Of a DNA stretch of 64,000 nucleotides, positions 1 to 64,000 are shown in pieces. How positions within the stretch are numbered: position 1 is the stretch's first letter; every line of letters starts with the position of its first letter. Position numbers and translations under genes: made by a program. Source of the DNA: Eubacterium sp. (lineage in GTDB: Bacteria; Bacillota; Clostridia; Christensenellales; CAG-314); contig CAVJWC010000001.1 of NCBI GenBank assembly GCA_963653425.1, positions 55,596 to 119,595 on the forward strand, in the 5' to 3' direction. The notes beneath the pieces were generated by a model. That model did not search any database. It worked only from the letters and a program-made list of their open reading frames with translations, and was not told the DNA's origin.

Positions 1-2
1 AC

Positions 3-134
3 GCTGTGGTTTCGCTTGTTGGTCGTGCGTCTCAAAAGCCCGTTGAAGGCGAAAAAGTCGTTCACGCCATCGAACTCGACGAAGTTTACGACACTTCCGA
101 AAGCCTCGAGGATTTGCTCGGAGAATTAGGTTAA
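3..134 (+). CDS. 3' end of unidentified gene (partial; continues left of window)
   Basis: Frame 3 is open from the window edge and ends ...GRASQKPVEGEKVVHAIELDEVYDTSESLEDLLGELG* (TAA 132-134). A strong terminator follows. No family recognised. Confidence 0.3.
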   Translation, partial: AVVSLVGRASQKPVEGEKVVHAIELDEVYDTSESLEDLLGELG

Positions 135-234
135 AAACCCGAATTAAGTTAAACTCGCGAAAAGTCCCGTAAAGGCAGAAATTCGCCTTGCGCAAACCTT
201 TTCGGTTGACTTAAACGAAATTATAAAGCAAACG

Positions 235-271
235 AAAAACGCCCGTAACCGTATCGGTTCAGGCGTTTTTT
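235..271. terminator. bidirectional intrinsic terminator
   Basis: aaaaACGCCcgtAACCGtatCGGTTcaGGCGTtttttt: nested GC stem flanked by an A-run and a T-run, between the converging partial CDS (+) and the PAP2 gene (-). Confidence 0.7.
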
Positions 272-342
272 AGTCTGAAAGTTTATTAAGAAGCATTCCG
301 TTCAGGGTAATATCGACAAAGAGAGTCACGCCGAAGTTTACT

Positions 343-1254
343 TTATTCCGCTTTTTCGTTCTCTTTTTTAACGAAAAGCCTGTCGGTAAATCTGAACGAG
401 AAGGGATAAATTCCCACGACGAACAGGAACATAATCGCGTATCTTACGAGTTTCAGCCAATTTGCGGCTTGACCTTGGCTTGCTATAAGCGCGAATAAAG
501 GTTTAAGTCCGAGATAAAGTCCCGTAAGAAGCGCAAGTCCTATCACCGAACGGCAGATAATCTGTCCGAGACCTTTTGCGTTTTGAAAGTTCACGTACTT
601 TCTTTCTATCTTTAAGCCTATAAGCATTCCCACCGTCATTCCGTAGCCGGCAAAAATATCTCCCTGCGTGTTTGCGAAAAAGTCCACGAAAAGAGGCATA
701 ATCAGAAACGGAAGCGGAACCGTCAGTAAAAGCACGGCGAGAAGTTTTTCGTGCTTTCTTGCAAAAGACGGAATAACGAAAGCGCAGAAGATTCCCAGAA
801 GAGCGCCTACGAGAACGTCCGTCGCGTAATGCGCGCCGAGATAGTTTCTCGAAAACATTATAAGAATCGTCATAACCGTAGCTAAAACGTAAAAGACTTT
901 CTTTTTGAAGTAATCCGCGAAAGAGAAGTACAGAAATGCGCCGTTCTGCGAATGTCCGCTCGGGAAACTGAAACCGTCTACGGGTTTAAGTATTTTTACC
1001 TGATTTGAAGCCGTCCAGGGGCGGGGCCTTTGAACGATATTCTTTATAACGCAGTTAAGCGAACACGAAGCGCACGCCGCAAGTCCGAGGTATACGGCTG
1101 TCTTTTTGTCGAAAGCCCAGTAAAAAACGCAGAAAACCGCTGCGATTACCAGTTCTTCGCCGAAAAATGTGAATATTCTGTTCAATATATACAGCAACGA
1201 GCCTTCCTGTCCGAGACTTTGAAGCCATACGATAAAATTGATTTCCCAAAGCAT
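343..1254 (-). CDS. PAP2-family membrane phosphatase
   Basis: PAP2 motifs VQRPRPW, PSGHS and SRNYLGAHYATD, plus several TM segments. The ORF-track start at 1299 is a GTG. The ATG at 1254 (MLWEINF...) has GAGGAG 6 nt upstream and is preferred. Confidence 0.85.
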   Translation of the reverse strand: MLWEINFIVWLQSLGQEGSLLYILNRIFTFFGEELVIAAVFCVFYWAFDKKTAVYLGLAACASCSLNCVIKNIVQRPRPWTASNQVKILKPVDGFSFPSGHSQNGAFLYFSFADYFKKKVFYVLATVMTILIMFSRNYLGAHYATDVLVGALLGIFCAFVIPSFARKHEKLLAVLLLTVPLPFLIMPLFVDFFANTQGDIFAGYGMTVGMLIGLKIERKYVNFQNAKGLGQIICRSVIGLALLTGLYLGLKPLFALIASQGQAANWLKLVRYAIMFLFVVGIYPFSFRFTDRLFVKKENEKAE

Positions 1255-1435
1255 AATTTTCTCCTCGATAGCGGGGCTGATATAATAAGGTGTAATCACG
1301 CAGATATTTCAGTTGTGCAGACGTTGCTTTTTATGGTCTTTTAAGACAATCCCGTTTTCTGCGTAGCTTTGCGCAGAGGTTCTTTCCGCAAAGGCAATGG
1401 TGCTTTTTCAAACTCTGCGCTTGTAATGAATTTTT

Positions 1436-1477
1436 ATAAACGAAAAACGCCCTACCCCGAAAGACGGGATAAGGCGT
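1436..1477 (-). terminator. intrinsic terminator of rpmB
   Basis: Hairpin ACGCCTTATCCCG-tctt-CGGGGTAGGGCGT on the minus strand, followed by TTTTT. The two imperfect pairs are G-U on the minus transcript but C-A on the plus transcript, so it is oriented for rpmB. Confidence 0.7.
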
Positions 1478-1489
1478 AAAAACCAAAAG

Positions 1490-1678
1490 TTATCTTGCGG
1501 CTTTATGGGCAGTTCTCAGGCAGCGAGTACAAACGTATTCGTTCGTCTGTTTACCGTTGATCTCGATTCTTACCTTCTGCACGTTAGCACTCCAAGTATG
1601 GGGAGTTCTTCTGTTTGAGTGGCTGACTCTGTTGCCCGCCATTTTGCTTTTTCCGCAGATAGCGCAAACTCTTGACAT
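1490..1678 (-). CDS. rpmB: 50S ribosomal protein L28
   Basis: 62 aa, MSRVCAICGKSKMAGNRVSHSNRRT...: canonical L28 N-terminus and size. Confidence 0.95.
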   Translation of the reverse strand: MSRVCAICGKSKMAGNRVSHSNRRTPHTWSANVQKVRIEINGKQTNEYVCTRCLRTAHKAAR

Positions 1679-2046
1679 CTCTTAACACCTCCTGTATGAA
1701 CCGTCTTATTCAGCTTGTCTATTGTACCACTTTTTTATGGTTTTGGCAAACGTTTTGACTAACCTTTTGGGAGAAAATCCGTTTTTTTTGTGCTTTTGAC
1801 GCAGACTCTCGGCGTTTATAAGCCTATATGCCTTTTGGGCAGAAATGCCTTAAGGAATTCGTATCGGTATTAAAAACTTAATTTTCAGGTAACATAAAAG
1901 TATAAAATATAGAAAAAGATGCATTTATACGGAAATTTCAAGTCGCTTATACATTTTTATAAGCGAACCGATGTTTTATTATATTGAATTTACGGTTGAA
2001 ATTGCATTAAAAACCGCTCGTTTTTTTGTGAAAGGGTTGAATTTAG

Positions 2047-2075
2047 TTGTAAAACTCGGCTGAATGCTGTATAAT
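2047..2075 (+). promoter_or_regulatory. sigmaA-type promoter for the asp23-DAK2 operon
   Basis: TTGTAA (2047-2052), 17 nt spacer, TATAAT (2070-2075), 32 nt upstream of the asp23 ATG. Confidence 0.5.
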
Positions 2076-2106
2076 GTACAGGTAGTAGTATGCAACGGAG
2101 GGAAAA

Positions 2107-2457
2107 ATGCCGCTCATAACGTCTAACGCTTACGGAAAGATTTCGGTTACAGATGAAGTGGTTGCGTCCATCGCAGGCAGACTTGCGATGGAGTGTTACG
2201 GAGTAGTGCAGTTACTCCCTCGGAAGCTCACGGATACGCTTGCGGACATATTCAAACATGCAAGCGAAGGCAGGGGCGTTCGTATCGTCTCGAAAGGAGA
2301 CAGAGTTTATATCGATCTTTACGTTATATTAAAGATGGGTACTTCTCTGAACGCGGTTGCCGACTCCCTTAAAAGTTCGATAAAGTACGGCGTTGAAAAT
2401 TTTACCGGAATGATAGTCGAAACGGTCAACGTTCATATAATGGGAGTGAGCTTATAG
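2107..2457 (+). CDS. Asp23/Gls24 family protein (YloU-like)
   Basis: 116 aa, GKISVTDEVVASIAGRLAMECYGVV...VHIMGV is typical Asp23. It sits next to a DAK2 gene and opposite rpmB, as in the Bacillus yloU-yloV locus. RBS GGAGGG. Confidence 0.9.
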   Translation: MPLITSNAYGKISVTDEVVASIAGRLAMECYGVVQLLPRKLTDTLADIFKHASEGRGVRIVSKGDRVYIDLYVILKMGTSLNAVADSLKSSIKYGVENFTGMIVETVNVHIMGVSL

Positions 2458-2484
2458 CGACGTACTGCAAGGAGAGACGTAAAC

Positions 2485-4149
2485 ATGGCTGTCAATAAAG
2501 CTGATTGTATAATAACGCCTGCTATACTTAAGAGAATGATAATAGCCGGCGGCAAGTTACTCGAGATAAACAAACAAACCGTAGACTCGCTCAACGTATT
2601 CCCCGTTCCCGACGGAGACACCGGAACGAATATGTCGCTGACTTTGAGATCTGCCGTTAAAGAGATTTACACCGTCTCGGGCAACGATATGGAAGAAATC
2701 GCAAAGAAGCTTTCTTCGGGCGCTTTGAAGGGCGCGAGAGGAAATTCGGGCGTAATTCTTTCTCAGATATTCAAAGGATTTTCCGCGGTTATAATGACCG
2801 AAAAGGAAATAACTCCCAAAATCTTCGCAAAGGGACTTGCAAGCGGTGTGAAAGTAGCTTACGACGCGGTTGCAAAGCCCAAAGAAGGAACGATACTTAC
2901 CGTCGCGAGAGTTATGGCTGAGCAGGCTGCAGAGTTTGCCAAAAAGCCTATAACCATGGCTGATTTCCTTAAAAAGGTCATTGCCGTTGGCGAAGACACT
3001 CTCAGTAAGACTCCCGATATGCTGGACGTTCTTAAAAAAGCGGGCGTCGTAGACAGTGGCGGATACGGTCTTCTCGTTATATTCAAAGGCTTCCTTATGG
3101 GATATAACGACGAAGAGATAACGGGTGCGGAAGATTATAATCCCGCGGCTTCGACGATGGTTCAGAACGCCGAAAACAACATGGACGCCTATATCGATTA
3201 CGAACTTCTCGAAGACATAGAATTCGCTTATTGTACCGAATTCTTCGTAATCAACCTCTATAAGAAGACTTTGCTTTCCGATATAGATAAACTTCGCGAA
3301 AAACTCATGTCCATAGGCGACAGCGTGGTAGTAGTGGGAGATTTATCCTTTATCAAAGTTCACGTTCACACCAACAATCCCGGTACGGCTCTTCAGTACG
3401 CGCTGGAACTCGGGGAACTCGATAAACTCAAGATCGAGAACATGAAAGAACAGAACAGACAGCTCAAAGCGAAGTTCGACGCCGAAAAGAAACCCGTGGG
3501 TATGCTTGCTATATGCGCGGGCGACGGATTCAGGGATATATTCAAAGACCTTCTCGTCGATCAGATTATAGAAGGCGGTCAGACCATGAATCCCAGCGCG
3601 GACGATATTGCTCAGGCGATCAAGAAGATCAACGCCGAAAGCGTTATCGTTATGCCCAACAACAAGAACATAATTCTTGCTGCGGAACAGGCGAGAGGAC
3701 TTATCACCAACAAACAGGTATACGTAGTTCCCACCAAGAACATCCCGCAGGGACTTGCGGCTACGCTTGCCTTCAATCCCGACGCTTCCGTTCAGGAAAA
3801 CCTCAATATGATGAACAATGCCATCCCGACGGTCAAAACGGGTTCGGTTACCTTTGCTGTCAGATCTTCCGCAATGGACGGTCTTACGGTCAACGAAGGC
3901 GACATCATCGGATTGGACGGCAACAAGATCGTCAACAAGGGCGATACCGTTAACGAAGTAACCAAGACTCTCGTCAGCGATATAGCCGACGAAGACAGCG
4001 AAGTTCTTACGCTTTATTACGGAAGCGACGTTACCGAACAGCAGGCGGAAGAGCTTGCCGACGATTTGAGAGAAACTTATCCCGATATGGAAGTCGACGT
4101 ACATTACGGCGGACAACCGCTGTATTACTACATCTTCTCGTTGGAGTAA
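2485..4149 (+). CDS. DAK2 domain-containing protein (YloV-like)
   Basis: 554 aa. N-terminus LNVFPVPDGDTGTNM...ARGNSGVILSQ is the Dak2 phosphate-binding motif set. Conserved synteny with asp23. Confidence 0.9.
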   Translation: MAVNKADCIITPAILKRMIIAGGKLLEINKQTVDSLNVFPVPDGDTGTNMSLTLRSAVKEIYTVSGNDMEEIAKKLSSGALKGARGNSGVILSQIFKGFSAVIMTEKEITPKIFAKGLASGVKVAYDAVAKPKEGTILTVARVMAEQAAEFAKKPITMADFLKKVIAVGEDTLSKTPDMLDVLKKAGVVDSGGYGLLVIFKGFLMGYNDEEITGAEDYNPAASTMVQNAENNMDAYIDYELLEDIEFAYCTEFFVINLYKKTLLSDIDKLREKLMSIGDSVVVVGDLSFIKVHVHTNNPGTALQYALELGELDKLKIENMKEQNRQLKAKFDAEKKPVGMLAICAGDGFRDIFKDLLVDQIIEGGQTMNPSADDIAQAIKKINAESVIVMPNNKNIILAAEQARGLITNKQVYVVPTKNIPQGLAATLAFNPDASVQENLNMMNNAIPTVKTGSVTFAVRSSAMDGLTVNEGDIIGLDGNKIVNKGDTVNEVTKTLVSDIADEDSEVLTLYYGSDVTEQQAEELADDLRETYPDMEVDVHYGGQPLYYYIFSLE

Positions 4150-4209
4150 GGTTTTCGGAGTAAAACGAAAAGGCGCGGAGAGGCTTTTGCCTCTTCGCAA
4201 AGAAAATCA

Positions 4210-4617
4210 ATGGAAAAAGAATGTAAAGTAAGATTGACCAGCAGTGTACTTGGCGACGGCGAGGGTATGGAACTGTTGTCTGCGGGCGTCTGGCGCGAAG
4301 ATAACGGCGTCTGTTCGATAGAATACGAAGAAATAGGCGAAGAAGGCAACCAAAATACTCTCAATAAAATCGTGGTTTCGGGCGACGTTGTTTCGATTTC
4401 GAGACTGGGCGAACACTCGTCGACCATGGTTTTTCGTCAGGGAAAGACTTCCGATACTTATATCGAAACTCCGTACGGAAACATTCCGCTTTCGATATAT
4501 TCTCAGAAGGTTAATTTTGTCAGAAACGATAAAAGCGCAACGCTTGATCTTGTTTATTCGTTTGATTTGTCGGGGCAATTGGGAAACAACGAATTGCGCC
4601 TTTCGGTTGAATATTGA
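4210..4617 (+). CDS. DUF1934 (YwiB-like) beta-barrel protein
   Basis: 135 aa. The pattern ...IEYEE...NKIVVSGDVVSISRLGEHSSTMVFRQGK...YETPYG... matches my memory of DUF1934/YwiB. Weak RBS. Confidence 0.65.
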   Translation: MEKECKVRLTSSVLGDGEGMELLSAGVWREDNGVCSIEYEEIGEEGNQNTLNKIVVSGDVVSISRLGEHSSTMVFRQGKTSDTYIETPYGNIPLSIYSQKVNFVRNDKSATLDLVYSFDLSGQLGNNELRLSVEY

Positions 4618-4658
4618 ATAAAATCACCCGTGCGGTGAATTAAGAGGTATATGATTAT

Positions 4659-5315
4659 ATGAAGATTAAGTGGCGTGGTCATTCATGTTTTGAATTGATT
4701 TCGGACAGCGGAACGGTCGTTCTGACCGATCCGTTCGACGAGAGCGTAGGACTTCCCGTGGAGCGCGGTATAAAAGCCGACGTCGTTACGGTAAGTCATA
4801 ATCACGGAGACCATAATTTTCTTGAAATCGTCAAAGAAGGCTTTCTTCTCGTAAACGAAGAGGGCGAAACTACGTTCGGAAACACTGAAATTAAGGGTAT
4901 AAGGTGTTTCCACGACGACTGCGAAGGAAAGAAACGCGGCGAAAACATAATTTTTTTAATTACTCTGGACGGCGTCGTAATTTGTCATATGGGCGACGTC
5001 GGTGAAAAACCCGAACCTTTCCTTATCGAAAAGATAGGAAAAGTCGACGTTTTATTGATACCGGTGGGCGGTTTTTATACGGTAGAACCGAGCGTCGCGA
5101 AGGAATACGTGGACCTTATTAAGCCCAAGAAGGTTATTCCCATGCACTATAAGACTCGGAAGTGCAGATACGATATAAAGGAAGCGGGTGTTTTTCTCGA
5201 TATTTGTAAAGATTATAATGCGGTTTATACAGGGAGCAACGAAGTATCTTTTACGGCTGAATCGCTGAAAAATTCGAAAGGAACGGAAATAATCGTTCTC
5301 GGCGGAGATTTTTAA
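4659..5315 (+). CDS. MBL-fold metallo-hydrolase
   Basis: 218 aa, KWRGHSCFEL...VSHNHGDHN (HxHxDH motif). RBS AAGAGG. Confidence 0.85.
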   Translation: MKIKWRGHSCFELISDSGTVVLTDPFDESVGLPVERGIKADVVTVSHNHGDHNFLEIVKEGFLLVNEEGETTFGNTEIKGIRCFHDDCEGKKRGENIIFLITLDGVVICHMGDVGEKPEPFLIEKIGKVDVLLIPVGGFYTVEPSVAKEYVDLIKPKKVIPMHYKTRKCRYDIKEAGVFLDICKDYNAVYTGSNEVSFTAESLKNSKGTEIIVLGGDF

Positions 5316-5617
5316 AAACGAAAACAATATATAAAAATATACAGATTTTTCAAAAATGTCTTAATAGTCGTTCCGTCGGTTATTGCGGGTTATTTATGTA
5401 TTAAAAGCGTTTATTGCCGTAACCTGCGATAAATAACGTAACGAAAGTAATGCTTCGGGGGGGAGTGTAATCACATGCAGGATGAGTGTAAGATTCTGTC
5501 TTACATATGGCATAGGTGTAGACTTTGAGTTATTCCTCACGTAGTTTTATCCGCAGATTGTTTTATGCGTTGCGGATGACTGATTAAAAATAAGATTTTT
5601 TATCTCGGGAGATTAAA

Positions 5618-7468
5618 ATGAAATATACGGAAATTGAATTAAGAGAAAAAACTTTAACCGAACTCAGAAAAATAGGCGGTTCCGTTGGCGTTGCCAAATA
5701 CAGCAGAAAGCAGGCGGAAGAACTTATCAGCCTTATTCTTGCCATTCAGGAAGGCGAGGTAGAACCTGCCGTTATGAAACGCGGACGTCCGAGGAAAGAC
5801 GCTCATTCTCAGTCGGACTTTTTGCAGGAACAGAAAAAAGAGAGTAGAAAATCGGTTGCGGAAGTTTCTCAGCCCGTACAGAGAGTTACGGTCTATCCGA
5901 CCAAGCCTCAGATTCGCGATTTTACCGAAGAAAATCAGAGAAGAAACGAAGGCTGTATAGATTTCAGAAACAACGGCGAGAACGGCGGAAATTACCAGAA
6001 CCGTCAGAAAGTCGGCTCTTACGACGATTACGTAAATTCGCGGATAGTTCAGCCCAAACAGCCTAAAAGAGATCCTCTCCGTCAGAAATCTTCGGGCGAC
6101 TGGAAAATCAAAACTCCCGATGGAACTGAAAAAACCGTTGCCGAGCAGACGGACAGAAGTCAGAACGTTCAGGACGGCATAAAGAACTTCGACGTCGCGG
6201 ACGGTTATCAGAATCCCGCCAAGTCCGATAATTACGAAGGTCAATCCGTATCTTACGGCGAAGAGAGTTGGAGAGAGAGCAGAAAGCCGATAAAATACGA
6301 AGAATCTTTTGACGTTCAGCAGGATTTCGACGTTTCGGGAATAGTAGAAGTAATGCCCGACGGATACGGCCTTTTAAGAACGGTAAACTATTATCCGTCC
6401 GACGCAGACGTTTATATTCCCGCAATGCAGATCAAGCGTTTCCAGCTCAGAAACGGCGATAAACTTAACGTCCGCGCAAGACCTTTCCCCAACAACAGAT
6501 ACCCTTCGGCTATATTCATTTACTCAATCAACGACGTTCCCTGCGATCAGCTTACCGCACGCGTGAATTTCGAAGATCTGACGCCCATATATCCGATGGA
6601 AAGAATAAGACTTGAAGACGGTCAGCATCAGTTCGACGTGGCTTTAAGAGCGATAGACCTCGTTTCTCCCATAGGAAGAGGACAGAGAGGACTTATCGTT
6701 TCTCCGCCAAAGGCAGGTAAGACGGTTCTTTTGAAGAGCATAGCTCAGGCAATACTCAGAAACTACGACGATATTCACGTTATCATACTTCTCGTGGACG
6801 AGCGCCCGGAAGAAGTCACGGATATAAGAGAAAGCGTAGACGGAGCGGAGATAGTTTATTCCACCTTCGATATGACTCCCGAACACCACACGAAAGTTGC
6901 CGAACTCGTAATGCAGAGAGCAAAGAGAATGGTGGAAATCGGAAAGCACGTGGTTATATTGCTCGACAGTATCACTCGTCTTTCGAGGGCTTACAATCAG
7001 GTTACCGAACAGACGGGAAAGACTCTTACGGGCGGTCTTGACAGCGCGGCGCTTTACGAACCCAAGAGATTCTTCGGCGCGGCAAGAAACATCAAGGGCG
7101 GAGGAAGCCTTACCGTTATAGCGACGGCTCTCGTGGATACGGGAAGCAAGATGGACGATATAATCTACGAAGAATTCAAAGGCACGGGCAATATGGAAAT
7201 TCACCTGAGCAGAAAGATGTCCGAAAGAAGAATTTTCCCGGCAATCGACCTGAATAAGAGCGGAACGCGCAGAGAGGAATTGCTTCTTAACGCCAACGAA
7301 CAGGAAGGAATGTGGATTTTAAGACGTATTCTTTCCAAAGCCGACAACGCCGACGCAACCGAAAAGATTCTGGATATGCTTCTTGCAACCAAAACCAACG
7401 AGGAATTCCTCGAATACGTCCGTTCAAAAATCGGTACGAAGCAAAACAAACCCAATCCTACGCTATAA
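5618..7468 (+). CDS. rho: transcription termination factor Rho with ~190-aa N-terminal insertion domain
   Basis: Rho_N helix bundle (aa 1-45), CSD-like [14 protein letters not shown] at aa 241, Walker A SPPKAGKT, Rho C-terminal ATPase motifs. 616 aa against about 420 for minimal Rho. Confidence 0.95.
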
Positions 7469-7573
7469 ACTTACAGCGTAAAATATGACGCTATAAACTT
7501 ATAGTGCAGAATATGACGATAGATAATGAAACTATAATTCCCTACAGGGCTTTCAGCCCAAACACCGACCCAA

Positions 7574-7607
7574 AACCGCAACGCCCGAAATCGTTGCGGT
7601 TTTTTTT
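7574..7607 (+). terminator. intrinsic terminator downstream of rho
   Basis: AACCGCAACG-cccgaaat-CGTTGCGGTT followed by TTTTTTT. Confidence 0.85.
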
Positions 7608-7681
7608 GCCGAATTCAGACTTTTATTTGCGTTTGTTCTTTCCGCATTTTTCAGGAAATTTGCGGAAAAAAGCTATTTCTG

Positions 7682-7710
7682 TTGCATTATTTTTTGATTT
7701 ATGATATTAT
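7682..7710 (+). promoter_or_regulatory. sigmaA-type promoter for the heptad-repeat protein gene
   Basis: TTGCAT (7682-7687), 17 nt spacer, TATTAT (7705-7710). This implies a ~170-nt leader. Confidence 0.5.
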
Positions 7711-7890
7711 ATAGGTCATACGGAGAGGTATCCGTAAAAGGGTTGACGTTTCGGGCTTTTATCCGATTGTTTTCAGGCGCGTCGCGCGCCGGACGTTATA
7801 CCGTCGCATTTGGGGGAAGAACGGCGGAATATCGGTAAAATTACGGACAGGGCTATACAGCGAAACGTCTCATGGAAATGAGGATTAAAA

Positions 7891-9450
7891 ATGGCGAAAG
7901 ATAAAAACGAGTTGTCAACGGAAAAAGGCGCGCTTTTCAGATTGCCCGATTCTTACTTTGACGGCGTAAAAACGGAGAAAACGCTGGATTTTCTTAACGA
8001 CGGAGCAACTTATACGTTTACTCCGCAAAACGAAGCTTACGGAGAAGAAAAGCTTTCGGGCGATTCTCTGCGTGGCGACGTTATGGATTCAGAGGGCGAA
8101 AGCATAGGCGTTTTCGATTTCGACGGAGGGTATATTCCCGCAACGAAGAAGAAACAGCTTGCGCAAAAGCAGAAAGATCAGACAAAAGTGCAGGAAGAAG
8201 AGGACGAAGAACCCGTTAAACGCAGGGCTTCGGACGGCATTCAGATAGTAGACCTTCCCGTTGAGATAAAGCCCGCGTCGCAACAGATTCTGCCGACGGC
8301 TATCGGGGATAATTTCGGCGGTTCTCAGTTCAGAACGGCTGTTATCAACGGAGAAAGAGTAGTTTACGCGCCCATGGATTCCATGATGAACGGAGGAATG
8401 AATCCTTTCGGAATGATGACTCCCAACATCACCATAAACCCGCAGAACATTACGATAAATCCGCAGTCCGTCACCATGAACCCGAGCGTCGTTCAGATGA
8501 ACCCGGAAACCGTTACGATGAATCCCAACGTAGTTACGATGAATCCCGAAACGGTTACCATGAACCCCAACGTGGTACAGATGAATCCCGAGACCGTTCA
8601 GATGAACCCCGGGGTAGTAAATATGAACCCCGAAGTCGTTCAGATGCGTCCCGAAGTCGTACAGCTCAAAACCGACGCCGTTCAGATGAAGACCGATTCG
8701 GTCAATATGGCTCCTACGGAAGTTAATATAGAAAAACCCGAAACGAATACCGATCGTCAGGCTTTACCGAACGCGAAGGAGGGAGCGGGCGCCGAAACTC
8801 AGACCGTTCCGCTCGTAAAAGACGAAAAACCTTCTTCCGAACAGAACAACGCCGATTTGTCCGCAAGAGCGGGATATAAGGTTAAAGTCGAAGACCAGCA
8901 GATAAGCCTTGACGACGAGTTTATAAGCACTATTTCAACCCGTATCGTGGGCGAACTCAAAAAAGACGGCGTCGTTTTCTTCAGTAATTCTTCCGCAAAT
9001 GCGGCTGTGGATTCGGGCTTTAAGTACGGAGCCGAAGAAGAACCCGAAGCTGAAAAGAACGAAGAAACTTCAGACCAGGAGGACGCGGACGATAAATCCC
9101 TTTCGCAGAAAGCGGGAGCTTCCGACAGAGGACGTTCGCGTACGTCCGAAGGCGTGAAAGTGGAAGTTCTGGACGAGGAAGATTCTCATAAACCCGTAGA
9201 ACCCGAAATAATCGAACTCGGAGGTGCGCCCGTCACGCCCGCGTCTCAGGCTAAATCCGAAATGAAGAAGAAGCCTTCTTTCCTTAGAGATTTGTTCAAC
9301 AGAATTCTCTCGATTTTTAGAGGCGGAAGGAAGAATACCGAAAACGGCGTTAAGTCTCTTCCCGCAGGAAATTCGGGTAAAAAAGCTTTAAGCGAAAAAA
9401 TCGAAGGCGCGGATAAACTCGGTTCGGTTTACGACTATTTCGGAGAATAA
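7891..9450 (+). CDS. hypothetical acidic protein with 15 tandem V-x-M-N-P-x-x heptads
   Basis: 519 aa, RBS GAGGAT, no signal peptide or TM. Heptad array at 8428-8742. The C-terminus contains an amphipathic stretch PSFLRDLFNRILSIF. No family recognised. Confidence 0.75.
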   Translation: MAKDKNELSTEKGALFRLPDSYFDGVKTEKTLDFLNDGATYTFTPQNEAYGEEKLSGDSLRGDVMDSEGESIGVFDFDGGYIPATKKKQLAQKQKDQTKVQEEEDEEPVKRRASDGIQIVDLPVEIKPASQQILPTAIGDNFGGSQFRTAVINGERVVYAPMDSMMNGGMNPFGMMTPNITINPQNITINPQSVTMNPSVVQMNPETVTMNPNVVTMNPETVTMNPNVVQMNPETVQMNPGVVNMNPEVVQMRPEVVQLKTDAVQMKTDSVNMAPTEVNIEKPETNTDRQALPNAKEGAGAETQTVPLVKDEKPSSEQNNADLSARAGYKVKVEDQQISLDDEFISTISTRIVGELKKDGVVFFSNSSANAAVDSGFKYGAEEEPEAEKNEETSDQEDADDKSLSQKAGASDRGRSRTSEGVKVEVLDEEDSHKPVEPEIIELGGAPVTPASQAKSEMKKKPSFLRDLFNRILSIFRGGRKNTENGVKSLPAGNSGKKALSEKIEGADKLGSVYDYFGE

Positions 9451-9538
9451 AACGAGTAACGATAAAAGCGCGTGAAACCGCCGTTAGTCGCAGACAGGAA
9501 GGCAACTAAGGCTTTTACGCCACATAGGAAGTGAAATA

Positions 9539-10738
9539 ATGAAGATTGAAACACGGATCGAATTCGGCGGATTTACCGATAACCTCAGATCGCTCGGAAA
9601 ATACAACGACAAACAGGTTATTATGGACGGGATTATCCCGGGAGAAACCGCAGACGTCGTTCTTACCGATAAAATAGACGAGGTTTATTACGGAAAACCC
9701 GTAAAAATCGTTAAACCGTCGAAATTCAGAGTAAAACCGCCCTGCGAGTATTATGATACCTGCGGAAACTGTTCTCTGCAACATATCGACTATCAGTTTC
9801 AGGTCGAATCCAAGCTTAAAATTCTTGGTAAAAAGCTTGCTCCTTTCGATAAAGAGGTAACCGTTCTGCCGGCAGAGAAGGTCTTTTTCCCTTATAAATA
9901 CAGAAATCACGTTTCGCTTTATTTTTCGCACAAAAAAGACAGGATCACTCTCGGCTACAAAGATTTGCGGACGGGTTTAGTGACGGATATCGATTCCTGC
10001 GCCGTTTGCGATAAATGGATTGCAGTCCTTATCAAAACGGTAAAGAGTTTCGCGGGTAAGTTCAAGATCAGAAGTTTCAATCCCGTAACGGGCGAAGGCA
10101 AGCTTATTTCGCTTAACGCTATTTTTACGGACAACAGACTTATTCTCGCTGTCCAGACGGCGAGCGAATCTCTTATGGGTTCGGCTTGGCTGTATAAGGA
10201 ACTTTGCGCCGTTTTCGGGAAGGTCAGCTTCTATACCTGTTTCAGAACGGACGCAGGTCTTCAATATAACTTAATCGGAGGCGAAAGAAGAGCTTCCGTC
10301 AGGTTCTGCGGTAAAGATTTACCCGTTAAACCCAATATGCGTCTTCCCGTAAACGATAAGCTTTTCGGTAAGCTTTTCCGCGCGGTGGAAGAAAAAATCG
10401 GCGAAGAATACACGCTCGTATCGGGCGATTGTTCGGCTACGTTAACCGAACTTCTCTCGGACAATCCCAACGTTTTCATTAAAAAATCGAACGATATGCC
10501 CGCAAAGAAACCTTTACAGAGTTTTATCGAACTCAAAGACGGTTTCGAGGACAATCAGCTCAGATTTATAAAGACTTTCAGAACGAAAAGACTTTTGATT
10601 CTGCTTAACGATTGCGATCGGATCGAAGAGACGGTAAAGACCGTCGTTAACGAAAAATATCGGAGCGTAACCGTTACGCCTTTCGATATGCAACCGCAAA
10701 CGAAGAAGCTTTCCGCGCTTCTTTTTTGCGAGACCTAA
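9539..10738 (+). CDS. RumA/TrmA-like protein (TRAM + Fe-S Cys cluster) with degenerate methyltransferase motifs
   Basis: The N-terminus has a TRAM-like fold pattern and CEYYDTCGNCSLQH plus a later C...C (DIDSCAVCDKW), as in 23S rRNA U-methyltransferases. The C-terminus retains PFDMQPQT, which resembles the family's terminal DMFPxT motif as I recall it. I cannot find the GxGxG or catalytic SCNP motifs. Confidence 0.6.
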   Translation: MKIETRIEFGGFTDNLRSLGKYNDKQVIMDGIIPGETADVVLTDKIDEVYYGKPVKIVKPSKFRVKPPCEYYDTCGNCSLQHIDYQFQVESKLKILGKKLAPFDKEVTVLPAEKVFFPYKYRNHVSLYFSHKKDRITLGYKDLRTGLVTDIDSCAVCDKWIAVLIKTVKSFAGKFKIRSFNPVTGEGKLISLNAIFTDNRLILAVQTASESLMGSAWLYKELCAVFGKVSFYTCFRTDAGLQYNLIGGERRASVRFCGKDLPVKPNMRLPVNDKLFGKLFRAVEEKIGEEYTLVSGDCSATLTELLSDNPNVFIKKSNDMPAKKPLQSFIELKDGFEDNQLRFIKTFRTKRLLILLNDCDRIEETVKTVVNEKYRSVTVTPFDMQPQTKKLSALLFCET

Positions 10739-10780
10739 AAAAACGAACCGCCCCAAGCGGACGGATAACGGAGACTTACA

Positions 10781-11704
10781 ATGAATATTTTGGTTTCGGG
10801 CTTAGTGAACATAGAAACTTCCGTACCTGTGCGCGGATTTCCCGTTCGCTATTACCCGATAGATTATCTGTTCGGAAGCGTTACGAGTACGGTTTCGGGC
10901 GTAGGCTTCAATATAGCCAAGGCTTTGTCGCGACTGGGCGACGAAGTGGATATGGTATCCCTTATAGGCAACGATTTTTACGGCGATTTTGCGCTGAAAA
11001 AGCTTAAAGAGTGCGGTATAAACACTCGTCTCGTGAGAAAACAACTCGAACTTACCTGCCATTCGGTAGTGCTTTACGATAAGGACGGAAGCAACCAGAT
11101 TTACTGCGACCTTAAAGACGTGCAGAACCAGCCTTACGTGCAGAATACCGATAAGGCTCTTATGAGAAGCGAACTTGCCGTTCTTTGCAACATCAACTTT
11201 TCTCGGTCGCTTTTGTCGAGAGCAAAACAGCTGAATATTCCGATAGCTACCGACTGTCACGTTTTAAGCGACGTACACGACAGCTTCAACCTCGAATTTA
11301 TGAGATACGCGGATATTCTGTTCCTTTCAAATTCCGCTATTTCAGGTAGCGAATACAGCTTCATAAGGCAACTTGCGGCTACCTATTCGAGTAAGATTAT
11401 CGTAATAGGTATGGGCAAAGAGGGCGCGATGATGTATACGAGAGACAACGATACGATAAGACATTATCCCGTTCCCACCGACGAAAGCTTTGCCAATACG
11501 AGCGGAGCGGGCGACGCGCTTTTCGCATGCTTCGTGCATTATTACGCCAAGGACAAAAATCCCGAACGCGCTTTGGATTACGCTCAGGTTTTCGCCACGA
11601 GTAAACTTCATTCGCCTACTCCCGACGGAGGATTTTTAAGCGAAGAAGAGCTTGAAAACTATATCGGAAAGATCCGTCCCGCCGAGAAACAAGCCGAGAA
11701 ATAA
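10781..11704 (+). CDS. PfkB-family carbohydrate kinase
   Basis: 307 aa, C-terminal TSGAGDALFACFVHYY (PfkB signature 2). RBS ACGGAG. Confidence 0.85.
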   Translation: MNILVSGLVNIETSVPVRGFPVRYYPIDYLFGSVTSTVSGVGFNIAKALSRLGDEVDMVSLIGNDFYGDFALKKLKECGINTRLVRKQLELTCHSVVLYDKDGSNQIYCDLKDVQNQPYVQNTDKALMRSELAVLCNINFSRSLLSRAKQLNIPIATDCHVLSDVHDSFNLEFMRYADILFLSNSAISGSEYSFIRQLAATYSSKIIVIGMGKEGAMMYTRDNDTIRHYPVPTDESFANTSGAGDALFACFVHYYAKDKNPERALDYAQVFATSKLHSPTPDGGFLSEEELENYIGKIRPAEKQAEK

Positions 11705-11732
11705 AACGCAAAAACAATTCCATAAGTAAACT

Positions 11733-11777
11733 GAAAGCGTCCTTGCCGTAAAACTACGGAACGAAGGACGCTTTTTG
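11733..11777. terminator. bidirectional intrinsic terminator (PfkB kinase / lexA)
   Basis: aaAGCGTCCTTgccgtaaaactacggaacgAAGGACGCTtttt between converging genes. Confidence 0.75.
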
Positions 11778-11832
11778 TAATTATTATAATTTATAGTTTT
11801 AAGGAAAGTTTACGAATTTTTCATAAACCGAT

Positions 11833-12438
11833 TTACCAGTTAAACTGACGGATGCTTCCAACGACTTTACCTATAACCGAAATGTTTTCCGAGAATTCCA
11901 TATCGGCGTACTTTGGGTTTTCCGCGTGCAGAGTAACGTGGTCGTCGTGATAAAAAATGCGTTTTACGGTAACGTCGCCGTCGATGTAAGCCACGACGAT
12001 GTCGCCGTTTTTAGTGGAGCTGTCGCTGTCCACGATAATAAAATCGTCGTTGAAAATGCCCGCGCCTATCATACTGTCACCGCTGACTCTCAGAAGGAAA
12101 AGATTGTCTCCGCGGAAGATATTCCCGGGGAGAGAATAAAACTCTTCTATGTTTTCCGCCGCAAATATAGGCAGACCTGCGCTGACTCGTCCGAGTAAAG
12201 GAAATTTTCGTGTGTTCGTCGGAATTTCGGAATTTTTAAGGCTCAAAGAACGGTTGATGTTGTTCTTTTTGGAAATCTTTCCCATCTTTTCGAGCTTATT
12301 GAAATAATACTGAACGGTAGCGGTGGAGTTAAACCCCATGTTCTTCATAATATCTCTTACCGTAGGAGCGTAACCGTTTTTTTCTATAAAATCCTGAATG
12401 CGGAGAAGGACTTCTTCCGATTTATCCGAGCGTGACAT
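11833..12438 (-). CDS. lexA: LexA repressor
   Basis: 201 aa. Winged-helix N-terminus (IQDFIEKNGYAPTVRDI), S24 peptidase C-terminus with GDSM and VKR motifs. Confidence 0.93.
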   Translation of the reverse strand: MSRSDKSEEVLLRIQDFIEKNGYAPTVRDIMKNMGFNSTATVQYYFNKLEKMGKISKKNNINRSLSLKNSEIPTNTRKFPLLGRVSAGLPIFAAENIEEFYSLPGNIFRGDNLFLLRVSGDSMIGAGIFNDDFIIVDSDSSTKNGDIVVAYIDGDVTVKRIFYHDDHVTLHAENPKYADMEFSENISVIGKVVGSIRQFNW

Positions 12439-12501
12439 TTTCTACCTCCTTTCATTATCCCCGATTATTTGCAGTCAATCAATATAAAAACCGAAAGTTC
12501 G

Positions 12502-13003
12502 GCGTTTCGTTCGTTCTTAGCGATATTTTACGGAAATCGATCGGCATATTCGCCCTTAAACTTTTTCCCGATTCCCGTATACGATCCGTATAAAAACTGA
12601 ACGCCTACCGATTTTATACATTATACACTAATATTCCCGAACTGGCAAGCGTTTTTTTATGGCTAAAAACGTTTGTTTAATAAATTGGTCTTTGCGTTCC
12701 GTTTATTATCCCTGATTATCTTACGGAAACAAATCGGTTTAGCCTTCGTTTTACTCCCTCTTACGTATATAAAGTACGCCCTCAGCTCAAAGCTTCGGTT
12801 AAACTACCCACCAATGTGGCGATTTCTTCCGCGTAAAAACGCTACGCGCCACAGTTGCATATTTTTAGCGAATTAAAAGCGGTTACTGTGCTAATCGGCA
12901 ATAACGAATGTTGCGCTTAGCGTTCCGTTCGCAACACTCGTATTTTTTACGGAAACAAATCGGTTTAGCCGTGGTTACTATGCCAATCGGCGATAACGAA
13001 TGT
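12502..13003. repeat. composite intergenic repeat (three A units, two B units)
   Basis: A1 12694-12744 and A2 12920-12970 share an identical 10 bp (GCGTTCCGTT) and an identical 24 bp (TTACGGAAACAAATCGGTTTAGCC) around unrelated 17-bp cores. A3 12502-12544 is a degenerate copy. B1 12879-12911 and B2 12971-13003 are 29/33 identical. Confidence 0.85.
12620..12648 (-). promoter_or_regulatory. sigmaA-type promoter upstream of lexA
   Basis: Minus strand: TTGCCA (12648-12643), 17 nt spacer, TATAAT (12625-12620). About 180 nt upstream of the lexA ATG. Confidence 0.45.
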
Positions 13004-13017
13004 AATACCAACCGTTT

Positions 13018-14304
13018 TTATTCTTCGTTTGTTTTATCGGGCAGGAATATCTTTTTCTCGCCGTTATCCGGATAAGCCGAATATTCTTTCAGAAATTTTT
13101 CCGAGATAACGCAGTTGTAGACCACGCCGTCGCTAAGGACTTCGCGTTTGATTATAACGGCGTTTTTTTCTATCGAAGCAAGAGCCTTTCCGTCGGTAAA
13201 AGGAATTTTAAGTCTGCAATTTACCGATTCTCCGAAAAGAGCCGTTTCTATGCGTTTTTTCAGCGTAGTAAAACCCGTTTTTGTTTTTGCGGAAACGAGA
13301 AGCATATCCGAAGAAAAATATCTTTCTATAGCCGTTCTGTCTATGAGGTCGCATTTATTGAAAACCGTTATAACGGGAGCTTTACATCCGAGAGATTCAA
13401 GCGTTTTAAGAGTTACTTCTATGTGAGCTTCGTGATTTATATCGGAAACGTCGCATACGTTGAGAATAAGGTCGGCGTAAAGAGCTTCTTCGAGAGTGGA
13501 GCGGAAGGACGCTATTAAATCGGTGGGAATGTTTCTTATAAAACCTACCGTATCTATAACCACGGCAAAAGATCCGTTGTCGAAATCCAATTTTCTTGCC
13601 GACGGATCGAGAGTCGCGAAAAGCTGATCGGCTACGAAAACGTCCGACGACGTGAGAGCGTTCAGAAGAGAGGACTTACCCGCGTTCGTGTAACCCACGA
13701 GAGCCACGCAGGGAATATTGTTTCTGACGCGTCTTTTACGATGGTTATCGCGCGTTTTCTCCATTTCGTCGATACGGTTTTCGAGAACGGAAATTCTTTT
13801 TCTTATATAACGTTTGTCCGTTTCGAGTTTGGTTTCGCCCGGACCTCTCGTGCCTATGCCTCCGCCGAGACGGGAAAGTTCTTTTCTCGAACCTATAAGA
13901 CGGGGAAGGTTGTATTTCATCTGCGCGAGTTCGACCTGAAGTTTTCCTTCCGAGCTTTTTGCGCGCGAAGCGAATATATCGAGAATAAGCGCCGTTCTGT
14001 CGATTACTTTACAGTCTATGACTTTACTTACTTCCGCAATCTGAGAGGGCGTGAGTTCGTTTTCGAAAATAACCGCGTCTATATCGAGATTTTCCGCGTA
14101 ATGCGCGACTTCTTCGAGTTTTCCGCTTCCGAGTACGGTCTGGGGATCTATGCTGTTTCGTTTCTGAATGACCGTTTCTATAACTTCTCCGCCCGCGCTT
14201 TCCACGAGACTCGTGAGTTCGTCGAGAATATACTTTACGTCTTCGTTGTCTTTATATACGTAAACGAGAAGAACCCGTTCTTTTTCGTGCGTTGTTTCAT
14301 TCAT
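13018..14304 (-). CDS. hflX: GTPase HflX
   Basis: 428 aa. HflX N-domain followed by a G-domain with GYTNAGKSSLLNALT (G1), DTVGF (G3), NKCD (G4). Confidence 0.93.
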   Translation of the reverse strand: MNETTHEKERVLLVYVYKDNEDVKYILDELTSLVESAGGEVIETVIQKRNSIDPQTVLGSGKLEEVAHYAENLDIDAVIFENELTPSQIAEVSKVIDCKVIDRTALILDIFASRAKSSEGKLQVELAQMKYNLPRLIGSRKELSRLGGGIGTRGPGETKLETDKRYIRKRISVLENRIDEMEKTRDNHRKRRVRNNIPCVALVGYTNAGKSSLLNALTSSDVFVADQLFATLDPSARKLDFDNGSFAVVIDTVGFIRNIPTDLIASFRSTLEEALYADLILNVCDVSDINHEAHIEVTLKTLESLGCKAPVITVFNKCDLIDRTAIERYFSSDMLLVSAKTKTGFTTLKKRIETALFGESVNCRLKIPFTDGKALASIEKNAVIIKREVLSDGVVYNCVISEKFLKEYSAYPDNGEKKIFLPDKTNEE

Positions 14305-15385
14305 CTTTTTTGTCGTCGTCCTCCGTTTTTCTGTGAAGTTTGACTTTGTCCGAAGCTTTTTTCCTTATGTCGTCGGTAATCGCAGCGTAGTGCTTTTTCG
14401 TGGTGTTTACGTCTCTGTGTCCAAGAACGTCCGCCACGACGTAAATATCTCCCGTTTCGCGGTAAAGTTCCGTGCCGTAAGTGCTTCTCAGTTTATGCGG
14501 TGTGATTTTTTTAAGAGGAACGCTTAATCGGGAGTATTTTTTTACCAGAAGTTCTATAGAGCGCGCGGAAAGTCTTTCTTTACTCTTTGAAAGAAAGAGA
14601 GCGCGTTGGTTTTTATCTACTTCTTCGTCGGAAAGTCTTGCGTCTATATAGGGCATAAGAGCTTCTGCGACTTCTTCCGAAAAATAAAGAATAACCCGAT
14701 TTCCGCCCTTTCTCGTTACGACGAAAGAGTTATCTGTGAAGTTTATATCGTCCACGTTAAGTCCCACGCATTCGCTTATACGGATACCCGTGCCGAGAAG
14801 CAGAGTAACTATAGCCGTGTCGCGAAGTTTGTTTTTATCGTGAAAGGCTTTCTGATGTTTTGTCATTCCGCAGCCCGTTTCCACCGTTTCGAGAAAGTCG
14901 GAAATCTCGTTTCCTTTAAGTCTTATAATCTCTTTCTCGTGAATCTTGGGCGTGCTTACTTTGGAGGCTGCGTTATGAGAAATGTAGTCGTTTTTATACA
15001 GGAAATTCATAAGCGCGCGTATCGAAGAAAGCTTTCTTGCCTTTCCTTTTTCGCTGTTTTTCTGAACTTCGTCGTCTTTTTCGTATATCGAAACGTAACT
15101 TAAAAAGCATTCGATTTCAAATGCGGTTATGGTTTCCATATCCCTGAAACCGAACTTTTTTACGTCGTAATCGTTGAATCTGTCTATATTCCTTATGCAA
15201 TAATCGAAAAAGACTCTCAGGTCGTAAGCGTAATTCAGCCGAGTGAGCATAGTCGTGCGGTTTTCTATCGCAACGAAAAATTGCAGACAAAAGGCAGGCA
15301 GGTCGTTTTTAATAACGTAATCCAGCCTTTGTTTGTTTATAACGTCTCTTTGTTTGAAATAGTCGTTTCCGATGTTTTTATCCAT
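14297..15385 (-). CDS. tyrosine recombinase, XerC/XerD family
   Basis: 362 aa. C-terminal HKLRSTYGTELY...LGHRDVNTTKKHY (R..H-x-x-R..Y catalytic pattern). 8-nt overlap with hflX. RBS AAGAGG. Confidence 0.85.
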   Translation of the reverse strand: MDKNIGNDYFKQRDVINKQRLDYVIKNDLPAFCLQFFVAIENRTTMLTRLNYAYDLRVFFDYCIRNIDRFNDYDVKKFGFRDMETITAFEIECFLSYVSIYEKDDEVQKNSEKGKARKLSSIRALMNFLYKNDYISHNAASKVSTPKIHEKEIIRLKGNEISDFLETVETGCGMTKHQKAFHDKNKLRDTAIVTLLLGTGIRISECVGLNVDDINFTDNSFVVTRKGGNRVILYFSEEVAEALMPYIDARLSDEEVDKNQRALFLSKSKERLSARSIELLVKKYSRLSVPLKKITPHKLRSTYGTELYRETGDIYVVADVLGHRDVNTTKKHYAAITDDIRKKASDKVKLHRKTEDDDKKDE

Positions 15386-15510
15386 TTGTTTCGCCTCTTT
15401 TCGATTTTAACATTTTTTCGCGCCGTTGTAAAGTGCTTAGCTTAAAAATGTAATTTACATAGAAATTCCGTTAGACGACGGCTACCCGAACCGTAACGAC
15501 GTGAGCGACG

Positions 15511-15583
15511 CCGATAAAAACGGAGGAAAAACGCCGCCGATAAAAACGGAGGAAAAACGCCTGTAAAAACGGAAAAAACGACG
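15511..15583. repeat. tandem 26-bp repeat, about 3 copies
   Basis: CCGATAAAAACGGAGGAAAAACGCCG (15511-15536), a second copy 25/26 identical (15537-15562), then a degenerate third unit. Confidence 0.85.
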
Positions 15584-15588
15584 CCGAT

Positions 15589-15613
15589 TAAAAAAGGCTG
15601 CCCGAAGGCAGCC
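15589..15613 (-). terminator. intrinsic terminator of spo0A
   Basis: GGCTGCC-ttcg-GGCAGCC followed by TTTTTT on the minus strand. Confidence 0.8.
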
Positions 15614-15671
15614 ATAACACAGCTTGGGTTTTTCTCGGGAAGACGGGGAGAAAAATTTCCCTTAAAAAACT

Positions 15672-16523
15672 TCAGCTATTGTTTTCCTGTTCAGAAGAGT
15701 CGCTTTCCGCGTCGTCTTTCTTCTTTTTACGCTTCTTGTTTTTGACGTGGTCGCCTTCGAGAAGAAGCTTGTCCGCAAGGAGAGCGATGAATTCGCCGTT
15801 AGTCGGTTTTTCGTTTGCCGAATAGACTTTAACTCCGAAAAGAGAATTTATGTTTTCTATCTTACCGCGATTCCAGGCAACTTCGATTGCGTGACGAATG
15901 GCGCGTTCCACTTTACTGCTCGAAGTTTCGAAATCTTCGGCTATCGACGGGTAAAGCTCTTTGGTTATGTTGTTGATAATAGGCGGGTTTTCGACGGCTA
16001 ATTTTATCCCTGCCCGCAGGTAATGATACCCTTTTATGTGCGCGGGAATTCCGACGCTTATAAATACCGACGTTATTCTTTCGTCGATGGAACGGTTCCT
16101 GTATCTGAAAGAATTTTCCGCGCTTGCCGTGGTTATGGGAGAGGGCGGACTGGTGCGGAAGGAAGGTCCCTGAATTTTTTCGAGAATAACCGACGGATGA
16201 CAGGGTTTTATGAAGCAATATTCCGCGCCCGAAGCAAAGGCTTCCGAAATAATTTTACCCGCGCTTAAAGATGTGAGAACGTAAAACGACGGAGCAATTT
16301 CCTGTAAATCACTGCTTTTGCGGATAAAAGTTATTCCGTCCATCACGGGAAGAATAAGATCGGTTATAACTACGTCGATATGCTGTCTGGACATAAAATC
16401 CAACGCGGCTTGCCCGTCGCTTACGCAGTCTACGGAAGAAAAATATTCCGAACCTGACATATAATCTACGAGCTGAGTTGTTTCCGGACTGTTTTCCTGG
16501 ATTACCAAAAGGGTAGGCTTCAT
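15672..16523 (-). CDS. spo0A: sporulation master regulator Spo0A
   Basis: 283 aa. Receiver domain (VVITDLILPVMDG, IKP) plus the Spo0A-specific C-domain (GIPAHIKGYHYLRAGIKLAV...SKVERAIRHAIEVAW). RBS AAGGAGA. Confidence 0.95.
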   Translation of the reverse strand: MKPTLLVIQENSPETTQLVDYMSGSEYFSSVDCVSDGQAALDFMSRQHIDVVITDLILPVMDGITFIRKSSDLQEIAPSFYVLTSLSAGKIISEAFASGAEYCFIKPCHPSVILEKIQGPSFRTSPPSPITTASAENSFRYRNRSIDERITSVFISVGIPAHIKGYHYLRAGIKLAVENPPIINNITKELYPSIAEDFETSSSKVERAIRHAIEVAWNRGKIENINSLFGVKVYSANEKPTNGEFIALLADKLLLEGDHVKNKKRKKKKDDAESDSSEQENNS

Positions 16524-16748
16524 GAAGCATTCTCCTTGAATAAATATTTTATTTTCACGGATTGTAAAAATCCGTTGAATTTATATTAAAAATATTTTTA
16601 TCGGGTTTCTTTCGAGCTTTTATCTGTATTTTTAATTCGTAAAAATGTCTTTTTTCTCTTGACGCGATTATAATAACACATCTGATTTCAAAATGCAAGC
16701 ATTTTTACAAAATATTTTTGTCTTTTTAACACTTAATTTGGCGTAATT

Positions 16749-16755
16749 TGTCGAA
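16749..16755 (+). promoter_or_regulatory. perfect 0A box (TGTCGAA)
   Basis: Exact match to the Spo0A-binding heptamer, embedded in the 11-mer TTTGTCGAAAA that recurs 101 bp downstream. Lies in the spo0A-glmM divergent region. Confidence 0.4.
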
Positions 16756-16849
16756 AAAATGTTTTTGACCGAAAAGCTTAGAAATCCTCGGCGAAAAATC
16801 CTTGTAAAACGCCGAATGACCTGCTTAAAAAAACGAATAAGAGTTTGTT

Positions 16850-16856
16850 TGTCGAA
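16850..16856 (+). promoter_or_regulatory. perfect 0A box (TGTCGAA)
   Basis: Second exact TGTCGAA within the same 11-mer TTTGTCGAAAA, 66 bp upstream of the glmM ATG. Confidence 0.4.
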
Positions 16857-16921
16857 AAGCTTGCTGTGACCGAATAAAAATCTTCGGCATATTATGAAAC
16901 ACGCATTCAAGGAGCAGAAAA

Positions 16922-18202
16922 ATGAAATTATTCGGAACGGACGGAATCAGGTTTATTTATTCGCAGAAGGAAAACGCGACGGCTTACTCTCTCGGATACG
17001 CGCTTGCGACTCTTGCGCCCGTGAAGTCGCCCGTTATCGTAGTCGGACGGGACACGCGGCAGAGCGGTAACGATTTGTCGTCGGCTTTCATGGGAGGCGT
17101 TGCTGACGGCGGAGCAACTCCCGTAAACGTCGGAATTCTGCCTACCGACGCGGTTTCTTTCTTCGTGAGGTCTTTGGGAGCCGATTGGGGCGTAATGATT
17201 TCCGCCAGTCACAATTCTCCCGAATATAACGGTCTGAAAGTCTTTGACGGCAGAGGATTCAAGGCGGACGAAAGAACGTGTGCGGTTATAGAAAAGGTGA
17301 TGAGTAAGAACCGATACTGCGTTTTTCCCGAGATTTCCGTAAAAGAAGTCAAAAACGCCCGAAAAATCTACGTTGAACGCCTTTTAAGCAAAGCTTCGCG
17401 CCTTGACGGATTGAAAATTCTTATCGACTGCGCGCACGGAAGCGCGTCGGGTATTTCGGGGGAAGTTTTTGAGAAGGTCGGAGCCGAAGTTACCGTGGCG
17501 AACGGCGACGGAAACGGAAACTTAATAAACGACGGATGCGGAGCAGCCTGTCCAGAAAGCGCAGACGGGCTTTCTGTTAACGATTCCGATCTTACCTTTC
17601 TTTACGACGGAGACGCAGACAGACTCGTCGTTTTCGAAAAAGAAAGACTGCTTGGAGGCGACAGGCTTTTTTATATTTTTGCTAAATATCTTCAGGAAAA
17701 AGAAAAACTCGGAGACAAAGCCGTAGGAACGATTCTTACCAACGGCGGAGTGGAAAGGGCATTGAACGCGCACGGTATTTCTCTTATAAGAAGCAAAGTC
17801 GGCGACGGAAACGTTCATAGGCTTATGAGAAAAACGAAAAGTCTTTTCGGCGGAGAAAACAGCGGACATTTTATGAATTTTCATTTGACTAAGACTTCGG
17901 ACGCTATCGCGAATTCGCTTTTTCTTGTGCAGATCAAAAAAGAAAAAGGAAGTCTTTTTAGTTATTCCGAAGAGCTTTTCGAGTTCCCGAGCGTGTCGGT
18001 AAACCTTCCCGTTACGGAAGGTTCTTCCCTTTCGGTCAGTCGGCTCAAAGAAAAAAGTCTGAGACTTTATCCCGAGGTAAAAACCGTTATCAGAATGAGC
18101 GGAACCGAACCGCTTTTAAGAATTTACGCCGAGAGCGAAAGGTTACGAAAAGACGAGCTGGAAGAGATATGCCTGAGATTAAGAGAAGAGGCAAAGGAGT
18201 AG
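16922..18202 (+). CDS. glmM: phosphoglucosamine mutase
   Basis: 426 aa, active-site loop ISASHNSPEYNGLKVF, immediately upstream of glmS. RBS AAGGAG. Confidence 0.85.
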   Translation: MKLFGTDGIRFIYSQKENATAYSLGYALATLAPVKSPVIVVGRDTRQSGNDLSSAFMGGVADGGATPVNVGILPTDAVSFFVRSLGADWGVMISASHNSPEYNGLKVFDGRGFKADERTCAVIEKVMSKNRYCVFPEISVKEVKNARKIYVERLLSKASRLDGLKILIDCAHGSASGISGEVFEKVGAEVTVANGDGNGNLINDGCGAACPESADGLSVNDSDLTFLYDGDADRLVVFEKERLLGGDRLFYIFAKYLQEKEKLGDKAVGTILTNGGVERALNAHGISLIRSKVGDGNVHRLMRKTKSLFGGENSGHFMNFHLTKTSDAIANSLFLVQIKKEKGSLFSYSEELFEFPSVSVNLPVTEGSSLSVSRLKEKSLRLYPEVKTVIRMSGTEPLLRIYAESERLRKDELEEICLRLREEAKE

Positions 18203-18205
18203 AAT

Positions 18206-19999
18206 ATGTGCGGAATTTACGGATATACGGGTAAAAACGACGCGACGGGAATTCTTCTCGGCGGACTTAAAAGGTTGGAGTATCGCGGATACGATTCGGC
18301 GGGAATAGCCCTTTCGGACAGCGAAATCAAAACGGTTAAAGCCGTAGGCAGAGTTTCCTGCCTCGAAGAGAAACTTACGGAAAGTCCTTTATACGGAGCA
18401 ACCTGCGGAATAGGACATACCCGTTGGGCGACGCACGGAGCTGTCACCGAAGAGAACTGCCATCCGCATATTTCTTTCGACGGAAAAATCGCTCTCGTCC
18501 ACAACGGAACGATTGAAAACTGGCGCGAAATAAAAGCCTTTCTTCTGAGAAAAGGAATTATTCCTTCGGGCGACACCGACAGCGAACTTCTTGCTCATCT
18601 GATTGCCGTTGAATACGAAAAAGACAATCTTCTGGAAGCCGTCCGCAAGACTCTTACAAAAGTAAAAGGTTCGTACGCTCTTGCCGTTATTGCAAAGGGA
18701 GAACGCGAGATAGTTGCCGCAAGGAAGAATTCGCCTCTTATCGTAGGAAGAAAAAGCGACGGAACCTATCTTTCCAGCGATATACCTGCTTTATACGGTT
18801 GCGACGAAGTTTATATAATGGAAGAAAACGACATTGCCGTGCTTTACGAAGGGGGCGCGCTCTTTTATAACGGCGGTAAAAACGTTATAAGAAAGAGCGA
18901 AGTTCCCGTAGGACTTAACGAAGAGAACGGCTTGGCGGGACACGAATATTATATGCACAAGGAGATATACGATATTCCCAAAGCCGTTTCGGACACCTAC
19001 CGTTCGCTTATATCCGAAGAAGAAAAGATAGAAAGAATATGCCGTTCCGTAGAGCAGTGCGACGAGATTTTGTTTATAGGGTGCGGAACGGCTTATCACG
19101 CGGGAGCGGTGGCTTCTTATCTTTTCGGAAAACGTCTCGGAAAGCGCACGGGAAGTATTCTTGCGAGCGAATTTATCTATTTTACGCCCAATATAGGAAG
19201 AAACACGCTTTGTTTTTTCGTTTCGCAAAGCGGAGAAACCGCGGATACGCTTAAAGCCCTGAAGATAGCGCGCGACGCAGGCGCAAAAACCGTAGCCGTC
19301 ACCAACGTCCGTTACAGTTCGATTTGTTCTTCGGGCGGAATCGATATATACACCTTGGCGGGAAGAGAAGTCGCCGTGGCTTCGACCAAGGCGTACAGCG
19401 CGCAACTTACCGTGTTTTTTGCGGTGCTTCAGAGATTGCTCTTAAAAAGAAAGGGTAAAACCGATATAAAGAATTACGACGCGATAATCCAAACGGAAAT
19501 GAGACTGAGACTTACCGTTGCTCAGGCAGACGAAGAAATGCGGAAGTTTTCGCGCAACTTTTCTCAGAACGAAAACGTGTTTATGATAGGCAGAGGAACC
19601 GATTATATAACGGCTTGCGAAGGCGCGTTAAAGATGAAGGAAATTTCTCTCATTCCCTGTCAGGCGTTACCTGCAGGCGAACTCAAACACGGAACGCTTT
19701 CCCTTATAGACGAAGGCGTAAAAGTCATAGCAATAGTCACGCAGAAAGCAATAAGAGACAAAATGCCTCTTGCCATAGCCGAAACCAAAGCGCGTGGCGC
19801 GGAAGTAACGGTTATTTCGCAATTTAAGGAGCTTTCCGAAATATCGGACAGGTTTATAGAGCTTCCCTGCGTTACGGAAGAAACGATGCCCGTCTTTTCC
19901 ATAATCCCCCTTCAACTGCTTGCCTTTCATTCGGCTGTTTTTCTCGGACATTCGCCCGACAAACCCAGAAATCTCGCCAAATCCGTTACCGTGGAGTAA
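18206..19999 (+). CDS. glmS: glutamine--fructose-6-phosphate aminotransferase
   Basis: 597 aa, N-terminal MCGI (catalytic Cys2), two SIS domains, C-terminal ...KPRNLAKSVTVE. Confidence 0.95.
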   Translation: MCGIYGYTGKNDATGILLGGLKRLEYRGYDSAGIALSDSEIKTVKAVGRVSCLEEKLTESPLYGATCGIGHTRWATHGAVTEENCHPHISFDGKIALVHNGTIENWREIKAFLLRKGIIPSGDTDSELLAHLIAVEYEKDNLLEAVRKTLTKVKGSYALAVIAKGEREIVAARKNSPLIVGRKSDGTYLSSDIPALYGCDEVYIMEENDIAVLYEGGALFYNGGKNVIRKSEVPVGLNEENGLAGHEYYMHKEIYDIPKAVSDTYRSLISEEEKIERICRSVEQCDEILFIGCGTAYHAGAVASYLFGKRLGKRTGSILASEFIYFTPNIGRNTLCFFVSQSGETADTLKALKIARDAGAKTVAVTNVRYSSICSSGGIDIYTLAGREVAVASTKAYSAQLTVFFAVLQRLLLKRKGKTDIKNYDAIIQTEMRLRLTVAQADEEMRKFSRNFSQNENVFMIGRGTDYITACEGALKMKEISLIPCQALPAGELKHGTLSLIDEGVKVIAIVTQKAIRDKMPLAIAETKARGAEVTVISQFKELSEISDRFIELPCVTEETMPVFSIIPLQLLAFHSAVFLGHSPDKPRNLAKSVTVE

Positions 20000-20063
20000 A
20001 GAAGCGGAGAAGCGAATGAACCCGTTTATCTTTGTAAAACGATTCGTTATAAAGAAGAACGCA

Positions 20064-20110
20064 TAAAAAACGAGGTTTTCCCGAAAAGGAAAGCCTCGTT
20101 TCGTTTGTGG
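20064..20110. terminator. bidirectional intrinsic terminator (glmS / MATE)
   Basis: aaaaaACGAGGTTTTCCcgaaaaGGAAAGCCTCGTttcgttt between converging genes. Confidence 0.75.
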
Positions 20111-20116
20111 TTTATT

Positions 20117-21481
20117 TTATTTAAGACCGCCTTCGTCGAGAAGTTTGTCCCACTTAACGGCTTTGTAGAAGATAACCGAAACGATCGTTCCGATTGCCCA
20201 GCCTATAGGCCAAGCCATCCAGATTCCTACGTAGCCGAGAGCGGTCCGGGACAGGAAATAAGCCAGAACGACTCTTAAAAGAAGGTCTGAGAAGGTCGAA
20301 ATCATAAACTGCTTCATCTTTCTCGCGCCTCTTAAAATCGCGTCGGAAATCATCTTTACCGCAACTACGGTGTAGAACGGAGCGACTATTTTAAGGAAGG
20401 AACTTGCGCTTGCGATAGCTTCCTGCGAAGGATTGGTCAGGAAGATTTCGGGAAGCAGGCTCGACAGGAAGAAGTAGAGCAGGGACGCGGGAACGGTTAT
20501 GCATACGATAATTTTGAAGGACGCAAGGAAACCTCCGCGCGTTCTTTCGATTTCGCCTGCGCCGATGTTTTGTCCGGCGTAATTGGAAATACCGTTGCTG
20601 AACGTCGAAACGGACGTTATGATAAAGTTGTTGAGCTTGGTTGCCGCGGAGAATCCTGCCGTTACCGCAACCGAGAAGGTGTTTACGATACCCTGTATAA
20701 CGAGGTTTCCGATGGATATAAAGCTTTGCTGAAGCATACTCGGAATTGCGACCACCGAAATGTGTCCGAGGATTTTCCAGGAAAAGGCTTTTGCTTTGGA
20801 ATCGGTGTGAATCTTATTAAGACGTTTGAAAATGAATACCATTGCGAGAACGCAACTTACGCCCTGACAGATGAAGGTTGCCCAGGCAAGACCGTCTACG
20901 CCCATTCCGAGAACGGTTACCGCGAAAATATCGCCGGCTATGTTTGCCGTGGAGGAACACGCAAGGAACCAGAAAGGAGTTTTCGAATCGCCGAAAGCCG
21001 CAAAAACGCCGGTGGCTATATTATAGAAGAAAACGAAAGGAAGTCCCCAGATGTAGATGTCGAGGTAGGTTTTGGAGTCGGCAAAGATTGCTTCCTGAGT
21101 ATTTATAAGATGCAGAAGCGACTCGCAGAAGAGCGTTCCGAGAACCACGAGAAGCAGACAGATGAAACCGCCCGCGATAAACGACGTGTAAATGGTCGTT
21201 TTCATATCGTCGTATCTTTTCGCGCCGAAATAGTTTGAAACGATTACCGAACAGCCGATGTTGCAACCGAAGGCTATTGCTATGAATATAAGGGTGATTT
21301 CGTAGCTGTTTCCTACCGCGGCAAGAGCGTTTTCACCCAAGAATTGACCTGCCGTAAAAGTGTCGGCTATGTTATAGAGTTGCTGGAAAATAACGCTGCC
21401 GAAAAGCGGAAGACAGTATTTCAGCAAGACGGTTGAAGGATTGCCCGTGGTAAGGTCTACTGTGGCGCGTTCCTTTTTCAT
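20117..21481 (-). CDS. MATE family efflux transporter
   Basis: About 12 TM, N-terminus ...LLKYCLPLFGSVIFQQLYNIADT is typical of MATE. The ORF-track start at 21604 is rejected. The ATG at 21481 (MKKERATV...) has AAGGAGGG upstream. Confidence 0.88.
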   Translation of the reverse strand: MKKERATVDLTTGNPSTVLLKYCLPLFGSVIFQQLYNIADTFTAGQFLGENALAAVGNSYEITLIFIAIAFGCNIGCSVIVSNYFGAKRYDDMKTTIYTSFIAGGFICLLLVVLGTLFCESLLHLINTQEAIFADSKTYLDIYIWGLPFVFFYNIATGVFAAFGDSKTPFWFLACSSTANIAGDIFAVTVLGMGVDGLAWATFICQGVSCVLAMVFIFKRLNKIHTDSKAKAFSWKILGHISVVAIPSMLQQSFISIGNLVIQGIVNTFSVAVTAGFSAATKLNNFIITSVSTFSNGISNYAGQNIGAGEIERTRGGFLASFKIIVCITVPASLLYFFLSSLLPEIFLTNPSQEAIASASSFLKIVAPFYTVVAVKMISDAILRGARKMKQFMISTFSDLLLRVVLAYFLSRTALGYVGIWMAWPIGWAIGTIVSVIFYKAVKWDKLLDEGGLK

Positions 21482-21727
21482 AAATACCCTCCTTATACGG
21501 AAAAATACCGATATTTTCGGAATTCCTTTTTTTGCGTCCGATATATTATCATTTTTAACGGTAAATGTAAAGCGATATACAACGCGAAAGCGAAAATTCC
21601 GCAAAGAAAAAGTGCTTATGCGTTACAGTTTCAATTTTTCGATATATCGATAAAATATTGTAATAAAGCAGTGATTTATATCTTTTCGTAAAATGAAAAA
21701 CATTACGGACAGCCAGTACAAAAACGA

Positions 21728-21756
21728 TTGACATCTTTGTGAAAAAACGATATACT
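21728..21756 (+). promoter_or_regulatory. sigmaA-type promoter for the second MATE gene
   Basis: TTGACA (21728-21733), 17 nt spacer, TATACT (21751-21756). Confidence 0.55.
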
Positions 21757-21808
21757 CAACTGAGTTGCCCGAAAATAGTTTTTTCGGCGCGTAAAGGGGA
21801 AACCAAAG

Positions 21809-23236
21809 ATGAGTAAGTTAAAGAGGTTTATAGGAGACAAAGCGTTTTACAAGCAGGTGGCTAAGATTATTCTGCCGATAATGATTCAACAGCTTACCCT
21901 GTCGCTTGCGGGATATATCGATTCTCTTATGATAAATTCCTACGGAGGAGTAGGCGATCCTTCGGCGTATAACGGCGTAAGCGCGGCGAACAAGCTTATG
22001 TTCGTGCTTAATTTCACCTGGATTGCGGCGGCTTCGGTTGCGAGTATCTTCATAGCTCAGTTCTTCGGCGCGAAAAACACCAGGAAGATAAACGAATCGG
22101 TGCGTCTTTCCGTTTATATAGCGGTAATAATGGGTATTATCGCATTCTTTATTATAGAATTCGCGGGCGACAGAGTCGTGGATATGTTTATTCAGGACGC
22201 CTCGGGAAGAAACTACGGTTACAGATACCTCGATTACATAAAGTGGGCAACCGTCGTTACGGCTGTCGGTATAGCTCTTTCCAACGCGTTCAGGTCGGTC
22301 GAGTTGACGGCAATGCCTTTGGTTGCGGCAATTTCGGGTATCGGCGTAAACATCTTCTTTAACTACTGTTACATCTTCGGTAATTTCGGATTTCCCGAAA
22401 TGGACGCTGCGGGCGCGGCTCTTGCAACTTTCATTTCGAGAATAGTGGAAGTCATCATTCTCTTTATGATGGTTTTCTTCTCAAAGAAATCGCCCTTCAA
22501 GGGAGTTTTCTCCGAGCTTAAAGTATCGGAAAAACTTATAAAAAGCTTCGTAAAACGCGGTGCGCCTTTGCTTCTCAACGAAACGCTCTGGGCGACTTCT
22601 TCCGTGCTTTTCGCTATGTTTTACGCCTGGAAGAACGACGTATGGTATAACGCTTACGCTTACTCGCAGAATATAACCGACCTCTTCTTTATAATGTTCG
22701 CAGGTCTCGGTAACGGAACGGCGGTTATAGTAGGCGCAAATCTCGGCGCGGGCAAATTCGAAGAAGCCCGTATAAGCGCGGACAGAATGAAAGGACTTGC
22801 CGTAGTCCTCGGCGTAACCTTGGGCGTTCTGATGTTTTTGACGTCGCCTTATATAGCGGATTTATTCCAACCCTCAGAAGAAGTCAAGAAGATGACGATA
22901 GACGTCGTGGATATAACCGCGATATTCCTTGCGATATACGCCTATAACGCTACCTGCTTCTACATTTTAAGAGCGGGCGGAGACAGCGTAAGAGCTTTCA
23001 TTCTCGACCAGTTGCCGTCCTACGTTATAAGTATGCCTCTTGCCGCTATTTTCGGAATCAACGCCAAAGCGTGGGGACTTAACCTTGCTCAGGTATTCCT
23101 TATCGCGCACATATGCGATATAGTCAAACTTTTCGTGGCTACGATTTTCGTAAAGAAAGAAAAATGGGTGGTAAACCTTACCGTAGGCAACGAAACCGAA
23201 AGCGAAATAGAAAAGCTTCTCGAAGAAGAGGCGTAA
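21809..23236 (+). CDS. MATE family efflux transporter
   Basis: 475 aa, polytopic, MATE-like N-terminus (ILPIMIQQLTLSLAGYIDSLMI). Divergent from the first MATE gene. Confidence 0.88.
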   Translation: MSKLKRFIGDKAFYKQVAKIILPIMIQQLTLSLAGYIDSLMINSYGGVGDPSAYNGVSAANKLMFVLNFTWIAAASVASIFIAQFFGAKNTRKINESVRLSVYIAVIMGIIAFFIIEFAGDRVVDMFIQDASGRNYGYRYLDYIKWATVVTAVGIALSNAFRSVELTAMPLVAAISGIGVNIFFNYCYIFGNFGFPEMDAAGAALATFISRIVEVIILFMMVFFSKKSPFKGVFSELKVSEKLIKSFVKRGAPLLLNETLWATSSVLFAMFYAWKNDVWYNAYAYSQNITDLFFIMFAGLGNGTAVIVGANLGAGKFEEARISADRMKGLAVVLGVTLGVLMFLTSPYIADLFQPSEEVKKMTIDVVDITAIFLAIYAYNATCFYILRAGGDSVRAFILDQLPSYVISMPLAAIFGINAKAWGLNLAQVFLIAHICDIVKLFVATIFVKKEKWVVNLTVGNETESEIEKLLEEEA

Positions 23237-23326
23237 TCCTTTATTCAGAGACGCGTTTTTGTCGAATTAAAACGACTCGGCAGTCCGTTATAAAGACCGT
23301 CGCGTCTTATATAAGAACCCTAATTA

Positions 23327-23358
23327 ACCCCCGACGTGAAAGAGCGTCGGGGTTTTTA
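23327..23358 (+). terminator. intrinsic terminator
   Basis: ACCCCCGACG-tgaaagag-CGTCGGGGT followed by TTTTTAT. Confidence 0.8.
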
Positions 23359-23407
23359 TATCCAATTGGTATTTTTGAAGCGATTTGTAAGTAATATTTG
23401 ACATTTT

Positions 23408-23436
23408 CGCATAATCGTTGTATAATCGTAGGTAAA
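23408..23436 (+). promoter_or_regulatory. consensus sigmaA promoter for the phosphohexomutase gene
   Basis: TTGACA (23408-23413), 17 nt spacer, TATAAT (23431-23436). Confidence 0.7.
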
Positions 23437-23483
23437 CGAGAACGCTCGGATTTTCGATAATTTAAGAAACGGGAGGCTATTTT

Positions 23484-25133
23484 ATGGATATAATTTGGGA
23501 ACGATACAACGAATGGCTCAATCACTGCGACGGAGAAATGCACACCGAGCTCGAATCCATGACGCAGGAACAAATGAAAGACGCGTTTTACGCCGAACTC
23601 AAATTCGGAACCGCCGGACTCAGGGGAAAACTCGGAGCAGGCACGGGAAAACTCAACGTTTTTACGGTAGCGAGAGCAACTCTCGGACTTGCCGATTATC
23701 TTAAATCCATAGGAGGCAAGAAGGTTGCCATAAGTTACGACAGCAGAATAAATTCCGACCTTTTTGCCGTAATAAGCGCAGAGGTTCTCGTGGAAAACGG
23801 TATAAACGTAATTATGACGCAGGATATGATGCCCACGCCCTTTATGTCTTACATGATAAGATACTATAAGTGCGACGCGGGAATTATGATTACCGCAAGT
23901 CATAACCCCAAAGAATATAACGGCTATAAGGTTTCGGGAAGGGACGGCTGTCAGATTAACGACGAAACCGCGGAGAAGATTCTTGCCTGCATAGACAGGC
24001 ACGGATATTTCGGAATAAAGAAATTCAGTTTCGAACAGGCTTTGCGTTACGGTATGGTGCGTTACGCGGGAGATGACGTCAGAGAAAGCTATCTTAAAGA
24101 CGTGTGGAATTGCGGAGTTTCTCACGACGCAAAAGGTCTTAAAGTAACTTACAGCGCGCTTAACGGAACGGGCATCAAGCTTATCCCCGAGATTTTCGAA
24201 AAGCTCGGAGTTGACTGTAACTTCGTGGACGTTCAGTGCAAGAAAGACGGAACCTTCAAGACCTGTCCTTATCCCAACCCCGAAAAGCCCGAAGCAATGG
24301 AACTCAGCGTCCTGCAGGCTATAAAGGAAGGTAGCGATATAGTAATCGCGACCGATCCCGACGCCGACAGAGTGGGCGTTGCCGTTATAAAGGACGGAAA
24401 AGCAAGCCTTCTTTCGGGTAACGAAACGGGACTTCTTCTTACCGACTACGTTCTTAAAAACAAAAAGAACGTTTCCCGTCCCATAATCATAAAGAGCATA
24501 GTAACCACACGCCTTACCGAGAAAATCTGTAAAAAATACGGTGCGGAACTGTTTAACGTTTTCACGGGCTTCAAGTATATCGGCGGAAAGATTACCGAGC
24601 TCGAAGAAAAGGGCGAGGCGGACAGATTCGTTCTCGGATTCGAAGAAAGCTACGGCTATCTTGCGGGAAGTTACGTCCGCGATAAAGACGCTATGTCCGC
24701 GTCCATGCTTATATGTGAAATGGCTGCCGATTATAAACGCCAAGGCAAGACTCTTCGCGACGCGATAAACGATATTTACGCCGAATTCGGTCTTGAGGAA
24801 GAAAAACTCGTAAGCTATAAATTCGAAGGCGCGGAGGGAAGCGAAAAGATTAAGGCTATAATGGCTCATTTCAGAAACAATCTTCCAGAAGAGATCTGCG
24901 GACTTAAAGTAATAGAAAAAACCGACTTCCTTACGGACGACACGGGAATGGTCAGATCCAACGTTCTGAGATTCATTCTCGAAAAAGAAGCTCAGATTAT
25001 TCTTCGTCCGTCGGGAACCGAACCTCTGATGAAGGCTTACCTGTCCGCCTGCGGAAACAAAGAAAGCAACGCAATCATTATCGGCGGTATGACGGAATGG
25101 CTTGACCGTCAGGTAAAAAGCGCGATAGAATAA
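23484..25133 (+). CDS. phospho-sugar mutase (phosphoglucomutase/phosphomannomutase family)
   Basis: 549 aa, active-site ITASHNPKEYNGYKV, metal loop DPDADR. RBS GGGAGG. Confidence 0.9.
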   Translation: MDIIWERYNEWLNHCDGEMHTELESMTQEQMKDAFYAELKFGTAGLRGKLGAGTGKLNVFTVARATLGLADYLKSIGGKKVAISYDSRINSDLFAVISAEVLVENGINVIMTQDMMPTPFMSYMIRYYKCDAGIMITASHNPKEYNGYKVSGRDGCQINDETAEKILACIDRHGYFGIKKFSFEQALRYGMVRYAGDDVRESYLKDVWNCGVSHDAKGLKVTYSALNGTGIKLIPEIFEKLGVDCNFVDVQCKKDGTFKTCPYPNPEKPEAMELSVLQAIKEGSDIVIATDPDADRVGVAVIKDGKASLLSGNETGLLLTDYVLKNKKNVSRPIIIKSIVTTRLTEKICKKYGAELFNVFTGFKYIGGKITELEEKGEADRFVLGFEESYGYLAGSYVRDKDAMSASMLICEMAADYKRQGKTLRDAINDIYAEFGLEEEKLVSYKFEGAEGSEKIKAIMAHFRNNLPEEICGLKVIEKTDFLTDDTGMVRSNVLRFILEKEAQIILRPSGTEPLMKAYLSACGNKESNAIIIGGMTEWLDRQVKSAIE

Positions 25134-25218
25134 CCGCTTGTCCGTCGCTCATTTTCCGTGTATTTGCGGAATATAGTTAATATTATCCGCGTTTTAATGC
25201 GGAAAGAGCGGTGGAAAA

Positions 25219-26415
25219 ATGATAGTCTGTAAATTCGGAGGCTCGTCGCTTTCTTCGGAAGAGTCGGTAACAAGAGTCGTTAAAATCGTAAAAAGCTCGC
25301 CCGCAAGACGCTTTATAGTCGTTTCCGCGATGGGTAAAGCTTCCCCCGAAGAAGAAAAGATTACCGACCTTTTAATCAAAGCTTATAACGGAGACGGTTC
25401 GGCTTGGAAAGAAGTGAGATTGCGTCACGAAAAGCTTTGTAAGAGTCTCGGCGTTAAGAACGTGGAACGCGAGCTTGACCACATCGAAAAGCAGTACGAA
25501 TCGGGTTGCGGTTTCGATTATTTCGTTTCGCGCGGCGAGTTTCTTATGGCTAAGATTATTTCCGCTCTTCTCTGTATGCCTTTTATAGACGGAAAGGAAA
25601 TAGCCGTCTTTTCCGATAAGGGAAAGTGGCTTATAAAAGAGACTCTTCTGAAAGCCACGGCAAGTCTTTCGGATTACGATTCGGGCGTGATAGCGGGTTT
25701 TTACGGAGGCGACGAAGAAGGAAACGTTCATCTTTTCGAAAGGGGCGGAAGCGATATATCGGGAGCGATTACGGCTTATGCGGTGGACGCGGAACTTTAC
25801 GAAAACTGGACGGACGTGGACGGTTTTTTGTCGGCTGATCCGCGTTTCAGAGCCGACGCCGAAGTCATAAGATGTCTTTCTTACGGGGAACTTGCCGAGC
25901 TTTCTTATTACGGAGCGGGCGTTCTGCATTATATGTCCGTCCTTCCGCTGACTTATAAGCTTATTCCGCTTTGCGTAAGAAACACATTTGACAGTAACAG
26001 ACAGGGGACGACAGTAACTTACAGAACCGCTCGGGGAGTAAAGGGAGTCGCCGTTAAAGAGGGCGTTTTATACGACGTTCAGGGAGACGCGGAAAAGATA
26101 ACGGCTTGTTGGCCCGACGCGGTGAAAACCGTAAACGGAGTAAGGCTTTTTTCGTCCGATCCGCTGGACGGCAGAAAGCTTGCCCGTTCGGGAGCAGCCA
26201 TGAAAATCAAAATGACCGACGCTTCCGTAATAGCCGCGGCAGGTTGCGATTTTCACGGATTTTGCGAAGTGTGCGCTTTGCTTTCGGAAGAGAAAATTCT
26301 TCCGCTTTTTGCCGAATATACGGGAGGATGCGTGCATTTTGCCGTAGAAAGACGTAAAGCCGATTATTCGGCGGGACTTATTTACGATAAACTTTTGGGA
26401 GATAAGAAACGATAG
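25219..26415 (+). CDS. aspartate kinase
   Basis: 398 aa, N-terminal CKFGGSSL...VVSAMG amino-acid-kinase motifs. Size is right for a monofunctional aspartokinase. Confidence 0.8.
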   Translation: MIVCKFGGSSLSSEESVTRVVKIVKSSPARRFIVVSAMGKASPEEEKITDLLIKAYNGDGSAWKEVRLRHEKLCKSLGVKNVERELDHIEKQYESGCGFDYFVSRGEFLMAKIISALLCMPFIDGKEIAVFSDKGKWLIKETLLKATASLSDYDSGVIAGFYGGDEEGNVHLFERGGSDISGAITAYAVDAELYENWTDVDGFLSADPRFRADAEVIRCLSYGELAELSYYGAGVLHYMSVLPLTYKLIPLCVRNTFDSNRQGTTVTYRTARGVKGVAVKEGVLYDVQGDAEKITACWPDAVKTVNGVRLFSSDPLDGRKLARSGAAMKIKMTDASVIAAAGCDFHGFCEVCALLSEEKILPLFAEYTGGCVHFAVERRKADYSAGLIYDKLLGDKKR

Positions 26416-26419
26416 ATAA

Positions 26420-27265
26420 ATGTGGGACGTTATTTGGGACGCGTTAAAGGATTCGCTGAAAGTGTTTCCGTTTATATTCCTCGTGTACGTGCTGATAGAA
26501 CTGCTCGAAGAAAAGCTTGAAAAGGGCAATAAGAAAAGCTTTATCGCAGGCAAAGCCGCACCAGTTTTCGCTGCAGCCGTGGGAATTATTCCTCAGTGCG
26601 GTTTTTCCGTTATGGCGGCAAAGCTTTACGACAGGAAAATGATTACCACGGGAACCGTACTTTCCGTTTTTATAGCGACGAGCGACGAAGCCGTTGTTAT
26701 CCTTCTGACCAACGGAACGAAAATAGCTTCGATATTGCCTTTACTGTCCATAAAACTCGTTTTCGCAATACTCGTAGGTCTTATAACCAACGCCGTTCTT
26801 AAAGAGAAAACGGAAACTTTCGTGGACGACGAATGTATGTGCGGTCACGAACACAAAGAAAGCAAAGTCAAAAAATATCTGTTGCATCCGCTCGGACACG
26901 CCGCGCAGGTGTTTGCCTATATACTTGCGGTAAACCTCGTTTTCGGGATAATAGTCTATCTTGCGGGAGAAGAAAGCTTTATAGCGTTTATCTCGGGAAG
27001 TCACGCCTTTCAGCCGATACTGACCTGTCTTATAGGGTTGATTCCAAACTGCGCTTCTTCGGTTATAATAACGCAGGCGTACATTCTCGGCGGAATATCT
27101 TTCGGAAGCTGTCTTGCGGGGCTTTGCGTGAACGCGGGGCTCGGATACGCGGTGCTTCTTAAAAACAAAACCTACCTTAAAAGAAACCTTCTTTTAATAG
27201 GCTTTACCTTCGTTCTGAGCGTTGCGCTCGGATATATTACCGACCTTATAGCAAGCGTTTTATAG
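26420..27265 (+). CDS. polytopic permease with internal duplication (possibly ArsP_2/10TM-exporter-like)
   Basis: 281 aa, about 8-10 TM. Two homologous half-motifs, GIIPQCGFSVMAAKLY and GLIPNCASSVIITQAY. The family name is from memory only. Confidence 0.6.
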   Translation: MWDVIWDALKDSLKVFPFIFLVYVLIELLEEKLEKGNKKSFIAGKAAPVFAAAVGIIPQCGFSVMAAKLYDRKMITTGTVLSVFIATSDEAVVILLTNGTKIASILPLLSIKLVFAILVGLITNAVLKEKTETFVDDECMCGHEHKESKVKKYLLHPLGHAAQVFAYILAVNLVFGIIVYLAGEESFIAFISGSHAFQPILTCLIGLIPNCASSVIITQAYILGGISFGSCLAGLCVNAGLGYAVLLKNKTYLKRNLLLIGFTFVLSVALGYITDLIASVL

Positions 27266-27273
27266 GAGAAAAG

Positions 27274-28626
27274 ATGACGCCCGTTGCAGATATGCTTAAA
27301 CGATACGCGGAGAAAAATCCTCTGCGACTTCATATGCCCGGTCATAAAGGAAAATCGGACGATTTTCTCAGCGAGTTTTCGCGTTTCGATCTTACAGAAC
27401 TAAGCCAAACGGACAACCTTTTCGAGCCTTTCGGCGAGATAGCTCGGGCAGAAGAACTTTACGCCGGACTTTTTAACGCAAAACACGCTTACTTTTCGGT
27501 GAACGGAAGTTCCGCGGGCAACTTCGCTTTCGTTGCGGAAAGCAACACGCTTGCTTTGGACAGGCTCAGTCATAAATCTCTTTTTGCCACGGCAAGACTT
27601 ATGAATAAAAACTGCGTCGTTATGGAAAGAAACCTAAGCGGAGGACTGCCCGAACCCGTCAACCTCATCGACGTTAAAAACGCACTCGAACTTTATAAGG
27701 AAATCGACGCTTTCGTACTCACGTCGCCCGATTATTACGGAAGAACGGTAGACTTAGAGCCGATATACGCGTTTTTAAGGAGCAGAGGAGTCAGGCTTTT
27801 CGTGGATTCCGCCCACGGCGCGCATTTCGGATTATCGCCCTTTCTTCCCAAAAACGCAGTGAACTTCTGCGACGCGTGTATCGTTTCCGTCCATAAAACT
27901 CTCGGCGGACTTAATCAGACGGCTGTTCTCTTGTCAAATGCGGACGATACGGAGTCTCTTCGGGATAAGTTCTATTCGTTTATGACAACAAGTCCGTCTT
28001 TCGGGCTTATGGCAAGCATAGATATTGCCCGCGAATACGCTTCCGAAAACTCATATAAATACGAAAATATAAGAGAACGCAAGCTGATTTTTGAAGAGCG
28101 AATAAAAGAACTCGGACTTTTCCTCGAAAAAAACGACGACTTTACGCGCGTGGTAATAAACTGCTCGGCTTGGAAAATCCCTGCGGAAGACATAAGTGCT
28201 TTTCTTGAAAAAGAAAACGTGTTTTTCGAGATGGCGGACGACGTAAGACTTGTCGCGATAATAACGCTTTACGACGACGAAGACGTTTTCGACAGGCTTT
28301 TTGTCGCGCTTAAAAAAGTCCGCGAAAATCTGAAAGACGTTAACGTTACGTCTCGTGCGGAAGGTTTTGCGAAAACGAATTATAAGGCTTTGCCGTCGGC
28401 TTTTATGCTTAAAAGAGGCGGAAAGGTTAAAGAAGTCCCGATTTACGAGGCAGAAGGTATGATTTCGGCTCAGACGGTACTGAAAATGCCTCCGTGCGTG
28501 CCGATTGTACTTGACGGAGAAGTCGTGACTAAGGAAGCGATAGCCGAGACTTGCGCGTTTAACGCAAAGCTCGGAAAAGAAAAGAAAACGCTTAAGGTGA
28601 GATATGAAAGGATTGATAACGATTGA
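27274..28626 (+). CDS. Orn/Lys/Arg decarboxylase family PLP enzyme (YaaO-like)
   Basis: 450 aa, HMPGHKG near the N-terminus and SVHKTL (PLP lysine). Sits upstream of tmk-holB-yaaT, as yaaO does in Bacillus. Confidence 0.85.
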   Translation: MTPVADMLKRYAEKNPLRLHMPGHKGKSDDFLSEFSRFDLTELSQTDNLFEPFGEIARAEELYAGLFNAKHAYFSVNGSSAGNFAFVAESNTLALDRLSHKSLFATARLMNKNCVVMERNLSGGLPEPVNLIDVKNALELYKEIDAFVLTSPDYYGRTVDLEPIYAFLRSRGVRLFVDSAHGAHFGLSPFLPKNAVNFCDACIVSVHKTLGGLNQTAVLLSNADDTESLRDKFYSFMTTSPSFGLMASIDIAREYASENSYKYENIRERKLIFEERIKELGLFLEKNDDFTRVVINCSAWKIPAEDISAFLEKENVFFEMADDVRLVAIITLYDDEDVFDRLFVALKKVRENLKDVNVTSRAEGFAKTNYKALPSAFMLKRGGKVKEVPIYEAEGMISAQTVLKMPPCVPIVLDGEVVTKEAIAETCAFNAKLGKEKKTLKVRYERIDND

Positions 28627-29230
28627 AGGCTGTGAAGGCGTAGGAAAAAGCACCCAGCTTCGTATGCTTGCGAATTATTGCAAAAACCACGGAATAGACG
28701 CTCTTTTTACGCGTGAACCCGGCGGAAGTAAAGTTGCCGAAAGTATAAGAAGAATCATTCTCGACGCGAGAAACTCTTCCATGTCTGACGGTTGCGAAGC
28801 TCTTTTATACGCGGCGGCAAGAAATCAGCACGTCCGCGAGATAATAATTCCCGCGCTTAACGCAAACAAAACGGTTTTTTGCGACCGTTATATAGACAGC
28901 ACTTTCGCTTATCAGGGAATAGCCCGCGGACTGGGGGCGGAGTTCGTAGATAAGCTCAACGCCATGGCTGTGGGCGAGTATTATCCCGAACTTACGATTT
29001 TTCTCGATCTGAAACCCGAAGAAGCCTTTGCCCGTAAAGGCGGTCCCAATAAAAAAGACCGTCTCGAAATTCAGGGAAGCGAGTTTTTCAGGAAGGTTTA
29101 CGAAGGTTACCTTCTTGCCGCCGAAAGAGAACCTCAGAGAATAGTCCGTATCGACGCGTCGGGAACTATCGAAAAAACCCACGAAATCATAGTGGATTTA
29201 CTTATAAAAAAGGGTATAATAAATGGCTGA
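28604..29230 (+). CDS. tmk: thymidylate kinase
   Basis: 208 aa, P-loop EGCEGVGKST, DRY motif. 23-nt overlap with the upstream gene. Confidence 0.93.
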   Translation: MKGLITIEGCEGVGKSTQLRMLANYCKNHGIDALFTREPGGSKVAESIRRIILDARNSSMSDGCEALLYAAARNQHVREIIIPALNANKTVFCDRYIDSTFAYQGIARGLGAEFVDKLNAMAVGEYYPELTIFLDLKPEEAFARKGGPNKKDRLEIQGSEFFRKVYEGYLLAAEREPQRIVRIDASGTIEKTHEIIVDLLIKKGIING

Positions 29231-30197
29231 ACTGCTTGAAATCGCGCGTCAATCTACGGAGTTCCGGAAGCTTTTAAGGGACAAAGAAAACGGAAAGCTT
29301 TACCACGGTTATATAATCGAAAGTCTTGACGCGAAATACGCCGACGCTTTTATAAAGGCGACGGAAATGCTTTTTATGTGCGAAAAGAACGGCTGTGGCG
29401 AATGCAACGTCTGCCGTAAGATTTCCGCGGGCGTTCACGTGGACGTTTTTGCCTTTCCGAGCGGAGGAAGAAAGATAATCAGCGCGAAAGACGATATTGC
29501 GATTTTCCGCAACGCCTACGCTTTCAAACCTCTTGAAGGCGGAGCGAGAGTGTTCGTGTTCGATTCGGTAAGTTCGGTTCGCGACGACTGGCAAAACAAA
29601 ATGCTTAAGTCTCTCGAAGAACCTGTTTTAGGCAATTACATTCTGATTAAAACCGACGGCGCGGAAAGACTTCTGCCAACGGTGAGAAGCCGTTGCGAAC
29701 TTATAAGGCTTTCGGGACTTAGCGAAGGAGAAACGACGCTACTGCTTACGAAAGATGGCTTTGACGAAATTACCGCTCAGGAAGCAAGCTGGCTCTTTGA
29801 CGGGAACTACACTCTGTCGGAAGCTTTCGTTTCGGGCGGAACGGGAAGGAAGATTACCGACGAACTGATGGGCGTTCTTACGGGTTGCCGTTCGAGTAAA
29901 GATTGCGTAAGGTACGTTTCCGTTCTCGGCGGTATGAAAGACGATAAAGACGCTTTTTTTGCGGTAATTTCGGCGATATTCCGTAAACTTATCGGATTTT
30001 ACTGCGGAAAGGAAATATATTTCAGGCAACGCGAATTCGAAACGCTTAAAGAGATTTATTCTCTGAAAAGCGCGGGAGAAATCGCTCGGTTGCTTATAAA
30101 AGAAAAAAGAAGAGCGGAGCAAAACGTTTCTTTTCAGGCGATAGCCGACGATTTGCTTCTTTCGATGATGGAGGTTAAATACAGATGCCGACAATAG
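29223..30197 (+). CDS. holB: DNA polymerase III subunit delta'
   Basis: 324 aa. Degenerate clamp-loader AAA+ fold with a Zn-module CGECNVCRKI and the SRC motif (VRSRC). Conserved position after tmk. Confidence 0.85.
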   Translation: MAELLEIARQSTEFRKLLRDKENGKLYHGYIIESLDAKYADAFIKATEMLFMCEKNGCGECNVCRKISAGVHVDVFAFPSGGRKIISAKDDIAIFRNAYAFKPLEGGARVFVFDSVSSVRDDWQNKMLKSLEEPVLGNYILIKTDGAERLLPTVRSRCELIRLSGLSEGETTLLLTKDGFDEITAQEASWLFDGNYTLSEAFVSGGTGRKITDELMGVLTGCRSSKDCVRYVSVLGGMKDDKDAFFAVISAIFRKLIGFYCGKEIYFRQREFETLKEIYSLKSAGEIARLLIKEKRRAEQNVSFQAIADDLLLSMMEVKYRCRQ

Positions 30198-31069
30198 TAG
30201 GCGTTAGATTCAGGAATGCGGGTAAGATATATTACTTTGATCCGACGAATATACAATTCAGTCGAGGCGACGGCGTTATAGTGGAAACGGTAAGAGGCGT
30301 TGAGTACGGTAAAGTCGTTATCGCCAACAAAGAAGTCGATGAAAAAGAAATCGTCGGACAACTTAAACCCGTTATGCGCATAGCTACAGAGGAAGACAAA
30401 AAACAGTACGAAAACAATCTGCTTAAACGGGAAGAAGCCATGAAAGTCTGCCGTGAAAAAATCAAAAAGCACGGCTTGGATATGAAGCTTATCGACGTTG
30501 AATTTACTTTCGACAATTCCAAAGTCATCTTTTATTTCGAGTCGGAAGGAAGAGTGGATTTCAGAAATCTTGCCAAAGACCTTGCAAGTTATTTCAGAAT
30601 AAGAATCGAGCTTCGTCAGATAGGAATAAGAGACGTTACGAAGATAATAGGCGGTCTGGGAAGTTGCGGACGTCCGTGTTGCTGTTCGGCTCACCTCGGC
30701 GACTTTGAAAGAGTGTCCATAAAGATGGCTAAAATTCAGGGCTTGTCGCTTAATCCCACCAAGATAAGCGGTTTGTGCGGAAGACTTATGTGCTGTCTGA
30801 AATACGAAAACGACCATTATACGGAAACTACCCGTCTTATGCCCAAAGTGGGAAGCGAAGTCCGTACGCCCGACGGAAAGGGTATAGTCGACAGCATAAA
30901 CGTCCTTCTGAAAACGGTAAAAGTGAGTTTCGAAAAGGACGGTTCGCAGGACGTAAGAGAGTATAAACTGGGCGACGTTCAGTCCAAAGTAAAGGCGTCC
31001 GAAGTCGAAATCACTAAGGAAGACTTAGCGGATTACGGCGAAGAAGACGAGAAAATGCTCAGAGACTAA
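30185..31069 (+). CDS. yaaT: PSP1 domain protein (YaaT/RicT-like, stage 0 sporulation)
   Basis: 294 aa, PSP1 C-terminal domain with a Cys-rich GSCGRPCCC...LCGRLMCCLKYE segment. Conserved position after holB. Confidence 0.88.
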   Translation: MPTIVGVRFRNAGKIYYFDPTNIQFSRGDGVIVETVRGVEYGKVVIANKEVDEKEIVGQLKPVMRIATEEDKKQYENNLLKREEAMKVCREKIKKHGLDMKLIDVEFTFDNSKVIFYFESEGRVDFRNLAKDLASYFRIRIELRQIGIRDVTKIIGGLGSCGRPCCCSAHLGDFERVSIKMAKIQGLSLNPTKISGLCGRLMCCLKYENDHYTETTRLMPKVGSEVRTPDGKGIVDSINVLLKTVKVSFEKDGSQDVREYKLGDVQSKVKASEVEITKEDLADYGEEDEKMLRD

Positions 31070-31304
31070 AAGTAAAGAAAGTTAAACCGACCTTTCCGTT
31101 CATTATCCGAGCGGTAAGCGTAGGTAAAGAACATTGCGCCTTACGTTCCGTTCGTTACAGGGAACGCCGTAAAGCGGGAAGGAAAGAAGGTTTCGCTTTC
31201 TCAAAGAAAATCAGCGCGGAATTTAATAAAGAGATTAAAGCCCTTTACGGACAAAAAGGTTGATTTGCACAAACAAAAACGACGGGTATTCAACCATAAA
31301 TCTA

Positions 31305-31333
31305 TTGACAATTTTCAGGCGCGATGATATAAT
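31305..31333 (+). promoter_or_regulatory. consensus sigmaA promoter for the ferredoxin gene
   Basis: TTGACA (31305-31310), 17 nt spacer, TATAAT (31328-31333). Confidence 0.7.
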
Positions 31334-31379
31334 GACGATAGCACGAAAAGTGCAAAAAAGTATAAGGAGAATATGAAAA

Positions 31380-31550
31380 ATGCCTCACAAAATCGGAGAT
31401 GAATGTATTAAATGCGGTTCTTGCGCAGCTACCTGCCCCATCGGATGTATTTCCGAAGGCGACGATAAGTACGTTATCGACGCTTCTCAGTGCGTAGATT
31501 GCGGTGCTTGCGCAGCTCAGTGCCCTGTGAATGCAATAACAGGTGAATAA
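31380..31550 (+). CDS. 2x[4Fe-4S] clostridial-type ferredoxin (56 aa; missing from the ORF track)
   Basis: My translation is MPHKIGDECIKCGSCAATCPIGCISEGDDKYVIDASQCVDCGACAAQCPVNAITGE*. It has two CxxCxxCxxxCP motifs. RBS AAGGAGA lies 9 nt upstream, with a consensus promoter before it and hairpins after it. Confidence 0.9.
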   Translation: MPHKIGDECIKCGSCAATCPIGCISEGDDKYVIDASQCVDCGACAAQCPVNAITGE

Positions 31551-31561
31551 TAATTGCAGAA

Positions 31562-31614
31562 AACAAAGTTAAACTTTGTTGAAGGTTGCCCGATACCCGT
31601 TCGGGCGACCTTTA
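31562..31614 (+). terminator. tandem hairpins / terminator after the ferredoxin gene
   Basis: AACAAAGT-ta-ACTTTGTT, then GGTTGCCCGA-tacccgt-TCGGGCGACC followed by TTT. This overlaps the TTG start given in the ORF track for the next gene. Confidence 0.6.
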
Positions 31615-31627
31615 TCAAAATTTAGGT

Positions 31628-32485
31628 ATGAAAAAAGCGTCTTCTCTTCGTTATATATACAAAAACTTTTTCAAGCTGGTTCTTATAGTGGTGATTCCGG
31701 CTGCGTTTTTGGCGCTGTTCAGGTCGGATTATATAATTTCCGACTTTTTCGTTAATTTCGCCAAGAATATCAAAGGTTTTACGATAGAAGACTTTTATAA
31801 AGACGTTTTCAGATATTTTTCTTTCATCAACTTCGACAGTTTCGGAAATTTTATTCTGTGGTTTTTAAGCGCGTCTGTCGCCGTAGTCGGTCTGGGTGCG
31901 CTTTTCAGCGCTGTGGAAAGGCATATGCGCTTGGGCGTTCCCGTTAATTTCAGCCTTGTGCCTCTTATTAACGACAGTCTCGTAATCGTTCTTCCCTTTG
32001 CGGGAGTGGTTTTTCTGAGTTGCGAACTTCTCGGTCTGGTCACGAGCGGTATTATATCTTTGCTTTTTCTTATTATAAAAAGCAAACAGGTTCTTTTTGC
32101 GGTATGTCTTCTGCTCGTGGTAATTCTTTACGCGCTTTATTTTGCGTTCGTCGCGCTGGTATGTCTGTCCGTACCGGCTTCGCTTATAGACGGATACAGC
32201 TTTAATTATTCCGCAGCCACGTCCATCAACCTCGTAAAAGAAAATCTTTTACGGATAACGGCGGCTCTCGTGCTTCCTCTTTTGGGAACCATGCTTGTCG
32301 TAAGCCTGCTGAAATTGCTTTTCTCGCTTTTTTCGCCGACGGCTCAGGACATATGCGGAACGATAACCTGGACGATTGTCTACACTCTCTGGATGGTCTA
32401 TTTCCCCGTTCTGACGATAAGATATTATATGCATCTTACGGGTATGGAACGTATAGATACTCAGTTTATCGTAAGGAGGAAGTAA
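31628..32485 (+). CDS. hypothetical polytopic membrane protein
   Basis: About 6 hydrophobic segments. Start moved to ATG 31628 (MKKASSLRYIYKNF...) because the track start (TTG 31586) lies inside the terminator hairpin. Confidence 0.65.
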   Translation: MKKASSLRYIYKNFFKLVLIVVIPAAFLALFRSDYIISDFFVNFAKNIKGFTIEDFYKDVFRYFSFINFDSFGNFILWFLSASVAVVGLGALFSAVERHMRLGVPVNFSLVPLINDSLVIVLPFAGVVFLSCELLGLVTSGIISLLFLIIKSKQVLFAVCLLLVVILYALYFAFVALVCLSVPASLIDGYSFNYSAATSINLVKENLLRITAALVLPLLGTMLVVSLLKLLFSLFSPTAQDICGTITWTIVYTLWMVYFPVLTIRYYMHLTGMERIDTQFIVRRK

Positions 32486-32488
32486 ACG

Positions 32489-33436
32489 ATGAAAGTGACA
32501 AAAACGCTCAGCCTTTTCGGCTCAAACCGATTATTACTGCTTAAAACGTCTCTTTCGAGATTCGCGGTAATCTTAATATTTCTGTCCGTTCCGATACTTC
32601 TTCTCAACTGCTCGGTAAGCCAGTTTGCGAAATTTATGGACGAGTCCGTGGACGCGCTTTCGCTTCTTACCGAAGAAATGTCGAGCGGTAAGGTCTATTC
32701 CGCGGAAGGATTTTCCGAAGTTTTAAGGAAATTCGTGTTTACGGTCTACGACCTGTTCGATTCGCTTTTCGTGAATTGTCCCGAATACCTTTCAAAACCC
32801 GTCGTTATTTACGTTGGAATAGCGATTTTCTATTTTCTTTTCAGACTGTTTGACGGGCTTTTCGATTTCTCGACGACGGTCGGACTGAAAGAATTTATGA
32901 AGTGCGGAAGACCTTCCCCCTATTTATGGGGAATTTACAAAAACTTCGGTAAATTCATAACTTACGAGCTTCTCTATATCCTCGTAACTACTATTGCCGA
33001 TGCCGTTATATGTTTTGCCGTCATAGGAGCCTACGTTTCCTTTTTGGTAGAACTTAAACTTCTCGGCGTTATAATAACGGTCGTATTCGCTCTTTTATGC
33101 TTTGCGTTCAGAGGAGCCGTATTTGCTTTCTGGGCGGCGGAAAGAGTAGTAGAAGATGAAAGCGTTGGGAAGAGTCTTAAAAATTCGCTTAAACTGATAA
33201 CGGACAGATTTTTCCCCGTCTTCGTATCTACTTTTATAACTCTGCTTCTGTGTCTGACGACTGTAGTTTTATTAAGGCTTTTCGTCGGCAATCCGATAGT
33301 ATCGTGGGTGCTTTCGCTGGCGTCTGTTCTTATATCGGGATACGAACTTCGTTGTATGGATCTCGTGCAGTACGCCGAAGCCAAAGGCAAGCCTTACTTT
33401 ACGAAAAAACTTGATCTGGTGGTAAACAATGGCTGA
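32489..33436 (+). CDS. hypothetical polytopic membrane protein
   Basis: 315 aa, RBS AAGGAGG. 3-nt gap to the upstream gene and 8-nt overlap with the downstream flavoprotein gene. Confidence 0.7.
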   Translation: MKVTKTLSLFGSNRLLLLKTSLSRFAVILIFLSVPILLLNCSVSQFAKFMDESVDALSLLTEEMSSGKVYSAEGFSEVLRKFVFTVYDLFDSLFVNCPEYLSKPVVIYVGIAIFYFLFRLFDGLFDFSTTVGLKEFMKCGRPSPYLWGIYKNFGKFITYELLYILVTTIADAVICFAVIGAYVSFLVELKLLGVIITVVFALLCFAFRGAVFAFWAAERVVEDESVGKSLKNSLKLITDRFFPVFVSTFITLLLCLTTVVLLRLFVGNPIVSWVLSLASVLISGYELRCMDLVQYAEAKGKPYFTKKLDLVVNNG

Positions 33437-34580
33437 ATCTGTTCTGATAGTCGGCGGCGGAGCGTCAGGGCTTGCCGCGGCAATAACGGCGGCTAAAAAG
33501 GGCTGTCGTGTAACCGTTCTTGAGAAAAACGAACGGGTAGGCAAAAAAATTCTTGTAACGGGAAACGGACGCTGTAATTTCGGTAACCTTTCCGTTACGG
33601 AAGGTTCGTACAACAATTCGAAATTCGTTTCGGACGTCCTTCTTCGCGCGAAAGAGGGTGCGAACAAGCTTTTTGAAGAAATCGGACTTATGAGTTATTC
33701 CGATTCGGAAGGAAGACTTTATCCCCTTTCCGAAACGGCTTCGAGCGTGCTGGATTGTCTTCGTTTTGCCTGTGAAAAATACGGCGTCGTTTTTTTGACG
33801 GGTAAAACCGCCGACGCTGTGTATAAACGCGACGTAGGATATACCGTTTTAAGCGGAGACGAAAGCTTCTTTGCCGATAACGTAATAATCGCCGTTGGCG
33901 GAAAGGCTCAGACTCAGACCTATAATCTCGAAAGACTGGTAGAAAATCGGGTTATAGTGCCTTACGTGCCGTCGCTTACGCCCGTTAAGGTGGATCCCGC
34001 GCCCAAGGCTCTTTCGGGGCTTAGGGTAAAATGCGTCGTAAGTCTTTATAGGGACGGCAAAGTCGTGCGCAGAGAAAAAGGCGAGGTTCAGTTCAAGGAC
34101 AACTCGCTCAGCGGAATAGTCGTTCTGAATATGTCCGCCTTTATCGCCCGTTCGAGAGAAGAACACGGTTTTGAAATTTCTCTCGACTTGTTTCCTGCCG
34201 TAAAAGCCGAAGATCTGCTTCCTTTACTTAAAGAAAGATACAATCAGTTCGGCGCTCAGCGTCTTATGACGGGTATGTTCCATAATCGTCTTTCGGACGA
34301 AATCAAAAGAAGGGCCATACTTCTCGATAAGAACGATTTGTCGGGACTTGCCACGGTTATAAAGGATTTCAGGTTCAGAGTGGAAGGGCTTGCGGGCTTT
34401 TCGGAAGCTCAGGTAATGTGTGGCGGAGTGGACGTCAGAGCATTGAGAACAAGTCTTGAATTCCGTAAAAACGAAGGACTTTACGCCTGCGGAGAAGCCG
34501 TGGACATAGACGGTCTTTGCGGCGGATTCAATCTGCATTGGGCTTTTTCCAGCGGAATAGTCGCGGGCGAATTGGAGTAA
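33429..34580 (+). CDS. HI0933/BaiN-like NAD(P)/FAD-dependent oxidoreductase
   Basis: 383 aa, N-terminal VLIVGGGASGLAAAITAAKKG dinucleotide fold, GNGRCN motif, C-terminal GGFNLHWAFSSG typical of the HI0933 family. Confidence 0.8.
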   Translation: MAESVLIVGGGASGLAAAITAAKKGCRVTVLEKNERVGKKILVTGNGRCNFGNLSVTEGSYNNSKFVSDVLLRAKEGANKLFEEIGLMSYSDSEGRLYPLSETASSVLDCLRFACEKYGVVFLTGKTADAVYKRDVGYTVLSGDESFFADNVIIAVGGKAQTQTYNLERLVENRVIVPYVPSLTPVKVDPAPKALSGLRVKCVVSLYRDGKVVRREKGEVQFKDNSLSGIVVLNMSAFIARSREEHGFEISLDLFPAVKAEDLLPLLKERYNQFGAQRLMTGMFHNRLSDEIKRRAILLDKNDLSGLATVIKDFRFRVEGLAGFSEAQVMCGGVDVRALRTSLEFRKNEGLYACGEAVDIDGLCGGFNLHWAFSSGIVAGELE

Positions 34581-34583
34581 ACG

Positions 34584-36170
34584 ATGGATTACAGAATAAA
34601 CAATCTTTCCGTCGCTTTTGACGAGAAAGATTTTTCGGGTATGATTGCGGACAGGCTCGGAATAAAGAAATCGGAGGTAAAAGCCCCCTTTCTTATAAAG
34701 CGTTCGCTTGATTGCCGTCACGGAAACGTAAAACAGGTTTTGTCGCTGGGTTTTGCGAGCGACCTCGATTTATCGGATAAAAAGAACGTTTTTCACTACG
34801 AAAAACCTATAAATTATCTTGACGGGATTCGTCCCCGCACTTGCAGCGGAAAGAAAATCATCGTTGCGGGAAGCGGGCCGGCGGGTCTCTTTTGTTGTAT
34901 GGCTTTGGCTCTTTCGGGCGCGAAAGTCATTCTTGCCGAACGCGGAGAGGACGTTAAACAAAGGAAAAAAGCCGTCGAAGACTTCTGGAATGGCGGAGAA
35001 CTCGATCTTTCGTCCAACGTTCAGTTCGGTCTCGGCGGAGCGGGTACTTTTTCCGACGGAAAACTTACTACGGGCATTGCCGACGAAGGCTTGTTTACCG
35101 TTTTCGACACTTTCAGAAGAATGGGCGCAAATCCCGATATAATGGTTTCGTCCACGCCCCATATAGGAACGGACGTTCTCGAAAAAGTCGTGGCTGACTT
35201 CCGCGACGAACTTATTAAAGCAGGCGCGGAAATCAGGTTCGGAACGACTTTAACCGACTTTGAAACAAAAGACGGAAAGATAACTTCGGCGATACTTAAC
35301 GAAAGAGGAATTGTCAGACGGGAACCGTGCGACGCTCTTGTGCTTGCGGTAGGGCACAGCGCGCGGGATACATTCGAAATGCTTGTTAAAAACGGCGTTT
35401 TAATGGAAAGAAAAGCCTTTGCCGTGGGCGTCAGAATAGAACACGAACAGGCTCTTATAAATGCGTATAAGTACGGAAAGTTTACCCACAGAGATCTTGA
35501 CGCGGCGGATTATAAGCTCGTGGAGCATCTGAGTAACGGAAGAACGGCGTATACCTTCTGTATGTGCCCGGGCGGTTTCGTAACGGCTGCCGCAAGCGAA
35601 AGAGGCGGACTTGTTACCAACGGAATGAGCAACCGCGACCGTGGCGGAGAGAACAGCAACAGCGCCCTTCTCGTAAACGTCAATCCCGAAGATTTCGGCG
35701 GAGAGGGCGTGCTTTCGGGCGTTGAATTCCAGCGCAGACTTGAAAGAAAAGCCTTTTCTCTTTTCGGTAATTACGTTGCGCCCGCGGAAAACACCTCGGA
35801 CTTTTTATCGGGAAGAAAACGTTTCGGAGAGGGGTACGAGTTCAAAGTAAAGCCCACCTACCAGAGAGGCGTGAAACCTGCCGATTTAAGAGAGTGTCTT
35901 CCTTCGTTCGTACACGAGTCTATAAGGGAAGCTCTCAGAGCTTTCGGGAAAAGAATCAAAGGCTTCGACACGGAGGGAGTTATGACGGCGGTGGAAACCA
36001 GAAGCAGCAGTCCCGTGAGAATTCTCCGTAACGAAAAGGGCGTAGCCAACGTTTCGGGACTGTATCCTTGCGGAGAAGGAGCCGGTTATGCGGGCGGAAT
36101 AGTCTCTGCTGCGACCGACGGACTGACCGTTGCGTGGAAAATCATCGCGCTTTATTCAAAAGAGGTATAA
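34584..36170 (+). CDS. FAD-dependent protein (COG2509-like dehydrogenase)
   Basis: 528 aa. Internal IIVAGSGPAGLFCCMALALSGAKVILAERG Rossmann motif after an about 85-aa N-domain. C-terminal GEGAGYAGGI. Confidence 0.75.
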   Translation: MDYRINNLSVAFDEKDFSGMIADRLGIKKSEVKAPFLIKRSLDCRHGNVKQVLSLGFASDLDLSDKKNVFHYEKPINYLDGIRPRTCSGKKIIVAGSGPAGLFCCMALALSGAKVILAERGEDVKQRKKAVEDFWNGGELDLSSNVQFGLGGAGTFSDGKLTTGIADEGLFTVFDTFRRMGANPDIMVSSTPHIGTDVLEKVVADFRDELIKAGAEIRFGTTLTDFETKDGKITSAILNERGIVRREPCDALVLAVGHSARDTFEMLVKNGVLMERKAFAVGVRIEHEQALINAYKYGKFTHRDLDAADYKLVEHLSNGRTAYTFCMCPGGFVTAAASERGGLVTNGMSNRDRGGENSNSALLVNVNPEDFGGEGVLSGVEFQRRLERKAFSLFGNYVAPAENTSDFLSGRKRFGEGYEFKVKPTYQRGVKPADLRECLPSFVHESIREALRAFGKRIKGFDTEGVMTAVETRSSSPVRILRNEKGVANVSGLYPCGEGAGYAGGIVSAATDGLTVAWKIIALYSKEV

Positions 36171-36306
36171 AAAGCGTAAAAAAATTACAAAATCATCTTA
36201 AAAATCATTGTGTTTTCCAGAAAATAGTGATAAACTATAAGGTAGCGGTGGTGCGCGTAAATTCAGACGCACTGCCTGATACAGCAATTAAGAGGTGAAA
36301 TTTTTT

Positions 36307-37347
36307 ATGGAAAAAATGGACGCGTTAGTCAAAAAATATCCGGCACCGGGTTTGGATCTTGAAAGAGTAGATATCCCCGTAGCAAAACCGGGCGAAGCTC
36401 TTTGCAAAATACATAAGACCGCTATCTGCGGAACGGACCTTCATATCTTCAACTGGGATCCGTGGAGTCAGCAGACTATAAAGACGCCTATGATCATAGG
36501 TCACGAATGGGTAGGCGAAATCGTTGAAATCAACGGTCAGAGCGAATACTTCAAAGTAGGCGATCAGGTAAGCGCAGAAGGTCACGTTACTTGCGGACAC
36601 TGCCGTAACTGCAGAGCCGGCAGAAAACATCTTTGCCCCACGGCTCAGGGTATCGGCGTAAACAGACCGGGTATTTTTGCGGAATACGCAGCTATTCCTC
36701 TTACCAACCTTTGGCACTGTGATCCTTCCATTCCCGAAGAAATGTACGCTATTTTCGATCCGTTCGGAAACGCAACTCACACCGCGCTTTCTTTCGTTAT
36801 GTCGGGTGAAGACGTTCTTATCACCGGCGCAGGTCCCATAGGTATTATGGCTGCCGCTATCTGCCGTCACGTAGGCGCAAGACGCGTAGTATTGACCGAC
36901 GTTACCGATTACAGACTCGAACTTGCAAAGGAAGTTTGCCCGACCATAAGAACAGTCAACACTCTCAAAGAGAAACTCGAAGACGTTATGAAAGAACAGG
37001 GTATCGTTGAAGGTTTCGACGTAGGTCTTGAAATGAGCGGTAGCGGTATAGCTCTCAATCAGATGATAGACGTTATGATCAACGGCGGTAAGATGGCTCT
37101 TCTCGGTATTCAGAAGCCCAACACCGTTATCGACTGGAACAAAGTCGTATTCAAAGGTCTTTTCATGAAGGGTATTTACGGCAGAGAAGTTTTCGAAACG
37201 TGGCACAAGATGACTGCTATGCTTCAGAGCGGACTTGACATCAGCAAGGTTATAACTCACAGATTCGACCACAAAGATTACCTTAAAGGTTTCGAACTTA
37301 TGAATACCGGTAAGAGCGGAAAGGTTATCCTTGACTGGACGAAATAA
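36307..37347 (+). CDS. tdh: L-threonine 3-dehydrogenase
   Basis: Zn-ADH fold: [16 protein letters not shown], Cys cluster [21 protein letters not shown]. Followed by kbl. The ATG at 36307 is preferred over the GTG at 36295. Confidence 0.9.
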
Positions 37348-37374
37348 GTAATATAATTTTCAGGAGATTTATAT

Positions 37375-38565
37375 ATGTATAAGACAGGTAAAGAAGTTTA
37401 CACCAAGATCCTCGAAGGTATCAAAAACGACGGTCTCTGGAAAGAAGAACGTATTATAACCACGCCGCAGTCTAACGTTATCAACACAACCAAGGCTGAT
37501 AACGTTATAAATTTCTGCGCAAACAACTATCTCGGTCTTGCCAACAACGCCGAAGTTATTGCCGCGGCAAAAGCAGGTTACGACAAGTACGGTTTCGGTA
37601 TGGGCAGCGTTCGTTTCATCTGCGGTACTCAGACCATTCATAAGGAACTCGAAGCTAAAATAAGCTCCTTCCTCGGCACCGACGACACTATCCTTTATTC
37701 CAGCTGTTTCGACGCAAACGGCGGTCTTTTCGAGACCATCACCACAGCCGAAGACGCTATCATCTCCGACGAACTCAACCACGCAAGCATCATCGACGGC
37801 GTAAGACTTGCCAAAGCTAAGAGATACAGATATAAGAACAGCAATATGGAAGACCTCGAAGCTCAGCTCAAAAAGGCTGACGAAGACGGTGCAAGACTTA
37901 AAGTTATCGTTACCGACGGCGTTTTCAGCATGGACGGTATCATCGCTAACCTTAAAGGTATTTGCGACCTTGCCGATAAGTACGACGCTATGGTTGTCGT
38001 AGACGACTCTCACGCAACCGGTTTTGTAGGCGAACACGGCAAAGGTACCGCTGAATATTGCGGAGTTATGGGCAGAGTAGACGTTATCACTTCTACCTTC
38101 GGTAAAGCTATGGGCGGCGCTTCCGGCGGATTCACCAGCGGCAGAAAGGAAATCATCGACATTCTCCGTCAGAGAAGCAGACCTTACCTTTTCTCCAACG
38201 CGCTTGCTCCTTCCATCTGCGCTGCAACCCTTAAAGTTCTCGAAATCGTTGAAAGAGACGACTCTCTGAGAAAGAAGGTTATGGAAAACGCTAAGTACTT
38301 CCGTAGCGAAATGGAAAAGAACGGTTTCGATCTTATCGGTAAAGACCACGCTATCGTTCCCGTAATGTTCTACGACAGCGTTCTTGCAGCTAAGGTTGCG
38401 GATTATATGCTCAATAAGGGCATTTACGTAACGGGCTTCTTCTATCCCGTAGTTCCTAACGGCAAGGCAAGAATCAGAACGCAGATGTCTGCGGCTCACA
38501 CCAAAGCCGACATCGATAAGTGCGTTCAGGCGTTTATCGACGCTAAGAAGGAAATCGGTTTCTAA
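37375..38565 (+). CDS. kbl: glycine C-acetyltransferase (2-amino-3-ketobutyrate CoA ligase)
   Basis: 396 aa alpha-oxoamine synthase: [23 protein letters not shown] (PLP Lys). Classic tdh-kbl pairing. Confidence 0.92.
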
Positions 38566-38590
38566 GAAAACAATAAATACCTGATTCAAA

Positions 38591-38621
38591 GGGGACGAAC
38601 GTTTTTCATTCGTCCCTTTTG
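38591..38621 (+). terminator. intrinsic terminator after kbl
   Basis: GGGACGAA-cgtttttca-TTCGTCCC followed by TTTT. Confidence 0.8.
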
Positions 38622-38633
38622 TCGAGAGGGGAT

Positions 38634-39965
38634 ATGAAATTAAGAGTAAAAAATACCGTGCTCATAGGCTTTTCGTTTTTATCGATTATGCTCCTTTGGG
38701 CAGGATACAACTGGTTCGTTCCGTTGTTTCTGGACGCAAGACTGGAAAAACTCTTTAACGAATGGCTGGGTAACGAAAGCCTGACCAAGTTTTGCGTAGG
38801 TGCGGTAATGGGACTTGACAACCTTCTCGCGTTGTTTATGATTCCCGTCGTATCGAAACTGTCGGACAGAACTGACACTAAATACGGCAAGCGTATGCCT
38901 TTCGTGTTTATAGGTTTGCCCGTTGCGGCAATCGCGTTTGCAGTGCTTCCCTTCGTTGCTTCGGGTTCGCTTATCGTTCTCGTCCTCGTGTTACTGTTTA
39001 TCATGGTAGCCATGAACTTCTATCGTTCGCCCGCCGTCGCGCTTATGCCCGACATAACCCCCAAACCTTTACGCGAAAGGGGAAACGCGATAATCAACAT
39101 TATGGGCGGAATAGGCACGGGACTCGGTTATGCAATCGTATTCGTTTGCAGCGATAAAATTCTCAACACGTCTTATTTCGTTCCGATAGAAATCATCTCG
39201 GCTATAATGTTCGTCTGTCTTGCCGTTCTTGCTCTGACCGTCAGAGAAAACGAATTCAAACGTCAGATGTTCGAAGACGTAAAATCTTATTGCGAAAGAA
39301 CGGGCGAAAACGTCAGCGATTTTATAGGAGAAGAGGACGAAGAGAGCAAAACCGCTTCCGAGAAGACTTCTTCGAGTAAAGCCGACAGAAAGAATATGTT
39401 CGTTATGCTCGCGGCTATTTTGTTTTTCTATATGTCTACCAACGCCGTCGAGTCTTTTATGTCCACGTACAGCAATCACTTTTTCGGAAGCAGTACGCTC
39501 GGATTGGTGCTTTTCGCCGCGCTTGCGGTAGGTAACTTTATTTTTATGCTGCCGTCTACGGTACTTGCGGAAAAAATCGGAAGAAGGAACGCTATGCTTA
39601 TAGGCAGTGCGATTATGACGCTTTCCGCGGCAAGTCTGATTTTCGTAAGGCAGTTCAGCTGGTTCCTTATGATTCCGTTTTTCCTGTTCGGAATAGGAAT
39701 GGCTGTTATGGTAACAAATATGTATCCAGCGATAGTAAGCTTTTGCAGTAAGGGCGATTACGCAAGGTTTACGGGCTACTATTATTCTTCGACCATGCTC
39801 GCCCAATCGATAACTCCGGCTCTTGCCGGATTCTTTATGGCTCCTTATTTCGGAGGCGGCACAGGAAACTTAATGCCGTATTCCACGGTATTTGCCTTTC
39901 TTTGCTTTATAGCTCTTTTATTCGTAAGCAAAGACGGCGATGAAAAAAACAGAGGTAGAAAATGA
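38634..39965 (+). CDS. MFS transporter
   Basis: About 12 TM with a central hydrophilic loop, and the motif LSDRTDTKYGKRMPF (MFS loop 2-3). The ATG at 38634 (RBS AGAGGGGA) is preferred because the track start overlaps the terminator. Confidence 0.85.
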   Translation: MKLRVKNTVLIGFSFLSIMLLWAGYNWFVPLFLDARLEKLFNEWLGNESLTKFCVGAVMGLDNLLALFMIPVVSKLSDRTDTKYGKRMPFVFIGLPVAAIAFAVLPFVASGSLIVLVLVLLFIMVAMNFYRSPAVALMPDITPKPLRERGNAIINIMGGIGTGLGYAIVFVCSDKILNTSYFVPIEIISAIMFVCLAVLALTVRENEFKRQMFEDVKSYCERTGENVSDFIGEEDEESKTASEKTSSSKADRKNMFVMLAAILFFYMSTNAVESFMSTYSNHFFGSSTLGLVLFAALAVGNFIFMLPSTVLAEKIGRRNAMLIGSAIMTLSAASLIFVRQFSWFLMIPFFLFGIGMAVMVTNMYPAIVSFCSKGDYARFTGYYYSSTMLAQSITPALAGFFMAPYFGGGTGNLMPYSTVFAFLCFIALLFVSKDGDEKNRGRK

Positions 39966-41176
39966 AAACTTTAGACAGATTTTTGAAATACGTTTCCGTA
40001 GATACGGAATCCGATCCCGACGCGGAGTGCTTCCCGAGTACCGCAAAACAGAAAAACCTTCTTGAACTGCTTAAAAACGAACTTATCGAAATGGGCGTTT
40101 CCAATGCGAGAATGGACGAAAACGGATACGTTTACGCAAGCATTCCCGCTAACTGCGAAGGTCGTCCCGCAATAGGTTTTCTTTCGCACGTAGATACGTC
40201 CAGCGCCGTAAGCGGAGCAAACGTCAAACCCGCTATCATAAAATACGAAGGCGGAGATATAGTTCTTAACAAAGAGAAAAATATCGTTATGAAGGCTGAA
40301 ACTTACGCTTCTCTTGCAGAAAACGCAGGCAAAGAACTCGTAGTTACCGACGGAACGACTCTTTTGGGCGCAGACGACAAAGCAGGCGTTGCCGAAATTA
40401 TGTCGATGGCGGAATTCTTTATTGAAAATCCCGACGTAAAACACGGCGAAATTCTTATATCTTTCACTCCCGACGAAGAAATCGGAAGAGGCGTGGAATT
40501 CTTCAATATGGACGAATTCAAAGCTGATTTTGCTTATACCGTCGACGGCGGAGCTTTGGGCGAAATCGAATACGAGAATTTCAACGCAGCCGCTATGACC
40601 CTCACGGCTCACGGCGTAAGCATTCACCCCGGAAGCGCGAAGAATATGATGATAAATGCGGTAGAAGTTCTTATGGACTTCCATTCGCTTCTGCCCGCGG
40701 AAATGCGTCCGCAGTACACAGAAAATTACGAAGGTTTCTATCATCTCGATAAGATTTCCGGTTCCGTTCAGGAAGCCAAGTCCGACTATATAATCCGCGA
40801 CCACGACAAAGCCAAGTTCGAAGCAAAGAAGAATTACGCGCTTAAAGCGGCTGAACTTATCAACGCAAAATACGGCGAAGGAACGCTCGATATTAAGATC
40901 AAGGATTCTTACTACAATATGAGAGAGTTCGTCGAAAAGCATATGGAACTCGTTCATAACGCGGAAAAAGCCATGGAAAACGTAGGCGTAACGCCCGTAG
41001 TCGTTCCCATAAGAGGCGGAACGGACGGCGCTCAGCTGACTTACAGAGGACTCGTTTGCCCCAATTTATGTACGGGCGGATACAATTTCCACGGAATATA
41101 CGAATATATCCCCGTAGCTTCCCTCGATAAAATAGTAAACATTCTTATCGAAATCGTTAAGATTTTTGCCGAATAA
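39962..41176 (+). CDS. pepT: peptidase T (tripeptide aminopeptidase)
   Basis: 404 aa M20B. N-terminal LDRFLKYVSVDTESD, then SHVDT, GADDKAG, PDEEIG motifs. Confidence 0.93.
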   Translation: MKTLDRFLKYVSVDTESDPDAECFPSTAKQKNLLELLKNELIEMGVSNARMDENGYVYASIPANCEGRPAIGFLSHVDTSSAVSGANVKPAIIKYEGGDIVLNKEKNIVMKAETYASLAENAGKELVVTDGTTLLGADDKAGVAEIMSMAEFFIENPDVKHGEILISFTPDEEIGRGVEFFNMDEFKADFAYTVDGGALGEIEYENFNAAAMTLTAHGVSIHPGSAKNMMINAVEVLMDFHSLLPAEMRPQYTENYEGFYHLDKISGSVQEAKSDYIIRDHDKAKFEAKKNYALKAAELINAKYGEGTLDIKIKDSYYNMREFVEKHMELVHNAEKAMENVGVTPVVVPIRGGTDGAQLTYRGLVCPNLCTGGYNFHGIYEYIPVASLDKIVNILIEIVKIFAE

Positions 41177-41191
41177 ATTTCAGGTAAATCC

Positions 41192-41219
41192 GAGGATGCC
41201 TTTTACGGCATCCTCTTTT
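41192..41219 (+). terminator. intrinsic terminator after pepT
   Basis: GAGGATGCC-ttttac-GGCATCCTC followed by TTTT. Confidence 0.85.
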
Positions 41220-41266
41220 CGGTATAGAGTTAAAACATAATCCCCCAAGAGAGGAGACAGCCCGTT

Positions 41267-42250
41267 ATGGACAAAAAGTTAAAAAACAGAGGCAAAATCA
41301 TAAAGACGATAAATCCATTTTACACAAAGAAGAAGTTTTCTTTCTGCAATAAGATTATGGATGCGTTTGCCGTAGGAAGAAAATTATGCGGAGGCGTGAA
41401 TTATCGTCAGGAATTTATAAGGCGCGAAGACGGAACTTTACTCAGAATGTGTATTTATTCGCCCGAAAAGCAAACCGACGACGCTGTAGGTCTTTTATGG
41501 CTTCACGGCGGAGGTTACGCGATAGGCGTTCCCGAGCAGGATATTCCCTTTATCAAAAACTTCGTCAGAAACTTTAATTGCGTGGTGGTTGCGCCCGATT
41601 ACATCCGTTCGGTAGAAGAACCTTTCCCTGCCGCAATTCTCGACTGTTACGACGCGCTCGTATGGCTTGCTTCAAACGCAAAGGACTTGGGAGTAAATCC
41701 AGAGAAAATCTTCGTCGGCGGAGAATCTGCGGGCGGAGGACTTACAGCCGCGCTTTCTCTTTACGCAAGAGATATGGGCGAGGTTAATATTGCCTTTCAG
41801 ATGCCTCTTTATCCTATGCTTGACGACCGCGAAACGCCTTCTTCGAGAAATAACGATATGCCCGTGTGGGATACAGAATCCAACAGGCTTGCCTGGAAAC
41901 TCTATCTCGGCGAAGATACGGAGAACGTTTCTCAGTACGCCGCGCCCGCAAGAGCAACCGATTACAGTCGGCTTCCGCCTACGCTGACCTACGTCGGAAC
42001 GCTCGAACCTTTCCGCGACGAAACGGTTACTTACGTCGAAAATCTCAGAAAAGCGGGAGTGGACGTGTTGTTTGAAATCTTCGACGAATGCTACCACGGA
42101 TTCGATATAGTCGCGCCGGGAAGCGAACCCGGGAAAAAAGCGAGAGAATTCTTACTTTCGGGCTTTTCTTTCGCTACCGAACACTATTCTGCTTCTCAAC
42201 CCGAAAAATCCAAGCCTGCTAAACCTCTTTTATCGAGGAAGAAGATTTAG
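41267..42250 (+). CDS. alpha/beta hydrolase (HSL-type esterase/lipase)
   Basis: 327 aa. HGGGY oxyanion motif, nucleophile elbow GESAGG, C-terminal His region (CYHGF). Confidence 0.85.
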   Translation: MDKKLKNRGKIIKTINPFYTKKKFSFCNKIMDAFAVGRKLCGGVNYRQEFIRREDGTLLRMCIYSPEKQTDDAVGLLWLHGGGYAIGVPEQDIPFIKNFVRNFNCVVVAPDYIRSVEEPFPAAILDCYDALVWLASNAKDLGVNPEKIFVGGESAGGGLTAALSLYARDMGEVNIAFQMPLYPMLDDRETPSSRNNDMPVWDTESNRLAWKLYLGEDTENVSQYAAPARATDYSRLPPTLTYVGTLEPFRDETVTYVENLRKAGVDVLFEIFDECYHGFDIVAPGSEPGKKAREFLLSGFSFATEHYSASQPEKSKPAKPLLSRKKI

Positions 42251-42425
42251 AAGTTCAATTTATATAGCGAGTAGTAAAACAAGAGCGCTTTAAGCATAAA
42301 TTTATAAACCGAAAACGAGAAAATTCGTCGCGCGGAAAACGTCCGCACGGCGTTTTTTATTGCTTGCGGTATAAAAACGGCGATAACGGCAATGCTTTTT
42401 CCGAGAACTGTTTAAGGAGAAGAAA

Positions 42426-43217
42426 ATGAAGAGGAAAATCGTCGTTTTAATCGTTGTTTTGTCTGTATTTGCGTTATTGCCTGTCGGTTGCGAAAGAAGC
42501 AGTACGGGAGCGAATATGACCGTCACGGCTTACGGAACGGTAGGAAACTGTATAGGCGAAGTTTCGCTTACTACCGATAAATCGGGAGCCGTTGTCGATA
42601 TGACAGTTGAGGAGTATTATACACCGCACAATCTGTTTCTTCTTTCGGAGTACGATCGGACGCTTTTCGGAGAAGGACAGACCGAAAAAGCGGTTTTAAG
42701 CGACGGAAAGAACTACGAATATATAAAAACCGTATCCGTCGGCGGAGAAACTTTCACTTTGTATAAAACCGAATTAAAGGATAAAGACGGAAAGTCCTAT
42801 AAAACGCCGAGGTTTTCCGTAGATTATTCGAGTAAAAACAAAAAGAGCCTGAAAAGTTATATATCGACAGACGAAGGCGGAGAGTATTTCGTGAAAATGC
42901 TTAAACGAGGCGAAGTTACCGCAGGAATTGTCGTTAACGGGAAATATCAGGCGGTAGCTCAGGCTAAATATCTCGGTGGTATAAACAAAAGCTGTACGGG
43001 TTTTTGGTCGGAAGATTTATCTGAGAGTAAAGGTTGGGCTTTGAACGTTCAGCTCTTCAAAACGAAAATGATTAAAGAATTCAATAAGAACGAAGTCAAT
43101 AAGCCCGATAAAGATTATACGGAAGAAGTAAAGACGGCTTCGGGCGCAACTTTCTCTTCGTTTGAAGACTACGTTTATATCGCCTATAAAGCCTATAAAA
43201 AACTTACGAGCAAATAA
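42426..43217 (+). CDS. hypothetical lipoprotein
   Basis: 263 aa. Signal peptide with lipobox LLPVGC. RBS AAGGAGA. No family recognised. Confidence 0.7.
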   Translation: MKRKIVVLIVVLSVFALLPVGCERSSTGANMTVTAYGTVGNCIGEVSLTTDKSGAVVDMTVEEYYTPHNLFLLSEYDRTLFGEGQTEKAVLSDGKNYEYIKTVSVGGETFTLYKTELKDKDGKSYKTPRFSVDYSSKNKKSLKSYISTDEGGEYFVKMLKRGEVTAGIVVNGKYQAVAQAKYLGGINKSCTGFWSEDLSESKGWALNVQLFKTKMIKEFNKNEVNKPDKDYTEEVKTASGATFSSFEDYVYIAYKAYKKLTSK

Positions 43218-43222
43218 AACGG

Positions 43223-43251
43223 GAATAATTATCGCAAACGGTTGCACACTA
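43223..43251 (+). promoter_or_regulatory. candidate forespore (sigmaG/sigmaF-type) promoter of spoIVB
   Basis: GAATA (43223-43227), 17 nt spacer, CACACTA (43245-43251), against my recollection of the sigmaG consensus GHATR-N17/18-CATxxTA. 39 nt upstream of the ATG at 43290. Confidence 0.35.
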
Positions 43252-43289
43252 AGAGAGAAATATCAGCCTGCGGGCTATTGAGAGGTACT

Positions 43290-44408
43290 ATGAAAAAACC
43301 TATATTGGCGGTGATTCTTCTTGTGTTGCTCGGCTCGGCTTTGAGCGCAGTATTTTGCCCGTTCAAAGCCGTTCTGACGTCTGCCGAGCAGTACGATTGT
43401 TCTTTATCGGACAACGAAAACCTTTACGCGTCGGGCGAAACCATTATAGATAAGATCGGTCAGGCTATCTTTAAGGGTAAAACCGTCGTCGGCGAAGTTC
43501 GTCTGGGAGGAATTCCTATCGGGATAAGTCTCGAATCGAGCGGAGTAAAAGTTATCGGAATAAGCGAAATAATGACGAAAAACGGCGTTCAGTGTCCAGC
43601 GATAGAGTCGGATATAAGAATAGGCGACGTGATAATCGGAGCTGACGGCGTTGAAATAAACAGTTCTCTTCGTTTAAGTCAGCTGGTCTTAGAAAGCAAC
43701 GGAGAGGAGATCGAACTTGAAATTATACGGGGAGAAAAACTAAAAAAGAAAATAAAACCGCTTTACGACGAACTTAGCGGAAAATACAAACTCGGACTCT
43801 GGACGAAAGAGGGCAGTAGCGGAATAGGCACGCTGACGTTTGTAAAAGAAGACGGACGGTTCGCGTCTTTGGGGCATCCGATAGTCAATCCCGAAACGGG
43901 AGAGATATATAAAATCAGCGGAGGAAGCGTTTATAAGTGCGTGATAACGGGAGCCGTAAAAGGCGGAAGAGGCAGAGCCGGAGAACTCAGAGGCGATTTT
44001 AAGGACGTGAAACTCGGAACGGTTTCTTCCAACGGGAAAATCGGCGTTTACGGAACGTTTACAAACCGTGACTATCTTAGTTATCCCAAGATAAAGATTC
44101 TTTCGTCCAAGTCGGTAAAACCAGGGAAAGCCTACGTTTATTCTACCGTGGAAGGCGAAAAGCCCGAACTATACGAAGCCGAAATAATCAAAGCTTCCGT
44201 TCAGAGCGGAGAAAGCGACAAAGGAATAGTCGTAAGAATTACCGATAAAAGACTTATCGAAAAGACGGGCGGTATCGTTCAGGGAATGAGCGGAAGTCCC
44301 ATTATTCAGGAAGGTTGTCTCGTCGGCGCGGTAACTCACGTTTTCGTAAGCGACGGAGTGAAGGGATACGGAGTTTACGCCGAATTTATGTACGACAAAC
44401 TGAAATAA
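43290..44408 (+). CDS. spoIVB: SpoIVB peptidase (S55)
   Basis: Signal-anchor, PDZ (IRIGDVIIGADGVEI), S55 motifs GTLTFV...SLGHPI and GMSGSPII. The ATG at 43290 (RBS GAGAGG) is preferred over the track start at 43242. Confidence 0.93.
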   Translation: MKKPILAVILLVLLGSALSAVFCPFKAVLTSAEQYDCSLSDNENLYASGETIIDKIGQAIFKGKTVVGEVRLGGIPIGISLESSGVKVIGISEIMTKNGVQCPAIESDIRIGDVIIGADGVEINSSLRLSQLVLESNGEEIELEIIRGEKLKKKIKPLYDELSGKYKLGLWTKEGSSGIGTLTFVKEDGRFASLGHPIVNPETGEIYKISGGSVYKCVITGAVKGGRGRAGELRGDFKDVKLGTVSSNGKIGVYGTFTNRDYLSYPKIKILSSKSVKPGKAYVYSTVEGEKPELYEAEIIKASVQSGESDKGIVVRITDKRLIEKTGGIVQGMSGSPIIQEGCLVGAVTHVFVSDGVKGYGVYAEFMYDKLK

Positions 44409-44442
44409 ACCGCATTATGTACGATAAATCGGAATAAACCGC
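44386..44442 (+). repeat. tandem duplication of the spoIVB 3' terminus (2 x 28 bp)
   Basis: 44386-44413 (includes stop TAA 44406-44408) against 44415-44442: 24/28 identical, and all 4 differences are transitions. Confidence 0.9.
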
Positions 44443-44630
44443 GTTGTTTCCTATAATAAGCCGTTCGGGTTTAAGTAAAAAACGGACGGCAAAAACTCTG
44501 TAAAATAACGCAAAAACGAGAAGCCCGCAAAAGTTATAATAACCGAGAAAGCCGAGAAACCGTAAAAGTTATAAACGACGGAGAAGTAACGCAAGAGAAA
44601 AAGTCATAAATAACGGAGAAAGACAATAAA

Positions 44631-44657
44631 ATACCGTATGAATATACGGTATTTTTT
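44631..44657 (+). terminator. intrinsic terminator
   Basis: ATACCGTAT-gaat-ATACGGTAT followed by TTTTTT. The next ORF's ATG (44638) lies within the stem and loop. Confidence 0.7.
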
Positions 44658-45240
44658 GTCAAAGCAGGTTGATTACGTAAAAGAAACGCTGAAAAGTAAG
44701 GCTTACTGCCTTATAATAGCTTTAGTCGCGGTTTTATGCGGAATTATCACGGGCATAATCAACAGTCACGCGATAACGGAGTTTTGTCGGGTAGAATGTT
44801 GCGGATTTTTTATCTGCAAGATCTCGGGAACGCCCGATACCTTTTCGATTTTCTTCAAAAGTTTGTTTTCGTCGGTGTTTATTACGCTTTTACTAAGCTG
44901 TTTCTGCGCCGTAAACAAATGGTCGGCTGTTGCTCAGTACGTTTTTCTGTTTATATTCTCGGCGGGTTTTACGGCAGGCGTATGCTCTGTTATAAAGACC
45001 GTTACGGCAATAGGAATTCTTATCGTTTTTACGGTTTTTCTCGTCTATTTTTCAGGTGTAATCACGATATTTGCGGGAATAATTCTCTATACGAGGGGAG
45101 ACGACTACGGGAACGGAAAAATCACCGTGCAAAAAACGGTCCTTCTTATCGTGACGTCAACCGCGCTTCTTGCCGTAATATGTTTGCTGTCGGCGACCGT
45201 ATACGTCACGTTTTTCAGACCGTTGTTTTGTTTTCCGTAA
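44638..45240 (+). CDS. hypothetical membrane protein (start uncertain)
   Basis: 200 aa, 4-5 hydrophobic segments. The only ATG sits inside the terminator hairpin and has no close RBS. An in-frame TTG at 44656 is an alternative. Confidence 0.5.
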   Translation: MNIRYFLSKQVDYVKETLKSKAYCLIIALVAVLCGIITGIINSHAITEFCRVECCGFFICKISGTPDTFSIFFKSLFSSVFITLLLSCFCAVNKWSAVAQYVFLFIFSAGFTAGVCSVIKTVTAIGILIVFTVFLVYFSGVITIFAGIILYTRGDDYGNGKITVQKTVLLIVTSTALLAVICLLSATVYVTFFRPLFCFP

Positions 45241-45274
45241 AGTAAAAAGTCTTTGCGCTTTTCGCCTTTTCAAG

Positions 45275-45337
45275 TCGCATAGCATTCGCTAATCCGACAG
45301 CTAAATCCGCATAGCATTAGTTAATTCGGCTACTGAA
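45275..45337. repeat. tandem 31-bp repeat (2 copies)
   Basis: TCGCATAGCATTCGCTAATCCGACAGCTAAA / TCCGCATAGCATTAGTTAATTCGGCTACTGAA, in a convergent intergenic region. Confidence 0.8.
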
Positions 45338-45373
45338 TCTGTCAGACGTAAAGAAGGTAAGGCTGACTTCAAA

Positions 45374-45877
45374 CTATTCCACGATTATCTGACAACTGCG
45401 CATTGCTTCGAGAGCGGCTTGATGTTTTTCTTCCGTAACTCCTGCGCACAGCTCGGAAAGAACGGTGATTTTAAGCGACGGATAAAGCGTTTTTATAATA
45501 AGAGCGTTGGTGATTACGCAAATATCCGTACACGTTCCTACCAAAACTACTTCGCCGAATTCGTCGAGTTTCCAATCGAGCGTTCCGAATGCGGGCTTGT
45601 CTATAATAAGACAGCCTTTTTTATTTATAACGTCGAGAATGCTTTTTTCGATTTCGTGGCCGTAAGTTCCTTTCACGCAATGTACGACGGGCAAAGCTTT
45701 TCCTTCGGGCGTATCGAGGTAATCTTTTTCGTGCGTATCGCGCGTGGCTATAATTTTTCCGTCAAAACTTTCCGCAAGTTCGGCAATAGGTTTTACTATA
45801 GCTTCCGCCATGGGATTTTTAAGAGAACCCGTAATAAAGTCGTTCTGCATATCTATAATAATCAAAGCTTTCTTCAT
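45374..45877 (-). CDS. isochorismatase-family cysteine hydrolase (nicotinamidase-like)
   Basis: 167 aa, ALIIIDMQNDF, catalytic GTCTDICV. RBS AAGGAG. Confidence 0.88.
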   Translation of the reverse strand: MKKALIIIDMQNDFITGSLKNPMAEAIVKPIAELAESFDGKIIATRDTHEKDYLDTPEGKALPVVHCVKGTYGHEIEKSILDVINKKGCLIIDKPAFGTLDWKLDEFGEVVLVGTCTDICVITNALIIKTLYPSLKITVLSELCAGVTEEKHQAALEAMRSCQIIVE

Positions 45878-46008
45878 CTTTTCGTCTCCTTTTCGGGTAG
45901 AATTTTATTGCTTGTCGCCGTTTAGTAAAAGTTTTTTTGGCTTTTACGGAACTTTCCTCGTTCGTTGCTATGCGGAAAGTTTTTCCCGTTCGTTGCCGCT
46001 TGGTAATT

Positions 46009-46461
46009 TCAGCGTCTGTCGTTCTCCTGAAGCGGAGCGGCTGAACTTAACTCGCGGACTTTTTCCTTTAAGGCTATATAAGCCGATTGAGGATCGGAGC
46101 AATTTTCGACCGCAAGTTCCATAGGGCATTTACCCGTACCCGTTCTGTTTACGACGTAATCGGTAAGTTTTCCGTAATAAGCGGGGATATTTGCGGAAGA
46201 GAAAATCTCCAACGCGGTTTTGCTCATAACTTCAGCGTAGATTTCCTTGGTCTGAAGAAGAATATGCAAAAAAGCCGCGGCTTTTCCGACTATTTTATCT
46301 GCCGCATAAGCGTCTCTGACGTCTTCATCGGAGTCCAAAAGATTAAGGAGAGGTTTGATTCCGTGTTCCGAAGAAACTATAAATTTATCGGGTTTATAGA
46401 GAACGAAAGTGCAGTCGTTCTCTTCCAGCCGTGTTTTTGCTTTAATGAGATTGTCGGTCAT
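46009..46461 (-). CDS. DUF1893 domain protein
   Basis: 150 aa. GIKPLLNLL...ADKIVGKAAAFL...VVNRTGTGKCPMELAV matches my memory of DUF1893. Start overlaps the TetR stop (TAATG). Confidence 0.7.
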   Translation of the reverse strand: MTDNLIKAKTRLEENDCTFVLYKPDKFIVSSEHGIKPLLNLLDSDEDVRDAYAADKIVGKAAAFLHILLQTKEIYAEVMSKTALEIFSSANIPAYYGKLTDYVVNRTGTGKCPMELAVENCSDPQSAYIALKEKVRELSSAAPLQENDRR

Positions 46462-47066
46462 TAGTTGTGCCTCTTTTCTGTGTTTTTTATGAATAAATCG
46501 GAATTAAGAATATCGTTGTAAAGCGCAAATATATCCGCGTAAACGTCGCTCGACGCCTTTCCGTCGATAGTTTCCGAAATAACGCCCCAAAGACCGTTGC
46601 AAAGAAGAGCGACGGTTTGTTTTATGGGGTATTTAGGTTTCATCATAGAGCTGTGATGATTGATATAAGTAACCGCCTGATCGAATACCTTGTTATAAAA
46701 ACTCGAATAAAGATAAGGGTTTATATCCGATTTTGCGGCGGAGAAGAAGTCGAAGTGATTTTCGCACAGGTTAATAATAGCCGTAAGCATATTATTGTAA
46801 CCCTGAAGATCTTTAAGCTCGGAGTTGTTTTCCTTCTGAAGAGCATGATAGTCGTCGAGAGCTTCCTGAACGTATTCGTCGAATATCTCTTCCACGAGAG
46901 CGTATTTGTCCTCGTAGTAGTTATAAAAAGTTATTCTGCTGGTAGTGCTTTCGTTGCATATATCGGTAACCGTAATATGCTCGAAGGAATCCTTTTTAAG
47001 CAGTTCGTGAAAAGCCGCCTTTATTCCCTTTTTCGTCTTAATTATCCGTTTGTCCGTTCCTGCCAT
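46461..47066 (-). CDS. TetR/AcrR family transcriptional regulator
   Basis: 201 aa, N-terminal HTH (FEHITVTDICNESTTSRITFYNYY). Confidence 0.88.
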   Translation of the reverse strand: MAGTDKRIIKTKKGIKAAFHELLKKDSFEHITVTDICNESTTSRITFYNYYEDKYALVEEIFDEYVQEALDDYHALQKENNSELKDLQGYNNMLTAIINLCENHFDFFSAAKSDINPYLYSSFYNKVFDQAVTYINHHSSMMKPKYPIKQTVALLCNGLWGVISETIDGKASSDVYADIFALYNDILNSDLFIKNTEKRHN

Positions 47067-47224
47067 AGTCCGCCTTGGAAATTAACAATTTCTACATAAT
47101 GTAAGTTATTGTTCATTTTCCGAAAAATGTAATTGCAATTTGTTGTAAAATAAGTTAATATACAACATGTAAGTTATTATACTACAAATATTGTTATCAG
47201 TCAAGAATAAAAGGAGACGAACCT

Positions 47225-48112
47225 ATGACGAAATTTTTGGTTTCAACGGATTCCGGTTGCGATTTACCTATCGAGTTGCTTAACGAAAAAGGAATAGTTC
47301 CTTTCAAGCTTTTCTACGCAATCAACGGAGAACTCTTCGAAGATACTATGGAACACGCCGATTGCATAGAATTTTACGAAAAAATGAAGAACGGAGCCGT
47401 TCCCAAAACAAGTCAGGGAACGCAGGCGCAGTTCGAGAAGTTCTTTGAAAATCTTCTTAAAGAGAACTCGCAGATTCTTTACATAAGTCTGGGAAGCGCG
47501 GTTTCGGGTTCTTACGACAGCGCGACTGCCGCTGCCAAAAAGCTCGAAGAAGCCAATAAAGGAAGCAAAATCATAGTTATAGACTCGACGTTGTGTTCGA
47601 CGGGATACGGAATGCTTGCGCTTAAGGCGGCGGAACTCAGAGATTCGGGCTATTCCATAGATAAATGCGCGGCTGAAATAGAAAGGCTGAAAATTACCGT
47701 CAACACTTGGTACACAACCGACGAACTGCTTTATCTGCGCCGTTCGGGAAGATGTAGCAGAGCTGGACAGGTTATAGGAACGATTCTGAAAATCTGTCCT
47801 ATTCTCAACCTCGACGCCAAAGGCCATCTTATCGTTCAGGAGAGAGTAAGAGGCATCGACAAGACCATAAACAGAATTCACGCTATAATCAAAGAGAACG
47901 TGGTTGACGCGGAAAATCAGACTTTGTACGTTTGTCACAGCACCACGCCCGAAAAAGCGCGCGAATTCGGCGAAGGCTTAAAGAACGACGTCGGCTTCAA
48001 AGACGTTTATTACACGTATATAGGCGCGATTATCGGTTCTAACTGCGGTCCCGGACTCAGAGCCGCCTTTTATTACGGCAAACCTCGTACCATGGACGGC
48101 TACAACGATTAG
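47225..48112 (+). CDS. DegV family fatty-acid-binding protein
   Basis: 295 aa, N-terminal VSTDSGCDLP, ...TSQ..., typical DegV length. RBS AAAGGAGA. Confidence 0.9.
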   Translation: MTKFLVSTDSGCDLPIELLNEKGIVPFKLFYAINGELFEDTMEHADCIEFYEKMKNGAVPKTSQGTQAQFEKFFENLLKENSQILYISLGSAVSGSYDSATAAAKKLEEANKGSKIIVIDSTLCSTGYGMLALKAAELRDSGYSIDKCAAEIERLKITVNTWYTTDELLYLRRSGRCSRAGQVIGTILKICPILNLDAKGHLIVQERVRGIDKTINRIHAIIKENVVDAENQTLYVCHSTTPEKAREFGEGLKNDVGFKDVYYTYIGAIIGSNCGPGLRAAFYYGKPRTMDGYND

Positions 48113-48133
48113 TTATCGGGCGTTTCAACCCGT

Positions 48134-48192
48134 TTATTCCCTTAAATACCGGAGAAAACGAATTGTTCCCTCAAAATATCGGGGATAACGAA
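48134..48192. repeat. tandem 29/30-bp repeat downstream of degV
   Basis: TTATTCCCTTAAATACCGGAGAAAACGAA / TTGTTCCCTCAAAATATCGGGGATAACGAA. The ATCGGgGATAACGAA part resembles the B units at 12879-13003. Confidence 0.8.
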
Positions 48193-48257
48193 AGAAATAG
48201 CCTTTAATTATTTATAAATTCCGATAGTCTTGTTTTTTAGGAGAGAACAATTTTATT

Positions 48258-48299
48258 AAAAAACCCTGCGATTCAGAAAAATCGCGGGGGTTTGTTTTT
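48258..48299. terminator. bidirectional intrinsic terminator (degV / XRE gene)
   Basis: aaaaaaCCCTGCGATtcagaaaaATCGCGGGGgtttgttttt. Confidence 0.8.
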
Positions 48300-48310
48300 A
48301 TAAAAAAATT

Positions 48311-49030
48311 CTAAGACGGGTTGTTCGGCGTCGTTTTTAATCCGTCGTCTTTTTGGTCTTGTTTTTTGTCCGTAACCGCGTTTTCCGCGTGCGGAGCGTT
48401 TTCTTCCGTTTTCTGAGAATTCTTCTTTTTCCTCGGTTTGCGCTTCCTGAAAAGCGTATAAACGACAGCCATTGCTTCGAGCGGAATTATAAGGAAGAAG
48501 AGAGGCCAGAAGTTATATTGTATAAGTTGCAGGTAAGTCCCCGTAACCAGACCGCATATCACAAGCGAAAGCAGAATGGTATTAGCCCATTTTATATTTC
48601 GGTTGTTAATATTGTATTTGTAGACGATAACGGCGGAGGGGGGGACCGCCCAAACGAAAATCTGCCAGAACCGATAGCTTTTCATTATATCGAGTCCCAC
48701 GTAAATCAATACGGCGACAAGCCATACCGTAAGCACTGAAAGACACAACATCGCGATTCGGTTTACGGTGTCTTCCTGTTCGATAATATGAGCCGCGTCG
48801 GAGGATTTGACGACGGCGTTTTCCCCGATTAAATCGTCTACAGTAATATTGTAGAACTCGGCTATACGCGCCAGCGTACATATATCGGGAACGGTAGTTC
48901 CGTTTTCCCAACGGCTTATGCTTTTATCGGAGTATCCGATTTTCTCCGCAAGGTCGGTTTGTTTCAGATGATGAGCTTTTCTGAGTTCGACCAGATTTTT
49001 GGAGATGTTAGCTTCAATATTCGTATCCAT
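48311..49030 (-). CDS. membrane-anchored XRE-family HTH regulator
   Basis: 239 aa. N-terminal Cro/C1 HTH (LKQTDLAEKIGYSDKSISRWENG), then about 4 TM segments and a Lys-rich polar tail. Confidence 0.85.
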   Translation of the reverse strand: MDTNIEANISKNLVELRKAHHLKQTDLAEKIGYSDKSISRWENGTTVPDICTLARIAEFYNITVDDLIGENAVVKSSDAAHIIEQEDTVNRIAMLCLSVLTVWLVAVLIYVGLDIMKSYRFWQIFVWAVPPSAVIVYKYNINNRNIKWANTILLSLVICGLVTGTYLQLIQYNFWPLFFLIIPLEAMAVVYTLFRKRKPRKKKNSQKTEENAPHAENAVTDKKQDQKDDGLKTTPNNPS

Positions 49031-49243
49031 ACCTCAATGATACCCTATTTTTTAGGAAAAGTCAAGTAAAATCAGCATTATTCTCGTTATTCTCACAATA
49101 AGAGAGTGAAATTCTCGCAAAATAAGAGTGTGGTATATAAATCCGAAAGTGGTTTAGACGCGAAAATCGTTGCGCTTTTTGACGCAAAATGGTAAAATCA
49201 CCCGCGTGTCCGAACAAAAGACAAAGGACTACAGGAGGAAAAA

Positions 49244-51583
49244 ATGAATACGAAAAAGACATCGCTCGTAATGCTTGCAGTGCTTGTCGCTCTTATGTTG
49301 GTTTCCTTTTCAGGCTGCATAAGACCTGACGAACTCGACCTTCCGGAAGTTATTCCCGGAGAAGATTCCATAGTAAACGACCTCACCCTCACTCCCGATA
49401 AATACAGCGCTCGTATGAGCGTTTTTGCAGCTCTCGGCAAACTCGATTCCGCAAAAACTTACCTTTCCGAAAGTCACGGAAAAACCGTTGCCACCAAGGG
49501 CGTTATAACTTACACTCAGAACATCGAATGCAACTCCGTTAAAAACGGAAATGAATTTTACACGAAATCCGTTTCCGATTCCACGTTCGTGAACGTTTGT
49601 CACGAAGCTTTCGCAAAGAACGGCAAAGTCGCTTACAGAACGGACGGAGGAGCTATTCTCAACTCCACAAAGAGCGAATACGTTTCGGTTTACGGCGTAA
49701 CTCCCGACAAGCTTCTTTCCGGTCATATCTATAACTCGGATACCATTCTTTTCGCTCAGCTCGAATCTCAGGAAAACGGACTTTACACCTATAAGATCGT
49801 TCTCGATAAGACCACGGCTACGGCTCTTCTCGTTCGTCAGATGAAGATGCTCGGAAGTCTTTCTTCTCTTCCCGTTTTTAACGACAATATCGCCGTTACT
49901 CTCGTGATGAAAGAAGATTTTACTCCCGTAAGCCTGTCTTCCGTAAGCAAATACACCGTTGCGGGAACTCTTCTCGGAACTATGGACTGCACGGAAGAAA
50001 ACACCGTCCTTTTCGGTAACTTCAATTCGTCCGTTTCCGTTCCCGATACCAAGGATTTCAATTTGGCAATCAACGAAGAACCCGGTAAAATCGATTACTC
50101 CGACGAAGCTATAGACGAAAACGTTGCCGCCGTAATTTCCGCCGCTCTCAACGCCGACCTTAAAGGCGGTATCGTGCTTAACGGTTACGTGGACTACAAC
50201 GGCAAAAAGCTTCCCTTATGCATAAAGAACAAAGTCGATATCGACGGAATAATCGACGGAACGGTTGACTTCAACGACGCTTTCGAAGCTGAAATGTCCG
50301 TAGTTACTTATAGCGGAGAAATGTCCGTGCTTTATCACGAAGGCAAGTTCTATATGAACTTTATGGGCAACAAATACGCTTTCAGCACCAACGAAAAAGA
50401 CAGAGACGTAAACTTCGAAGAAATCGACATCAACGAATTCGTTACCGTTACTAAAAACGCAGAAAATCCGTCCGTTTACGATATTACGCTCAGCGACGAA
50501 TATATGAGCGCGGTTACGGAGCTTCTTTCGGCAGCAGGACTTCTCGGCGAAGAAGATTCTCTTGAACTCGGTTTGTCCTGTTACGTTTCGAACGGAAGAA
50601 TCGCTCAGATCGACGCGGCTTTCAAGACCGATATGACTGAAGAACTTTCGGCGCGTTTCTATATTTCCGATTGCATTTACGAAGAAGCGAACGAAGAAGA
50701 ACTGAGCGAATATCTCACTCGTATGGACTTCGCTTTGGACAGCACGATTAAGCTTCTCGGTTTCGACGCAAGCGGTAAAATCGCTCTTTCCTATAACACC
50801 GAAGAACCCGATCCCGCAAAGGCTTTCGAACTCAGCGCAAAATACGTTATAAATTCCAGAGAAAAGAACTTCTCGGAAGTTGCTGCTATCTTCACTAAGG
50901 ACATTCCCGAAATCGTTTCCGCTCTCGATGACGCAGAAACCATTGAAATTGCGGTTAAAGACGGATATACCTATCTTATCGCTTTCGACGCAGAAGGCAA
51001 TACAGTAGTGGCTGAAAATCTCGGCGCATTCTCCGATAAGCTTGCCGATCTGTTTGCTCTTATCAAGGGAGACGACAGCGAAGAAGAAGAAAGCACGCCC
51101 AGCCCCATGCTTAAAATCGCGCTCGATATTCTGAAAAAGACCTATATCATTTCCTTCGAATCGGACGCAACTTACGAGAACAAGCTTCTCAAAGCGCATT
51201 TCGGCGAAGAAATGACCAATCTGGTTCGTATGATGTGGAATCAGCTTCCCAGACTTATAGGTTTGTACGTTCCCGGAAACCAGACCGTTATCGACATCTT
51301 TGCAAACGAAGATTTCATTCAGCTTATGAAGTTCGATAAAGTATTCTGCGATTTAAGCGCGGGACTCAGAATTCCTTACGACGACGACGTAAATCTCGTC
51401 TGGAAGAACACCGAACTGTATCTTTCTCTTACCGTATTTGACGTAACTCGCAGCGAATACGACGAAGAAGAGGATTACGACGTAATCGACGTAGTTTATA
51501 TCGGCTTCACGCTTACCGAAGAAGTTCCTTCCGAAATTTTAAGCGAAGCTACTCTCGCGGCTATCGAAGCGATTGCTGACTAA
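49244..51583 (+). CDS. large hypothetical lipoprotein (779 aa)
   Basis: Signal peptide with lipobox VSFSGC. RBS AGGAGG. Acidic, no family recognised. Divergent from the XRE gene. Confidence 0.75.
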   Translation: MNTKKTSLVMLAVLVALMLVSFSGCIRPDELDLPEVIPGEDSIVNDLTLTPDKYSARMSVFAALGKLDSAKTYLSESHGKTVATKGVITYTQNIECNSVKNGNEFYTKSVSDSTFVNVCHEAFAKNGKVAYRTDGGAILNSTKSEYVSVYGVTPDKLLSGHIYNSDTILFAQLESQENGLYTYKIVLDKTTATALLVRQMKMLGSLSSLPVFNDNIAVTLVMKEDFTPVSLSSVSKYTVAGTLLGTMDCTEENTVLFGNFNSSVSVPDTKDFNLAINEEPGKIDYSDEAIDENVAAVISAALNADLKGGIVLNGYVDYNGKKLPLCIKNKVDIDGIIDGTVDFNDAFEAEMSVVTYSGEMSVLYHEGKFYMNFMGNKYAFSTNEKDRDVNFEEIDINEFVTVTKNAENPSVYDITLSDEYMSAVTELLSAAGLLGEEDSLELGLSCYVSNGRIAQIDAAFKTDMTEELSARFYISDCIYEEANEEELSEYLTRMDFALDSTIKLLGFDASGKIALSYNTEEPDPAKAFELSAKYVINSREKNFSEVAAIFTKDIPEIVSALDDAETIEIAVKDGYTYLIAFDAEGNTVVAENLGAFSDKLADLFALIKGDDSEEEESTPSPMLKIALDILKKTYIISFESDATYENKLLKAHFGEEMTNLVRMMWNQLPRLIGLYVPGNQTVIDIFANEDFIQLMKFDKVFCDLSAGLRIPYDDDVNLVWKNTELYLSLTVFDVTRSEYDEEEDYDVIDVVYIGFTLTEEVPSEILSEATLAAIEAIAD

Positions 51584-51604
51584 AACGTTATAACTTAAAC
51601 GAAT

Positions 51605-51633
51605 GCTCCGCGGAAATCTCTGCGGAGCTTTTG
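51605..51633 (+). terminator. intrinsic terminator
   Basis: GCTCCGC-ggaaatctct-GCGGAGC followed by TTTT. Confidence 0.8.
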
Positions 51634-51687
51634 TATACGCAAAAATCGTTTATTTTATAAAAATACGCAAAATATAAGTTCAGAAAC

Positions 51688-51716
51688 TTGCTAAGAAATC
51701 CCGTAAGTTATATAAT
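51688..51716 (+). promoter_or_regulatory. sigmaA-type promoter for the phosphatase gene
   Basis: TTGCTA (51688-51693), 17 nt spacer, TATAAT (51711-51716). It overlaps the upstream candidate starts, which argues for the ATG at 51739. Confidence 0.55.
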
Positions 51717-51738
51717 GAAAGAAAAAACGGAGCAGAGT

Positions 51739-52902
51739 ATGGAAAGTTCATTGACTTTAAGTATAAAAAAGCGTTCGCGCATTCTGATTATAACGGCGGT
51801 AATTCTCGTTATTCTTGCGTCGTCTTGTTTACTCTCGGCGTGTTACAAGAAGAAAGTCGTTGCCGTTAAAAACGTAGCCATAGGCGAAGACGTTAAATTC
51901 AACGCCGCCATCGTGGGTATTGCGATCGAAGACTTCAACGACAGAGGCTTTGCTTTGGGAGACAGTTGCGACGTCAGATTCAGCAACGGATACGAAATGA
52001 CGGACGTGCCTTATTATAACGGCTATTACGTTCAGAACGGTCAGCCCGTTATCGTGGCTTACCCGTCCGACAAGTTTATCAAAATCACCCTCAATAACGT
52101 CGGAATATGGGACGTGGCAGAGCTTAACGACAGCTGTACGGTAGATATTACGCTTAATACCGCAAAGAAATATTTAGCCACTCAGGAAGCTTTGGGACAG
52201 AGTTATTCGCTTGACAGAAATTCGTACGACAGCGACGAGTCCTTTGCTAATTTCAGGGCGATTTCGGGCGGGAACCTCAAAGAAACTTTGATTTTCAGGG
52301 GAGCGAGTCCCGTTGACAACAGCAGAAATCGCGCAAGATACGTAGACGCGTTATTGGAAATCCATGAAATAAAGTGCGTAATCGACCTTGCCGACTCGTT
52401 TGAAAATATAGCCGAGTATACGGCGCTCGACGACTTCTTTTCGGAATACACGCTTTCGCTTCTTGAAAAGGGCGACGTCGCGCTTTTGTCCATGAGTTCG
52501 AGTTACGGTTCGGACGCTTACAAACGAAGCCTCGTTAAAGGTTTCGAGTTTATGCTCAGCCACGACGGACCTTATTATATCCATTGTATGGAAGGTAAGG
52601 ACCGTACGGGTTTCGTCTGCGCGCTTATAGAAGCTCTTGCGGGCGCAAGTTACGAGGAAATGCGTAACGATTATATGATGACTTACGAAAATTACTATAA
52701 GATTTTCCCGGATTCGAACCCCGAAAAATACGACGCCGTAGTTAAGCTTTACTTCGACTCGTTTATGAGATGTATTTCGGGTAAAGACGACCTGTCCGCG
52801 GTAACCCAAGACGATTACGTTTCGGGCGCAAAGAGTTATCTTATGAGCGGAGGAATGAGCGAAGAGAACGTAAACCTGTTTATCGGGCTGATTTCGAAGT
52901 GA
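51739..52902 (+). CDS. lipoprotein tyrosine-phosphatase-like protein (CX5R, Y_phosphatase3-like) with extra N-terminal beta-rich domain
   Basis: Lipobox LLSAC. C-terminal half carries HCMEGKDRTG (the CX5R P-loop). The ATG at 51739 has ACGGAG 7 nt upstream. Confidence 0.75.
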   Translation: MESSLTLSIKKRSRILIITAVILVILASSCLLSACYKKKVVAVKNVAIGEDVKFNAAIVGIAIEDFNDRGFALGDSCDVRFSNGYEMTDVPYYNGYYVQNGQPVIVAYPSDKFIKITLNNVGIWDVAELNDSCTVDITLNTAKKYLATQEALGQSYSLDRNSYDSDESFANFRAISGGNLKETLIFRGASPVDNSRNRARYVDALLEIHEIKCVIDLADSFENIAEYTALDDFFSEYTLSLLEKGDVALLSMSSSYGSDAYKRSLVKGFEFMLSHDGPYYIHCMEGKDRTGFVCALIEALAGASYEEMRNDYMMTYENYYKIFPDSNPEKYDAVVKLYFDSFMRCISGKDDLSAVTQDDYVSGAKSYLMSGGMSEENVNLFIGLISK

Positions 52903-53020
52903 GCATAGCCGATACGAAAAAACAAATACAAAAAACAAACGAACGAAGAAAAACACAAGAAGAACGAAGAAAAATACGAAAAAGCAAAGAAAATACAAAC
53001 TAAAAGATACAAAAGAGCAA

Positions 53021-53059
53021 AGAAAAAGTCCCTGAGTTAACTTAACTCAAGGACTTTTT
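53021..53059. terminator. bidirectional hairpin terminator abutting the tRNA 3' end
   Basis: aaaaaGTCCCTGAGTTAAcTTAACTCAAGGACttttt, with one C-A mismatch. Confidence 0.7.
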
Positions 53060-53143
53060 TGGTGCGGCGAGTGGGACTTGAACCCACACGGGGTTACCAT
53101 GCGCCCCTTAAACGCACGCGTCTGCCGATTCCGCCATCGCCGC
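53060..53143 (-). tRNA. tRNA-Leu (class II), anticodon AAG by hand folding
   Basis: 84 nt with encoded CCA. Acceptor GCGGCGA/UCGCCGC, D-arm GCGGAAUCGGCAGACGC, anticodon stem UGCGU/GCGCA, loop UUAAGGG, 12-nt variable region, T-arm GUGGG-UUCAAGU-CCCAC. It aligns with E. coli tRNA-Leu(CAG) as I recall that sequence. Confidence 0.85.
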
Positions 53144-53155
53144 CCGAGTGACACC

Positions 53156-53184
53156 ATTATACAACCATTATATCCCGTTGTCAA
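53156..53184 (-). promoter_or_regulatory. consensus sigmaA promoter of the tRNA-Leu gene
   Basis: Minus strand: TTGACA (53184-53179), 17 nt spacer, TATAAT (53161-53156), 12 nt before the tRNA 5' end. Confidence 0.7.
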
Positions 53185-53318
53185 GCGTTTTTTTAATTTT
53201 ATACGCAATCTGAGCCTCTTTGTTTTCGCTTATTGTCAAAGGTTTTCTTAGATGCGAAAAAACCGTTTATCGTTCTTTTAACGGCTGAATTTTCGTTCTT
53301 TTTACGGTTTTCTACGCT

Positions 53319-54095
53319 TTATTTCCGAATAAGATTTTCAAAAGACGCTTCGAACCAGACGACGGGGTAAGCGAAAACGAATCCGATTTTTTCCGCAAGT
53401 TTAATGCTCGGCTCGTTTATGTCAACTATATGTACGAAAGGAACGTTGCCTCTCTTAAGAACCTGCTTTATAAGGAATTTCGAAGCGTTTACGGCAAGAT
53501 TTTTGTGCCTGAACTGAGGTTTCGTGAACATCGCTCCCATAGAACCGTCTTCGTGAACCAGCGACCAGCAGGCAATTTCGCCGTCGATATAGGTTGCGCC
53601 CGACGGGCGGGTGGATATTTCGCTTTTAATCTTTTCGAGACTGTGTTCGTTGCGGTAAGTATAGAAGTAATCGATGGTTTCCGCGCAATCGGGATCTATC
53701 GCCCGCACGTTATCGGGAAGATCGGACAGGTCTATGTCTTTTTCGGGATAAAGGTAGAGGTAACAGTCGTCGTGAAGAAGTTCTTCGTCGGTTTTATCGG
53801 CAAGCGTAAAGAGAACTTCCGCCACGTCTTTTCTTACGCCCGAGAAAAAGATAAGTCCGTTCGGCGCGAACACTTCGGTTGCGGCTTCGACTATGGAATT
53901 CCGGGAATAAGCGTTTATAAAAAACGTATCTGTATTCCGCTTTCTCATAACCACGCAGTCGGTTTCGCCGTCGTTTACCCATATATCGGGCAGAGGATTG
54001 TTTTCGAGAAAGCCAAGCATGTTAAGACTGTCGGTTTTATGTTTTTCAAGAAACTCTTTTGCCGTATAAGTTTCGTTTTCGGTAAGTTTTTTCAT
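53319..54095 (-). CDS. GNAT family N-acetyltransferase
   Basis: 258 aa. The C-terminal half (...MFTKPQFRHKNLAVNASKFLIKQVLKRGNVPFVHIVDINEPSIKLAEKIGF) looks like a GNAT acetyl-CoA-binding core. RBS ACGGAG. Confidence 0.7.
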   Translation of the reverse strand: MKKLTENETYTAKEFLEKHKTDSLNMLGFLENNPLPDIWVNDGETDCVVMRKRNTDTFFINAYSRNSIVEAATEVFAPNGLIFFSGVRKDVAEVLFTLADKTDEELLHDDCYLYLYPEKDIDLSDLPDNVRAIDPDCAETIDYFYTYRNEHSLEKIKSEISTRPSGATYIDGEIACWSLVHEDGSMGAMFTKPQFRHKNLAVNASKFLIKQVLKRGNVPFVHIVDINEPSIKLAEKIGFVFAYPVVWFEASFENLIRK

Positions 54096-54317
54096 AAAAT
54101 TCTCCGTATTTTCGCCGTTATCTTATAGCATAAAGCCGTGTTTTTGTCAAGACTTTTAAGTGCGCGTTACCTTCTTTATCGCCGATATTTTTACGGGAAT
54201 AAATCGTTTTTTTGTTTTTACCGTGCTTAAAATCGACGCAACACGCCAATAATCCTTTTATATCGACGGAGCTTTCGTTCGTCGGTACCGTATAATAAAA
54301 ACACTGCGGAGGTACTT

Positions 54318-54626
54318 ATGGAAATATCGTATAAAAAGGACAGAAGCGTTCTTATTATGTACTTCAAAGGCGAACTCGACGAATGTGCTTCTTACGCCGC
54401 CAAACAGACCATGGAAGCCATTATATTCGCCAATAGTTTCAGAACTCTGATTCTCGACCTTAAAGATCTGACTTTTATGGACAGTACGGGAATAGGCGTT
54501 CTTATAGGACGATACAAACAGCTGAAAATTCGCGGAATAAGCGCGTATAGCGTCAACGTAGGCGAAAACGCCGATAAAATATTCAGAATGTCGGGATTAT
54601 ACGATATATTCCCCCTTCTCGATTAA
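54318..54626 (+). CDS. spoIIAA: anti-sigma-F factor antagonist SpoIIAA (STAS)
   Basis: 102 aa STAS domain with DLKDLTFMDSTGIGVLIG (phosphorylatable Ser). First gene of the spoIIA operon. Confidence 0.93.
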   Translation: MEISYKKDRSVLIMYFKGELDECASYAAKQTMEAIIFANSFRTLILDLKDLTFMDSTGIGVLIGRYKQLKIRGISAYSVNVGENADKIFRMSGLYDIFPLLD

Positions 54627-54641
54627 AGCGGAGAAAAGAAG

Positions 54642-55085
54642 ATGAAATCAGACGAAATGACGTTAAAAATCAATGCAAATCCACTTAACGAAAGCTTTGC
54701 GAGAAGTACGGTAGCGGCGTTTTGCGCGAGACTTAATCCTACCGTCGAGGAAATAGGCGATATAAAAACCGCCGTCAGCGAAGCCGTTACAAACTGCGTG
54801 GTTCACGCCTACGATTATGCGGGCGGAGAAATAGAAATAACCACTCTTCTGTGTAAAGGGTGCGTTTTTATTACCGTTTCGGACAAAGGAAAGGGCATAA
54901 AAGACGTGGAAGCCGCTATGCAACCCTTTTATACCACGGGTAATTCCGACGAGCGTTCGGGAATGGGATTTACCGTCATGGCGGCTTTTACCGACGAACT
55001 TACCGTGCGTTCCGAACCTCAGAAGGGTACGGTCGTAAAGATGAAAAAATACCTCAAATCGCCTGCGGAGAAGGAGCGATGCTGA
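54642..55085 (+). CDS. spoIIAB: anti-sigma-F factor SpoIIAB (Ser kinase)
   Basis: 147 aa HATPase_c: EAVTNCVVHAY, DKGKGI, GMGFTVM. Confidence 0.93.
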   Translation: MKSDEMTLKINANPLNESFARSTVAAFCARLNPTVEEIGDIKTAVSEAVTNCVVHAYDYAGGEIEITTLLCKGCVFITVSDKGKGIKDVEAAMQPFYTTGNSDERSGMGFTVMAAFTDELTVRSEPQKGTVVKMKKYLKSPAEKERC

Positions 55086-55804
55086 ATCACGACGAAACCA
55101 TGGAGCTTTTATATAAAGCCAAAGACGGAAGCGAAGAAGCCAAAGAAAAGCTTATTTCCGAGAACAGACCGCTTATTAAAAGTCTTATAAGGAGATACGC
55201 GGGACGGGGAGTGGAATACGAAGACCTTATGCAGATAGCTTCGGTAGGTCTTCTTAAAGCCGTTTCCAACTTCAACGGCGACTATAACGTAAGATTTTCC
55301 ACCTACGCCGTTCCTATGATTCTCGGCGAGGTCAAAAGGTTCATCCGCGACGACGGAAGCATAAAGGTTTCACGGTCGGTAAAAACCCTTTCGTGCAGAA
55401 TTTACCGTTATATCGAACGTTGCCGTATGAACGGAGAAAAAGATCCTTCGATTTCCGAAATCGCCGAATATTTCGGAGTAACGGAAAACGACGTCGTTTT
55501 TGCGATGGATTCGAGGAAAGAACCCGTTTCGCTGTTCGAAAAAACCGACGACGGCGACGAACAGGGAACTTCCCTTATCGACAGACTGGGAGACGGTTTC
55601 CGCGAAGACAAGCTCATAAATAAAGTTATATTAAAATCCCTAATAGAAGAGCTTTCACCGAGAGAAAAGAAAATAATTCTTCTTCGGTTTTACAGAGATA
55701 TGACGCAAAGCGAAATCGCGCGTCTTCTCGGAGTATCTCAGGTTCAGGTATCCAGACTGGAAAACAAAATAATAGAAAAACTTCGCTCGGGAATGAAAGA
55801 ATGA
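55079..55804 (+). CDS. sigF: sporulation sigma factor SigF
   Basis: 241 aa. Sigma-70 regions 2-4 (YEDLMQIASVGLLKAVSNF, FSTYAVPMILGEVKRFIRD, MTQSEIARLLGVSQVQVSRLE). Overlaps the spoIIAB stop. Confidence 0.93.
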   Translation: MLNHDETMELLYKAKDGSEEAKEKLISENRPLIKSLIRRYAGRGVEYEDLMQIASVGLLKAVSNFNGDYNVRFSTYAVPMILGEVKRFIRDDGSIKVSRSVKTLSCRIYRYIERCRMNGEKDPSISEIAEYFGVTENDVVFAMDSRKEPVSLFEKTDDGDEQGTSLIDRLGDGFREDKLINKVILKSLIEELSPREKKIILLRFYRDMTQSEIARLLGVSQVQVSRLENKIIEKLRSGMKE

Positions 55805-55811
55805 ATGCAAA

Positions 55812-55846
55812 CCGCCTGATAAAAGACGATCGGGCGGTTTATTTTT
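55812..55846 (+). terminator. intrinsic terminator after sigF
   Basis: CCGCCTGAT-aaaagacg-ATCGGGCGG followed by TTTATTTTT. Confidence 0.75.
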
Positions 55847-55865
55847 CGTCCGTTTGCCCATAATA
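55837..55865 (+). promoter_or_regulatory. candidate sigmaG-type promoter for spoVA genes
   Basis: GTTTA (55837-55841), 17 nt spacer, CATAATA (55859-55865). The -10 matches the sigmaG CATxxTA pattern as I recall it. Confidence 0.35.
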
Positions 55866-56000
55866 ATAAAAACGAAAAAAGCGGAGGAAAAGGCGTGAAA
55901 GAAACTTATAAAGAAAGAACGAATATATACAGGGATTTCGAGAAAAACGCGGACGTCAGGGAAACCCGGTATAAAGAGCGCGCTGAAAAGGATATAAGAA

Positions 56001-56564
56001 ATGAAAGATAAAGCTCGGCTCGGAAAACGCGGAACGAATAGGGAGGACGATAAAGGCAGATACAAAAACGCTTGCGTAAAAGGGAAAGACGACAGCGTTA
56101 AAACGCGGGGAAGGGATTTCCCCGTCATAAACGAAGACAACTACAAAGACTACGTTTCAGCGGTTTCGCCCAAGTCGAGGCATTTCAGGAACATAGTCTG
56201 GGCTTTTTTAGTCGGCGGAAGCATTTGTCTTTTGGGACAGGCAATAATCGAAATCTTCGTTTCGTTCGGATTTCCCCGTGAAGATTCCCAAGGCTTTGCG
56301 TCGTGTATTCTGGTAATTCTTGCCGCAATTGCCACGGGTGCTGGCGTTTACGACAGGCTGGGAAGATTTGCCGGCGCAGGTTCTACCATTCCCATAACGG
56401 GCTTTTCCAACGCCGTTGTCGCGCCCGCTCTCGAATATCGTTGCGAAGGAATGATATACGGCATAGGAACGAGAATGTTTTTCGTTGCCGGTCCCGTAAT
56501 CGTAAACGGAGTCACGGCAGCCATTATCGTTGCGCTTATAAAGTGGCTTTTTCGCGGACTTTAA
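56001..56564 (+). CDS. spoVAC: SpoVAC with about 40-aa basic N-terminal extension
   Basis: The core ...NIVWAFLVGGSICLLGQ...GAGSTIPITGFSNAV... is canonical SpoVAC. The only in-frame ATG/GTG/TTG upstream of the core is the ATG at 56001. Confidence 0.85.
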   Translation: MKDKARLGKRGTNREDDKGRYKNACVKGKDDSVKTRGRDFPVINEDNYKDYVSAVSPKSRHFRNIVWAFLVGGSICLLGQAIIEIFVSFGFPREDSQGFASCILVILAAIATGAGVYDRLGRFAGAGSTIPITGFSNAVVAPALEYRCEGMIYGIGTRMFFVAGPVIVNGVTAAIIVALIKWLFRGL

Positions 56565-56575
56565 TCGGAGGTAAG

Positions 56576-57610
56576 ATGTCAGGGAGCAGAGGACAGTGTT
56601 TGTTTTTTAACGGCGTTTATATAAAGTGCGGATATACCGTCGCGGGGCCCAAGGAGCAGGAAGGAAGACTTCACGACAGATTCGACGAAGCCCTCAGCGA
56701 CGACAGGTGCGGAGAAGCTTCCTTTGAAAAAGCCGAACGCCGTATGTTCAGGGACGCCATAAACGGAGTTGCAAAAAAATCGGGTATAGATATAGACGGC
56801 GTTCAGACGGTCGTAGGCGGAGACCTTCTGAATCAGATAATTTCCACGTCTTTTGCCGTAAAGGGATTGAATTCGACTTTTATAGGTCTGTATAACGCCT
56901 GCGCAACCTTTGCGGAAAGCCTTCTTGTAGGCGGAAGTCTGATTTCGGGCGGATTTAAGGACAACGTCGTTTGTATCGCGGGAAGTCATTTTTCAACGGC
57001 TGAAAGACAGTATCGTTACCCGTTGGAACTCGGCGTTCTTCGTTCGCCCGAAAGTCAGTGGACGGCAACGGGTGTCGGCGCGACTTTACTCGTTAAAGGC
57101 AAAGAAAGAGCCAACGAAAAAGGACGGAAGATTCTCGTTAAAGGCGGAGCTTTCGGCAAAGTTGTGGATTACGGCATAACCGACGTAAACAACATGGGAG
57201 CGGCTATGGCGCCGGCTGCCGCGGATACGCTTATACGTTTTTTTTCCGAAACGGGAACCAAGGCTTGCGATTACGATCTTATTGCGACGGGCGACCTCGG
57301 GTTTCTCGGAATGGAAATAATGATGGACCTTATGGAGAAAAAAGGTTATCCCTTAGGCGAAGAGTATATGGATTGCGGAGCTTCGCTTTATTACGAAAAA
57401 CAACAAACCTATCAGGGAGGAAGCGGAGCCGCGGCTTCGGCTATGGTTTTTAACGGCACGCTTCTCGACAGGCTTTATAAAGGAAGCTTTTCCGATATGC
57501 TTCTCGTGGGAACGGGCGCGCTTATGTCACCGCTTACCTGTTTTCAGGGCGAGAACATCCCCGTTATCGCGCATATCGTGCATATAGGCGCGGACGAATC
57601 TCCGTCGTAA
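56576..57610 (+). CDS. spoVAD: SpoVAD
   Basis: 344 aa thiolase-like fold (...YTVAGPKEQEGRLHDRFDE...SFEKAERRM...). The ATG at 56576 has GGAGGT upstream and follows the spoVAC stop. The longer track ORF from 56303 overlaps spoVAC out of frame. Confidence 0.9.
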   Translation: MSGSRGQCLFFNGVYIKCGYTVAGPKEQEGRLHDRFDEALSDDRCGEASFEKAERRMFRDAINGVAKKSGIDIDGVQTVVGGDLLNQIISTSFAVKGLNSTFIGLYNACATFAESLLVGGSLISGGFKDNVVCIAGSHFSTAERQYRYPLELGVLRSPESQWTATGVGATLLVKGKERANEKGRKILVKGGAFGKVVDYGITDVNNMGAAMAPAAADTLIRFFSETGTKACDYDLIATGDLGFLGMEIMMDLMEKKGYPLGEEYMDCGASLYYEKQQTYQGGSGAAASAMVFNGTLLDRLYKGSFSDMLLVGTGALMSPLTCFQGENIPVIAHIVHIGADESPS

Positions 57611-57814
57611 CGCATCGGTTTCCTTTGTCGCAAAGCCTTAGCGAAAGCCTTTTTGTCTACCCGTTCGCTAAAACTCTTTCAGAGGCGAACGTAAGCCCGT
57701 TGTCTGACGCATTCAAAGCTATTTCCATTAACTAAACGGAGCGTAAAGTCTTCGCGAAAAACGACGAACTCAGCTCAGAAACGAAAACTGTTTGTAATTA
57801 CGAGGAAAACGGTA

Positions 57815-58174
57815 ATGATATATCTCAAAGCTTTTTTAATAGGCGGACTTATCTCTGCCATCGGACAAATTTTAATAAATCTCACTAAACTCACCAACGG
57901 GAAAATTCTCGTTATTTTTCTCGTAAGCGGATGTATTCTCGAAGGCTTAGGACTTTACCAGCCTCTCGTAAAATGGGCGGGAGCGGGGGCGTCCGTGCCT
58001 ATTTCGGGGTTCGGAAGCAGTCTCGTCAAAGGTGCGTACGAAGGAATGGAAAAGGAGGGCGTTTTCGGTCTTATAAAGGGCGGACTTTCGGCAACTTCGG
58101 CGGGCGTGTCGGTAGCGATTTTATTCGGTTACGCCGCGGCTCTTATTTTCAAGCCCAAAACCAAAGCCAATTGA
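57815..58174 (+). CDS. spoVAE: SpoVAE(b)
   Basis: 119 aa, FLIGGLISAIGQ...GAGASVPISGFGSSLVKG (paralogous to SpoVAC). Confidence 0.9.
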   Translation: MIYLKAFLIGGLISAIGQILINLTKLTNGKILVIFLVSGCILEGLGLYQPLVKWAGAGASVPISGFGSSLVKGAYEGMEKEGVFGLIKGGLSATSAGVSVAILFGYAAALIFKPKTKAN

Positions 58175-58334
58175 CTGTTCCGCGCTTTTCTTAATTTCGC
58201 GTAAGCCTCGTTTTCCGCAACGTTTCGCGGAGTTTATGAGGCTGTTACATATAGTTTTAAGCTTATCCGTAAAGGGCGTTTTACGTCGTAAAACGTTAAG
58301 TCTTATTTCTTCGTTCTCTCTATGCCCGAGTTTC

Positions 58335-58535
58335 GCGAGCGGAGCAAACTGCAGACGTGTTTAATGAGCATAGTAAGCAACGCAGGCGATTTCTTATGAG
58401 CCGATAATTAGTCGGCGATTTTCAGCGAGCAAAGTAAGTTGCAGACGATTTTAATGAATGGATTAAGCAACGCAGACGATTTTTAATGAAAGAATAAGTA
58501 ACAGACGATTTTTAAGCAGCAGAGCAAGTACCTCA
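58335..58535. repeat. six-unit degenerate tandem repeat, about 30-bp period
   Basis: The core GCAGACG(A)TTTTAATGA recurs at 58351, 58382, 58412, 58441, 58472 and 58501, each preceded by AAGTAAGCAAC-like sequence. Confidence 0.85.
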
Positions 58536-58551
58536 ATAAAAATCACTATAT

Positions 58552-58577
58552 AAAAAAGGCTCCGCAAATGCGGAGCC
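58552..58577 (-). terminator. intrinsic terminator of the subtilase-LRR gene (possibly bidirectional)
   Basis: GGCTCCGC-attt-GCGGAGCC followed by TTTTTT on the minus strand. Confidence 0.8.
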
Positions 58578-58594
58578 TTCGCCTTTCGGCTTGT

Positions 58595-58706
58595 TTAATC
58601 GTTTGTTTTGCGATTGGCTATTTAATCGCTTTTACGATTGGTTGTTGTTGCTTAATCGCTTGTTTTACGATTTGGTTTTAATTAAATCGCTTATTTTACG
58701 ATTATG
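58595..58706. repeat. four-unit tandem repeat; first unit is the 3' end plus stop of the subtilase gene
   Basis: Plus-strand units TTAATCG(C)TT(G)TTTTACGATTGG start at 58595, 58622, 58652 and 58682 (period 27-30). The unit at 58682-58706 contains codons ...IIVK and the stop. Confidence 0.85.
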
Positions 58707-61700
58707 TTTTTGAAGTAAGTTCTCCAGATGTAGTTGGTGTAAGAAACGTCGCTGCTTACGTAAATCTTAACGCCTTCGTTTCCGTTTGCTTCTTCGATGT
58801 TATTTACGAACTGGTTATAGAGGTATCTTGCGCCGTCTCTGTAATAGCTCTGAAGAACGGGTGCCTTTTCGGATTTGAAGGTGATTTCGGTAAGAGCCGT
58901 GCAACCGAAGAATGCTCCGTCGCCGATATAGCCGAGGCTTTCGGGAAGAACTACGTTCTTAACGGTCGTATTTCCTGCGAAAGCTTCTGCGTCTATCTTA
59001 ACGATTCCTTCGGGAAGAGTTACGTTTGCTTCCGTTCCGAAGTATCTGTAGAGAACGGTCTTGTCTGCGTTATAGAGTCCGTCTTCGAATTCGGTGAGAA
59101 CTTCACAGCCGTTAAGTTCAACGGAAGCAATGTTGGTGGAACCGAAGAATACTCTGGAGAAGTTGAATTCTGCTACGGCTCCGAGCGTTACCTTTTCGAG
59201 GGTTTCTATTGCGCCGAAAGCTTTGTTTCCGAGGTATTCCGCATTGTTTACGGTAACTTCGGTGAGCTTGGTTGCATAGAAAGCGTTGTCGTCGATTTCA
59301 ACGAGATCGTCGCTCAGAACTATTTCTTTAAGTGCCGAGTAAGCGAATGCTTTTTCACCGATGCTCTGAACCGCGGGTAGAACTACCTTTTCGAGGTTGG
59401 GCGCGCCCATAAACGTTCCTGCGGTGATTGCGGTAATGCTTTCGGGCAGTACGAGTTCGGCTACGGTGCTTGCCGTCGGGTAAAGAAGGATAGCCGTTTC
59501 TTCCTTGTTGAAGAGAACGCCTTCTACCGAAGCAAAGTATGCGTTGTTCTCGTGAACGACGATTTCTTCGAGAGCGTCACAGCCCGTGAAGGTTCCGAGC
59601 GCGTCGAAGTAACCGAGTTTTTCGCCGATGTAGAAAGATTTAAGAGAGGTGCAGTATGCGAACGCGTTGTAGCTTTCTCCTTCGAAGCTCATTACCGATT
59701 CGATGGTTTCGAGAGCGGGGAAGTAAACCGATTCGATCTTGTCTGCATAGCAGAAGGAAGAACCGGTGAGAATCTGTACGTTTTCGAGTTCGAGTTCGGT
59801 AAGACCGGAGTTCTTAAACGCGTAGTCGCAGATAACCATTACGTTATCGATACCCGTAATTTCTCTGAGAGCGGGCGTATTGCTGAAAGCTCCCATACCT
59901 ATCGTCTGAGAATCGGTGTTGAGGAAGGTTACCTTTTCGAGTTTTTCGCAGTTTACGAACAGATAAGGCACGTCTGCGGTAATGTACGCAGGAACTTCGA
60001 TTTCAACGAAACCTGTGCCGGAATAGAAGCTTTCGTAAGTTTCCACTTCGACGTTTTCGCCGATAACGATTTCGGTAAGGTTATGGCAGTCCGTCCAGAC
60101 GCCAGAAGCTATTCTCTTGGTGTTTTCGCTCGTTACGAAGCTCGTTATAGCCGTTCCCGCAAGAGACTGCGTTTCGAATACTTCGATGTTTTCGATGTTG
60201 ATTTCTTTAAGGTTGGTGTTTCTGTAGAAGCAATATGCGGGCAAAGTCTTCAGCTGACTTCCGAGTTTAACTCCCTGAAGGAGAGTCTTGTCGTAGTCGG
60301 CAGAAACGAACGTGGATCTGAGATTCCAGTAATAACCTCCGCCGTATTCGCTTTCGGGACGGATACCGTAATCAGGTTTAACGTATTCGGGAACGTATTC
60401 GGGAATGGAGAATGCTCTTTCGTTAAGTTCGGTTATGGTTTCGGGCAGTTCGAGTACGCCGTCATAATCCCATGCAAAGGGCTTATACAGCGTGGTCTTT
60501 TCTGCGTTGTAAACGAGGCCGTTTTCGTCTTTAACGAGTTTGTCGTTACCTTCGAGAACGTTAAATCCGCCTGCAAGCAGATTGCTTCCGCCGAATGCTA
60601 AATTACCGATATAACCGATAGTTCCGCCGAAAGATACGTTGGAAAGCTTGGGACAGTCCGCAAACGCGAAACCGTCAATCATTCCTACGTCTTTTTCGAA
60701 GATAACTTCTTTAAGGCTCATAAGAGAAGAGGTTGCCTGACTGTACTGTTTGGGATAATACGGACCGTTATCCGAAATACCGCCTATACGGGTTACGTTG
60801 CCGTGGAAGACTATTCTTTCGAGCTTATCGCAGAAAGTCAGAGAGTAAGCTACTCCCATAGACGCACTGATGTGGCTTTCGAGAATATTAACGTTACCCA
60901 TAAATTCGACTTCTTTAAGAGAGTCGTTGAACATAACGGAACTCTGCATAAATTCGACGTCGCCGAGGAAGGTTACCTTTTCGAGGTTGGGACATACGGC
61001 TACGGAGAAGCCCAGACTGAGAGCGGTGCTTGCCTTGGGGAAGGTAAGAGTCTTAACGCCGAGACCGTTGAACGAGAAGGCTGCGTTGTTGATGCTGGTG
61101 TTTTCGAGATCGAGAGAGGTAAGCTTGGGAAGCGTACATACGGAAATGCCTTCCAGTCTTTCCAGAGTTGTGGGAAGAATGAGTTCAGTGAGGTTATAAA
61201 GATTCATAATGGAATAACCGTTTATGATCTTAACGCCTTCGGGAAGCACGATCTTGGTGATTCTGCTGTCGCCGTTGAAGACGAACGCGCCTATAGAGGT
61301 AACGCCGTCGGGTACTATAACTTCTCCGCCTTCACCGTTATAAGCCTTAAGAACGCCGTCTTCGATAACGAATTCTTCTGCTTGTTCTTCTTCGTTTTCG
61401 GAATTAACGACTGCGCCGTTCATTGCGACGGAGCTGTCAAAGCTGTTGTAAGTACGTACTTCCGTGTAGGAAGGATCGTTTACGTCGTAGTAAATTACGA
61501 AGTTGTCGGTGCGGTATTTAACTGCAAGAGTGCGGTTGTCGTTGCCAGTAATAACAGCGTTTGCGTTGTTTTCACCGCTATCGGGAAGTTCGATTTCGTA
61601 AACCGAAACGTTTCTTGCGTAGTCCACGAGCTGAACGGCAAAGGTGTTATTTACAACGTTAGCCATATAATCGGTAACGTCTATGGAGTAGGAGTAACTT

Positions 61701-64000
61701 CCGTTCTTAACGTCGCCGTAGCAGGGGAACATGAATCTGTAGAGATTGCTGTAACTGTCTTCCGTTCCGTAGGTAAGAAGACCCGTTGCCTGCAGATAGT
61801 GGTTGTCGTAAACGGTAAGATCAAGGTAAGTTCTGCCGTCTTCCGTTCTCCAGGCAGCCTTTTCAAGCGTGGGAGCTTCGAGGTCTACGAATACGGGCAT
61901 ATCCACAACCTGTCCTACGGGTTTGTCGTTGAAGTCGTAGGTGAAACTGAAGAGAATTTCTTCGTTATTTGCGAACATCATTGTTTCGGGATAGAATTCG
62001 CTGATGTTAAGCGCGTATCCGCCTTCGGTACCTACGCAGGCTTTTCTTACGTTATAGAAAACGTCCTGACCGAGACTTTCGTTGGTGTCGGTTTTGGAGT
62101 AACTGAGATAAATAGCCGAAGCGTTACGTTTGATACTGAGGTTAAGAGCGTTAAGCATTACCGTTCCGTCGAATTCGCCGTTTTCGTCAACGCCTCTGCC
62201 GATAGCGGCTTTGTCAGCTTTAGCCGTGGGAGCCTGGTATCCGTCGGGAAGGTCGTAAGAATATACGCCCGCGTTAATGGTCTGACTCGTCGTTTCGCCG
62301 TAAACCGAGGTTTCATAAACTATAAACGAAAGACCGAAGTAGTTGTCCCAGGTAGGAACGGCGCCGTCGGAAGCCGTGGGTTCGTATGCGGGAAGAGTCA
62401 TCCAGTCGCCGTAGAAAGCTATGTAAGGAATATGAAGATCTATTCCGTCTTCGTCGGTGCTTTCGAGAACCGCAAAGCCTTCAACGTAAATACCGTTGGG
62501 GAAGGTTTCGTCCATATAAGCTTTATGTTCTTCGGTAAGAGTGACAACTGCCTTTATTTTAAGCTTTTCGCCTGCTTCTACGGTGATTTCGTCGCCTTCG
62601 AGAAGTTCGCCGTTTACGTAATACTTAATTTCCGCGCCGTCGAGCATATATGCCTTTTCGGCGATCATAAGCTTATCTTCGCCCTTTGCGGTGTAGTAAA
62701 TGGATTTACCCGTAACTGCGGATTCTGTGAAGGTAAGTACGTTGAGTTTATATCCGAGAGCGTTTTCGCCGTCGTTTACAACGTTGAAGTTAAGAGTATA
62801 AATACCGTCTTTTTCGGTGTCGCTACCGAGGTTGAGTTTGGTTCTGTCCGAACCCGTTACGGTAATATAAGCGTCGGTTTCGAAAGCTCTCGTAATGTCC
62901 GCAAGACCCGAACCCTGTCTTCTGGGGGTAATGGGGTTGCCTTCGGCGTTTTCAAGAAGAATAGCCGTACTCATAAGACGTTGTATTGCGAGATTGGAAA
63001 TTTCCGAAGGAGTCTTATTCGGATAGGTCTGTTTAAGGTAGCCTTTAAGAACAGCCATAACGCCCGAAACGTTGGGGGTAGCCATGGAGGTACCGTCCAT
63101 ATATTCGTAGCCGTTGGTGCCGTATATCCAGTCGTAATACATAGGAACGGCAGAGTAAACGCCACCGCCGATACCGAGAATGTCTACGCCGATGGAAAGG
63201 TCGTTAAGAGCGCCCATCGAAGAGAAGTAAGAATATTCGATATAATAGTTGGAAGAGGTGATCGTAATGCGTTTGTCCTGCGCGTCAGCGAGCATAGTTC
63301 CGTCTTCGAGAGTGATGGTCATGGTGGGGATAGCGTCTTCGCCTACGACAGCGCCGAATTTTCCGATTTCTTCGCTTACGTTATCATAAAGAATACAAGC
63401 TATCGCGCCTTTGTCCGTGGCGTTCTGAACCTTTTCCGTAAAGGTGATTTCGCCTCTCTGAACGAGAGCGATCTTGCCCGTAACGTCAAGTCCTTCGTAG
63501 TCTTCGGGTGCGCCCGCGCCGGGTACTGCAACGTATTCGAAGGTTGCTTCGTCTTTTCCGTCAAGAATAGCGAGGAAATCGCTTTCTTTACTCGTTGCGG
63601 AATCTATAACGCCGTTTCTGCCGATCATTCTCGTGCCTTCGAAGTCGATGTAAACTCTCATAAGGTTGTTTGCGGAACCTACGGCAAAAGTGCCGTCGTA
63701 AGAAGCGGGGGAGCTTACCGTGCCGTTATCGGGATCGTCAACCGTGGAGAACGGATCGAGAGTGTCGGAGAACCACCAAGCCGTACCTACGTTACCCGTT
63801 GCGCAACACATAGTAAGACCTGCTTTTCTTGCAAGGTCAACGATGTCGTTTACGAACTGCTTCTGTTCGGATTTTTCGTAAGCGAAACCGCAGTTACTGC
63901 CGAGAGAAAGGTTAGCTACGTCAACGCCGAGAAGCACGCAGTCTTCTACCGCAGCGTAGATGTCGGTGTCGTTTGCGCCCTGCTGTCCTGCGCCGAAAAC
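58691..64000 (-). CDS. giant subtilase (S8) - PA domain - BspA-type leucine-rich-repeat protein (partial; N-terminus beyond the window)
   Basis: The frame is open to the window edge. It has the catalytic Ser motif DGTSMATPNVSG (Ser codon 63086-63088), the oxyanion region NLSLGS, and a PA insert (GKIALVQRGEITFTEKVQNATDKGAIACILYDN). From about 61350 downward there are about 900 aa of LRR_5-like repeats (...IGxxAFxxCxxLxxIxLPxxL...). Confidence 0.9.
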   Translation of the reverse strand, partial: VFGAGQQGANDTDIYAAVEDCVLLGVDVANLSLGSNCGFAYEKSEQKQFVNDIVDLARKAGLTMCCATGNVGTAWWFSDTLDPFSTVDDPDNGTVSSPASYDGTFAVGSANNLMRVYIDFEGTRMIGRNGVIDSATSKESDFLAILDGKDEATFEYVAVPGAGAPEDYEGLDVTGKIALVQRGEITFTEKVQNATDKGAIACILYDNVSEEIGKFGAVVGEDAIPTMTITLEDGTMLADAQDKRITITSSNYYIEYSYFSSMGALNDLSIGVDILGIGGGVYSAVPMYYDWIYGTNGYEYMDGTSMATPNVSGVMAVLKGYLKQTYPNKTPSEISNLAIQRLMSTAILLENAEGNPITPRRQGSGLADITRAFETDAYITVTGSDRTKLNLGSDTEKDGIYTLNFNVVNDGENALGYKLNVLTFTESAVTGKSIYYTAKGEDKLMIAEKAYMLDGAEIKYYVNGELLEGDEITVEAGEKLKIKAVVTLTEEHKAYMDETFPNGIYVEGFAVLESTDEDGIDLHIPYIAFYGDWMTLPAYEPTASDGAVPTWDNYFGLSFIVYETSVYGETTSQTINAGVYSYDLPDGYQAPTAKADKAAIGRGVDENGEFDGTVMLNALNLSIKRNASAIYLSYSKTDTNESLGQDVFYNVRKACVGTEGGYALNISEFYPETMMFANNEEILFSFTYDFNDKPVGQVVDMPVFVDLEAPTLEKAAWRTEDGRTYLDLTVYDNHYLQATGLLTYGTEDSYSNLYRFMFPCYGDVKNGSYSYSIDVTDYMANVVNNTFAVQLVDYARNVSVYEIELPDSGENNANAVITGNDNRTLAVKYRTDNFVIYYDVNDPSYTEVRTYNSFDSSVAMNGAVVNSENEEEQAEEFVIEDGVLKAYNGEGGEVIVPDGVTSIGAFVFNGDSRITKIVLPEGVKIINGYSIMNLYNLTELILPTTLERLEGISVCTLPKLTSLDLENTSINNAAFSFNGLGVKTLTFPKASTALSLGFSVAVCPNLEKVTFLGDVEFMQSSVMFNDSLKEVEFMGNVNILESHISASMGVAYSLTFCDKLERIVFHGNVTRIGGISDNGPYYPKQYSQATSSLMSLKEVIFEKDVGMIDGFAFADCPKLSNVSFGGTIGYIGNLAFGGSNLLAGGFNVLEGNDKLVKDENGLVYNAEKTTLYKPFAWDYDGVLELPETITELNERAFSIPEYVPEYVKPDYGIRPESEYGGGYYWNLRSTFVSADYDKTLLQGVKLGSQLKTLPAYCFYRNTNLKEINIENIEVFETQSLAGTAITSFVTSENTKRIASGVWTDCHNLTEIVIGENVEVETYESFYSGTGFVEIEVPAYITADVPYLFVNCEKLEKVTFLNTDSQTIGMGAFSNTPALREITGIDNVMVICDYAFKNSGLTELELENVQILTGSSFCYADKIESVYFPALETIESVMSFEGESYNAFAYCTSLKSFYIGEKLGYFDALGTFTGCDALEEIVVHENNAYFASVEGVLFNKEETAILLYPTASTVAELVLPESITAITAGTFMGAPNLEKVVLPAVQSIGEKAFAYSALKEIVLSDDLVEIDDNAFYATKLTEVTVNNAEYLGNKAFGAIETLEKVTLGAVAEFNFSRVFFGSTNIASVELNGCEVLTEFEDGLYNADKTVLYRYFGTEANVTLPEGIVKIDAEAFAGNTTVKNVVLPESLGYIGDGAFFGCTALTEITFKSEKAPVLQSYYRDGARYLYNQFVNNIEEANGNEGVKIYVSSDVSYTNYIWRTYFKNIIVK

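Follow-up and report, generated by a model that had tools for sequence, protein, structure and literature searches.

The 3′ end of rho raises a question of origin. Its last two codons and stop codon are repeated immediately downstream, and a reading of the sequence alone had left three explanations side by side: a slippage duplication, the scar of an element that targets gene 3′ ends, or a 3′-UTR element particular to the lineage. We examined this question in the window, by which we mean the whole stretch of 64,000 nucleotides that was analysed, taken from an uncultured, gut-type Clostridia genome. The rho terminus reads ...CCT ACG CTA TAA, and the two copies of the duplicated unit abut at 7487/7488 with zero bases between them (Table 1). 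The coordinates of the duplication were borne out by the sequence itself, by TRF, which recovered the rho pair with a score of 90, and by self-alignment, in which the stop-spanning segment aligned to downstream DNA with z = 6.8. Position-wise comparison likewise agreed with the claim that the copies share 24 of 28 positions and differ by transitions only (C15T, C18T, T20C and A22G; 4/4). The 19-nt pattern of the unit was found three times in the 64-kb window, against 0.09 matches expected in shuffles, one of the three being a minus-strand match of the palindromic unit to itself. Copy 1 is a quasi-palindrome, TACGCTATAA-AC-TTACAGCGTA, and in idealised form the unit is a 22-bp quasi-palindrome, TACGCTATAA-AC-TTATAGCGTA. 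A degenerate third unit had also been claimed to begin at 7516. This claim did not hold: the score there is no better than that of shuffled sequence (p = 0.38–0.61), and what lies 3′ of copy 2 is an ACG.TA microhomology too short to tell from chance after 14–17% divergence. The intrinsic terminator of rho is located 104 nt 3′ of the stop codon.

Table 1. Features of the window considered in this analysis, in order of position
Feature	Position	Strand	Description
rho ORF	5618..7468	+	616 aa; TAA stop 7466-7468; ORF list; Pfam Rho_RNA_bind and ATP-synt_ab; homologues named Rho
Composite long inverted repeat of both rho copies	7455..7512	.	25-nt arms, stop codon inside stem
rho copy 1	7460..7487	+	28-bp unit ACGCTATAAACTTACAGCGTAAAATATG; codons ACG CTA TAA (T-L-stop)
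rho copy 2	7488..7515	+	28-bp unit ACGCTATAAACTTATAGTGCAGAATATG; 24/28 identical to copy 1, four transitions
rho intrinsic terminator	7572..7612	+	12-bp perfect stem AAAACCGCAACG/CGTTGCGGTTTT, then T run; inverted repeat, MFE structure
Tyrosine recombinase gene	14297..15385		only one in window; syntenic with hflX-lexA in a relative
26-bp array	15509..15594	.	two 100% identical copies, between spo0A stop and tyrosine recombinase start
SpoIVB-type peptidase gene	43290..44408	+	TAA 44406-44408; Peptidase_S55 (PF05580) and PDZ
spoIVB copy 1	44386..44414	+	29 bp: last 7 codons, stop, 6 nt
spoIVB copy 2	44415..44443	+	29 bp; 24/29 identical to copy 1, five transitions
A-rich 21-bp array	52912..52999		
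Hierarchical intergenic array	58335..58514	+	2 x 90 nt, about six 30-nt units
Subtilase intrinsic terminator	58555..58580	-	downstream of the four units
Subtilase array	58592..58708	-	about four contiguous units with indels, each an AATCG-loop-CGATT hairpin plus spacer
Subtilase / PA / BspA-type LRR surface protein gene, 3′ part	58691..63937	-	cut by window end

Stop-anchored self-alignment was run on all 50 gene ends in the window. Three of them were outliers, the subtilase (z = 9.2), spoIVB (z = 8.2) and rho itself, and the next best gene end reached 3.9. For spoIVB, the sequence-only reading had described a parallel in architecture, unit length, identity and substitution spectrum. The architecture and the all-transition differences stand, with the copies abutting at 44414/44415, while the unit length does not, being 29 rather than 28 bp. 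A third spoIVB unit is marginal (p = 0.044), and the TT.T.T found 3′ of copy 2 is, as at rho, too short to tell from chance after 14–17% divergence. A related arrangement had been suspected at the subtilase 3′ end and was confirmed there as a minus-strand array. Its first unit takes in the final codons of the gene, ATC GTA AAA, together with its TAA stop (58691-58693) and the GCGATT that follows, and the run of units extends up to the gene's own terminator. Unit lengths are thus 28 bp at rho, 29 bp at spoIVB and about 24–33 bp at the subtilase.

Duplications of this kind could in principle be produced by the assembler, if two strain haplotypes had been joined in tandem. The sequence comes from a metagenome-assembled genome, units of 28–31 bp are close in length to common k-mer sizes, and the differences between copies resemble strain SNPs in being transitions. 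Against this, the rho region is identical in contig CAVHOF010000001.1 of MAG GCA_963637745.1, an assembly other than the one from which the window was taken; in window coordinates this contig would stop at about 16,600, and over 6.4 kb 7 SNPs separate the window from contig 16 of that MAG. The spoIVB pair is base-for-base identical in a Logan (k = 31) unitig-based contig from run SRR19415678, a different run and strain with 43 other differing sites in 5.1 kb. The subtilase array has equal length in a GCA_963637745.1 contig, with one SNP in a spacer, and the copy number of both the spoIVB and subtilase units is unchanged in the available strains. Moreover, the copies are 14–17% diverged, compared to about 1–2% between strains. 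Because the duplications recur in other assemblies and in another run, a joined-haplotype artefact is very unlikely, to the point of being barely credible, and the duplications are real. Since their divergence far exceeds that between strains, the copies are also old and have been retained.

The distribution of the duplications beyond the window was followed in relatives and in other strains. The sequence-only reading had proposed a comparison of orthologous rho 3′ regions, and in the relatives with a syntenic rho we found a plain terminator directly 3′ of the rho stop and no duplication; in one relative this terminator overlaps the stop codon. UMGS692, whose Rho is 73% identical and which was the only genome obtained from a scan of genome contigs, is likewise without the rho duplication. 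No stop-spanning duplication was found in any of 51 genes from relatives or from flanking DNA, comprising 37 genes in syntenic loci of four relatives and 14 ORFs on another strain's contig, about half of the latter lying upstream of the window start. In a search with full-length Rho, the window's own protein alone exceeded 78% identity, and a search with the 145-aa Rho C-terminus gave no near-identical fragment. Two Logan contigs reached via the upstream DUF1934 and lactamase_B genes end at window position 7190, 270 nt before the duplication. In the metagenome scan, an exact 23-mer across the rho end had no match and a degenerate 13-residue pattern matched UMGS692-like species alone. No intermediate relative that would show the ancestral copy was present in the databases searched. 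Altogether, the DNA of this species that was scanned comprises 64 kb and about 8 kb more.

The units at rho, spoIVB and the subtilase are mutually unrelated. When searched against the 64-kb window with up to three mismatches, each unit matched its own locus alone, and the pattern AATCG-N5-10-CGATT was present in the subtilase array alone. This bears on the suggestion of a lineage-specific 3′-UTR element, which fails as regards a shared, dispersed sequence but stands as regards a possible hairpin role at each locus separately, considered below. It also bears on the suggestion that the copies are attL/attR-like scars, left by an integrative element that inserts at the 3′ ends of genes and brings a replacement terminus with it. 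In agreement with such scars, the duplicated segment takes in the gene terminus, as do the att sites of elements that integrate at 3′ ends, the units have a symmetry resembling that of recombinase core sites, with inverted arms around a short centre, and a tyrosine recombinase gene is present in the window. However, zero bases separate the copies, and after site-specific excision one copy would remain rather than two; since the units are unrelated, each of the three loci would have needed an element of its own and a precise internal deletion. A Pfam scan of 40 window proteins returned ordinary chromosomal genes, including FakA, LexA, HflX, Spo0A, GlmS, MatE, thymidylate kinase, HolB and SpoVA proteins. 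No transposase, reverse transcriptase or Y1 transposase was found among these 40 proteins, no Y1 transposase appeared in the precomputed Pfam matches of other called genes near the loci, and the Pfam scan showed no integrase or transposase adjoining any of the three loci. The single tyrosine recombinase, some 7 kb away from rho, has hflX-lexA as its conserved neighbourhood; this synteny, shared with a relative, gives it the look of a housekeeping gene. We therefore consider att-like scars highly improbable, and this part of the sequence-only reading is set aside.

The palindromic units could also act at the level of DNA, as operator-like half-sites for protein binding or recombination that were doubled to give two sites. 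The 22-bp quasi-palindrome at rho would suit such a site, and the potential for structure is equal on the two strands or greater on the antisense strand, as would suit a feature of the DNA. But the palindromes are not alike between loci, the arm spacing of 6 to 9 nt in the subtilase units is ill-suited to a dimeric DNA binder, the sites lie between stop codon and terminator rather than in a promoter region, and the 64 kb contain no further copy. Paired DNA sites thus appear improbable. Several other candidates were dropped. A CRISPR array was rejected, the copies being contiguous and without unique spacers. A TR/VR pair of a DGR was rejected, the differences (C>T, T>C and A>G) falling on several bases rather than on adenines alone and no reverse transcriptase occurring among the 40 scanned proteins. 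The dif/Xer-like and integron attC readings were dropped on comparison of the units with the consensus sequences.

Tandem duplication in the window is not confined to stop codons. Its noncoding DNA amounts to 8.3 kb and contains three further arrays without a stop codon, with periods of 21–31 bp and identities from 100% down to about 72%. The array at 15509, in which the copies are still identical, is a young case of the same kind of duplication, although not a stop-spanning one. The array at 58335 is another instance of short tandem duplication in noncoding DNA; in the strain of SRR19415656 it lacks 62 nt, corresponding to two units, with boundaries in repeated TAAGT and at the end of the contig. 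A relationship between this array and the subtilase units was rejected (one common 11-mer, z = 1.9). The differing ages of these noncoding arrays point to a general and continuing mutational process. An enrichment at stop codons had been implied, and we compared it with a null in which 28-bp duplications are spread evenly over ORF-preserving positions, so that 15% would span a stop codon. Three of the six noncoding arrays do so (P = 0.045). Enrichment at stop codons over other intergenic positions is therefore marginal within the window, on six arrays, and the claim survives to that extent.

On balance, we consider it probable that the three loci carry slippage-type tandem duplications of hairpin-bearing gene ends, which are tolerated since copy 1 keeps the stop codon. 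In such a scheme, segments of about 24–33 bp at gene ends, forming hairpins now or formerly, would have been duplicated locally, by replication slippage or by microhomology-mediated template misalignment at quasi-palindromes that overlap or adjoin the stop codon. When a duplication begins in the last codons and takes in the stop, the protein would be unchanged, whereas the same event inside the gene would shift the frame; stop-spanning events would survive because copy 1 still terminates the ORF. The copies would later have diverged by point mutation. The slippage mechanism itself is inferred, and tolerance at the stop codon, combined with purifying selection elsewhere, may account for the position of the duplications. 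Of the explanations initially proposed, slippage is the one favoured by the head-to-tail arrangement without spacer, the locus-specific units, the other arrays of 21–31 bp and the 62-nt difference between strains. It is the best-supported account, in that it covers the locus-specific units, the missing spacer or element, the ages of the arrays, the strain difference in copy number and the absence of the duplications in relatives.

We then considered the structures that the duplicated segments can form. Taken singly, rho copy 1 folds at -6.2 kcal/mol (p = 0.004 vs shuffles) and rho copy 2 at -6.6 kcal/mol (p = 0.008), and hairpin folding of subtilase units 1–4 gave p values of 0.012–0.07 against shuffles. 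At spoIVB, folding is weak for unit 2 (p = 0.08) and absent for unit 1. Since the rho unit is a quasi-palindrome, the two rho copies can also pair with each other, and the stop codon is enclosed in the resulting long hairpin, which has -15.9 kcal/mol on the sense strand (z = -4.3) and -27.1 kcal/mol on the antisense strand (z = -6.3, six G-U pairs). The long spoIVB hairpin arises differently: in copy 2, TGTACGATAAATCGG pairs with CCGAATTTATGTACG in the coding sequence (44380-44394), which lies at and just upstream of the copy 1 start, giving -22.6 (z = -2.2) on the sense and -22.7 (z = -2.4) on the antisense strand. The subtilase array folds at -19.8 (z = -6.0) on the sense and -26.0 (z = -3.5) on the antisense strand. 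Its AATCG/CGATT arms are invariant in all four units, and the loops of 6–9 nt and the spacers have diverged, with indels. The asymmetry in G-U pairs between strands was tried as a clue to the functional strand and abandoned, as the loci disagree.

These hairpins do not resemble intrinsic terminators. They are AT-rich, and on the sense strand they are followed by AGAAUAUGACG, without a U tract; a terminator scan of the duplicated hairpins flagged the minus-strand reading of copy 1 alone. The duplicated hairpin was therefore rejected as an intrinsic terminator, having no G+C-rich stem or U tract, and the true terminators of rho and the subtilase are each located some 100 nt 3′ of the stop codon. 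No gathering-level match to Rfam 15 was found in the window, and the best matches in 7400-7900 at the E-value threshold scored 17–22 bits, compared to cut-offs of 40–90.

The substitutions between copies provide a further view of these structures. Between strains of the species, 44 of 67 SNPs (66%) are transitions, and against this rate the differences between copies at rho and spoIVB, transitions in nine of nine cases, have a probability of about 0.02. In spoIVB, each of the four internal copy 2 transitions (ACAAACTGA to ATAAATCGG) gives a Watson-Crick pair with CCGAATTTAT (44380-44389). As a perfect duplicate, the spoIVB hairpin would fold at -12.8 kcal/mol, compared to -22.6 with the observed copy 2, and only 0.25–0.7% of random five-substitution sets match this stabilisation (p about 0.005), which is true of both strands. 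A spoIVB gene end with the copy 2 sequence in single copy would by itself reach -20.2, and copy 2 may therefore retain the ancestral hairpin arm, the coding copy having drifted. A templated quasi-palindrome patch at spoIVB was rejected, the 3′ arm not being an exact reverse complement of the 5′ arm and the unit length having been kept. At rho, the effect of the four substitutions on stability is not distinguishable from that of random ones on either strand (p = 0.1–0.3).

These observations raise the possibility that the units are kept as functional 3′ RNA stem-loops, with duplication building the structure and selection tuning copy 2. Stem-loops at such positions could be barriers against exonucleases, like the REP stabilisers, or structures sensitive to translation termination. 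The units might correspondingly serve as a barrier to 3′-to-5′ exonucleases, or as a termination-sensitive structure whose 5′ arm is melted by the ribosome at the stop codon; we regard either role, like the stem-loop reading as a whole, as possible but rather unlikely. It would explain why the hairpins over the stop exceed shuffled sequence on the sense strand at all three loci, why the spoIVB transitions create pairs, and why only transitions are seen, as would follow from tolerance of G-U and A-C intermediates. The invariant subtilase arms and copies that are far older than within-species diversity, and yet unchanged in independent strains, speak in the same direction. However, the random effect of the rho substitutions, the absence of the structure in relatives and the lack of an Rfam match count against it, as does an inconsistent strand preference: rho favours the antisense strand, the subtilase the sense strand by z, and spoIVB neither. 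Because the evidence for selection is strong at one locus (spoIVB), absent at rho and inconsistent on strand, selected stem-loops are ranked second, behind tolerated slippage. The transition bias, the spoIVB changes, the invariant subtilase arms and the age of the copies suggest some selection on structure atop a neutral origin, and the transition-only divergence may partly reflect a base-pairing constraint.

A bolder proposal would be an undescribed class, in this lineage, of locus-specific, stop-overlapping hairpin modules, built by repeated duplication of the terminus and kept by selection as termination-coupled 3′ RNA elements. Here the terminating ribosome would melt the 5′ arm, and mRNA stability or downstream read-through would be altered as a result, while the transition-only divergence and the compensating changes in spoIVB would be the footprint of selection. 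We give only a slim chance to such a class, to its ribosome-coupled action and to this interpretation of the substitutions alike. Collectively, we favour a reading of the pattern as harmless slippage that copied small hairpin-forming gene ends locally, and not as a new mobile or regulatory system. If slippage alone is responsible, annotators of this lineage should expect pseudo-termini just 3′ of real stop codons, which should not be taken for att sites or assembly errors, and the case shows where compact genomes tolerate short duplications. If instead the hairpins are selected, a possibility supported mainly by spoIVB, they would represent REP-like protection or regulation of mRNA 3′ ends that is built separately for each gene from its own terminus, which would bear on bacterial 3′ UTRs and on the origin of RNA structure.

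With the stop-overlapping intrinsic terminators of Firmicutes, of which one relative has an example at rho, the duplicated gene ends share a coding 5′ arm and a stop codon within the hairpin; unlike those terminators, they are AT-rich, have a sense strand without a U tract and are followed by real terminators about 100 nt further 3′. REPs act as mRNA stabilisers and, when near a stop codon, as modulators of translation. The duplicated ends resemble REP/BIME elements in being short imperfect palindromes just 3′ of genes, arranged in local arrays with stem-loop potential in the 3′ UTR, and stem-loop folding of the REP type is seen in the rho and subtilase units (p = 0.004–0.07) and is weak at spoIVB. 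The REP/BIME elements of enterobacteria and pseudomonads form dispersed families, each built on one consensus and exceeding 100 copies per genome, and are linked to RAYT transposases (PMC2817692). In contrast, each of our units is unique to its locus in the 64-kb window and includes coding sequence and a stop codon. Membership of a REP/BIME family was rejected, as no dispersed copies sharing a consensus were found in the 64-kb window.

A further likeness is to duplications formed by mutation. Quasi-palindromes are hotspots of slippage and template switching (PMC7202029, PMC8794818), and template switching has been described as building and maintaining RNA hairpins (PMC8794818; PMC7202029). Unlike quasi-palindrome template switching, spoIVB shows point transitions, a unit length that was kept and no exact templated patch. 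Compared to typical slippage, three stop-overlapping events in 64 kb are unusual, as is the fact that they are old (14–17% diverged) and retained. In other respects the three gene ends are like microhomology or slipped-strand duplications: the copies, each a few tens of bp long, stand head to tail, the sequence forms hairpins, and the short matches at the junctions may be microhomology. As in slippage systems, the neighbouring array at 58335 appears to change copy number between strains, at a contig end.

In the relative's contig L012, which carries a syntenic rho gene without the duplication at its end (~78% identity within the conserved 60% of Rho), the rho stop codon belongs to the 5' arm of an intrinsic terminator (TAAGGAAGGC...GCCTTCCTTA, L012 11895-11935). 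Therefore, stop-overlapping hairpins occur at rho in this clade in the absence of any duplication. Inside the window's own rho gene, position 7190 is the exact end shared by Logan contigs from two runs, SRR13434599 and SRR13434600. This common end suggests a graph branch in rho, due to a strain variant or a repeat, ~270 nt ahead of the stop.

Three noncoding tandem arrays have no stop codon inside them. Two copies of the spo0A-recombinase array are 100% identical while its remaining copies are degenerate, and by its appearance the array looks like a very recent duplication. The spoVAE-subtilase array is built as two 90-nt blocks that are 72% identical; in the SRR19415656 strain (L004 1100-1151) it lacks two units (62 nt), at a point where the L004 contig ends. 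The A-rich array is followed by a terminator-like hairpin (53028-53060) and the minus-strand tRNA-Leu gene, and its best two copies show three differences, likewise all transitions.

Positions of arrays and associated features in the window
Feature	Position	Strand	Location or source
26-bp tandem array CGCCGATAAAAACGGAGGAAAAACGC	15509-15594		between spo0A stop (15672, minus strand) and tyrosine recombinase gene start (15385)
Intergenic array, about six 30-nt units	58335-58514		between convergent spoVAE and subtilase genes
A-rich array, ~21-bp repeats	52912-52999		starts 10 nt past stop of Y_phosphatase3 gene (51688-52902)
tRNA-Leu, anticodon aag	53060-53143	-	ARAGORN
519-aa ORF	7891-9450	+	a short way downstream of rho
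GC-rich palindrome GGCGCGTCGCGCGCC	about 7776-7792		within leader of 519-aa ORF

The SRR19415656 strain also carries five additional bases directly 3' of the spoVAD stop (L004 about 290; window 57608-57612), reading GTAA-TGCAA-CGCA against GTAA-CGCA in the window. Judged from these bases, the difference may be a tiny duplication (AATGC|AACGC).

The 519-aa ORF had no match in Pfam. It contains ~10 tandem 21/42-bp coding repeats (8425-8690), which give rise to a 14-aa motif resembling MNPNVVQMNPETV, and is preceded by a structured leader of ~270 nt (7620-7890). When the leader was compared with Rfam, the sole match was to Listeria rliD, a weak one at the 3' end of that RNA, with 20 bits against a cut-off of 50 bits. 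At the gathering threshold, Rfam returned no match at the position of the tRNA-Leu, whether the whole window or a 351-nt sub-range was searched; this discordance with ARAGORN bears on how negative Rfam results are read.

Compared to L012, the window has three additional plus-strand genes (7891-11704) separating rho from lexA. The order lexA-hflX-tyrosine recombinase (11833-15385, minus strand) is kept in L012 (12051-15042) and, because of this conservation, the window's tyrosine recombinase is probably a housekeeping Xer-type enzyme rather than part of a mobile element.

Follow-up and report, generated by a model that had tools for sequence, protein, structure and literature searches.

A proline-containing heptad-repeat protein from gut Clostridia as a possible membrane-associated scaffold

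Bactofilins (PF04519/DUF583) are cytoplasmic proteins with very short strands and disordered terminal extensions, which polymerise into filaments independently of nucleotides; their windings are 18 residues long, with sides of about 6 residues. The work behind the bactofilin structure 6rib (Deng et al. 2019) reportedly describes a short membrane-targeting peptide in these proteins. Membrane-targeting sequences of the MinD/FtsA type are short, cationic amphipathic helices at the extreme C-terminus, with Lys or Arg on either side; what is conserved is their character, not their sequence. The C-terminal domain (CTD) of RNA polymerase II carries YSPTSPS heptads, which are hydrophilic and a target of phosphorylation. 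Beta-solenoids are also built from tandem repeats of short period that share a conserved aliphatic residue, as in the hexapeptide (PF00132) and pentapeptide (PF00805) families, with periods of 6 and 5; the YadA-like heads (3s6l, 1p9h) are formed by coils of 14 residues. A beta-roll on the scale of a heptad is known from the ryegrass ice-binding protein LpAFP (PMC5744647), in which NXVXG/NXVXXG repeats, two to each coil of 14-15 residues, surround a core stabilised by rows of Asn.

The window, by which we mean the whole stretch of 64,000 nucleotides analysed here, encodes a heptad-repeat protein (hereafter the heptad protein; Table 1) that bears comparison with these systems. Like the bactofilins it is cytoplasmic, with very short (here predicted) strands and disordered terminal extensions, but it has no sequence relation to them in Pfam at E up to 10, is much longer and has acidic linkers and a period of 7 with a Pro in each repeat; any polymerisation of it would be putative. 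In sequence pattern the array is analogous to LpAFP/LpIBP (3ult), its Asn and Val, along with Met and Pro, being invariant in each heptad; LpIBP and the YadA-like heads, however, are secreted or lie on the cell surface, serve other functions, show no sequence similarity to the heptad protein and do not carry a Pro per repeat. The hexapeptide and pentapeptide repeats differ from the array in their period and give no Pfam match. The likeness to the CTD and to other disordered repeat platforms containing Pro is one of analogy and lies in the strict seven-residue period with Pro, the variable copy number and repeats that are better conserved than their surroundings, but V, I, M and T abound in the array, where strands are predicted. 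The short helix near the C-terminus of the heptad protein, Lys/Arg-flanked and conserved in character rather than sequence, recalls the MinD/FtsA type; unlike these it is internal, with a conserved tail behind it, and is a candidate for a membrane role.

Table 1. Features of the heptad-protein locus, in window coordinates.
Feature	Position	Strand	Remarks
rho intrinsic terminator	7572..7607	+	12-bp hairpin then U8; -16.7 kcal/mol, z-score -3.96
Predicted sigma-A-type promoter, extended -10	7682..7710	+	TTGCAT-N17(..TGA)-TATTAT
Ribosome-binding site GAGGA	7880..7884	+	6 nt before ATG; read from sequence
Heptad-protein CDS	7891..9450	+	519 aa, pI 4.6; lacks Cys, TM segments and a signal peptide
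N-terminal module MAKxK..EKGxKFxLPxxYF..TLxFLNDG, aa 1-45	7891..8025	+	8/45 columns invariant
Pre-array short motifs	8239..8409	+	7/62 columns invariant in aa 117-178
Heptad array	8428..8742	+	2 NITINPQ-type, 9 V-x-M-N/R-P-x-x and 4 degenerate units
Module TRVVGxxRKDGxVFYD..AA..GxxY, aa 346-382	8926..9036	+	7/37 columns invariant
Motif PxIxELG, aa 438-443	9202..9219	+	P438 and I440 nearly invariant
Cationic amphipathic helix, aa 462-482, PSFLRDLFNRILSIFRGGRKN	9274..9336	+	Candidate helix for membrane targeting or partner binding
C-terminal tail LxSVYDYF, aa 510-517	9418..9441	+	3/10 columns invariant, mean majority fraction 0.74
RumA/RlmD-derived partner gene	9539..10738	+	399 aa; keeps N-terminal RumA-alignable region with cluster cysteines

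The gene and its repeat are real. A first-pass annotation of the window had listed fifteen heptads in register and without indels, and translation of the segment (aa 180-284) returns the same list, 15 x 21 bp exactly. The form [VI]-x-[MI]-N/R-P fits the first 11 units only, while the last four (VQLKTDA, VQMKTDS, VNMAPTE and VNIEKPE) are degenerate yet in phase. The periodicity is far beyond chance: V recurs at period 7 in 13 consecutive units, Pro in 11, N in 10 and M in 9, and when the protein was shuffled 5000 times, the longest run of Pro had a mean length of 2.0 and was never longer than 5. Over 8468-8690 Tandem Repeats Finder reports repeats with periods of 21, 42 and 84 bp. V, T, I and M are abundant in the array, which has no aromatic residue, no Cys and a net charge of -6 over its 105 aa.

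Comparison of the units with one another and with homologues shows that the repeat is under selection at the protein level. Among the nine core units no non-synonymous change affects V1, M3 or P5, although synonymous differences abound, and identity is 0.51 at codon position 3 versus 0.75 at positions 1 and 2. Across homologues whose identity falls as low as 29%, conservation is highest in the array core, with 21 of 78 columns invariant against 0-2 in the linkers. All indels among homologues are whole heptads, including those between strains 97-99.6% identical, and copy number runs from 10 to 19 across the family. The first two units are always of the distinct NITINPQ type in the homologues compared, whereas the 14-residue alternation of N-V and E-T in the window array is lost in distant ones.

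The repeat lies outside described families, as the first-pass annotation had supposed, since searches of Pfam, NCBIfam, PHROGs, PADLOC, PDB sequences and the literature were all blank. Specifically, Pfam (E up to 0.1), NCBIfam, PHROGs and PADLOC returned no match for the window protein, and Pfam at E up to 10 returned none for 13 family members, including PF04519, PF00132 and PF00805. PDB sequences gave no match to a profile of the whole family, nor once the repeat was removed, and a literature search for the motif strings gave only irrelevant results. The gene itself is conserved, with full-length homologues at 29-54% identity that share its modules. When 1.84 billion representatives were searched with a profile, 293 matched, and seven full-length family members were found among the best 150 of these; twelve non-family matches that we inspected were rejected as homologues, being unrelated heptad-like repeats (such as VTLNPSR and ETIVAKP), many of them in apparently spurious ORFs. 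An array-deleted profile, with which relatives lacking the heptads were sought, returned only the same family. One member genus is placed in Christensenellales, and on the sequences searched the family is confined to a few uncultured gut Clostridia of Christensenellales type, and is rare and undescribed.

We infer, with a probability of roughly 0.35, that the heptad protein is a vegetatively expressed, membrane-tethered beta-repeat scaffold. According to this reading, a lineage-restricted, cytoplasmic, acidic and modular protein would fold its 10-19 heptads into a regular beta arrangement to which each heptad contributes one short strand, with V1 and M3 on one face and N-P-x serving as the turn. 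The array would then be a narrow rod resembling a beta-roll or solenoid, possibly complete only on self-association, whose length is set by copy number. Disordered acidic linkers around the array carry five or six short conserved motifs, putative partner-binding sites, and the cationic amphipathic helix near the C-terminus would anchor the assembly at the inner face of the membrane. Such a protein would act as a membrane-associated structural scaffold or adaptor, following a logic analogous to that of bactofilins while being unrelated to them.

The structural predictions bear on this reading in both directions. AlphaFold modelled the full-length protein with a mean pLDDT of 39, a pTM of 0.15 and no folded domain, too poorly for the model to be of use in a fold search. 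Run on aa 140-300 (mean pLDDT 46.6, pTM 0.27), it placed one four-residue strand in each heptad in a strict EEEE--- pattern, at low confidence, with the array heptads at pLDDT 50-56, above their flanks. As had been proposed, the array is not a coiled coil, because Pro occupies the same position in 11 consecutive heptads and AlphaFold predicts strands there and no helix. The accompanying proposal of an extended or beta-solenoid-like form stands as the better structural guess, but at low confidence only, given these pLDDT values and the lack of a significant Foldseek match to the array model (best E 0.058, TM at most 0.23). The non-significant list consists mostly of beta-solenoids, including LpxD, YadA-like heads, bactofilin, CsgA, FapC and LpIBP; among these weak neighbours are GlmU, a left-handed beta-helix like LpxD, and the bactofilin structures 2n3d and 6rib, while 3ult (E 3.3, TM 0.11) and 3s6l (E 0.16) were likewise not significant, with TM at most 0.15. 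LpAFP offers a precedent for a beta-roll with a seven-residue period, and the loss of the 14-residue alternation in distant homologues speaks against the scaffold reading.

Since AlphaFold confidence is low and no structural neighbour is significant, a disordered array is about equally compatible with the models. A tentative alternative is therefore that the array is intrinsically disordered and serves as a multivalent platform of linear motifs or as an entropic spacer; each V-x-M-N-P unit might, much like a CTD heptad, dock onto a partner or onto a periodic surface, for example a filament, with the helix and the other short motifs as additional docking sites. A Pro in every heptad and copy number that varies by single heptads between near-identical strains fit a flexible array of linear motifs as well as they fit a solenoid, and the remainder of the protein is acidic, of low complexity and poorly conserved. 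Conversely, the V/I/T/M-rich, weakly charged composition of the array is order- and strand-promoting, and AlphaFold draws it as regular strands, not coil. Moreover, the fixed place of NITINPQ in the first two units argues for positional identity within a defined structure, not for interchangeable motifs.

Were the array to fold or assemble as a beta structure of seven-residue period, it would make a new class beside the pentapeptide and hexapeptide solenoids, the bactofilins and the LpIBP roll, and would give an uncultured, health-associated gut lineage that has been little studied a cytoplasmic scaffold of a new kind. The fullest version of the scaffold reading is doubtful: that the array is a new cytoplasmic, self-assembling scaffold or beta-solenoid with a seven-residue period, an independent analogue of bactofilins, membrane-tethered and of strain-variable length, and paired with a RumA-derived Fe-S/RNA-binding pseudo-methyltransferase in gut Christensenellales. 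At present the heptad protein is best described as an orphan repeat protein of narrow distribution, one that opens no long-standing question.

Outside the array the protein consists of acidic linkers and short conserved modules. The flanks are acidic, as first noted, with net charges of -7 (aa 46-116) and -10 (aa 383-436), and there is neither a transmembrane segment (the 19-residue Kyte-Doolittle mean peaks at 0.53) nor a signal peptide. AlphaFold gives the N-terminal module a short helix (aa 28-37, pLDDT 52-59) and the module at aa 346-382 a hairpin and a helix (aa 366-374, pLDDT about 55). Before the array lie the motifs DGIxIVDxPxxIxP (aa 117-128), INGEKVV, which forms a hairpin (aa 148-159) in both the full-length and the array-alone run, and M..G..PFG (aa 166-173).

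A possible membrane-targeting helix had been proposed near the C-terminus, and its core, FLRDLFNRILSIFR (aa 464-477), has the highest hydrophobic moment of the protein, 0.76. The helix carries a net charge of +4 and is predicted by AlphaFold at aa 464-476; its aligned position and amphipathic character, with K/R flanks, are kept in 11 of 12 full-length homologues. Hydrophobic moments of MinD and FtsA reference peptides were uninformative and were not used. Behind the helix, which stops at about aa 477-482 in a protein of 519 residues, come some 37 residues and the conserved tail. It does not lie at the extreme C-terminus, and it could be a protein-protein interface instead of a membrane anchor.

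Vegetative expression of the putative scaffold is suggested by the upstream region. The gene was introduced as lying downstream of rho, and rho is indeed directly upstream (5618..7468), yet the linkage is incidental, because other lineages carry four different upstream genes and rho has its own terminator, which separates it from the heptad gene. We found the predicted promoter by comparing the upstream regions of homologues; a sigma-70 scan missed it because its -35 hexamer agrees at no more than 3-4 of 6 positions. The 64-kb window has two matches to the pattern TTGCRW-N14-TGN-TAKWWT where 0.01 would be expected, and an equivalent element precedes the gene in 15 of the 15 loci with upstream DNA, from six lineages. 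The shared element reads TTGC-N16-TGnTAnnnT, and a promoter of the same type stands upstream of spo0A. Purine-rich sites similar to the ribosome-binding site precede the ATG of homologues, and an Rfam scan of the window gave no match and hence no leader RNA family in the 180-nt 5' region. Neighbouring genes in the window and at homologue loci are housekeeping ones (rho, der, plsY, hflX, lexA and nifU). The heptad gene would be transcribed from a housekeeping promoter of its own.

This promoter speaks against the first-pass suggestion that the heptad protein is a coat, septal or other sporulation structure, which was flagged there as speculative and found no support. A sporulation-specific coat, exosporium or septal scaffold protein assembled in the mother-cell cytoplasm is very unlikely. 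Coat and exosporium proteins, BclA and CotG among them, typically lack a signal peptide and carry tandem repeats whose copy number varies between strains, and the heptad protein has both properties. Moreover, spo0A lies in the window, and a gene with a SpoIIE domain lies near one homologue. However, spo0A is the only sporulation gene in the window, the sigma-A-type extended -10 element found in every lineage is the sole conserved upstream element and is of the same type as the spo0A promoter, and inspection by eye of the upstream regions compared showed no shared motif of the sigma-E, K, F or G kind. The protein has no similarity to coat, exosporium or sporulation families in Pfam or NCBIfam, and its neighbours are the housekeeping genes named above. 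The Christensenellales member genus also tells against this role, its type species having been described as non-sporulating.

The abundance of Met raises the further idea that the array is functional through this residue, either as a 'Mets' motif binding Cu(I) or another metal or as a sacrificial antioxidant sink recycled by methionine sulfoxide reductases, which we regard as highly improbable. There is one Met per heptad, with M at position 3 in 11 of 15 units, and a Met-rich lead-in, MDSMMNGGMNPFGMM, stands just before the array. Position 3 nevertheless takes I or L in terminal units and in distant homologues (NITINPQ, VNIQPDV, VQLKTDA), which argues that the position is generically hydrophobic and that the constraint is on hydrophobicity and not on the thioether. 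In addition, the protein lacks Cys, has 0.2% His and is cytoplasmic, whereas the Mets motifs known so far lie in the periplasm or outside the cell, and no msr or cop genes occur near the heptad gene in the window or near the homologues at the loci examined. It is scarcely credible that the ORF is non-functional or decaying fast, with a repeat that is the slippage by-product of a 21-bp minisatellite, for although the family is rare and has yielded no function or homology, the idea is already contradicted by conservation at the protein level, with full-length orthologues that keep conserved modules at the identities given above, units 67% identical in DNA with mostly synonymous differences, and a conserved promoter and ribosome-binding site.

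Along with the promoter-like element, the downstream gene is conserved in the loci compared: it follows the heptad gene on the same strand in each lineage whose DNA reaches far enough. One locus that seemed to lack it was set aside as a low-coverage chimeric contig, on which the protein continues in frame into a helicase-like sequence. The 88-nt spacer between the two genes has no terminator-like site, and the genes are probably co-transcribed. We infer a link between them, although the linkage could perhaps be synteny inherited within a narrow clade. The partner protein scores 97 bits against NCBIfam RlmD, below the cut-off of 183-458, and matches only over aa 17-224; against the PDB entries 2jjq and 1uwv it matches only over aa 18-190, and its C-terminal half aligns to no methyltransferase. 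Its homologues have no conserved GxGxG (SAM-binding) motif or catalytic Cys, while Cys69, 75, 78, 153 and 156 are conserved. A further small puzzle is the conserved pairing of the heptad protein with a RumA derivative that is dead as a methyltransferase yet retains the cluster cysteines and the RNA-binding half.

The fifteen heptads of the form V-x-M-N-P-x-x listed in the first-pass annotation are the exact translation of their stretch of the heptad ORF, in which they follow one another as 15 x 21 bp without an indel (Tandem Repeats Finder periods of 21, 42, and 84 bp across 8468-8690). Consecutive period-7 runs in the protein reach eleven for Pro, thirteen for V, ten for N, and nine for M, while the longest Pro run in 5000 protein shuffles averaged 2.0 and never exceeded 5. 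Units 1-11 match [VI]-x-[MI]-N/R-P-x-x, and the final four are degenerate, yet in phase.

Judging from codon-level and homolog comparisons, this repeat is under selection at the protein level rather than a product of DNA slippage. Nucleotide identity among the nine core units averages only 67%, with 0.51 at codon position 3 compared to 0.75-0.76 at positions 1 and 2, and their many differences at heptad positions 1 (V), 3 (M), and 5 (P) are all synonymous. In an alignment of 13 homolog clusters (29-100% identity), conservation is highest in the array core (21 of 78 columns invariant, mean majority fraction 0.76), and the acidic linkers hold 0-2 invariant columns. The array of every family member opens with two units of a distinct NITI(N/Q/S)PQ type, and VTMNP units come next. 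Arrays hold between 10 and 19 heptads, and every indel comprises complete heptads; strains at 97-99.6% identity differ solely by indels of 7 or 21 residues.

The family and its repeat, which the first reading had not recognized, are undescribed. The protein had no match in Pfam, NCBIfam, PHROGs, PADLOC, or PDB sequences, and a literature search on the heptad motif strings returned nothing relevant. Searching 5.8 billion proteins by word index found the 13 clusters, among which the sole name is "hypothetical protein [Clostridia bacterium]", and when a HMMER profile was run against 1.84 billion representatives, 7 of the 150 matches listed were family members, the others matching in the repeat region only. 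Twelve of these non-family matches were inspected and proved to be unrelated heptad-like repeats, not homologs. No heptad-free relatives were detected, since a profile with the array deleted recovered the same family only. The family is confined to a small number of uncultured gut lineages: 185,579 GTDB species genomes yielded three loci (uncultured Clostridiales UMGS692 and UMGS929, and one Clostridia MAG), and the metagenome matches are human-gut assemblies. UMGS929 is placed by GTDB in the Christensenellales, family CAG-314 (PMC11098793), and the UMGS692 ortholog is 50% identical to the window protein.

Features of the heptad locus and of the surrounding window (nucleotide positions in the window; aa, residues of the heptad protein)
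Feature	Position	Strand	Details
rho	5618..7468	+	
28-bp tandem repeat	7460..7518		2.1 copies of ACGCTATAAACTTACAGCGCAAAATATG, a short inverted repeat in each unit; spans rho stop codon
Strong intrinsic terminator after rho	7572-7607		free energy -16.7 kcal/mol; z-score -3.96
Promoter pattern, copy 1	7682-7710		before heptad gene
Heptad ORF	7891..9450	+	519 aa
N-terminal module	aa 1-45		MAKxK..EKGxKFxLPxxYF..TLxFLNDG
Pre-array motif	aa 117-128		DGIxIVDxPxxIxP
Hairpin and following motif	aa 148-173		INGEKVV hairpin + M..G..PFG
Heptad array	8428..8742 (aa 180-284)	+	
Post-array module	aa 346-382		TRVVGxxRKDGxVFYD..AA..G
Short motif	aa 438-443		PxIxELG
Cationic amphipathic helix	aa 462-482		net charge +4
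C-terminal motif	aa 510-517		LxSVYDYF
Partner gene	9539..10738	+	399 aa
26-bp tandem repeat	15509..15594		3.5 copies; spacer between XerC/XerS-like recombinase gene and spo0A
spo0A	15672..16523	-	
Promoter pattern, copy 2	16670-16698	-	~150 nt upstream of spo0A
Three ORFs without Pfam match (E <=1e-5)	31586..33436 and 49244..51583	+	299, 315, and 779 aa
Very large subtilase (S8) protein	58691..63937	-	1748 aa; PA domain, Fn3-like domain, BspA-type leucine-rich repeats

Conserved modules of the heptad protein alternate with poorly conserved, mostly acidic linkers, in keeping with the acidic flanks noted earlier, and the protein as a whole has pI 4.6 and no Cys. It also has no transmembrane segment, as previously stated, given a maximum Kyte-Doolittle 19-residue mean of only 0.53. 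The segment singled out as an amphipathic helix candidate, FLRDLFNRILSIFR, indeed scores highest in the protein for helical hydrophobic moment, and in 11 of 12 full-length homologs the top segment falls at this alignment position. Its sequence drifts (e.g. FLGRLWDKILGLF and FFGRIAERLRRRF), and K/R always flank it.

AlphaFold2 gave no folded domain for the full-length protein (13-sequence alignment, mean pLDDT 39, pTM 0.15), the only predicted elements being short helices and hairpins within the conserved modules. Modeled alone (7 sequences, mean pLDDT 46.6), aa 140-300 adopt a strictly regular EEEE--- pattern of one four-residue strand per heptad, at pLDDT 50-56 in the array compared to 30-45 in its flanks. 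Foldseek found no significant match in the PDB (best E 0.058, TM <=0.23). The non-significant list is mostly beta-solenoids, and its members include LpxD and GlmU hexapeptide helices, YadA-like heads, bactofilin (2n3d, 6rib), the curli CsgA fibril, FapC, and a ryegrass ice-binding protein (3ult). The last is a precedent for the folding of a heptad-scale repeat, its NXVXG/NXVXXG units forming coils of 14-15 residues with Asn rows in the core (PMC5744647). The regular predicted strands, the solenoid-dominated list, and this precedent make the extended or beta-solenoid-like array of the first-pass annotation a better reading than a coiled coil, though low pLDDT and the lack of a significant Foldseek match keep it from being established. 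A disordered array is about as likely.

We tentatively favor, at a probability of roughly 0.35, a vegetatively expressed, membrane-tethered scaffold in which the array would form a beta-repeat rod, perhaps only upon self-association, with V1 and M3 on one face and N-P-x as the turn, while disordered acidic arms would display short partner-binding motifs. Such a scaffold would work in the manner of bactofilins; the heptad protein matched no bactofilin profile and is therefore not counted among them. The main rival, a fully disordered multivalent heptad platform, is only slightly less probable. Its likely class, a scaffold of short-period beta repeats or of disordered sequence anchored to the membrane by an amphipathic segment, is a familiar one, and the protein does not touch any long-standing question.

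A same-strand gene downstream of the heptad gene is conserved, being adjacent in four lineages, separated by one inserted gene in two, and ~6 kb away in one. The 88-nt spacer in the window has no terminator-like site. The apparent exception, metagenome contig L011, is most likely an assembly chimera given its 2.2x coverage; there (4..1200) a heptad protein with only 10 heptads runs in frame into a helicase-like C-terminus. Partner residues 17-224 score 97 bits against RlmD/RumA models, under the cut-offs of 183-458, and residues 18-190 match PDB 2jjq and 1uwv. Cys69, 75, 78, and 153/156, which we take to be the equivalents of the RumA 4Fe-4S ligands, are invariant. The C-terminal half has neither a Gly-rich SAM motif nor a conserved catalytic Cys and keeps only a terminal PYDMxPQT motif. 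With this score and these absences, the partner looks like a methyltransferase-dead RumA derivative retaining the N-terminal RNA-binding and cluster-cysteine half. Only three close relatives were found by word-indexed search, a rarity similar to that of the heptad protein, and the RumA derivative is a possible pseudo-enzyme partner of the latter. That the array is an independently evolved cytoplasmic solenoid or polymer of 7-residue period working with an Fe-S pseudo-methyltransferase seems rather unlikely.

The position downstream of rho, given in the earlier description, is incidental, since that arrangement occurs only in the window; upstream neighbors in other lineages are a 414-aa protein without a Pfam match, a metallophosphoesterase together with plsY and der, or nifU and iscS. 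A promoter-like element of sigma-A type with an extended -10, TTGC(A/G)(A/T)-N14-TGn-TAnnnT, precedes the heptad gene in 15 of 15 loci with upstream DNA, spanning six lineages, and occurs twice in the window compared to 0.01 expected. Inspection by eye showed no conserved motif upstream of the gene resembling those of sigma-E, K, F, or G. A role as a sporulation-specific coat or exosporium protein, with which variable repeats and the absent signal peptide would agree, finds no support in promoter, homology, or neighboring genes, and we regard it as improbable. A Met-based metal or redox role is more improbable still, because I or L can stand at heptad position 3, and both His and Cys are absent. 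A junk ORF is ruled out by conservation.

The promoter pattern also lies upstream of spo0A in UMGS692-type loci (L001, L008). The 414-aa protein takes the place of rho in two homologous loci (L001, 6421..7665; L005, 6187..7431), is 85% identical between these lineages and absent from the window, and has a weak sub-threshold match to an encapsulin ferritin-like cargo family. The rho product of the window carries a charged insertion of ~190 aa (aa 45-235, 16% N+Q) between its N-terminal and RNA-binding domains. BspA-LRR proteins are also encoded near the heptad gene in UMGS929-type loci (L003, L007).

Follow-up and report, generated by a model that had tools for sequence, protein, structure and literature searches.

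The spacer between hflX and lexA in this Eubacterium sp. genome is probably an ordinary promoter region that has been swollen about five-fold by short, species-specific, strictly intergenic repeat copies. The repeats in the spacer belong to a family with members in other spacers of the same genome, its location is exclusively intergenic, and it is absent from the relatives examined. In addition, one segment of the spacer is present as two local duplicates (X and Y below), and the lexA promoter is conserved together with a candidate operator.

The window analysed here is a stretch of 64,000 nucleotides. It carries lexA (11833-12438) and hflX (13018-14304) on the minus strand, each scoring above the cut-off of its NCBIfam equivalog model, and the 579-bp spacer between them (12439-13017) lies downstream of hflX and upstream of lexA. 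The gene for an Xer-like tyrosine recombinase (14297-15385) overlaps the start of hflX and is situated two genes upstream, with spo0A beyond it. Sporulation genes occupy 15672-16523, 43242-44408, and 54318-58174 (spo0A, spoIVB, spoIIAA-spoIIAB-sigF, and spoVAC-AD-AEB); the ORF call at 56303-57610 is crude, with spoVAD over-extended across spoVAC. Given this full sporulation gene set in the window, the organism is likely a spore-former.

No terminator was predicted after hflX, Tandem Repeats Finder found nothing, and BLASTN of the spacer against plasmids and phages gave no match. When the spacer and the window as a whole were compared with Rfam, both at the gathering threshold and by E-value, only the tRNA-Leu(AAG) at 53060-53143 was returned (47 bits in the E-value scan), which ARAGORN also called; an initial pass at the gathering threshold gave no hit, apparently an inconsistency of the filter. 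Four other spacers in the window are long (420-800 bp), have no Rfam match, and contain no called gene of at least 80 aa: 1300-2106 (upstream of an Asp23-family gene), 7469-7890, 31070-31585, and 58175-58690. The ORF at 58691-63937 (minus strand) encodes 1748 aa with subtilase S8, PA, and Fn3-like domains and many BspA-type leucine-rich repeats; this large protein is probably a protease or adhesin of the cell surface.

The gene order recombinase-hflX-lexA-pfkB is kept in two related loci, L053 (82 per cent HflX identity) and L055 (60 per cent), where the hflX-lexA spacer measures 108 and 209 bp, respectively, against 579 bp here. About 75 bp of our spacer aligns with these relatives, conservation being confined to the promoter and an AAAC-N4-GTTT box. 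The first-pass annotation of this DNA had placed a candidate lexA promoter at 12648-12620, and we agree: on the minus strand this segment reads TTGCCA-17-TATAAT, with 11 of 12 matches, and it is ancestral and kept in both L053 and L055.

The same annotation found no convincing Cheo/SOS box in the region. In Gram-positive bacteria the Cheo-type LexA box is GAAC-N4-GTTC/T and is found near the promoters of SOS genes. A plausible box does exist at 12667-12678 on the minus strand, 18 nt upstream of the −35 hexamer of lexA, where the palindromic AAAC-N4-GTTT sequence is AAACAAACGTTT. L053 carries the same box, as the sole RAAC-N4-GTTY match in 9.3 kb, and L055 reads AAACATATGTTT. The box departs at one base from the Clostridial LexA operator type GAACnnnnGTTT, its first base being A, not G, and it is likely to be a LexA operator (SOS box). 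The C. difficile operators are of the GAACnnnnGTTT type, with AGGAACAAATGTTTGC at C. difficile lexA, and the half-sites of Gram-positive LexA boxes are separated by N4 (PMC4234289). The comparison with relatives pinpoints the regulatory core of lexA as the promoter and this candidate operator. Further downstream, in the lexA 5′ UTR, a small hairpin followed by a T-run (GCCGAACTTTCGGT TTTTAT; 12490-12503, minus strand) also contains a GAAC-N4-GTTT box with one mismatch (GAACTTTCGGTT; 12491-12502), and this element might act as a second operator or as an attenuator.

What remains of the spacer falls into two lineage-specific blocks, whose boundaries as insertions relative to L053 are blurred in the alignment. 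Block 1 (12691-13017, about 327 bp) runs from the hflX stop codon to the box and contains B2, A2, B1, X, unique filler, and A1. Block 2 (approximately 12451-12589, about 140 bp) runs from the transcription start region to the Shine-Dalgarno sequence and contains a 3′-arm fragment, A3, the small hairpin, and a 5′-module copy at the ribosome-binding site. The units thus follow one another in the order B2(−), A2(+), B1(−), X(+), A1(+), 3′-arm fragment(−), A3(+), and lexA-RBS copy(+).

The A and B units in block 1 had been described before, and those descriptions were accurate. A1 (12694-12744) and A2 (12920-12970), both on the plus strand, have in common an exact 10-mer (GCGTTCCGTT) and an exact 24-mer (TTACGGAAACAAATCGGTTTAGCC), so that their arms are identical at 34 of 34 positions; no such match arose in 100 shuffles. 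The 17-bp cores between these arms are unlike, with only five of seventeen positions equal, which is the chance level; that of A2 reads CGCAACACTCGTATTTT. A1 is a complete canonical unit, with a 5′ module, a family-type core, and a 3′ module, and A2 is the start of local duplicate Y. B1 (12879-12911; reverse complement ACATTCGTTATTGCCGATTAGCACAGTAACCGC) and B2 (12971-13003; reverse complement GTATTACATTCGTTATCGCCGATTGG) are inverted copies of the 5′ module on the minus strand, and the latter adjoins the hflX stop codon. They are identical at 29 of 33 positions, and all four differences are transitions.

Block 2 carries three further pieces. A3 (12502-12550, plus strand) is a degenerate complete unit within the lexA 5′ UTR, antisense to lexA. 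The lexA-RBS copy (12446-12485, plus strand; E = 9e-5), which the first-pass annotation lacked, is a 5′ module directly upstream of the lexA Shine-Dalgarno sequence and again antisense to the gene. Between A3 and the promoter, an inverted fragment resembling the 3′ arm (12562-12582, minus strand) can form a 12-bp helix with the 3′ arm of A3 in the lexA 5′ UTR.

A MAFFT alignment of all candidate pieces gave the consensus GCGTTCCGTTCGTTATCCCCGATTTTTTTACGGAAAYAAATCGGTTT, with units of about 25-50 bp, a 5′ module (GCRTTCCGTTCGTTATCNCCGATT), and a 3′ module (TTTTTACGGRAAYAAATCGKTTT); A1 is near this consensus, its ‘core’ included. Against circularity, we used leave-out nhmmer profiles, in which the copies under test were excluded from the profile. 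A profile built from A1-A3 only finds 54163-54206 at E = 4.4e-5 and 48159-48195 at E = 0.039. Conversely, a profile built only from these two copies outside the spacer finds A1 (E = 5e-5), A2 (2e-3), A3 (0.016), and the reverse complement of B2 (0.034). A3, previously listed as a degenerate third copy, is therefore recovered as a genuine one by copies from outside the spacer. The B units appear to belong to the family on modest scores (leave-out E = 0.034). Block-shuffled windows did not score above about 8 bits.

An iterated profile was then used to search the window and L059, an additional 8.2 kb of same-species DNA just left of the window (given here in its own coordinates), about 72 kb of the genome in all. 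It returned twelve matches at E < 0.01, all of them intergenic, in six separate spacers; two of the copy-bearing spacers lie in L059, which holds an independent copy at E = 4.5e-5. The total in these 72 kb is at least fourteen units at six to eight loci, and the top marginal matches are likewise intergenic. The suggestion of a dispersed, extragenic, REP/BIME-like family is borne out by these searches, since the leave-out profiles tie the spacer units to other spacers and 12/12 matches are intergenic. Extrapolating very roughly from six loci in 72 kb, a genome of 2-3 Mb would hold a couple of hundred loci.

The best copy outside the spacer (54160-54212, plus strand) lies between divergent GNAT and spoIIAA genes. 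The copy at 48145-48200 (minus strand) lies between convergent degV-like and XRE-family HTH genes and corresponds to a piece noted earlier at 48134-48192, which the profile searches support. A partial copy (42353-42392, minus strand; E = 1.4e-4) is found downstream of an esterase gene; like the copy at 54160-54212, it is additional to the earlier list. Three other pieces on that list fared less well. The one at 31094-31158 is marginal only (5-8 bits, against the shuffle maximum of about 8-10); an intergenic 5′-arm fragment there (ACGTTCCGTTCGTTACA; 31143-31159, plus strand) reaches 8.2 bits, the level of the shuffle maxima. No profile supports those at 45947-46003 or 57662-57691. A marginal inverted pair of degenerate units (5370-5457, about 7 bits) lies upstream of rho. 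The rho gene itself (5618-7468) encodes a 616-aa Rho whose N-terminal and RNA-binding domains are separated by a long insertion, and a Logan contig break falls inside the gene. The genes beside the copies are unrelated in function (esterase, DegV, XRE regulator, GNAT, SpoIIAA, PSP1, and Rho).

The two modules occur in varied combinations. The 5′ module stands alone in B1, B2, the lexA-RBS copy, the copy at 42.3 kb, and L059; 5′ and 3′ modules are joined in A1-A3 and the copies at 54 and 48 kb; and the 3′ fragment at 12562-12582 stands alone. Two elements in L059 are built from inverted family sequences. At L059 12845-12903, between divergent acetyl-CoA synthetase-like and thiamine pyrophosphokinase genes, two 5′ modules placed tail to tail form a 59-bp palindrome (CATTCCGTT..ACCGATT..AATCGGT..AACGGAATG) with a fold z-score of −4.36. 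At L059 10640-10686, an AMP-binding gene ends in an intrinsic terminator whose 12-bp stem (CGGAGATAACGA/TCGTTATCTCCG) is perfect and consists of two inverted family cores. Since the stem arms carry the family core motif, family repeats may seed terminators.

We found no family copies in the relatives, either within 29 kb surrounding their loci or among three contigs of 20 kb each from another relative (81 per cent SigF identity). The orthologous GNAT-spoIIAA spacer in a relative is of equal length and lacks the unit, and its distal part is unalignable, which makes it uninformative about insertion.

The first-pass annotation had read the A units as invariant arms around unrelated, variable cores. 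As a design this does not hold, because the family core has its own consensus, CGTTATCNCCGAT, which is common to A1, A3, the 54- and 48-kb copies, the B units, and the lexA-RBS copy; A2 is the sole departure. The A2 core has a counterpart close by. Its segment CGCAACACTCGTAT has a homologue, CGCCACAGTTGCAT, at 12847-12860, within a stretch that we call X (12847-12911, plus strand) and that comprises a degenerate A2 core, a 3′ arm, and a B unit. X aligns with Y (12930-13003) at a local alignment score of 50, compared with 14.6 ± 2.5 (maximum 28) for shuffles. This homology, also missing from the earlier description, indicates that the segment made up of the A2 core, 3′ arm, and B unit was duplicated locally, and with its homologue inside that duplication, the A2 core is not a free variable loop. 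An older third period upstream of X was not significant (score 15, against 12.9 ± 2.2).

The 3′ arm carried by X is decayed, whereas the arms of A2 match A1 at 34 of 34 positions. Simple decay fails to explain such arms around a core with five of seventeen matches, and we assume gene conversion. Recent short-tract homogenization between A1 and A2 is the simplest reading of perfect arms with unlike cores.

The units had also been described as hairpins with partly complementary arms. The complementarity is there but only weak: TTCCGT/ACGGAA pairs over 6 bp, with an additional G-C pair across a bulged A. The hairpins do not stand: taken singly, as single strands, the five A-type units fold like shuffles (z from −0.25 to +0.82), the best fold of A2 lacks the arm-arm stem, and the 5′ module has no internal palindrome. 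Stable folds appear where units are inverted relative to each other or to their surroundings, as in the L059 palindrome and at 12900-12945 (z = −2.81). In the latter, the end of B1 with its linker (ACGAATGTTGCG; 12904-12915) pairs with the A2 core (CGCAACACTCGT; 12930-12941) in a 12-bp stem with one G-T pair. By these predictions, a unit takes part in a stable hairpin only when it lies inverted relative to a second unit or to neighbouring sequence.

These folds bear on the idea that the units are selected structured RNAs, either a pseudoknot of two interleaved stems or UTR structures that tune lexA or hflX. The inverted repeats TTCCGT/ACGGAA and CYGATT/AATCGG are indeed interleaved within the unit, and over five units they are paired in 93 and 79 per cent of cells, respectively. 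One compensatory change is seen, the remaining stem variation is of the G-U type on one strand, and neither pairing nor covariation exceeds that of column shuffles. The lexA 5′ UTR (about 175 nt) has a fold z-score of −2.4, centred on the helix between the A3 arm and the inverted arm fragment, whereas the upstream block is unremarkable on either strand (z = −0.55 and −1.59). In addition, with no terminator predicted for hflX, a hypothetical hflX read-through RNA would allow 13000-12984 (in B2) to pair with 12467-12451, just 5′ of the lexA Shine-Dalgarno sequence, with a predicted summed pair probability of 14.4. Against these points, single units fold like shuffles, units lie in both orientations with respect to transcription, and no Rfam family matches them. 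We regard selection for RNA structure as unlikely.

The identical arms of A1 and A2, with a core free to differ, would also be expected if the units were bound by a protein, whether a global regulator, a nucleoid protein, or LexA (for which they would be decoy operators), and selection kept the arms invariant. When inverted, the conserved operator region AAACAAACGTTTTTAGCC is similar to the 3′ arm AAACAAATCGGTTTAGCC, and the 3′ arms of the 48- and 54-kb copies read GAAC-N5-GTTT and GAAT-N5-GTTT. The half-sites in these arms are N5 or N6 apart, which does not fit the N4 of Gram-positive LexA boxes (PMC4234289). Moreover, copies lie upstream of, downstream of, and between unrelated genes, in both orientations and also as partial modules; the arm in the sister copy X has decayed; and the units are missing in relatives that retain lexA, its promoter, and the box. 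Binding sites are, on this evidence, quite unlikely.

A more specific proposal assigns a function, in place of selfish spread, to the unchanging arms that A1 and A2 have in common and to the inverted 5′ modules at either end of the spacer; we think it very unlikely in either of its forms. In the RNA form, the predicted pairing of B2 just 5′ of the Shine-Dalgarno sequence might block translation of lexA on hflX read-through transcripts, and so from any RNA that did not begin at the gene's own LexA-controlled promoter; if this were true, a domesticated repeat would insulate SOS autoregulation from upstream transcription. In the DNA form, the inverted repeats at the spacer ends might make the lexA promoter invertible.

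It is also conceivable that there is no dispersed family at all, only local duplications in one spacer and chance similarity elsewhere. The strongest identities (A1/A2, B1/B2, and X/Y) are all local, and the pieces at 45.9 and 57.6 kb are not significant. Two scans of sequence collections that do not include the source species likewise gave only single chance matches: 50 in unrelated genomes for the 17-mer TTACGGAAACAAATCGG among genome contigs and 42 for GCATTCCGTTCGTTATA among metagenome contigs. Nevertheless, the reciprocal leave-out matches between the spacer units and 54160-54212 reach about 5e-5, the independent L059 copy is equally strong (E = 4.5e-5), and all significant matches are intergenic. 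A purely local origin is thus highly improbable.

The first-pass annotation had further suggested that the arm-and-core layout resembles recombination or binding sites and had asked about hypervariability of the cores among strains. Wherever they cover the spacer, the three available assemblies of the species, namely the window, GCA_963637745.1 (99.94 per cent identity), and Logan contigs of SRR13434600, do not differ, so we see no hypervariability in this small sample. Two of the SRR13434600 Logan contigs end within the spacer at 12821-12847, with a 27-nt overlap, and not at any A or B unit; coverage, a branch in the assembly graph, or a variant may be the cause. Recombination sites are not suggested by the spacing of the arms, which are 21 bp apart rather than 6-8 bp, and relatives without the repeats have the recombinase gene all the same.

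Least credible is a phase-variable lexA, in which the tyrosine recombinase encoded two genes upstream would flip a promoter segment between the 17-bp repeats at 12451-12467 and 12984-13000: these ends are inverted 5′ modules that bracket the lexA promoter and match at 14 of 17 positions as DNA, and the SRR13434600 contigs do break inside the spacer, but the break lies away from the repeats, all three assemblies show one orientation and identical sequence, neither the opposite orientation nor a product of excision was seen, the recombinase belongs to the Xer-like type and is syntenic in relatives without the repeats, and the repeats are imperfect and simply family units. Several other systems were discarded by inspection or from the gene content: two copies 226 bp apart do not make a CRISPR array, integron attC sites were set aside on inspection, DnaA, parS, Fur, and Zur boxes fit the motif poorly, and the window has no partner gene for a retron, a DGR, or a TnpB omega-RNA.

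Under the reading that we prefer, an ordinary promoter region enlarged by repeat copies, an ancestral promoter and operator region of about 110 bp would have grown to 579 bp by the two lineage-specific blocks. Both would be copies of a short interspersed repeat together with some unique filler, with the A units as complete copies in the plus orientation, the B units as inverted 5′ modules, and a further 5′ module at the lexA ribosome-binding site. Units of this family probably multiplied as neutral or selfish DNA, much as REP/BIME, BOX, or MITE sequences do, with a mobilizing enzyme that would be encoded elsewhere in the genome. Within the spacer, they would then have been amplified by local duplication and homogenized by short-tract gene conversion, which would explain perfect A1 and A2 arms around unrelated cores. 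Any effects on the expression of hflX or lexA would be a by-product, the candidates being structure in the hflX 3′ UTR and the lexA 5′ UTR of about 175 nt.

An oddly long spacer is in this way explained as a local pile-up of a small repeat family, of a sort that is poorly catalogued in this uncultured lineage of Clostridia. When related MAGs are searched for non-coding RNAs or invertible promoters, the family profile can serve to mask these repeats, which may plausibly also account for fragmented assemblies. Should an influence of the units on lexA expression be demonstrated, they would represent a case of repeats rewiring SOS control.

Among known systems, dif, attC, and inverton sites likewise consist of inverted arms on either side of a non-conserved stretch, and here too a gene for a tyrosine recombinase lies close by. 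They differ in having cores of 6-8 bp, against the 21-bp arm spacing here, and the Xer-like recombinase is kept where the repeats are lacking. MITEs such as Correia/NEMIS are likewise small non-coding insertions that enlarge spacers and can lie near promoters and ribosome-binding sites, and the 59-bp element in L059 has inverted ends. A MITE is a defined element with terminal inverted repeats and flanking target-site duplications. In our family, neither a full-length element bounded by terminal inverted repeats nor a parent IS was seen, and the 59-bp element and the copy at 54160-54212 show no visible target-site duplications.

REP/BIME elements are imperfect palindromes of 20-40 nt with a stable stem-loop, present in tens to hundreds of copies per genome, and their cognate RAYT, an IS200/IS605-like TnpA, is flanked by REPs. 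Our units resemble them in being short, strictly extragenic (12/12 matches), spread over many spacers, clustered in alternating orientation as in the hflX-lexA spacer, able to form hairpins as inverted pairs, and lineage-specific. They differ in that a single unit is not a stable imperfect palindrome (the five A-type units fold like shuffles), in having no sequence similarity to REP, and in their host, a Clostridia MAG; no transposase or RAYT gene was found among the proteins of the window. BOX elements of Streptococcus pneumoniae, together with RUP and SPRITE, share with the family an intergenic, non-coding, and species-restricted character. The modules of our family are shorter than theirs and have no homology to them, and a repeated central module was not seen. 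As in BOX, RUP, and SPRITE, the 5′ and 3′ modules are separable and are found together, alone, or inverted. Overall, the units form a short mosaic intergenic repeat family like REP/BIME or BOX.

Follow-up and report, generated by a model that had tools for sequence, protein, structure and literature searches.

The 3' end of spoIVB, stop codon included, is duplicated in tandem in the DNA analysed here, a stretch of 64,000 nucleotides (64 kb, hereafter the window), and this repeat is real and far beyond chance. With a probability of about 0.72, we read it as a short, lineage-specific tandem duplication in the spoIVB 3' untranslated region (UTR), of the slipped-strand or short template-switch kind, which was tolerated and then diverged by ordinary mutation. 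The features of the locus are as follows, in coordinates of the window.

43290..44408, + strand: spoIVB-type peptidase gene, 372 aa, with stop TAA at 44406-44408
44362..44452, + strand: predicted imperfect hairpin of 91 nt, from the fold, with the stop codon in the apical loop
44386..44414, + strand: copy 1 of the 29-bp unit, holding the last codons (F)MYDKLK and TAA
44415..44443, + strand: copy 2 of the 29-bp unit, noncoding, with four clustered transitions at 44425, 44429, 44430 and 44432
44409..44637, + strand: A/G-rich spacer of 229 nt between spoIVB and the next gene, expanded relative to the 42 to 53 nt of the nearest other species
44628..44660, + strand: terminator-like hairpin with a T-run, from the fold, overlapping the ATG of the downstream gene (44638)
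44638..45240, + strand: membrane-type protein of 200 aa, of no known family, which follows spoIVB in relatives too

The open reading frame at this locus is listed as 43242..44408; the real coding sequence (CDS) is 43290..44408, which equals protein P0001 (100% over 372 aa). Its product matches Pfam Peptidase_S55 (1.2e-67) plus a PDZ domain (PDZ_2) and reaches 302 bits against TIGR02860, just below the cutoff of 305. The downstream 200-aa protein had no match in Pfam or NCBIfam. Rfam gave no match at the gathering threshold anywhere in the window, and only chance-level matches (E >= 1) for 44300-44720. No strong stem-loop with a U-tract comes between spoIVB and the element at 44628-44660, which is itself of that kind; a terminator scan lists the stem of this element on the opposite strand, and a stem equivalent to it is visible by eye in one relative (L007).

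A preliminary description of the locus had reported that the spoIVB 3' end and stop are repeated at 44386-44413 and 44415-44442 with 24/28 identity and a period of 29, that the TAA of copy 1 lies at 44406-44408 after ...MYDKLK, and that the copies differ by C>T, C>T, T>C and A>G, the same multiset as in a duplicate at rho. All of this proved correct, as did its account of a third pair, B1/B2 (12879/12971), with 4 transitions in 33. Copy 1 (TTATGTACGACAAACTGAAATAAACCGC) consists of the last 20 bases (last seven codons) of spoIVB, whose reading frame ends F M Y D K L K, then TAA and, counting the single A at 44414 that separates it from copy 2 (TTATGTACGATAAATCGGAATAAACCGC), 6 bases of 3' UTR. 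This A sets the period at 29 and leaves copy 2 out of frame with spoIVB (29 mod 3 = 2). The four differences lie at unit offsets 10, 14, 15 and 17 (0-based), that is, within 8 of the 28 positions (p = 0.038 under uniform placement).

Several searches of the window recovered the repeat. Tandem Repeats Finder reported a period of 29, 2.0 copies and a score of 86, and a separate repeat search returned the identical pair. A degenerate pattern of the unit, allowing up to 3 mismatches, matched just these two sites in the 64 kb, with 0.00 matches expected from 100 shuffles. In a scan of offsets 8 to 400 that was blind to substitution type, nine local pairs scored at least 16 in the window, and six shuffled windows yielded none. 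Support was lacking for a third, decayed copy at 44444-44470 (p = 0.21). We rejected a dispersed or mobile element, or an att-site scar, as the source of the repeat: the unit is unique, the copies are adjacent, and there is no integrase or transposase among the neighbours. A role for the second TAA as a backup stop or frameshift product is improbable, as it is out of frame. A 40-aa open reading frame at 44315-44437 reads copy 2 as MYDKSE* and is merely a shifted frame of the spoIVB repeat.

The SpoIVB protein of the window is present on six contigs, of which we fetched three (L003, L004 and L005). These are 99.4 to 100% identical to the window; one is identical and two differ by 0.5% over 15 to 20 kb. 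Bases 44380-44445 are unchanged in 3/3 of them; the repeat is therefore real, fixed in the species and older than the strain divergence of 0.5%. An assembly artefact is ruled out by the same contigs, in that an NCBI metagenome-assembled genome shares the repeat with two Logan assemblies, which are independent and differ by 0.5% at other positions. No single-copy strain came to light. When JGI metagenomes were searched with a degenerate gene-end pattern for single- or multi-copy variants, only the sister species L008 was returned, with a sequence equal to that of L001.

Outside the species, the next-closest SpoIVB proteins in a collection of 5.8 billion proteins are only 78% and 73% identical. 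The corresponding loci, L001, L006 and L008 (78% aa identity) and L007 (73%), each carry one copy of the gene end, which reads ...GAATTTATGTACGATAAAGCAAAATAA, ...TATAACAGAATAAAATAA or similar, and no trace of a duplication was found in any of the four. These relatives reach the equivalent 200-aa membrane-protein gene after 42 to 53 nt, compared to 229 nt in the window. The single-copy state and the short spacer together indicate that the duplication and most of the spacer are specific to this lineage.

Under the reading that we prefer, a 29-bp segment across the gene end would have been copied once, head to tail, most likely through slipped-strand misalignment or a short template switch during replication. 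A quasi-palindrome, TTTAT-GTAC-(G)ATAAA, which is encoded by F-M-Y-D-K, possibly helped the duplication. The boundary sequences, compared by eye, are CCGAAT/TTATG upstream, CCGCA/TTATG at the junction and CCGCG/TTGTT downstream, which is suggestive but weak, and no clear microhomology was seen by eye at the duplication junction. Because copy 1 retains the codons and the stop, the protein would be unchanged and the event tolerated, with copy 2 lying past the stop as noncoding sequence. The location fits survivorship, since a duplication of 28 or 29 bp within a gene shifts the frame, whereas one across the stop spares the protein. The copies would then have diverged by about 14% through ordinary point mutation, and by chance the four changes would all have been transitions. 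Slippage is the probable mechanism, and the duplication was presumably neutral.

The preliminary description had instead attributed the absence of transversions in the spoIVB, rho and B1/B2 pairs to a shared deamination or mismatch-repair type of process, or to a shared origin. Comparison of the window with two conspecific contigs gave a spectrum of 65 transitions to 30 transversions among single-nucleotide polymorphisms (SNPs), or 68% transitions (57:24 in coding and 8:6 in noncoding sequence). At this background, four transitions out of four have a probability of 0.22. For the three pairs together, 12 transitions out of 12 have a probability of 0.011 (Fisher 0.015), a value to be read knowing that the pairs were picked by eye and after the fact. 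A census of local pairs across the 64 kb, blind to substitution type and confined to high-identity noncoding pairs, gave 17 transitions to 3 transversions (85% versus 68%; p = 0.08, Fisher 0.11). With gentler scoring, which also admits older non-random pairs, the same 64 kb gave 41:25 (62%; Fisher versus the SNPs 0.50). The older, clearly homologous pairs hold transversions: 19:11 at 58335-58439 and 5:2 at 45276-45307. The transition bias fades as more repeat pairs are counted, an outcome that the preliminary description had itself set down as refuting its proposal, and the all-transition pattern at spoIVB is within the range of the genome's own spectrum.

The direction of the changes can be partly polarised with relatives. 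The nearest relatives end GAT AAA xxx AAA TAA, with Asp encoded by GAT and AAA as the last codon. Judging from three relatives only, offset 17 most likely records an A-to-G change in copy 2 and offset 10 plausibly a synonymous T-to-C change in copy 1; at the Asp codon position, protein selection permits only a transition. A cytosine deaminase would not leave changes that run both ways and affect both copies, and we set aside a RIP-like (repeat-induced point mutation) or deaminase origin on the same three relatives, as GAA in copy 2 implies A-to-G and GAC in copy 1 implies T-to-C.

A dedicated process that generates transitions in repeats, whether RIP-like, a deaminase or a mismatch-repair defect, is accordingly a reading to which we give very little credence. 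The 12/12 transitions in three pairs and the 17:3 ratio of the strict census are what speak for it, but the three pairs were selected after they had been seen, the unbiased strict set reaches only p = 0.08 to 0.11, and the relaxed set equals background. Both the C/T and the A/G class occur, in mixed inferred directions, which is a misfit with cytosine deamination. In the absence of mismatch repair, more than 90% transitions are expected; the strain SNPs have 68%. The units are just 28 to 33 bp, and all substrates of repeat-induced point mutation that we know of are far longer than that.

Shared ancestry of the three pairs fared no better. Any likeness among the rho, spoIVB and B1 units stays within that of shuffled sequences, so we rejected a common origin. 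The rho and spoIVB pairs do share the ordered changes C>T, C>T, T>C and A>G; with all four transition types equally likely, two sets of four would have the same multiset with a chance of about 0.04, which we regard as a mild coincidence, spotted after the fact.

Only the predicted hairpin spanning the stop codon makes the repeat more than a trivial scar, and it is fragile. The spoIVB CDS end forms the 5' arm (44362-44394) and copy 2 most of the 3' arm (44418-44452), so that copy 2 pairs with the CDS end and has no partner downstream. The hairpin has a minimum free energy of -22.6 kcal/mol (z = -2.24), a value matched by 1 of 200 shuffles. As an intrinsic terminator, 44362-44452 does not qualify: UAUAAUAAG follows it, with no U-tract, and the terminator scan does not list the hairpin. 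All four differences between the copies lie in the 3' arm, where three replace an A-C or C-A mismatch by a Watson-Crick pair and one replaces G-U by G-C. When copy 2 is set equal to copy 1, the fold weakens to -13.7 kcal/mol, and each single reversion in copy 2 weakens the hairpin by 1.8 to 5.5 kcal/mol. Starting from a perfect duplicate, four random transitions in copy 2 reach the observed energy in 1% of draws and four substitutions of any kind in 0.35%; these nulls presume that every change fell in copy 2, and the outcome depends on the assumed ancestor. From an ancestor like copy 2, the differences weaken the hairpin (from -29.5 to -22.6 kcal/mol), and the null is 0.69.

These energies bear on an alternative in which the duplication was shaped into a functional RNA stem-loop of about 30 bp, imperfect and with the stop in its loop. 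It would act as an intercistronic stabiliser of the mRNA or as a processing barrier, placed between spoIVB and the membrane-protein gene, and its differences would be transitions because they passed through G-U intermediates. We consider this unlikely. The fold and the improved pairing at all four differences favour it, and so does the observed allocation of bases between the copies, which is the best of 16 possible swaps; yet that test is won by just 0.1 kcal/mol, and the improvement in pairing is reversed under the copy-2-like ancestor. Part of the complementarity (TTTATGTACGATAAA, with the core TTTAT-GTAC-(G)ATAAA) simply follows from the FMYDK codons, and L001 has it as well. No stop-spanning hairpin was found at the spoIVB ends of three relatives (z = +1.1, +0.7 and -0.6), so no conserved need for it is apparent, and all carriers considered here are identical, which leaves no covariation signal. 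The same four-difference null was not significant for the rho and B1/B2 pairs. The hairpin is most simply a by-product of the duplication.

The clustering of the differences suggests a further alternative, namely that they were written in one step by template switching associated with the quasi-palindrome: an imperfect inverted repeat would have been partly corrected toward complementarity during replication, rather than acquiring four independent mutations. Passages of PMC7202029 and PMC6357072 present such mutagenesis as an established bacterial mechanism. The rho differences also cluster within 8 nt (p = 0.038 there too), the spoIVB differences raise complementarity to the opposing arm, and one C>T at rho turns CTATAA-AC-TTACAG into the perfect palindrome CTATAA-AC-TTATAG. 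On the other hand, the copy 2 arm, GTACGATAAATCGG, is no exact templated copy, the reverse complement of the opposing arm being GTACATAAATTCGG, and one bulge is left on each side of the stem. Polarised with outgroups, at least one of the four differences seems to have arisen in copy 1, and a template switch need not give transitions exclusively. Taking both sides together, we hold a one-step origin of the differences to be very unlikely.

Other repeats in the window put the spoIVB unit in context. Noncoding tandem repeats with units of 26 to 32 bp occur at 7460, 15506, 44386, 45276, 58441 and 58630, mostly just 3' of genes. The rho pair lies at 7460-7487 and 7488-7515; Rho matches TIGR00767 at 540 bits. 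Its repeat folds well (z = -3.5), as does a repeat at the 3' end of a gene for a 1748-aa protein, which forms hairpins (z = -4.8); in both, the stop codon is in the first unit. These two repeats add to the case for a functional stem-loop at spoIVB, while the other tandem repeats of the window, which fold no better than shuffles, detract from it. The rho duplication is absent in two relatives, where a terminator follows directly after the stop. A contig found via a neighbour of rho (L009) is 100% identical to the window and so carries no further information. Two other spacers also hold local repeats and are long compared to their counterparts in relatives: the convergent spacer at 45241-45373 (133 nt versus 25 nt in L006) and the lexA to GTPase spacer at 12439-13017 (580 nt versus 27 nt in L010). 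The overall noncoding share is ordinary, at 10% of 19.8 kb.

The rho, spoIVB and 1748-aa gene repeats could also be taken together, as a sign that this species repeatedly builds 3' UTR structure by duplicating gene ends. In each case two to four hairpin-forming units would stand in tandem ahead of the real terminator, the first of them containing the stop, and later copies would be tuned by transitions, via G-U intermediates, to pair with the first. We think this generalisation quite unlikely to hold. If it were true, selection on RNA pairing, and not a mutational process, would have left the all-transition pattern as its footprint, the loci would carry stem-loops across the stop codon with control over mRNA 3' stability or over read-through into the following gene, and they would show how coding sequence gives rise to new 3' UTR structure.

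As it stands, the spoIVB repeat matters little: it adds one example to the short tandem duplications that persist in bacterial 3' UTRs, here in an uncultured Clostridia lineage. It does carry a caution. Where transitions make up two thirds of substitutions, a few short repeats that differ by transitions only are to be expected fairly often, and the apparent bias fades once pairs are gathered without selection.

Among known systems, fungal RIP resembles the spoIVB repeat in that duplicated DNA ends up as copies that differ by transitions alone. RIP, however, takes place before meiosis, on repeats of hundreds of bp, and its changes are C-to-T or G-to-A only, whereas the spoIVB units are 28 bp long, reside in a bacterium and include at least one inferred A-to-G change, with a bias not clearly above background in the 64 kb surveyed. 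The template and variable repeats of diversity-generating retroelements (DGRs) are similar in that a gene's 3' end is repeated just downstream together with its last codons, but those repeats are about 100 to 150 bp, compared to 28 bp for the spoIVB unit. We rejected a DGR because the mismatches do not fall at template adenines (copy 1 has C, C, T and A where copy 2 has T, T, C and G). No reverse transcriptase was found within 10 kb on either side among the Pfam families on record, several genes there having no recorded family.

Repetitive stabilisers of the REP/BIME type, as in the malE-malF spacer of E. coli, likewise place a stable stem-loop after a CDS and before the next cistron, and other gene ends in the window carry tandem hairpin-forming units before the true terminator. 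REP/BIME elements are dispersed and follow one genome-wide consensus, in contrast to the arrays of the window, each of which has its own sequence; the spoIVB structure is not conserved in relatives, and any functional role of it would be putative. We excluded membership in such a family on the grounds that the unit occurs at one locus in 64 kb (up to 3 mismatches), belongs to no dispersed family and is unlike the other arrays. Quasi-palindrome template switching, as studied with thyA and lacZ reporters in E. coli, shares with spoIVB the clustered changes that raise the complementarity of an inverted repeat, but the spoIVB arms are imperfectly complementary and the changes are apparently spread over both copies.

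The closest likeness in our reading is to slipped-strand duplications, on which PMC6054270, a source on bacterial indel patterns, offers no statement as regards tandem duplications. The spoIVB unit differs from these in showing no obvious flanking microhomology to the eye and in overlapping a CDS end, and together with that end it is quasi-palindromic, so that a long hairpin was created as well. The likenesses are adjacent head-to-tail copies of a few tens of bp, restriction to one lineage, later decay by point mutation, and a harmless site with the stop kept in copy 1. Two marks of such events were found directly at spoIVB, namely adjacent copies in the same orientation beyond chance and a single-copy state in relatives.

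The unit of the rho repeat, the 28-bp pair at 7460-7487 and 7488-7515, is quasi-palindromic (ACGCTATAA-AC-TTACAGCGT) and holds the TAA stop in its left arm (window 7460-7545). As a consequence, pairing between the two copies gives a hairpin, which folds with z = -3.5 on the plus strand and z = -4.8 on the minus strand, where z compares the fold energy with that of shuffled sequences. In the minus-strand fold, the differences between the copies turn into G-U pairs. Within the repeat, the perfect palindrome CTATAA-AC-TTATAG arises through one C>T. The repeat is absent in two relatives (loci L010 and L011), in which the terminator lies directly 3' of the stop, and the C-terminal tail of Rho is longer in the window, with 11 letters compared to GKNVK. 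Gene order between rho and lexA differs as well: lexA comes immediately after rho in L010, whereas three genes intervene in the window (7891-11704), encoding two proteins of 519 aa and 399 aa, and a PfkB-family kinase.

A third instance of a stop codon located within the first of several tandem units occurs in the minus-strand 1748-aa gene (58585-58715, fold z = -4.8). Its stop, at 58691-58693, falls within AAUCGUAAAAUAAGCGAUU, which is followed by three further degenerate hairpin units (AAUCG-N-CGAUU) and then by the real terminator near 58553-58578.

Downstream of spoIVB, a terminator-like hairpin with a T-run at 44625-44660 overlaps the start codon of the next gene (ATG at 44638). By our reading by eye, the next relative after the sister species (L007, approximately 2900-2935) has an equivalent stem made of different bases, GCUGUAU/AUACGGC compared to UACCGUAU/AUACGGUA in the window; this is a hint of structural conservation, and such a structure could link termination to translation start of the downstream gene. 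Further along, the convergent spacer between this downstream membrane-protein gene and an isochorismatase-family gene measures 133 nt in the window, compared to 25 nt for the sister species (L006). Within the spacer lies a 32-bp tandem repeat at 45276-45339 (78% identical, 5 transitions and 2 transversions), for which we detected no notable fold.

The spacer from lexA to the HflX-like GTPase gene (12439-13017) is likewise expanded, at 580 nt compared to 27 nt in L010, and holds two copies of a segment of approximately 60 nt (A+B). The first copy is interrupted by approximately 134 nt, which separates A1 (12717-12750) from B1 (12879-12911). The spacer also contains the following features:

12943-13003, second A+B copy (A2B2)
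12524, additional partial A copy
approximately 12905-12950, terminator-like hairpin

A 35-nt stretch with a hairpin (TTGCG...CGCAA) at 12902-12936 is found again 18 kb away, at 31125-31159, with 77% identity; the recurrence may be coincidental, or the stretch may belong to a small dispersed element of terminator-like type.

Three additional noncoding tandem arrays lie 3' of genes:

58335-58514, two 90-nt units, 72% identical (19 transitions, 11 transversions), built from sub-repeats of 29-31 nt
15506-15594, almost perfect 26-nt repeat
52912-52999, A-rich 21-nt array that begins 10 nt past the stop codon of gene 51688-52902

Tandem repetition also occurs in coding sequence, within the 519-aa open reading frame (7891-9450):

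8425-8690, array of tandem units measuring 21 nt (7 aa) and 42 nt

Mismatches in this coding array are transversion-rich, with transition:transversion ratios of 14:18 to 26:34, unlike those in the noncoding repeats.
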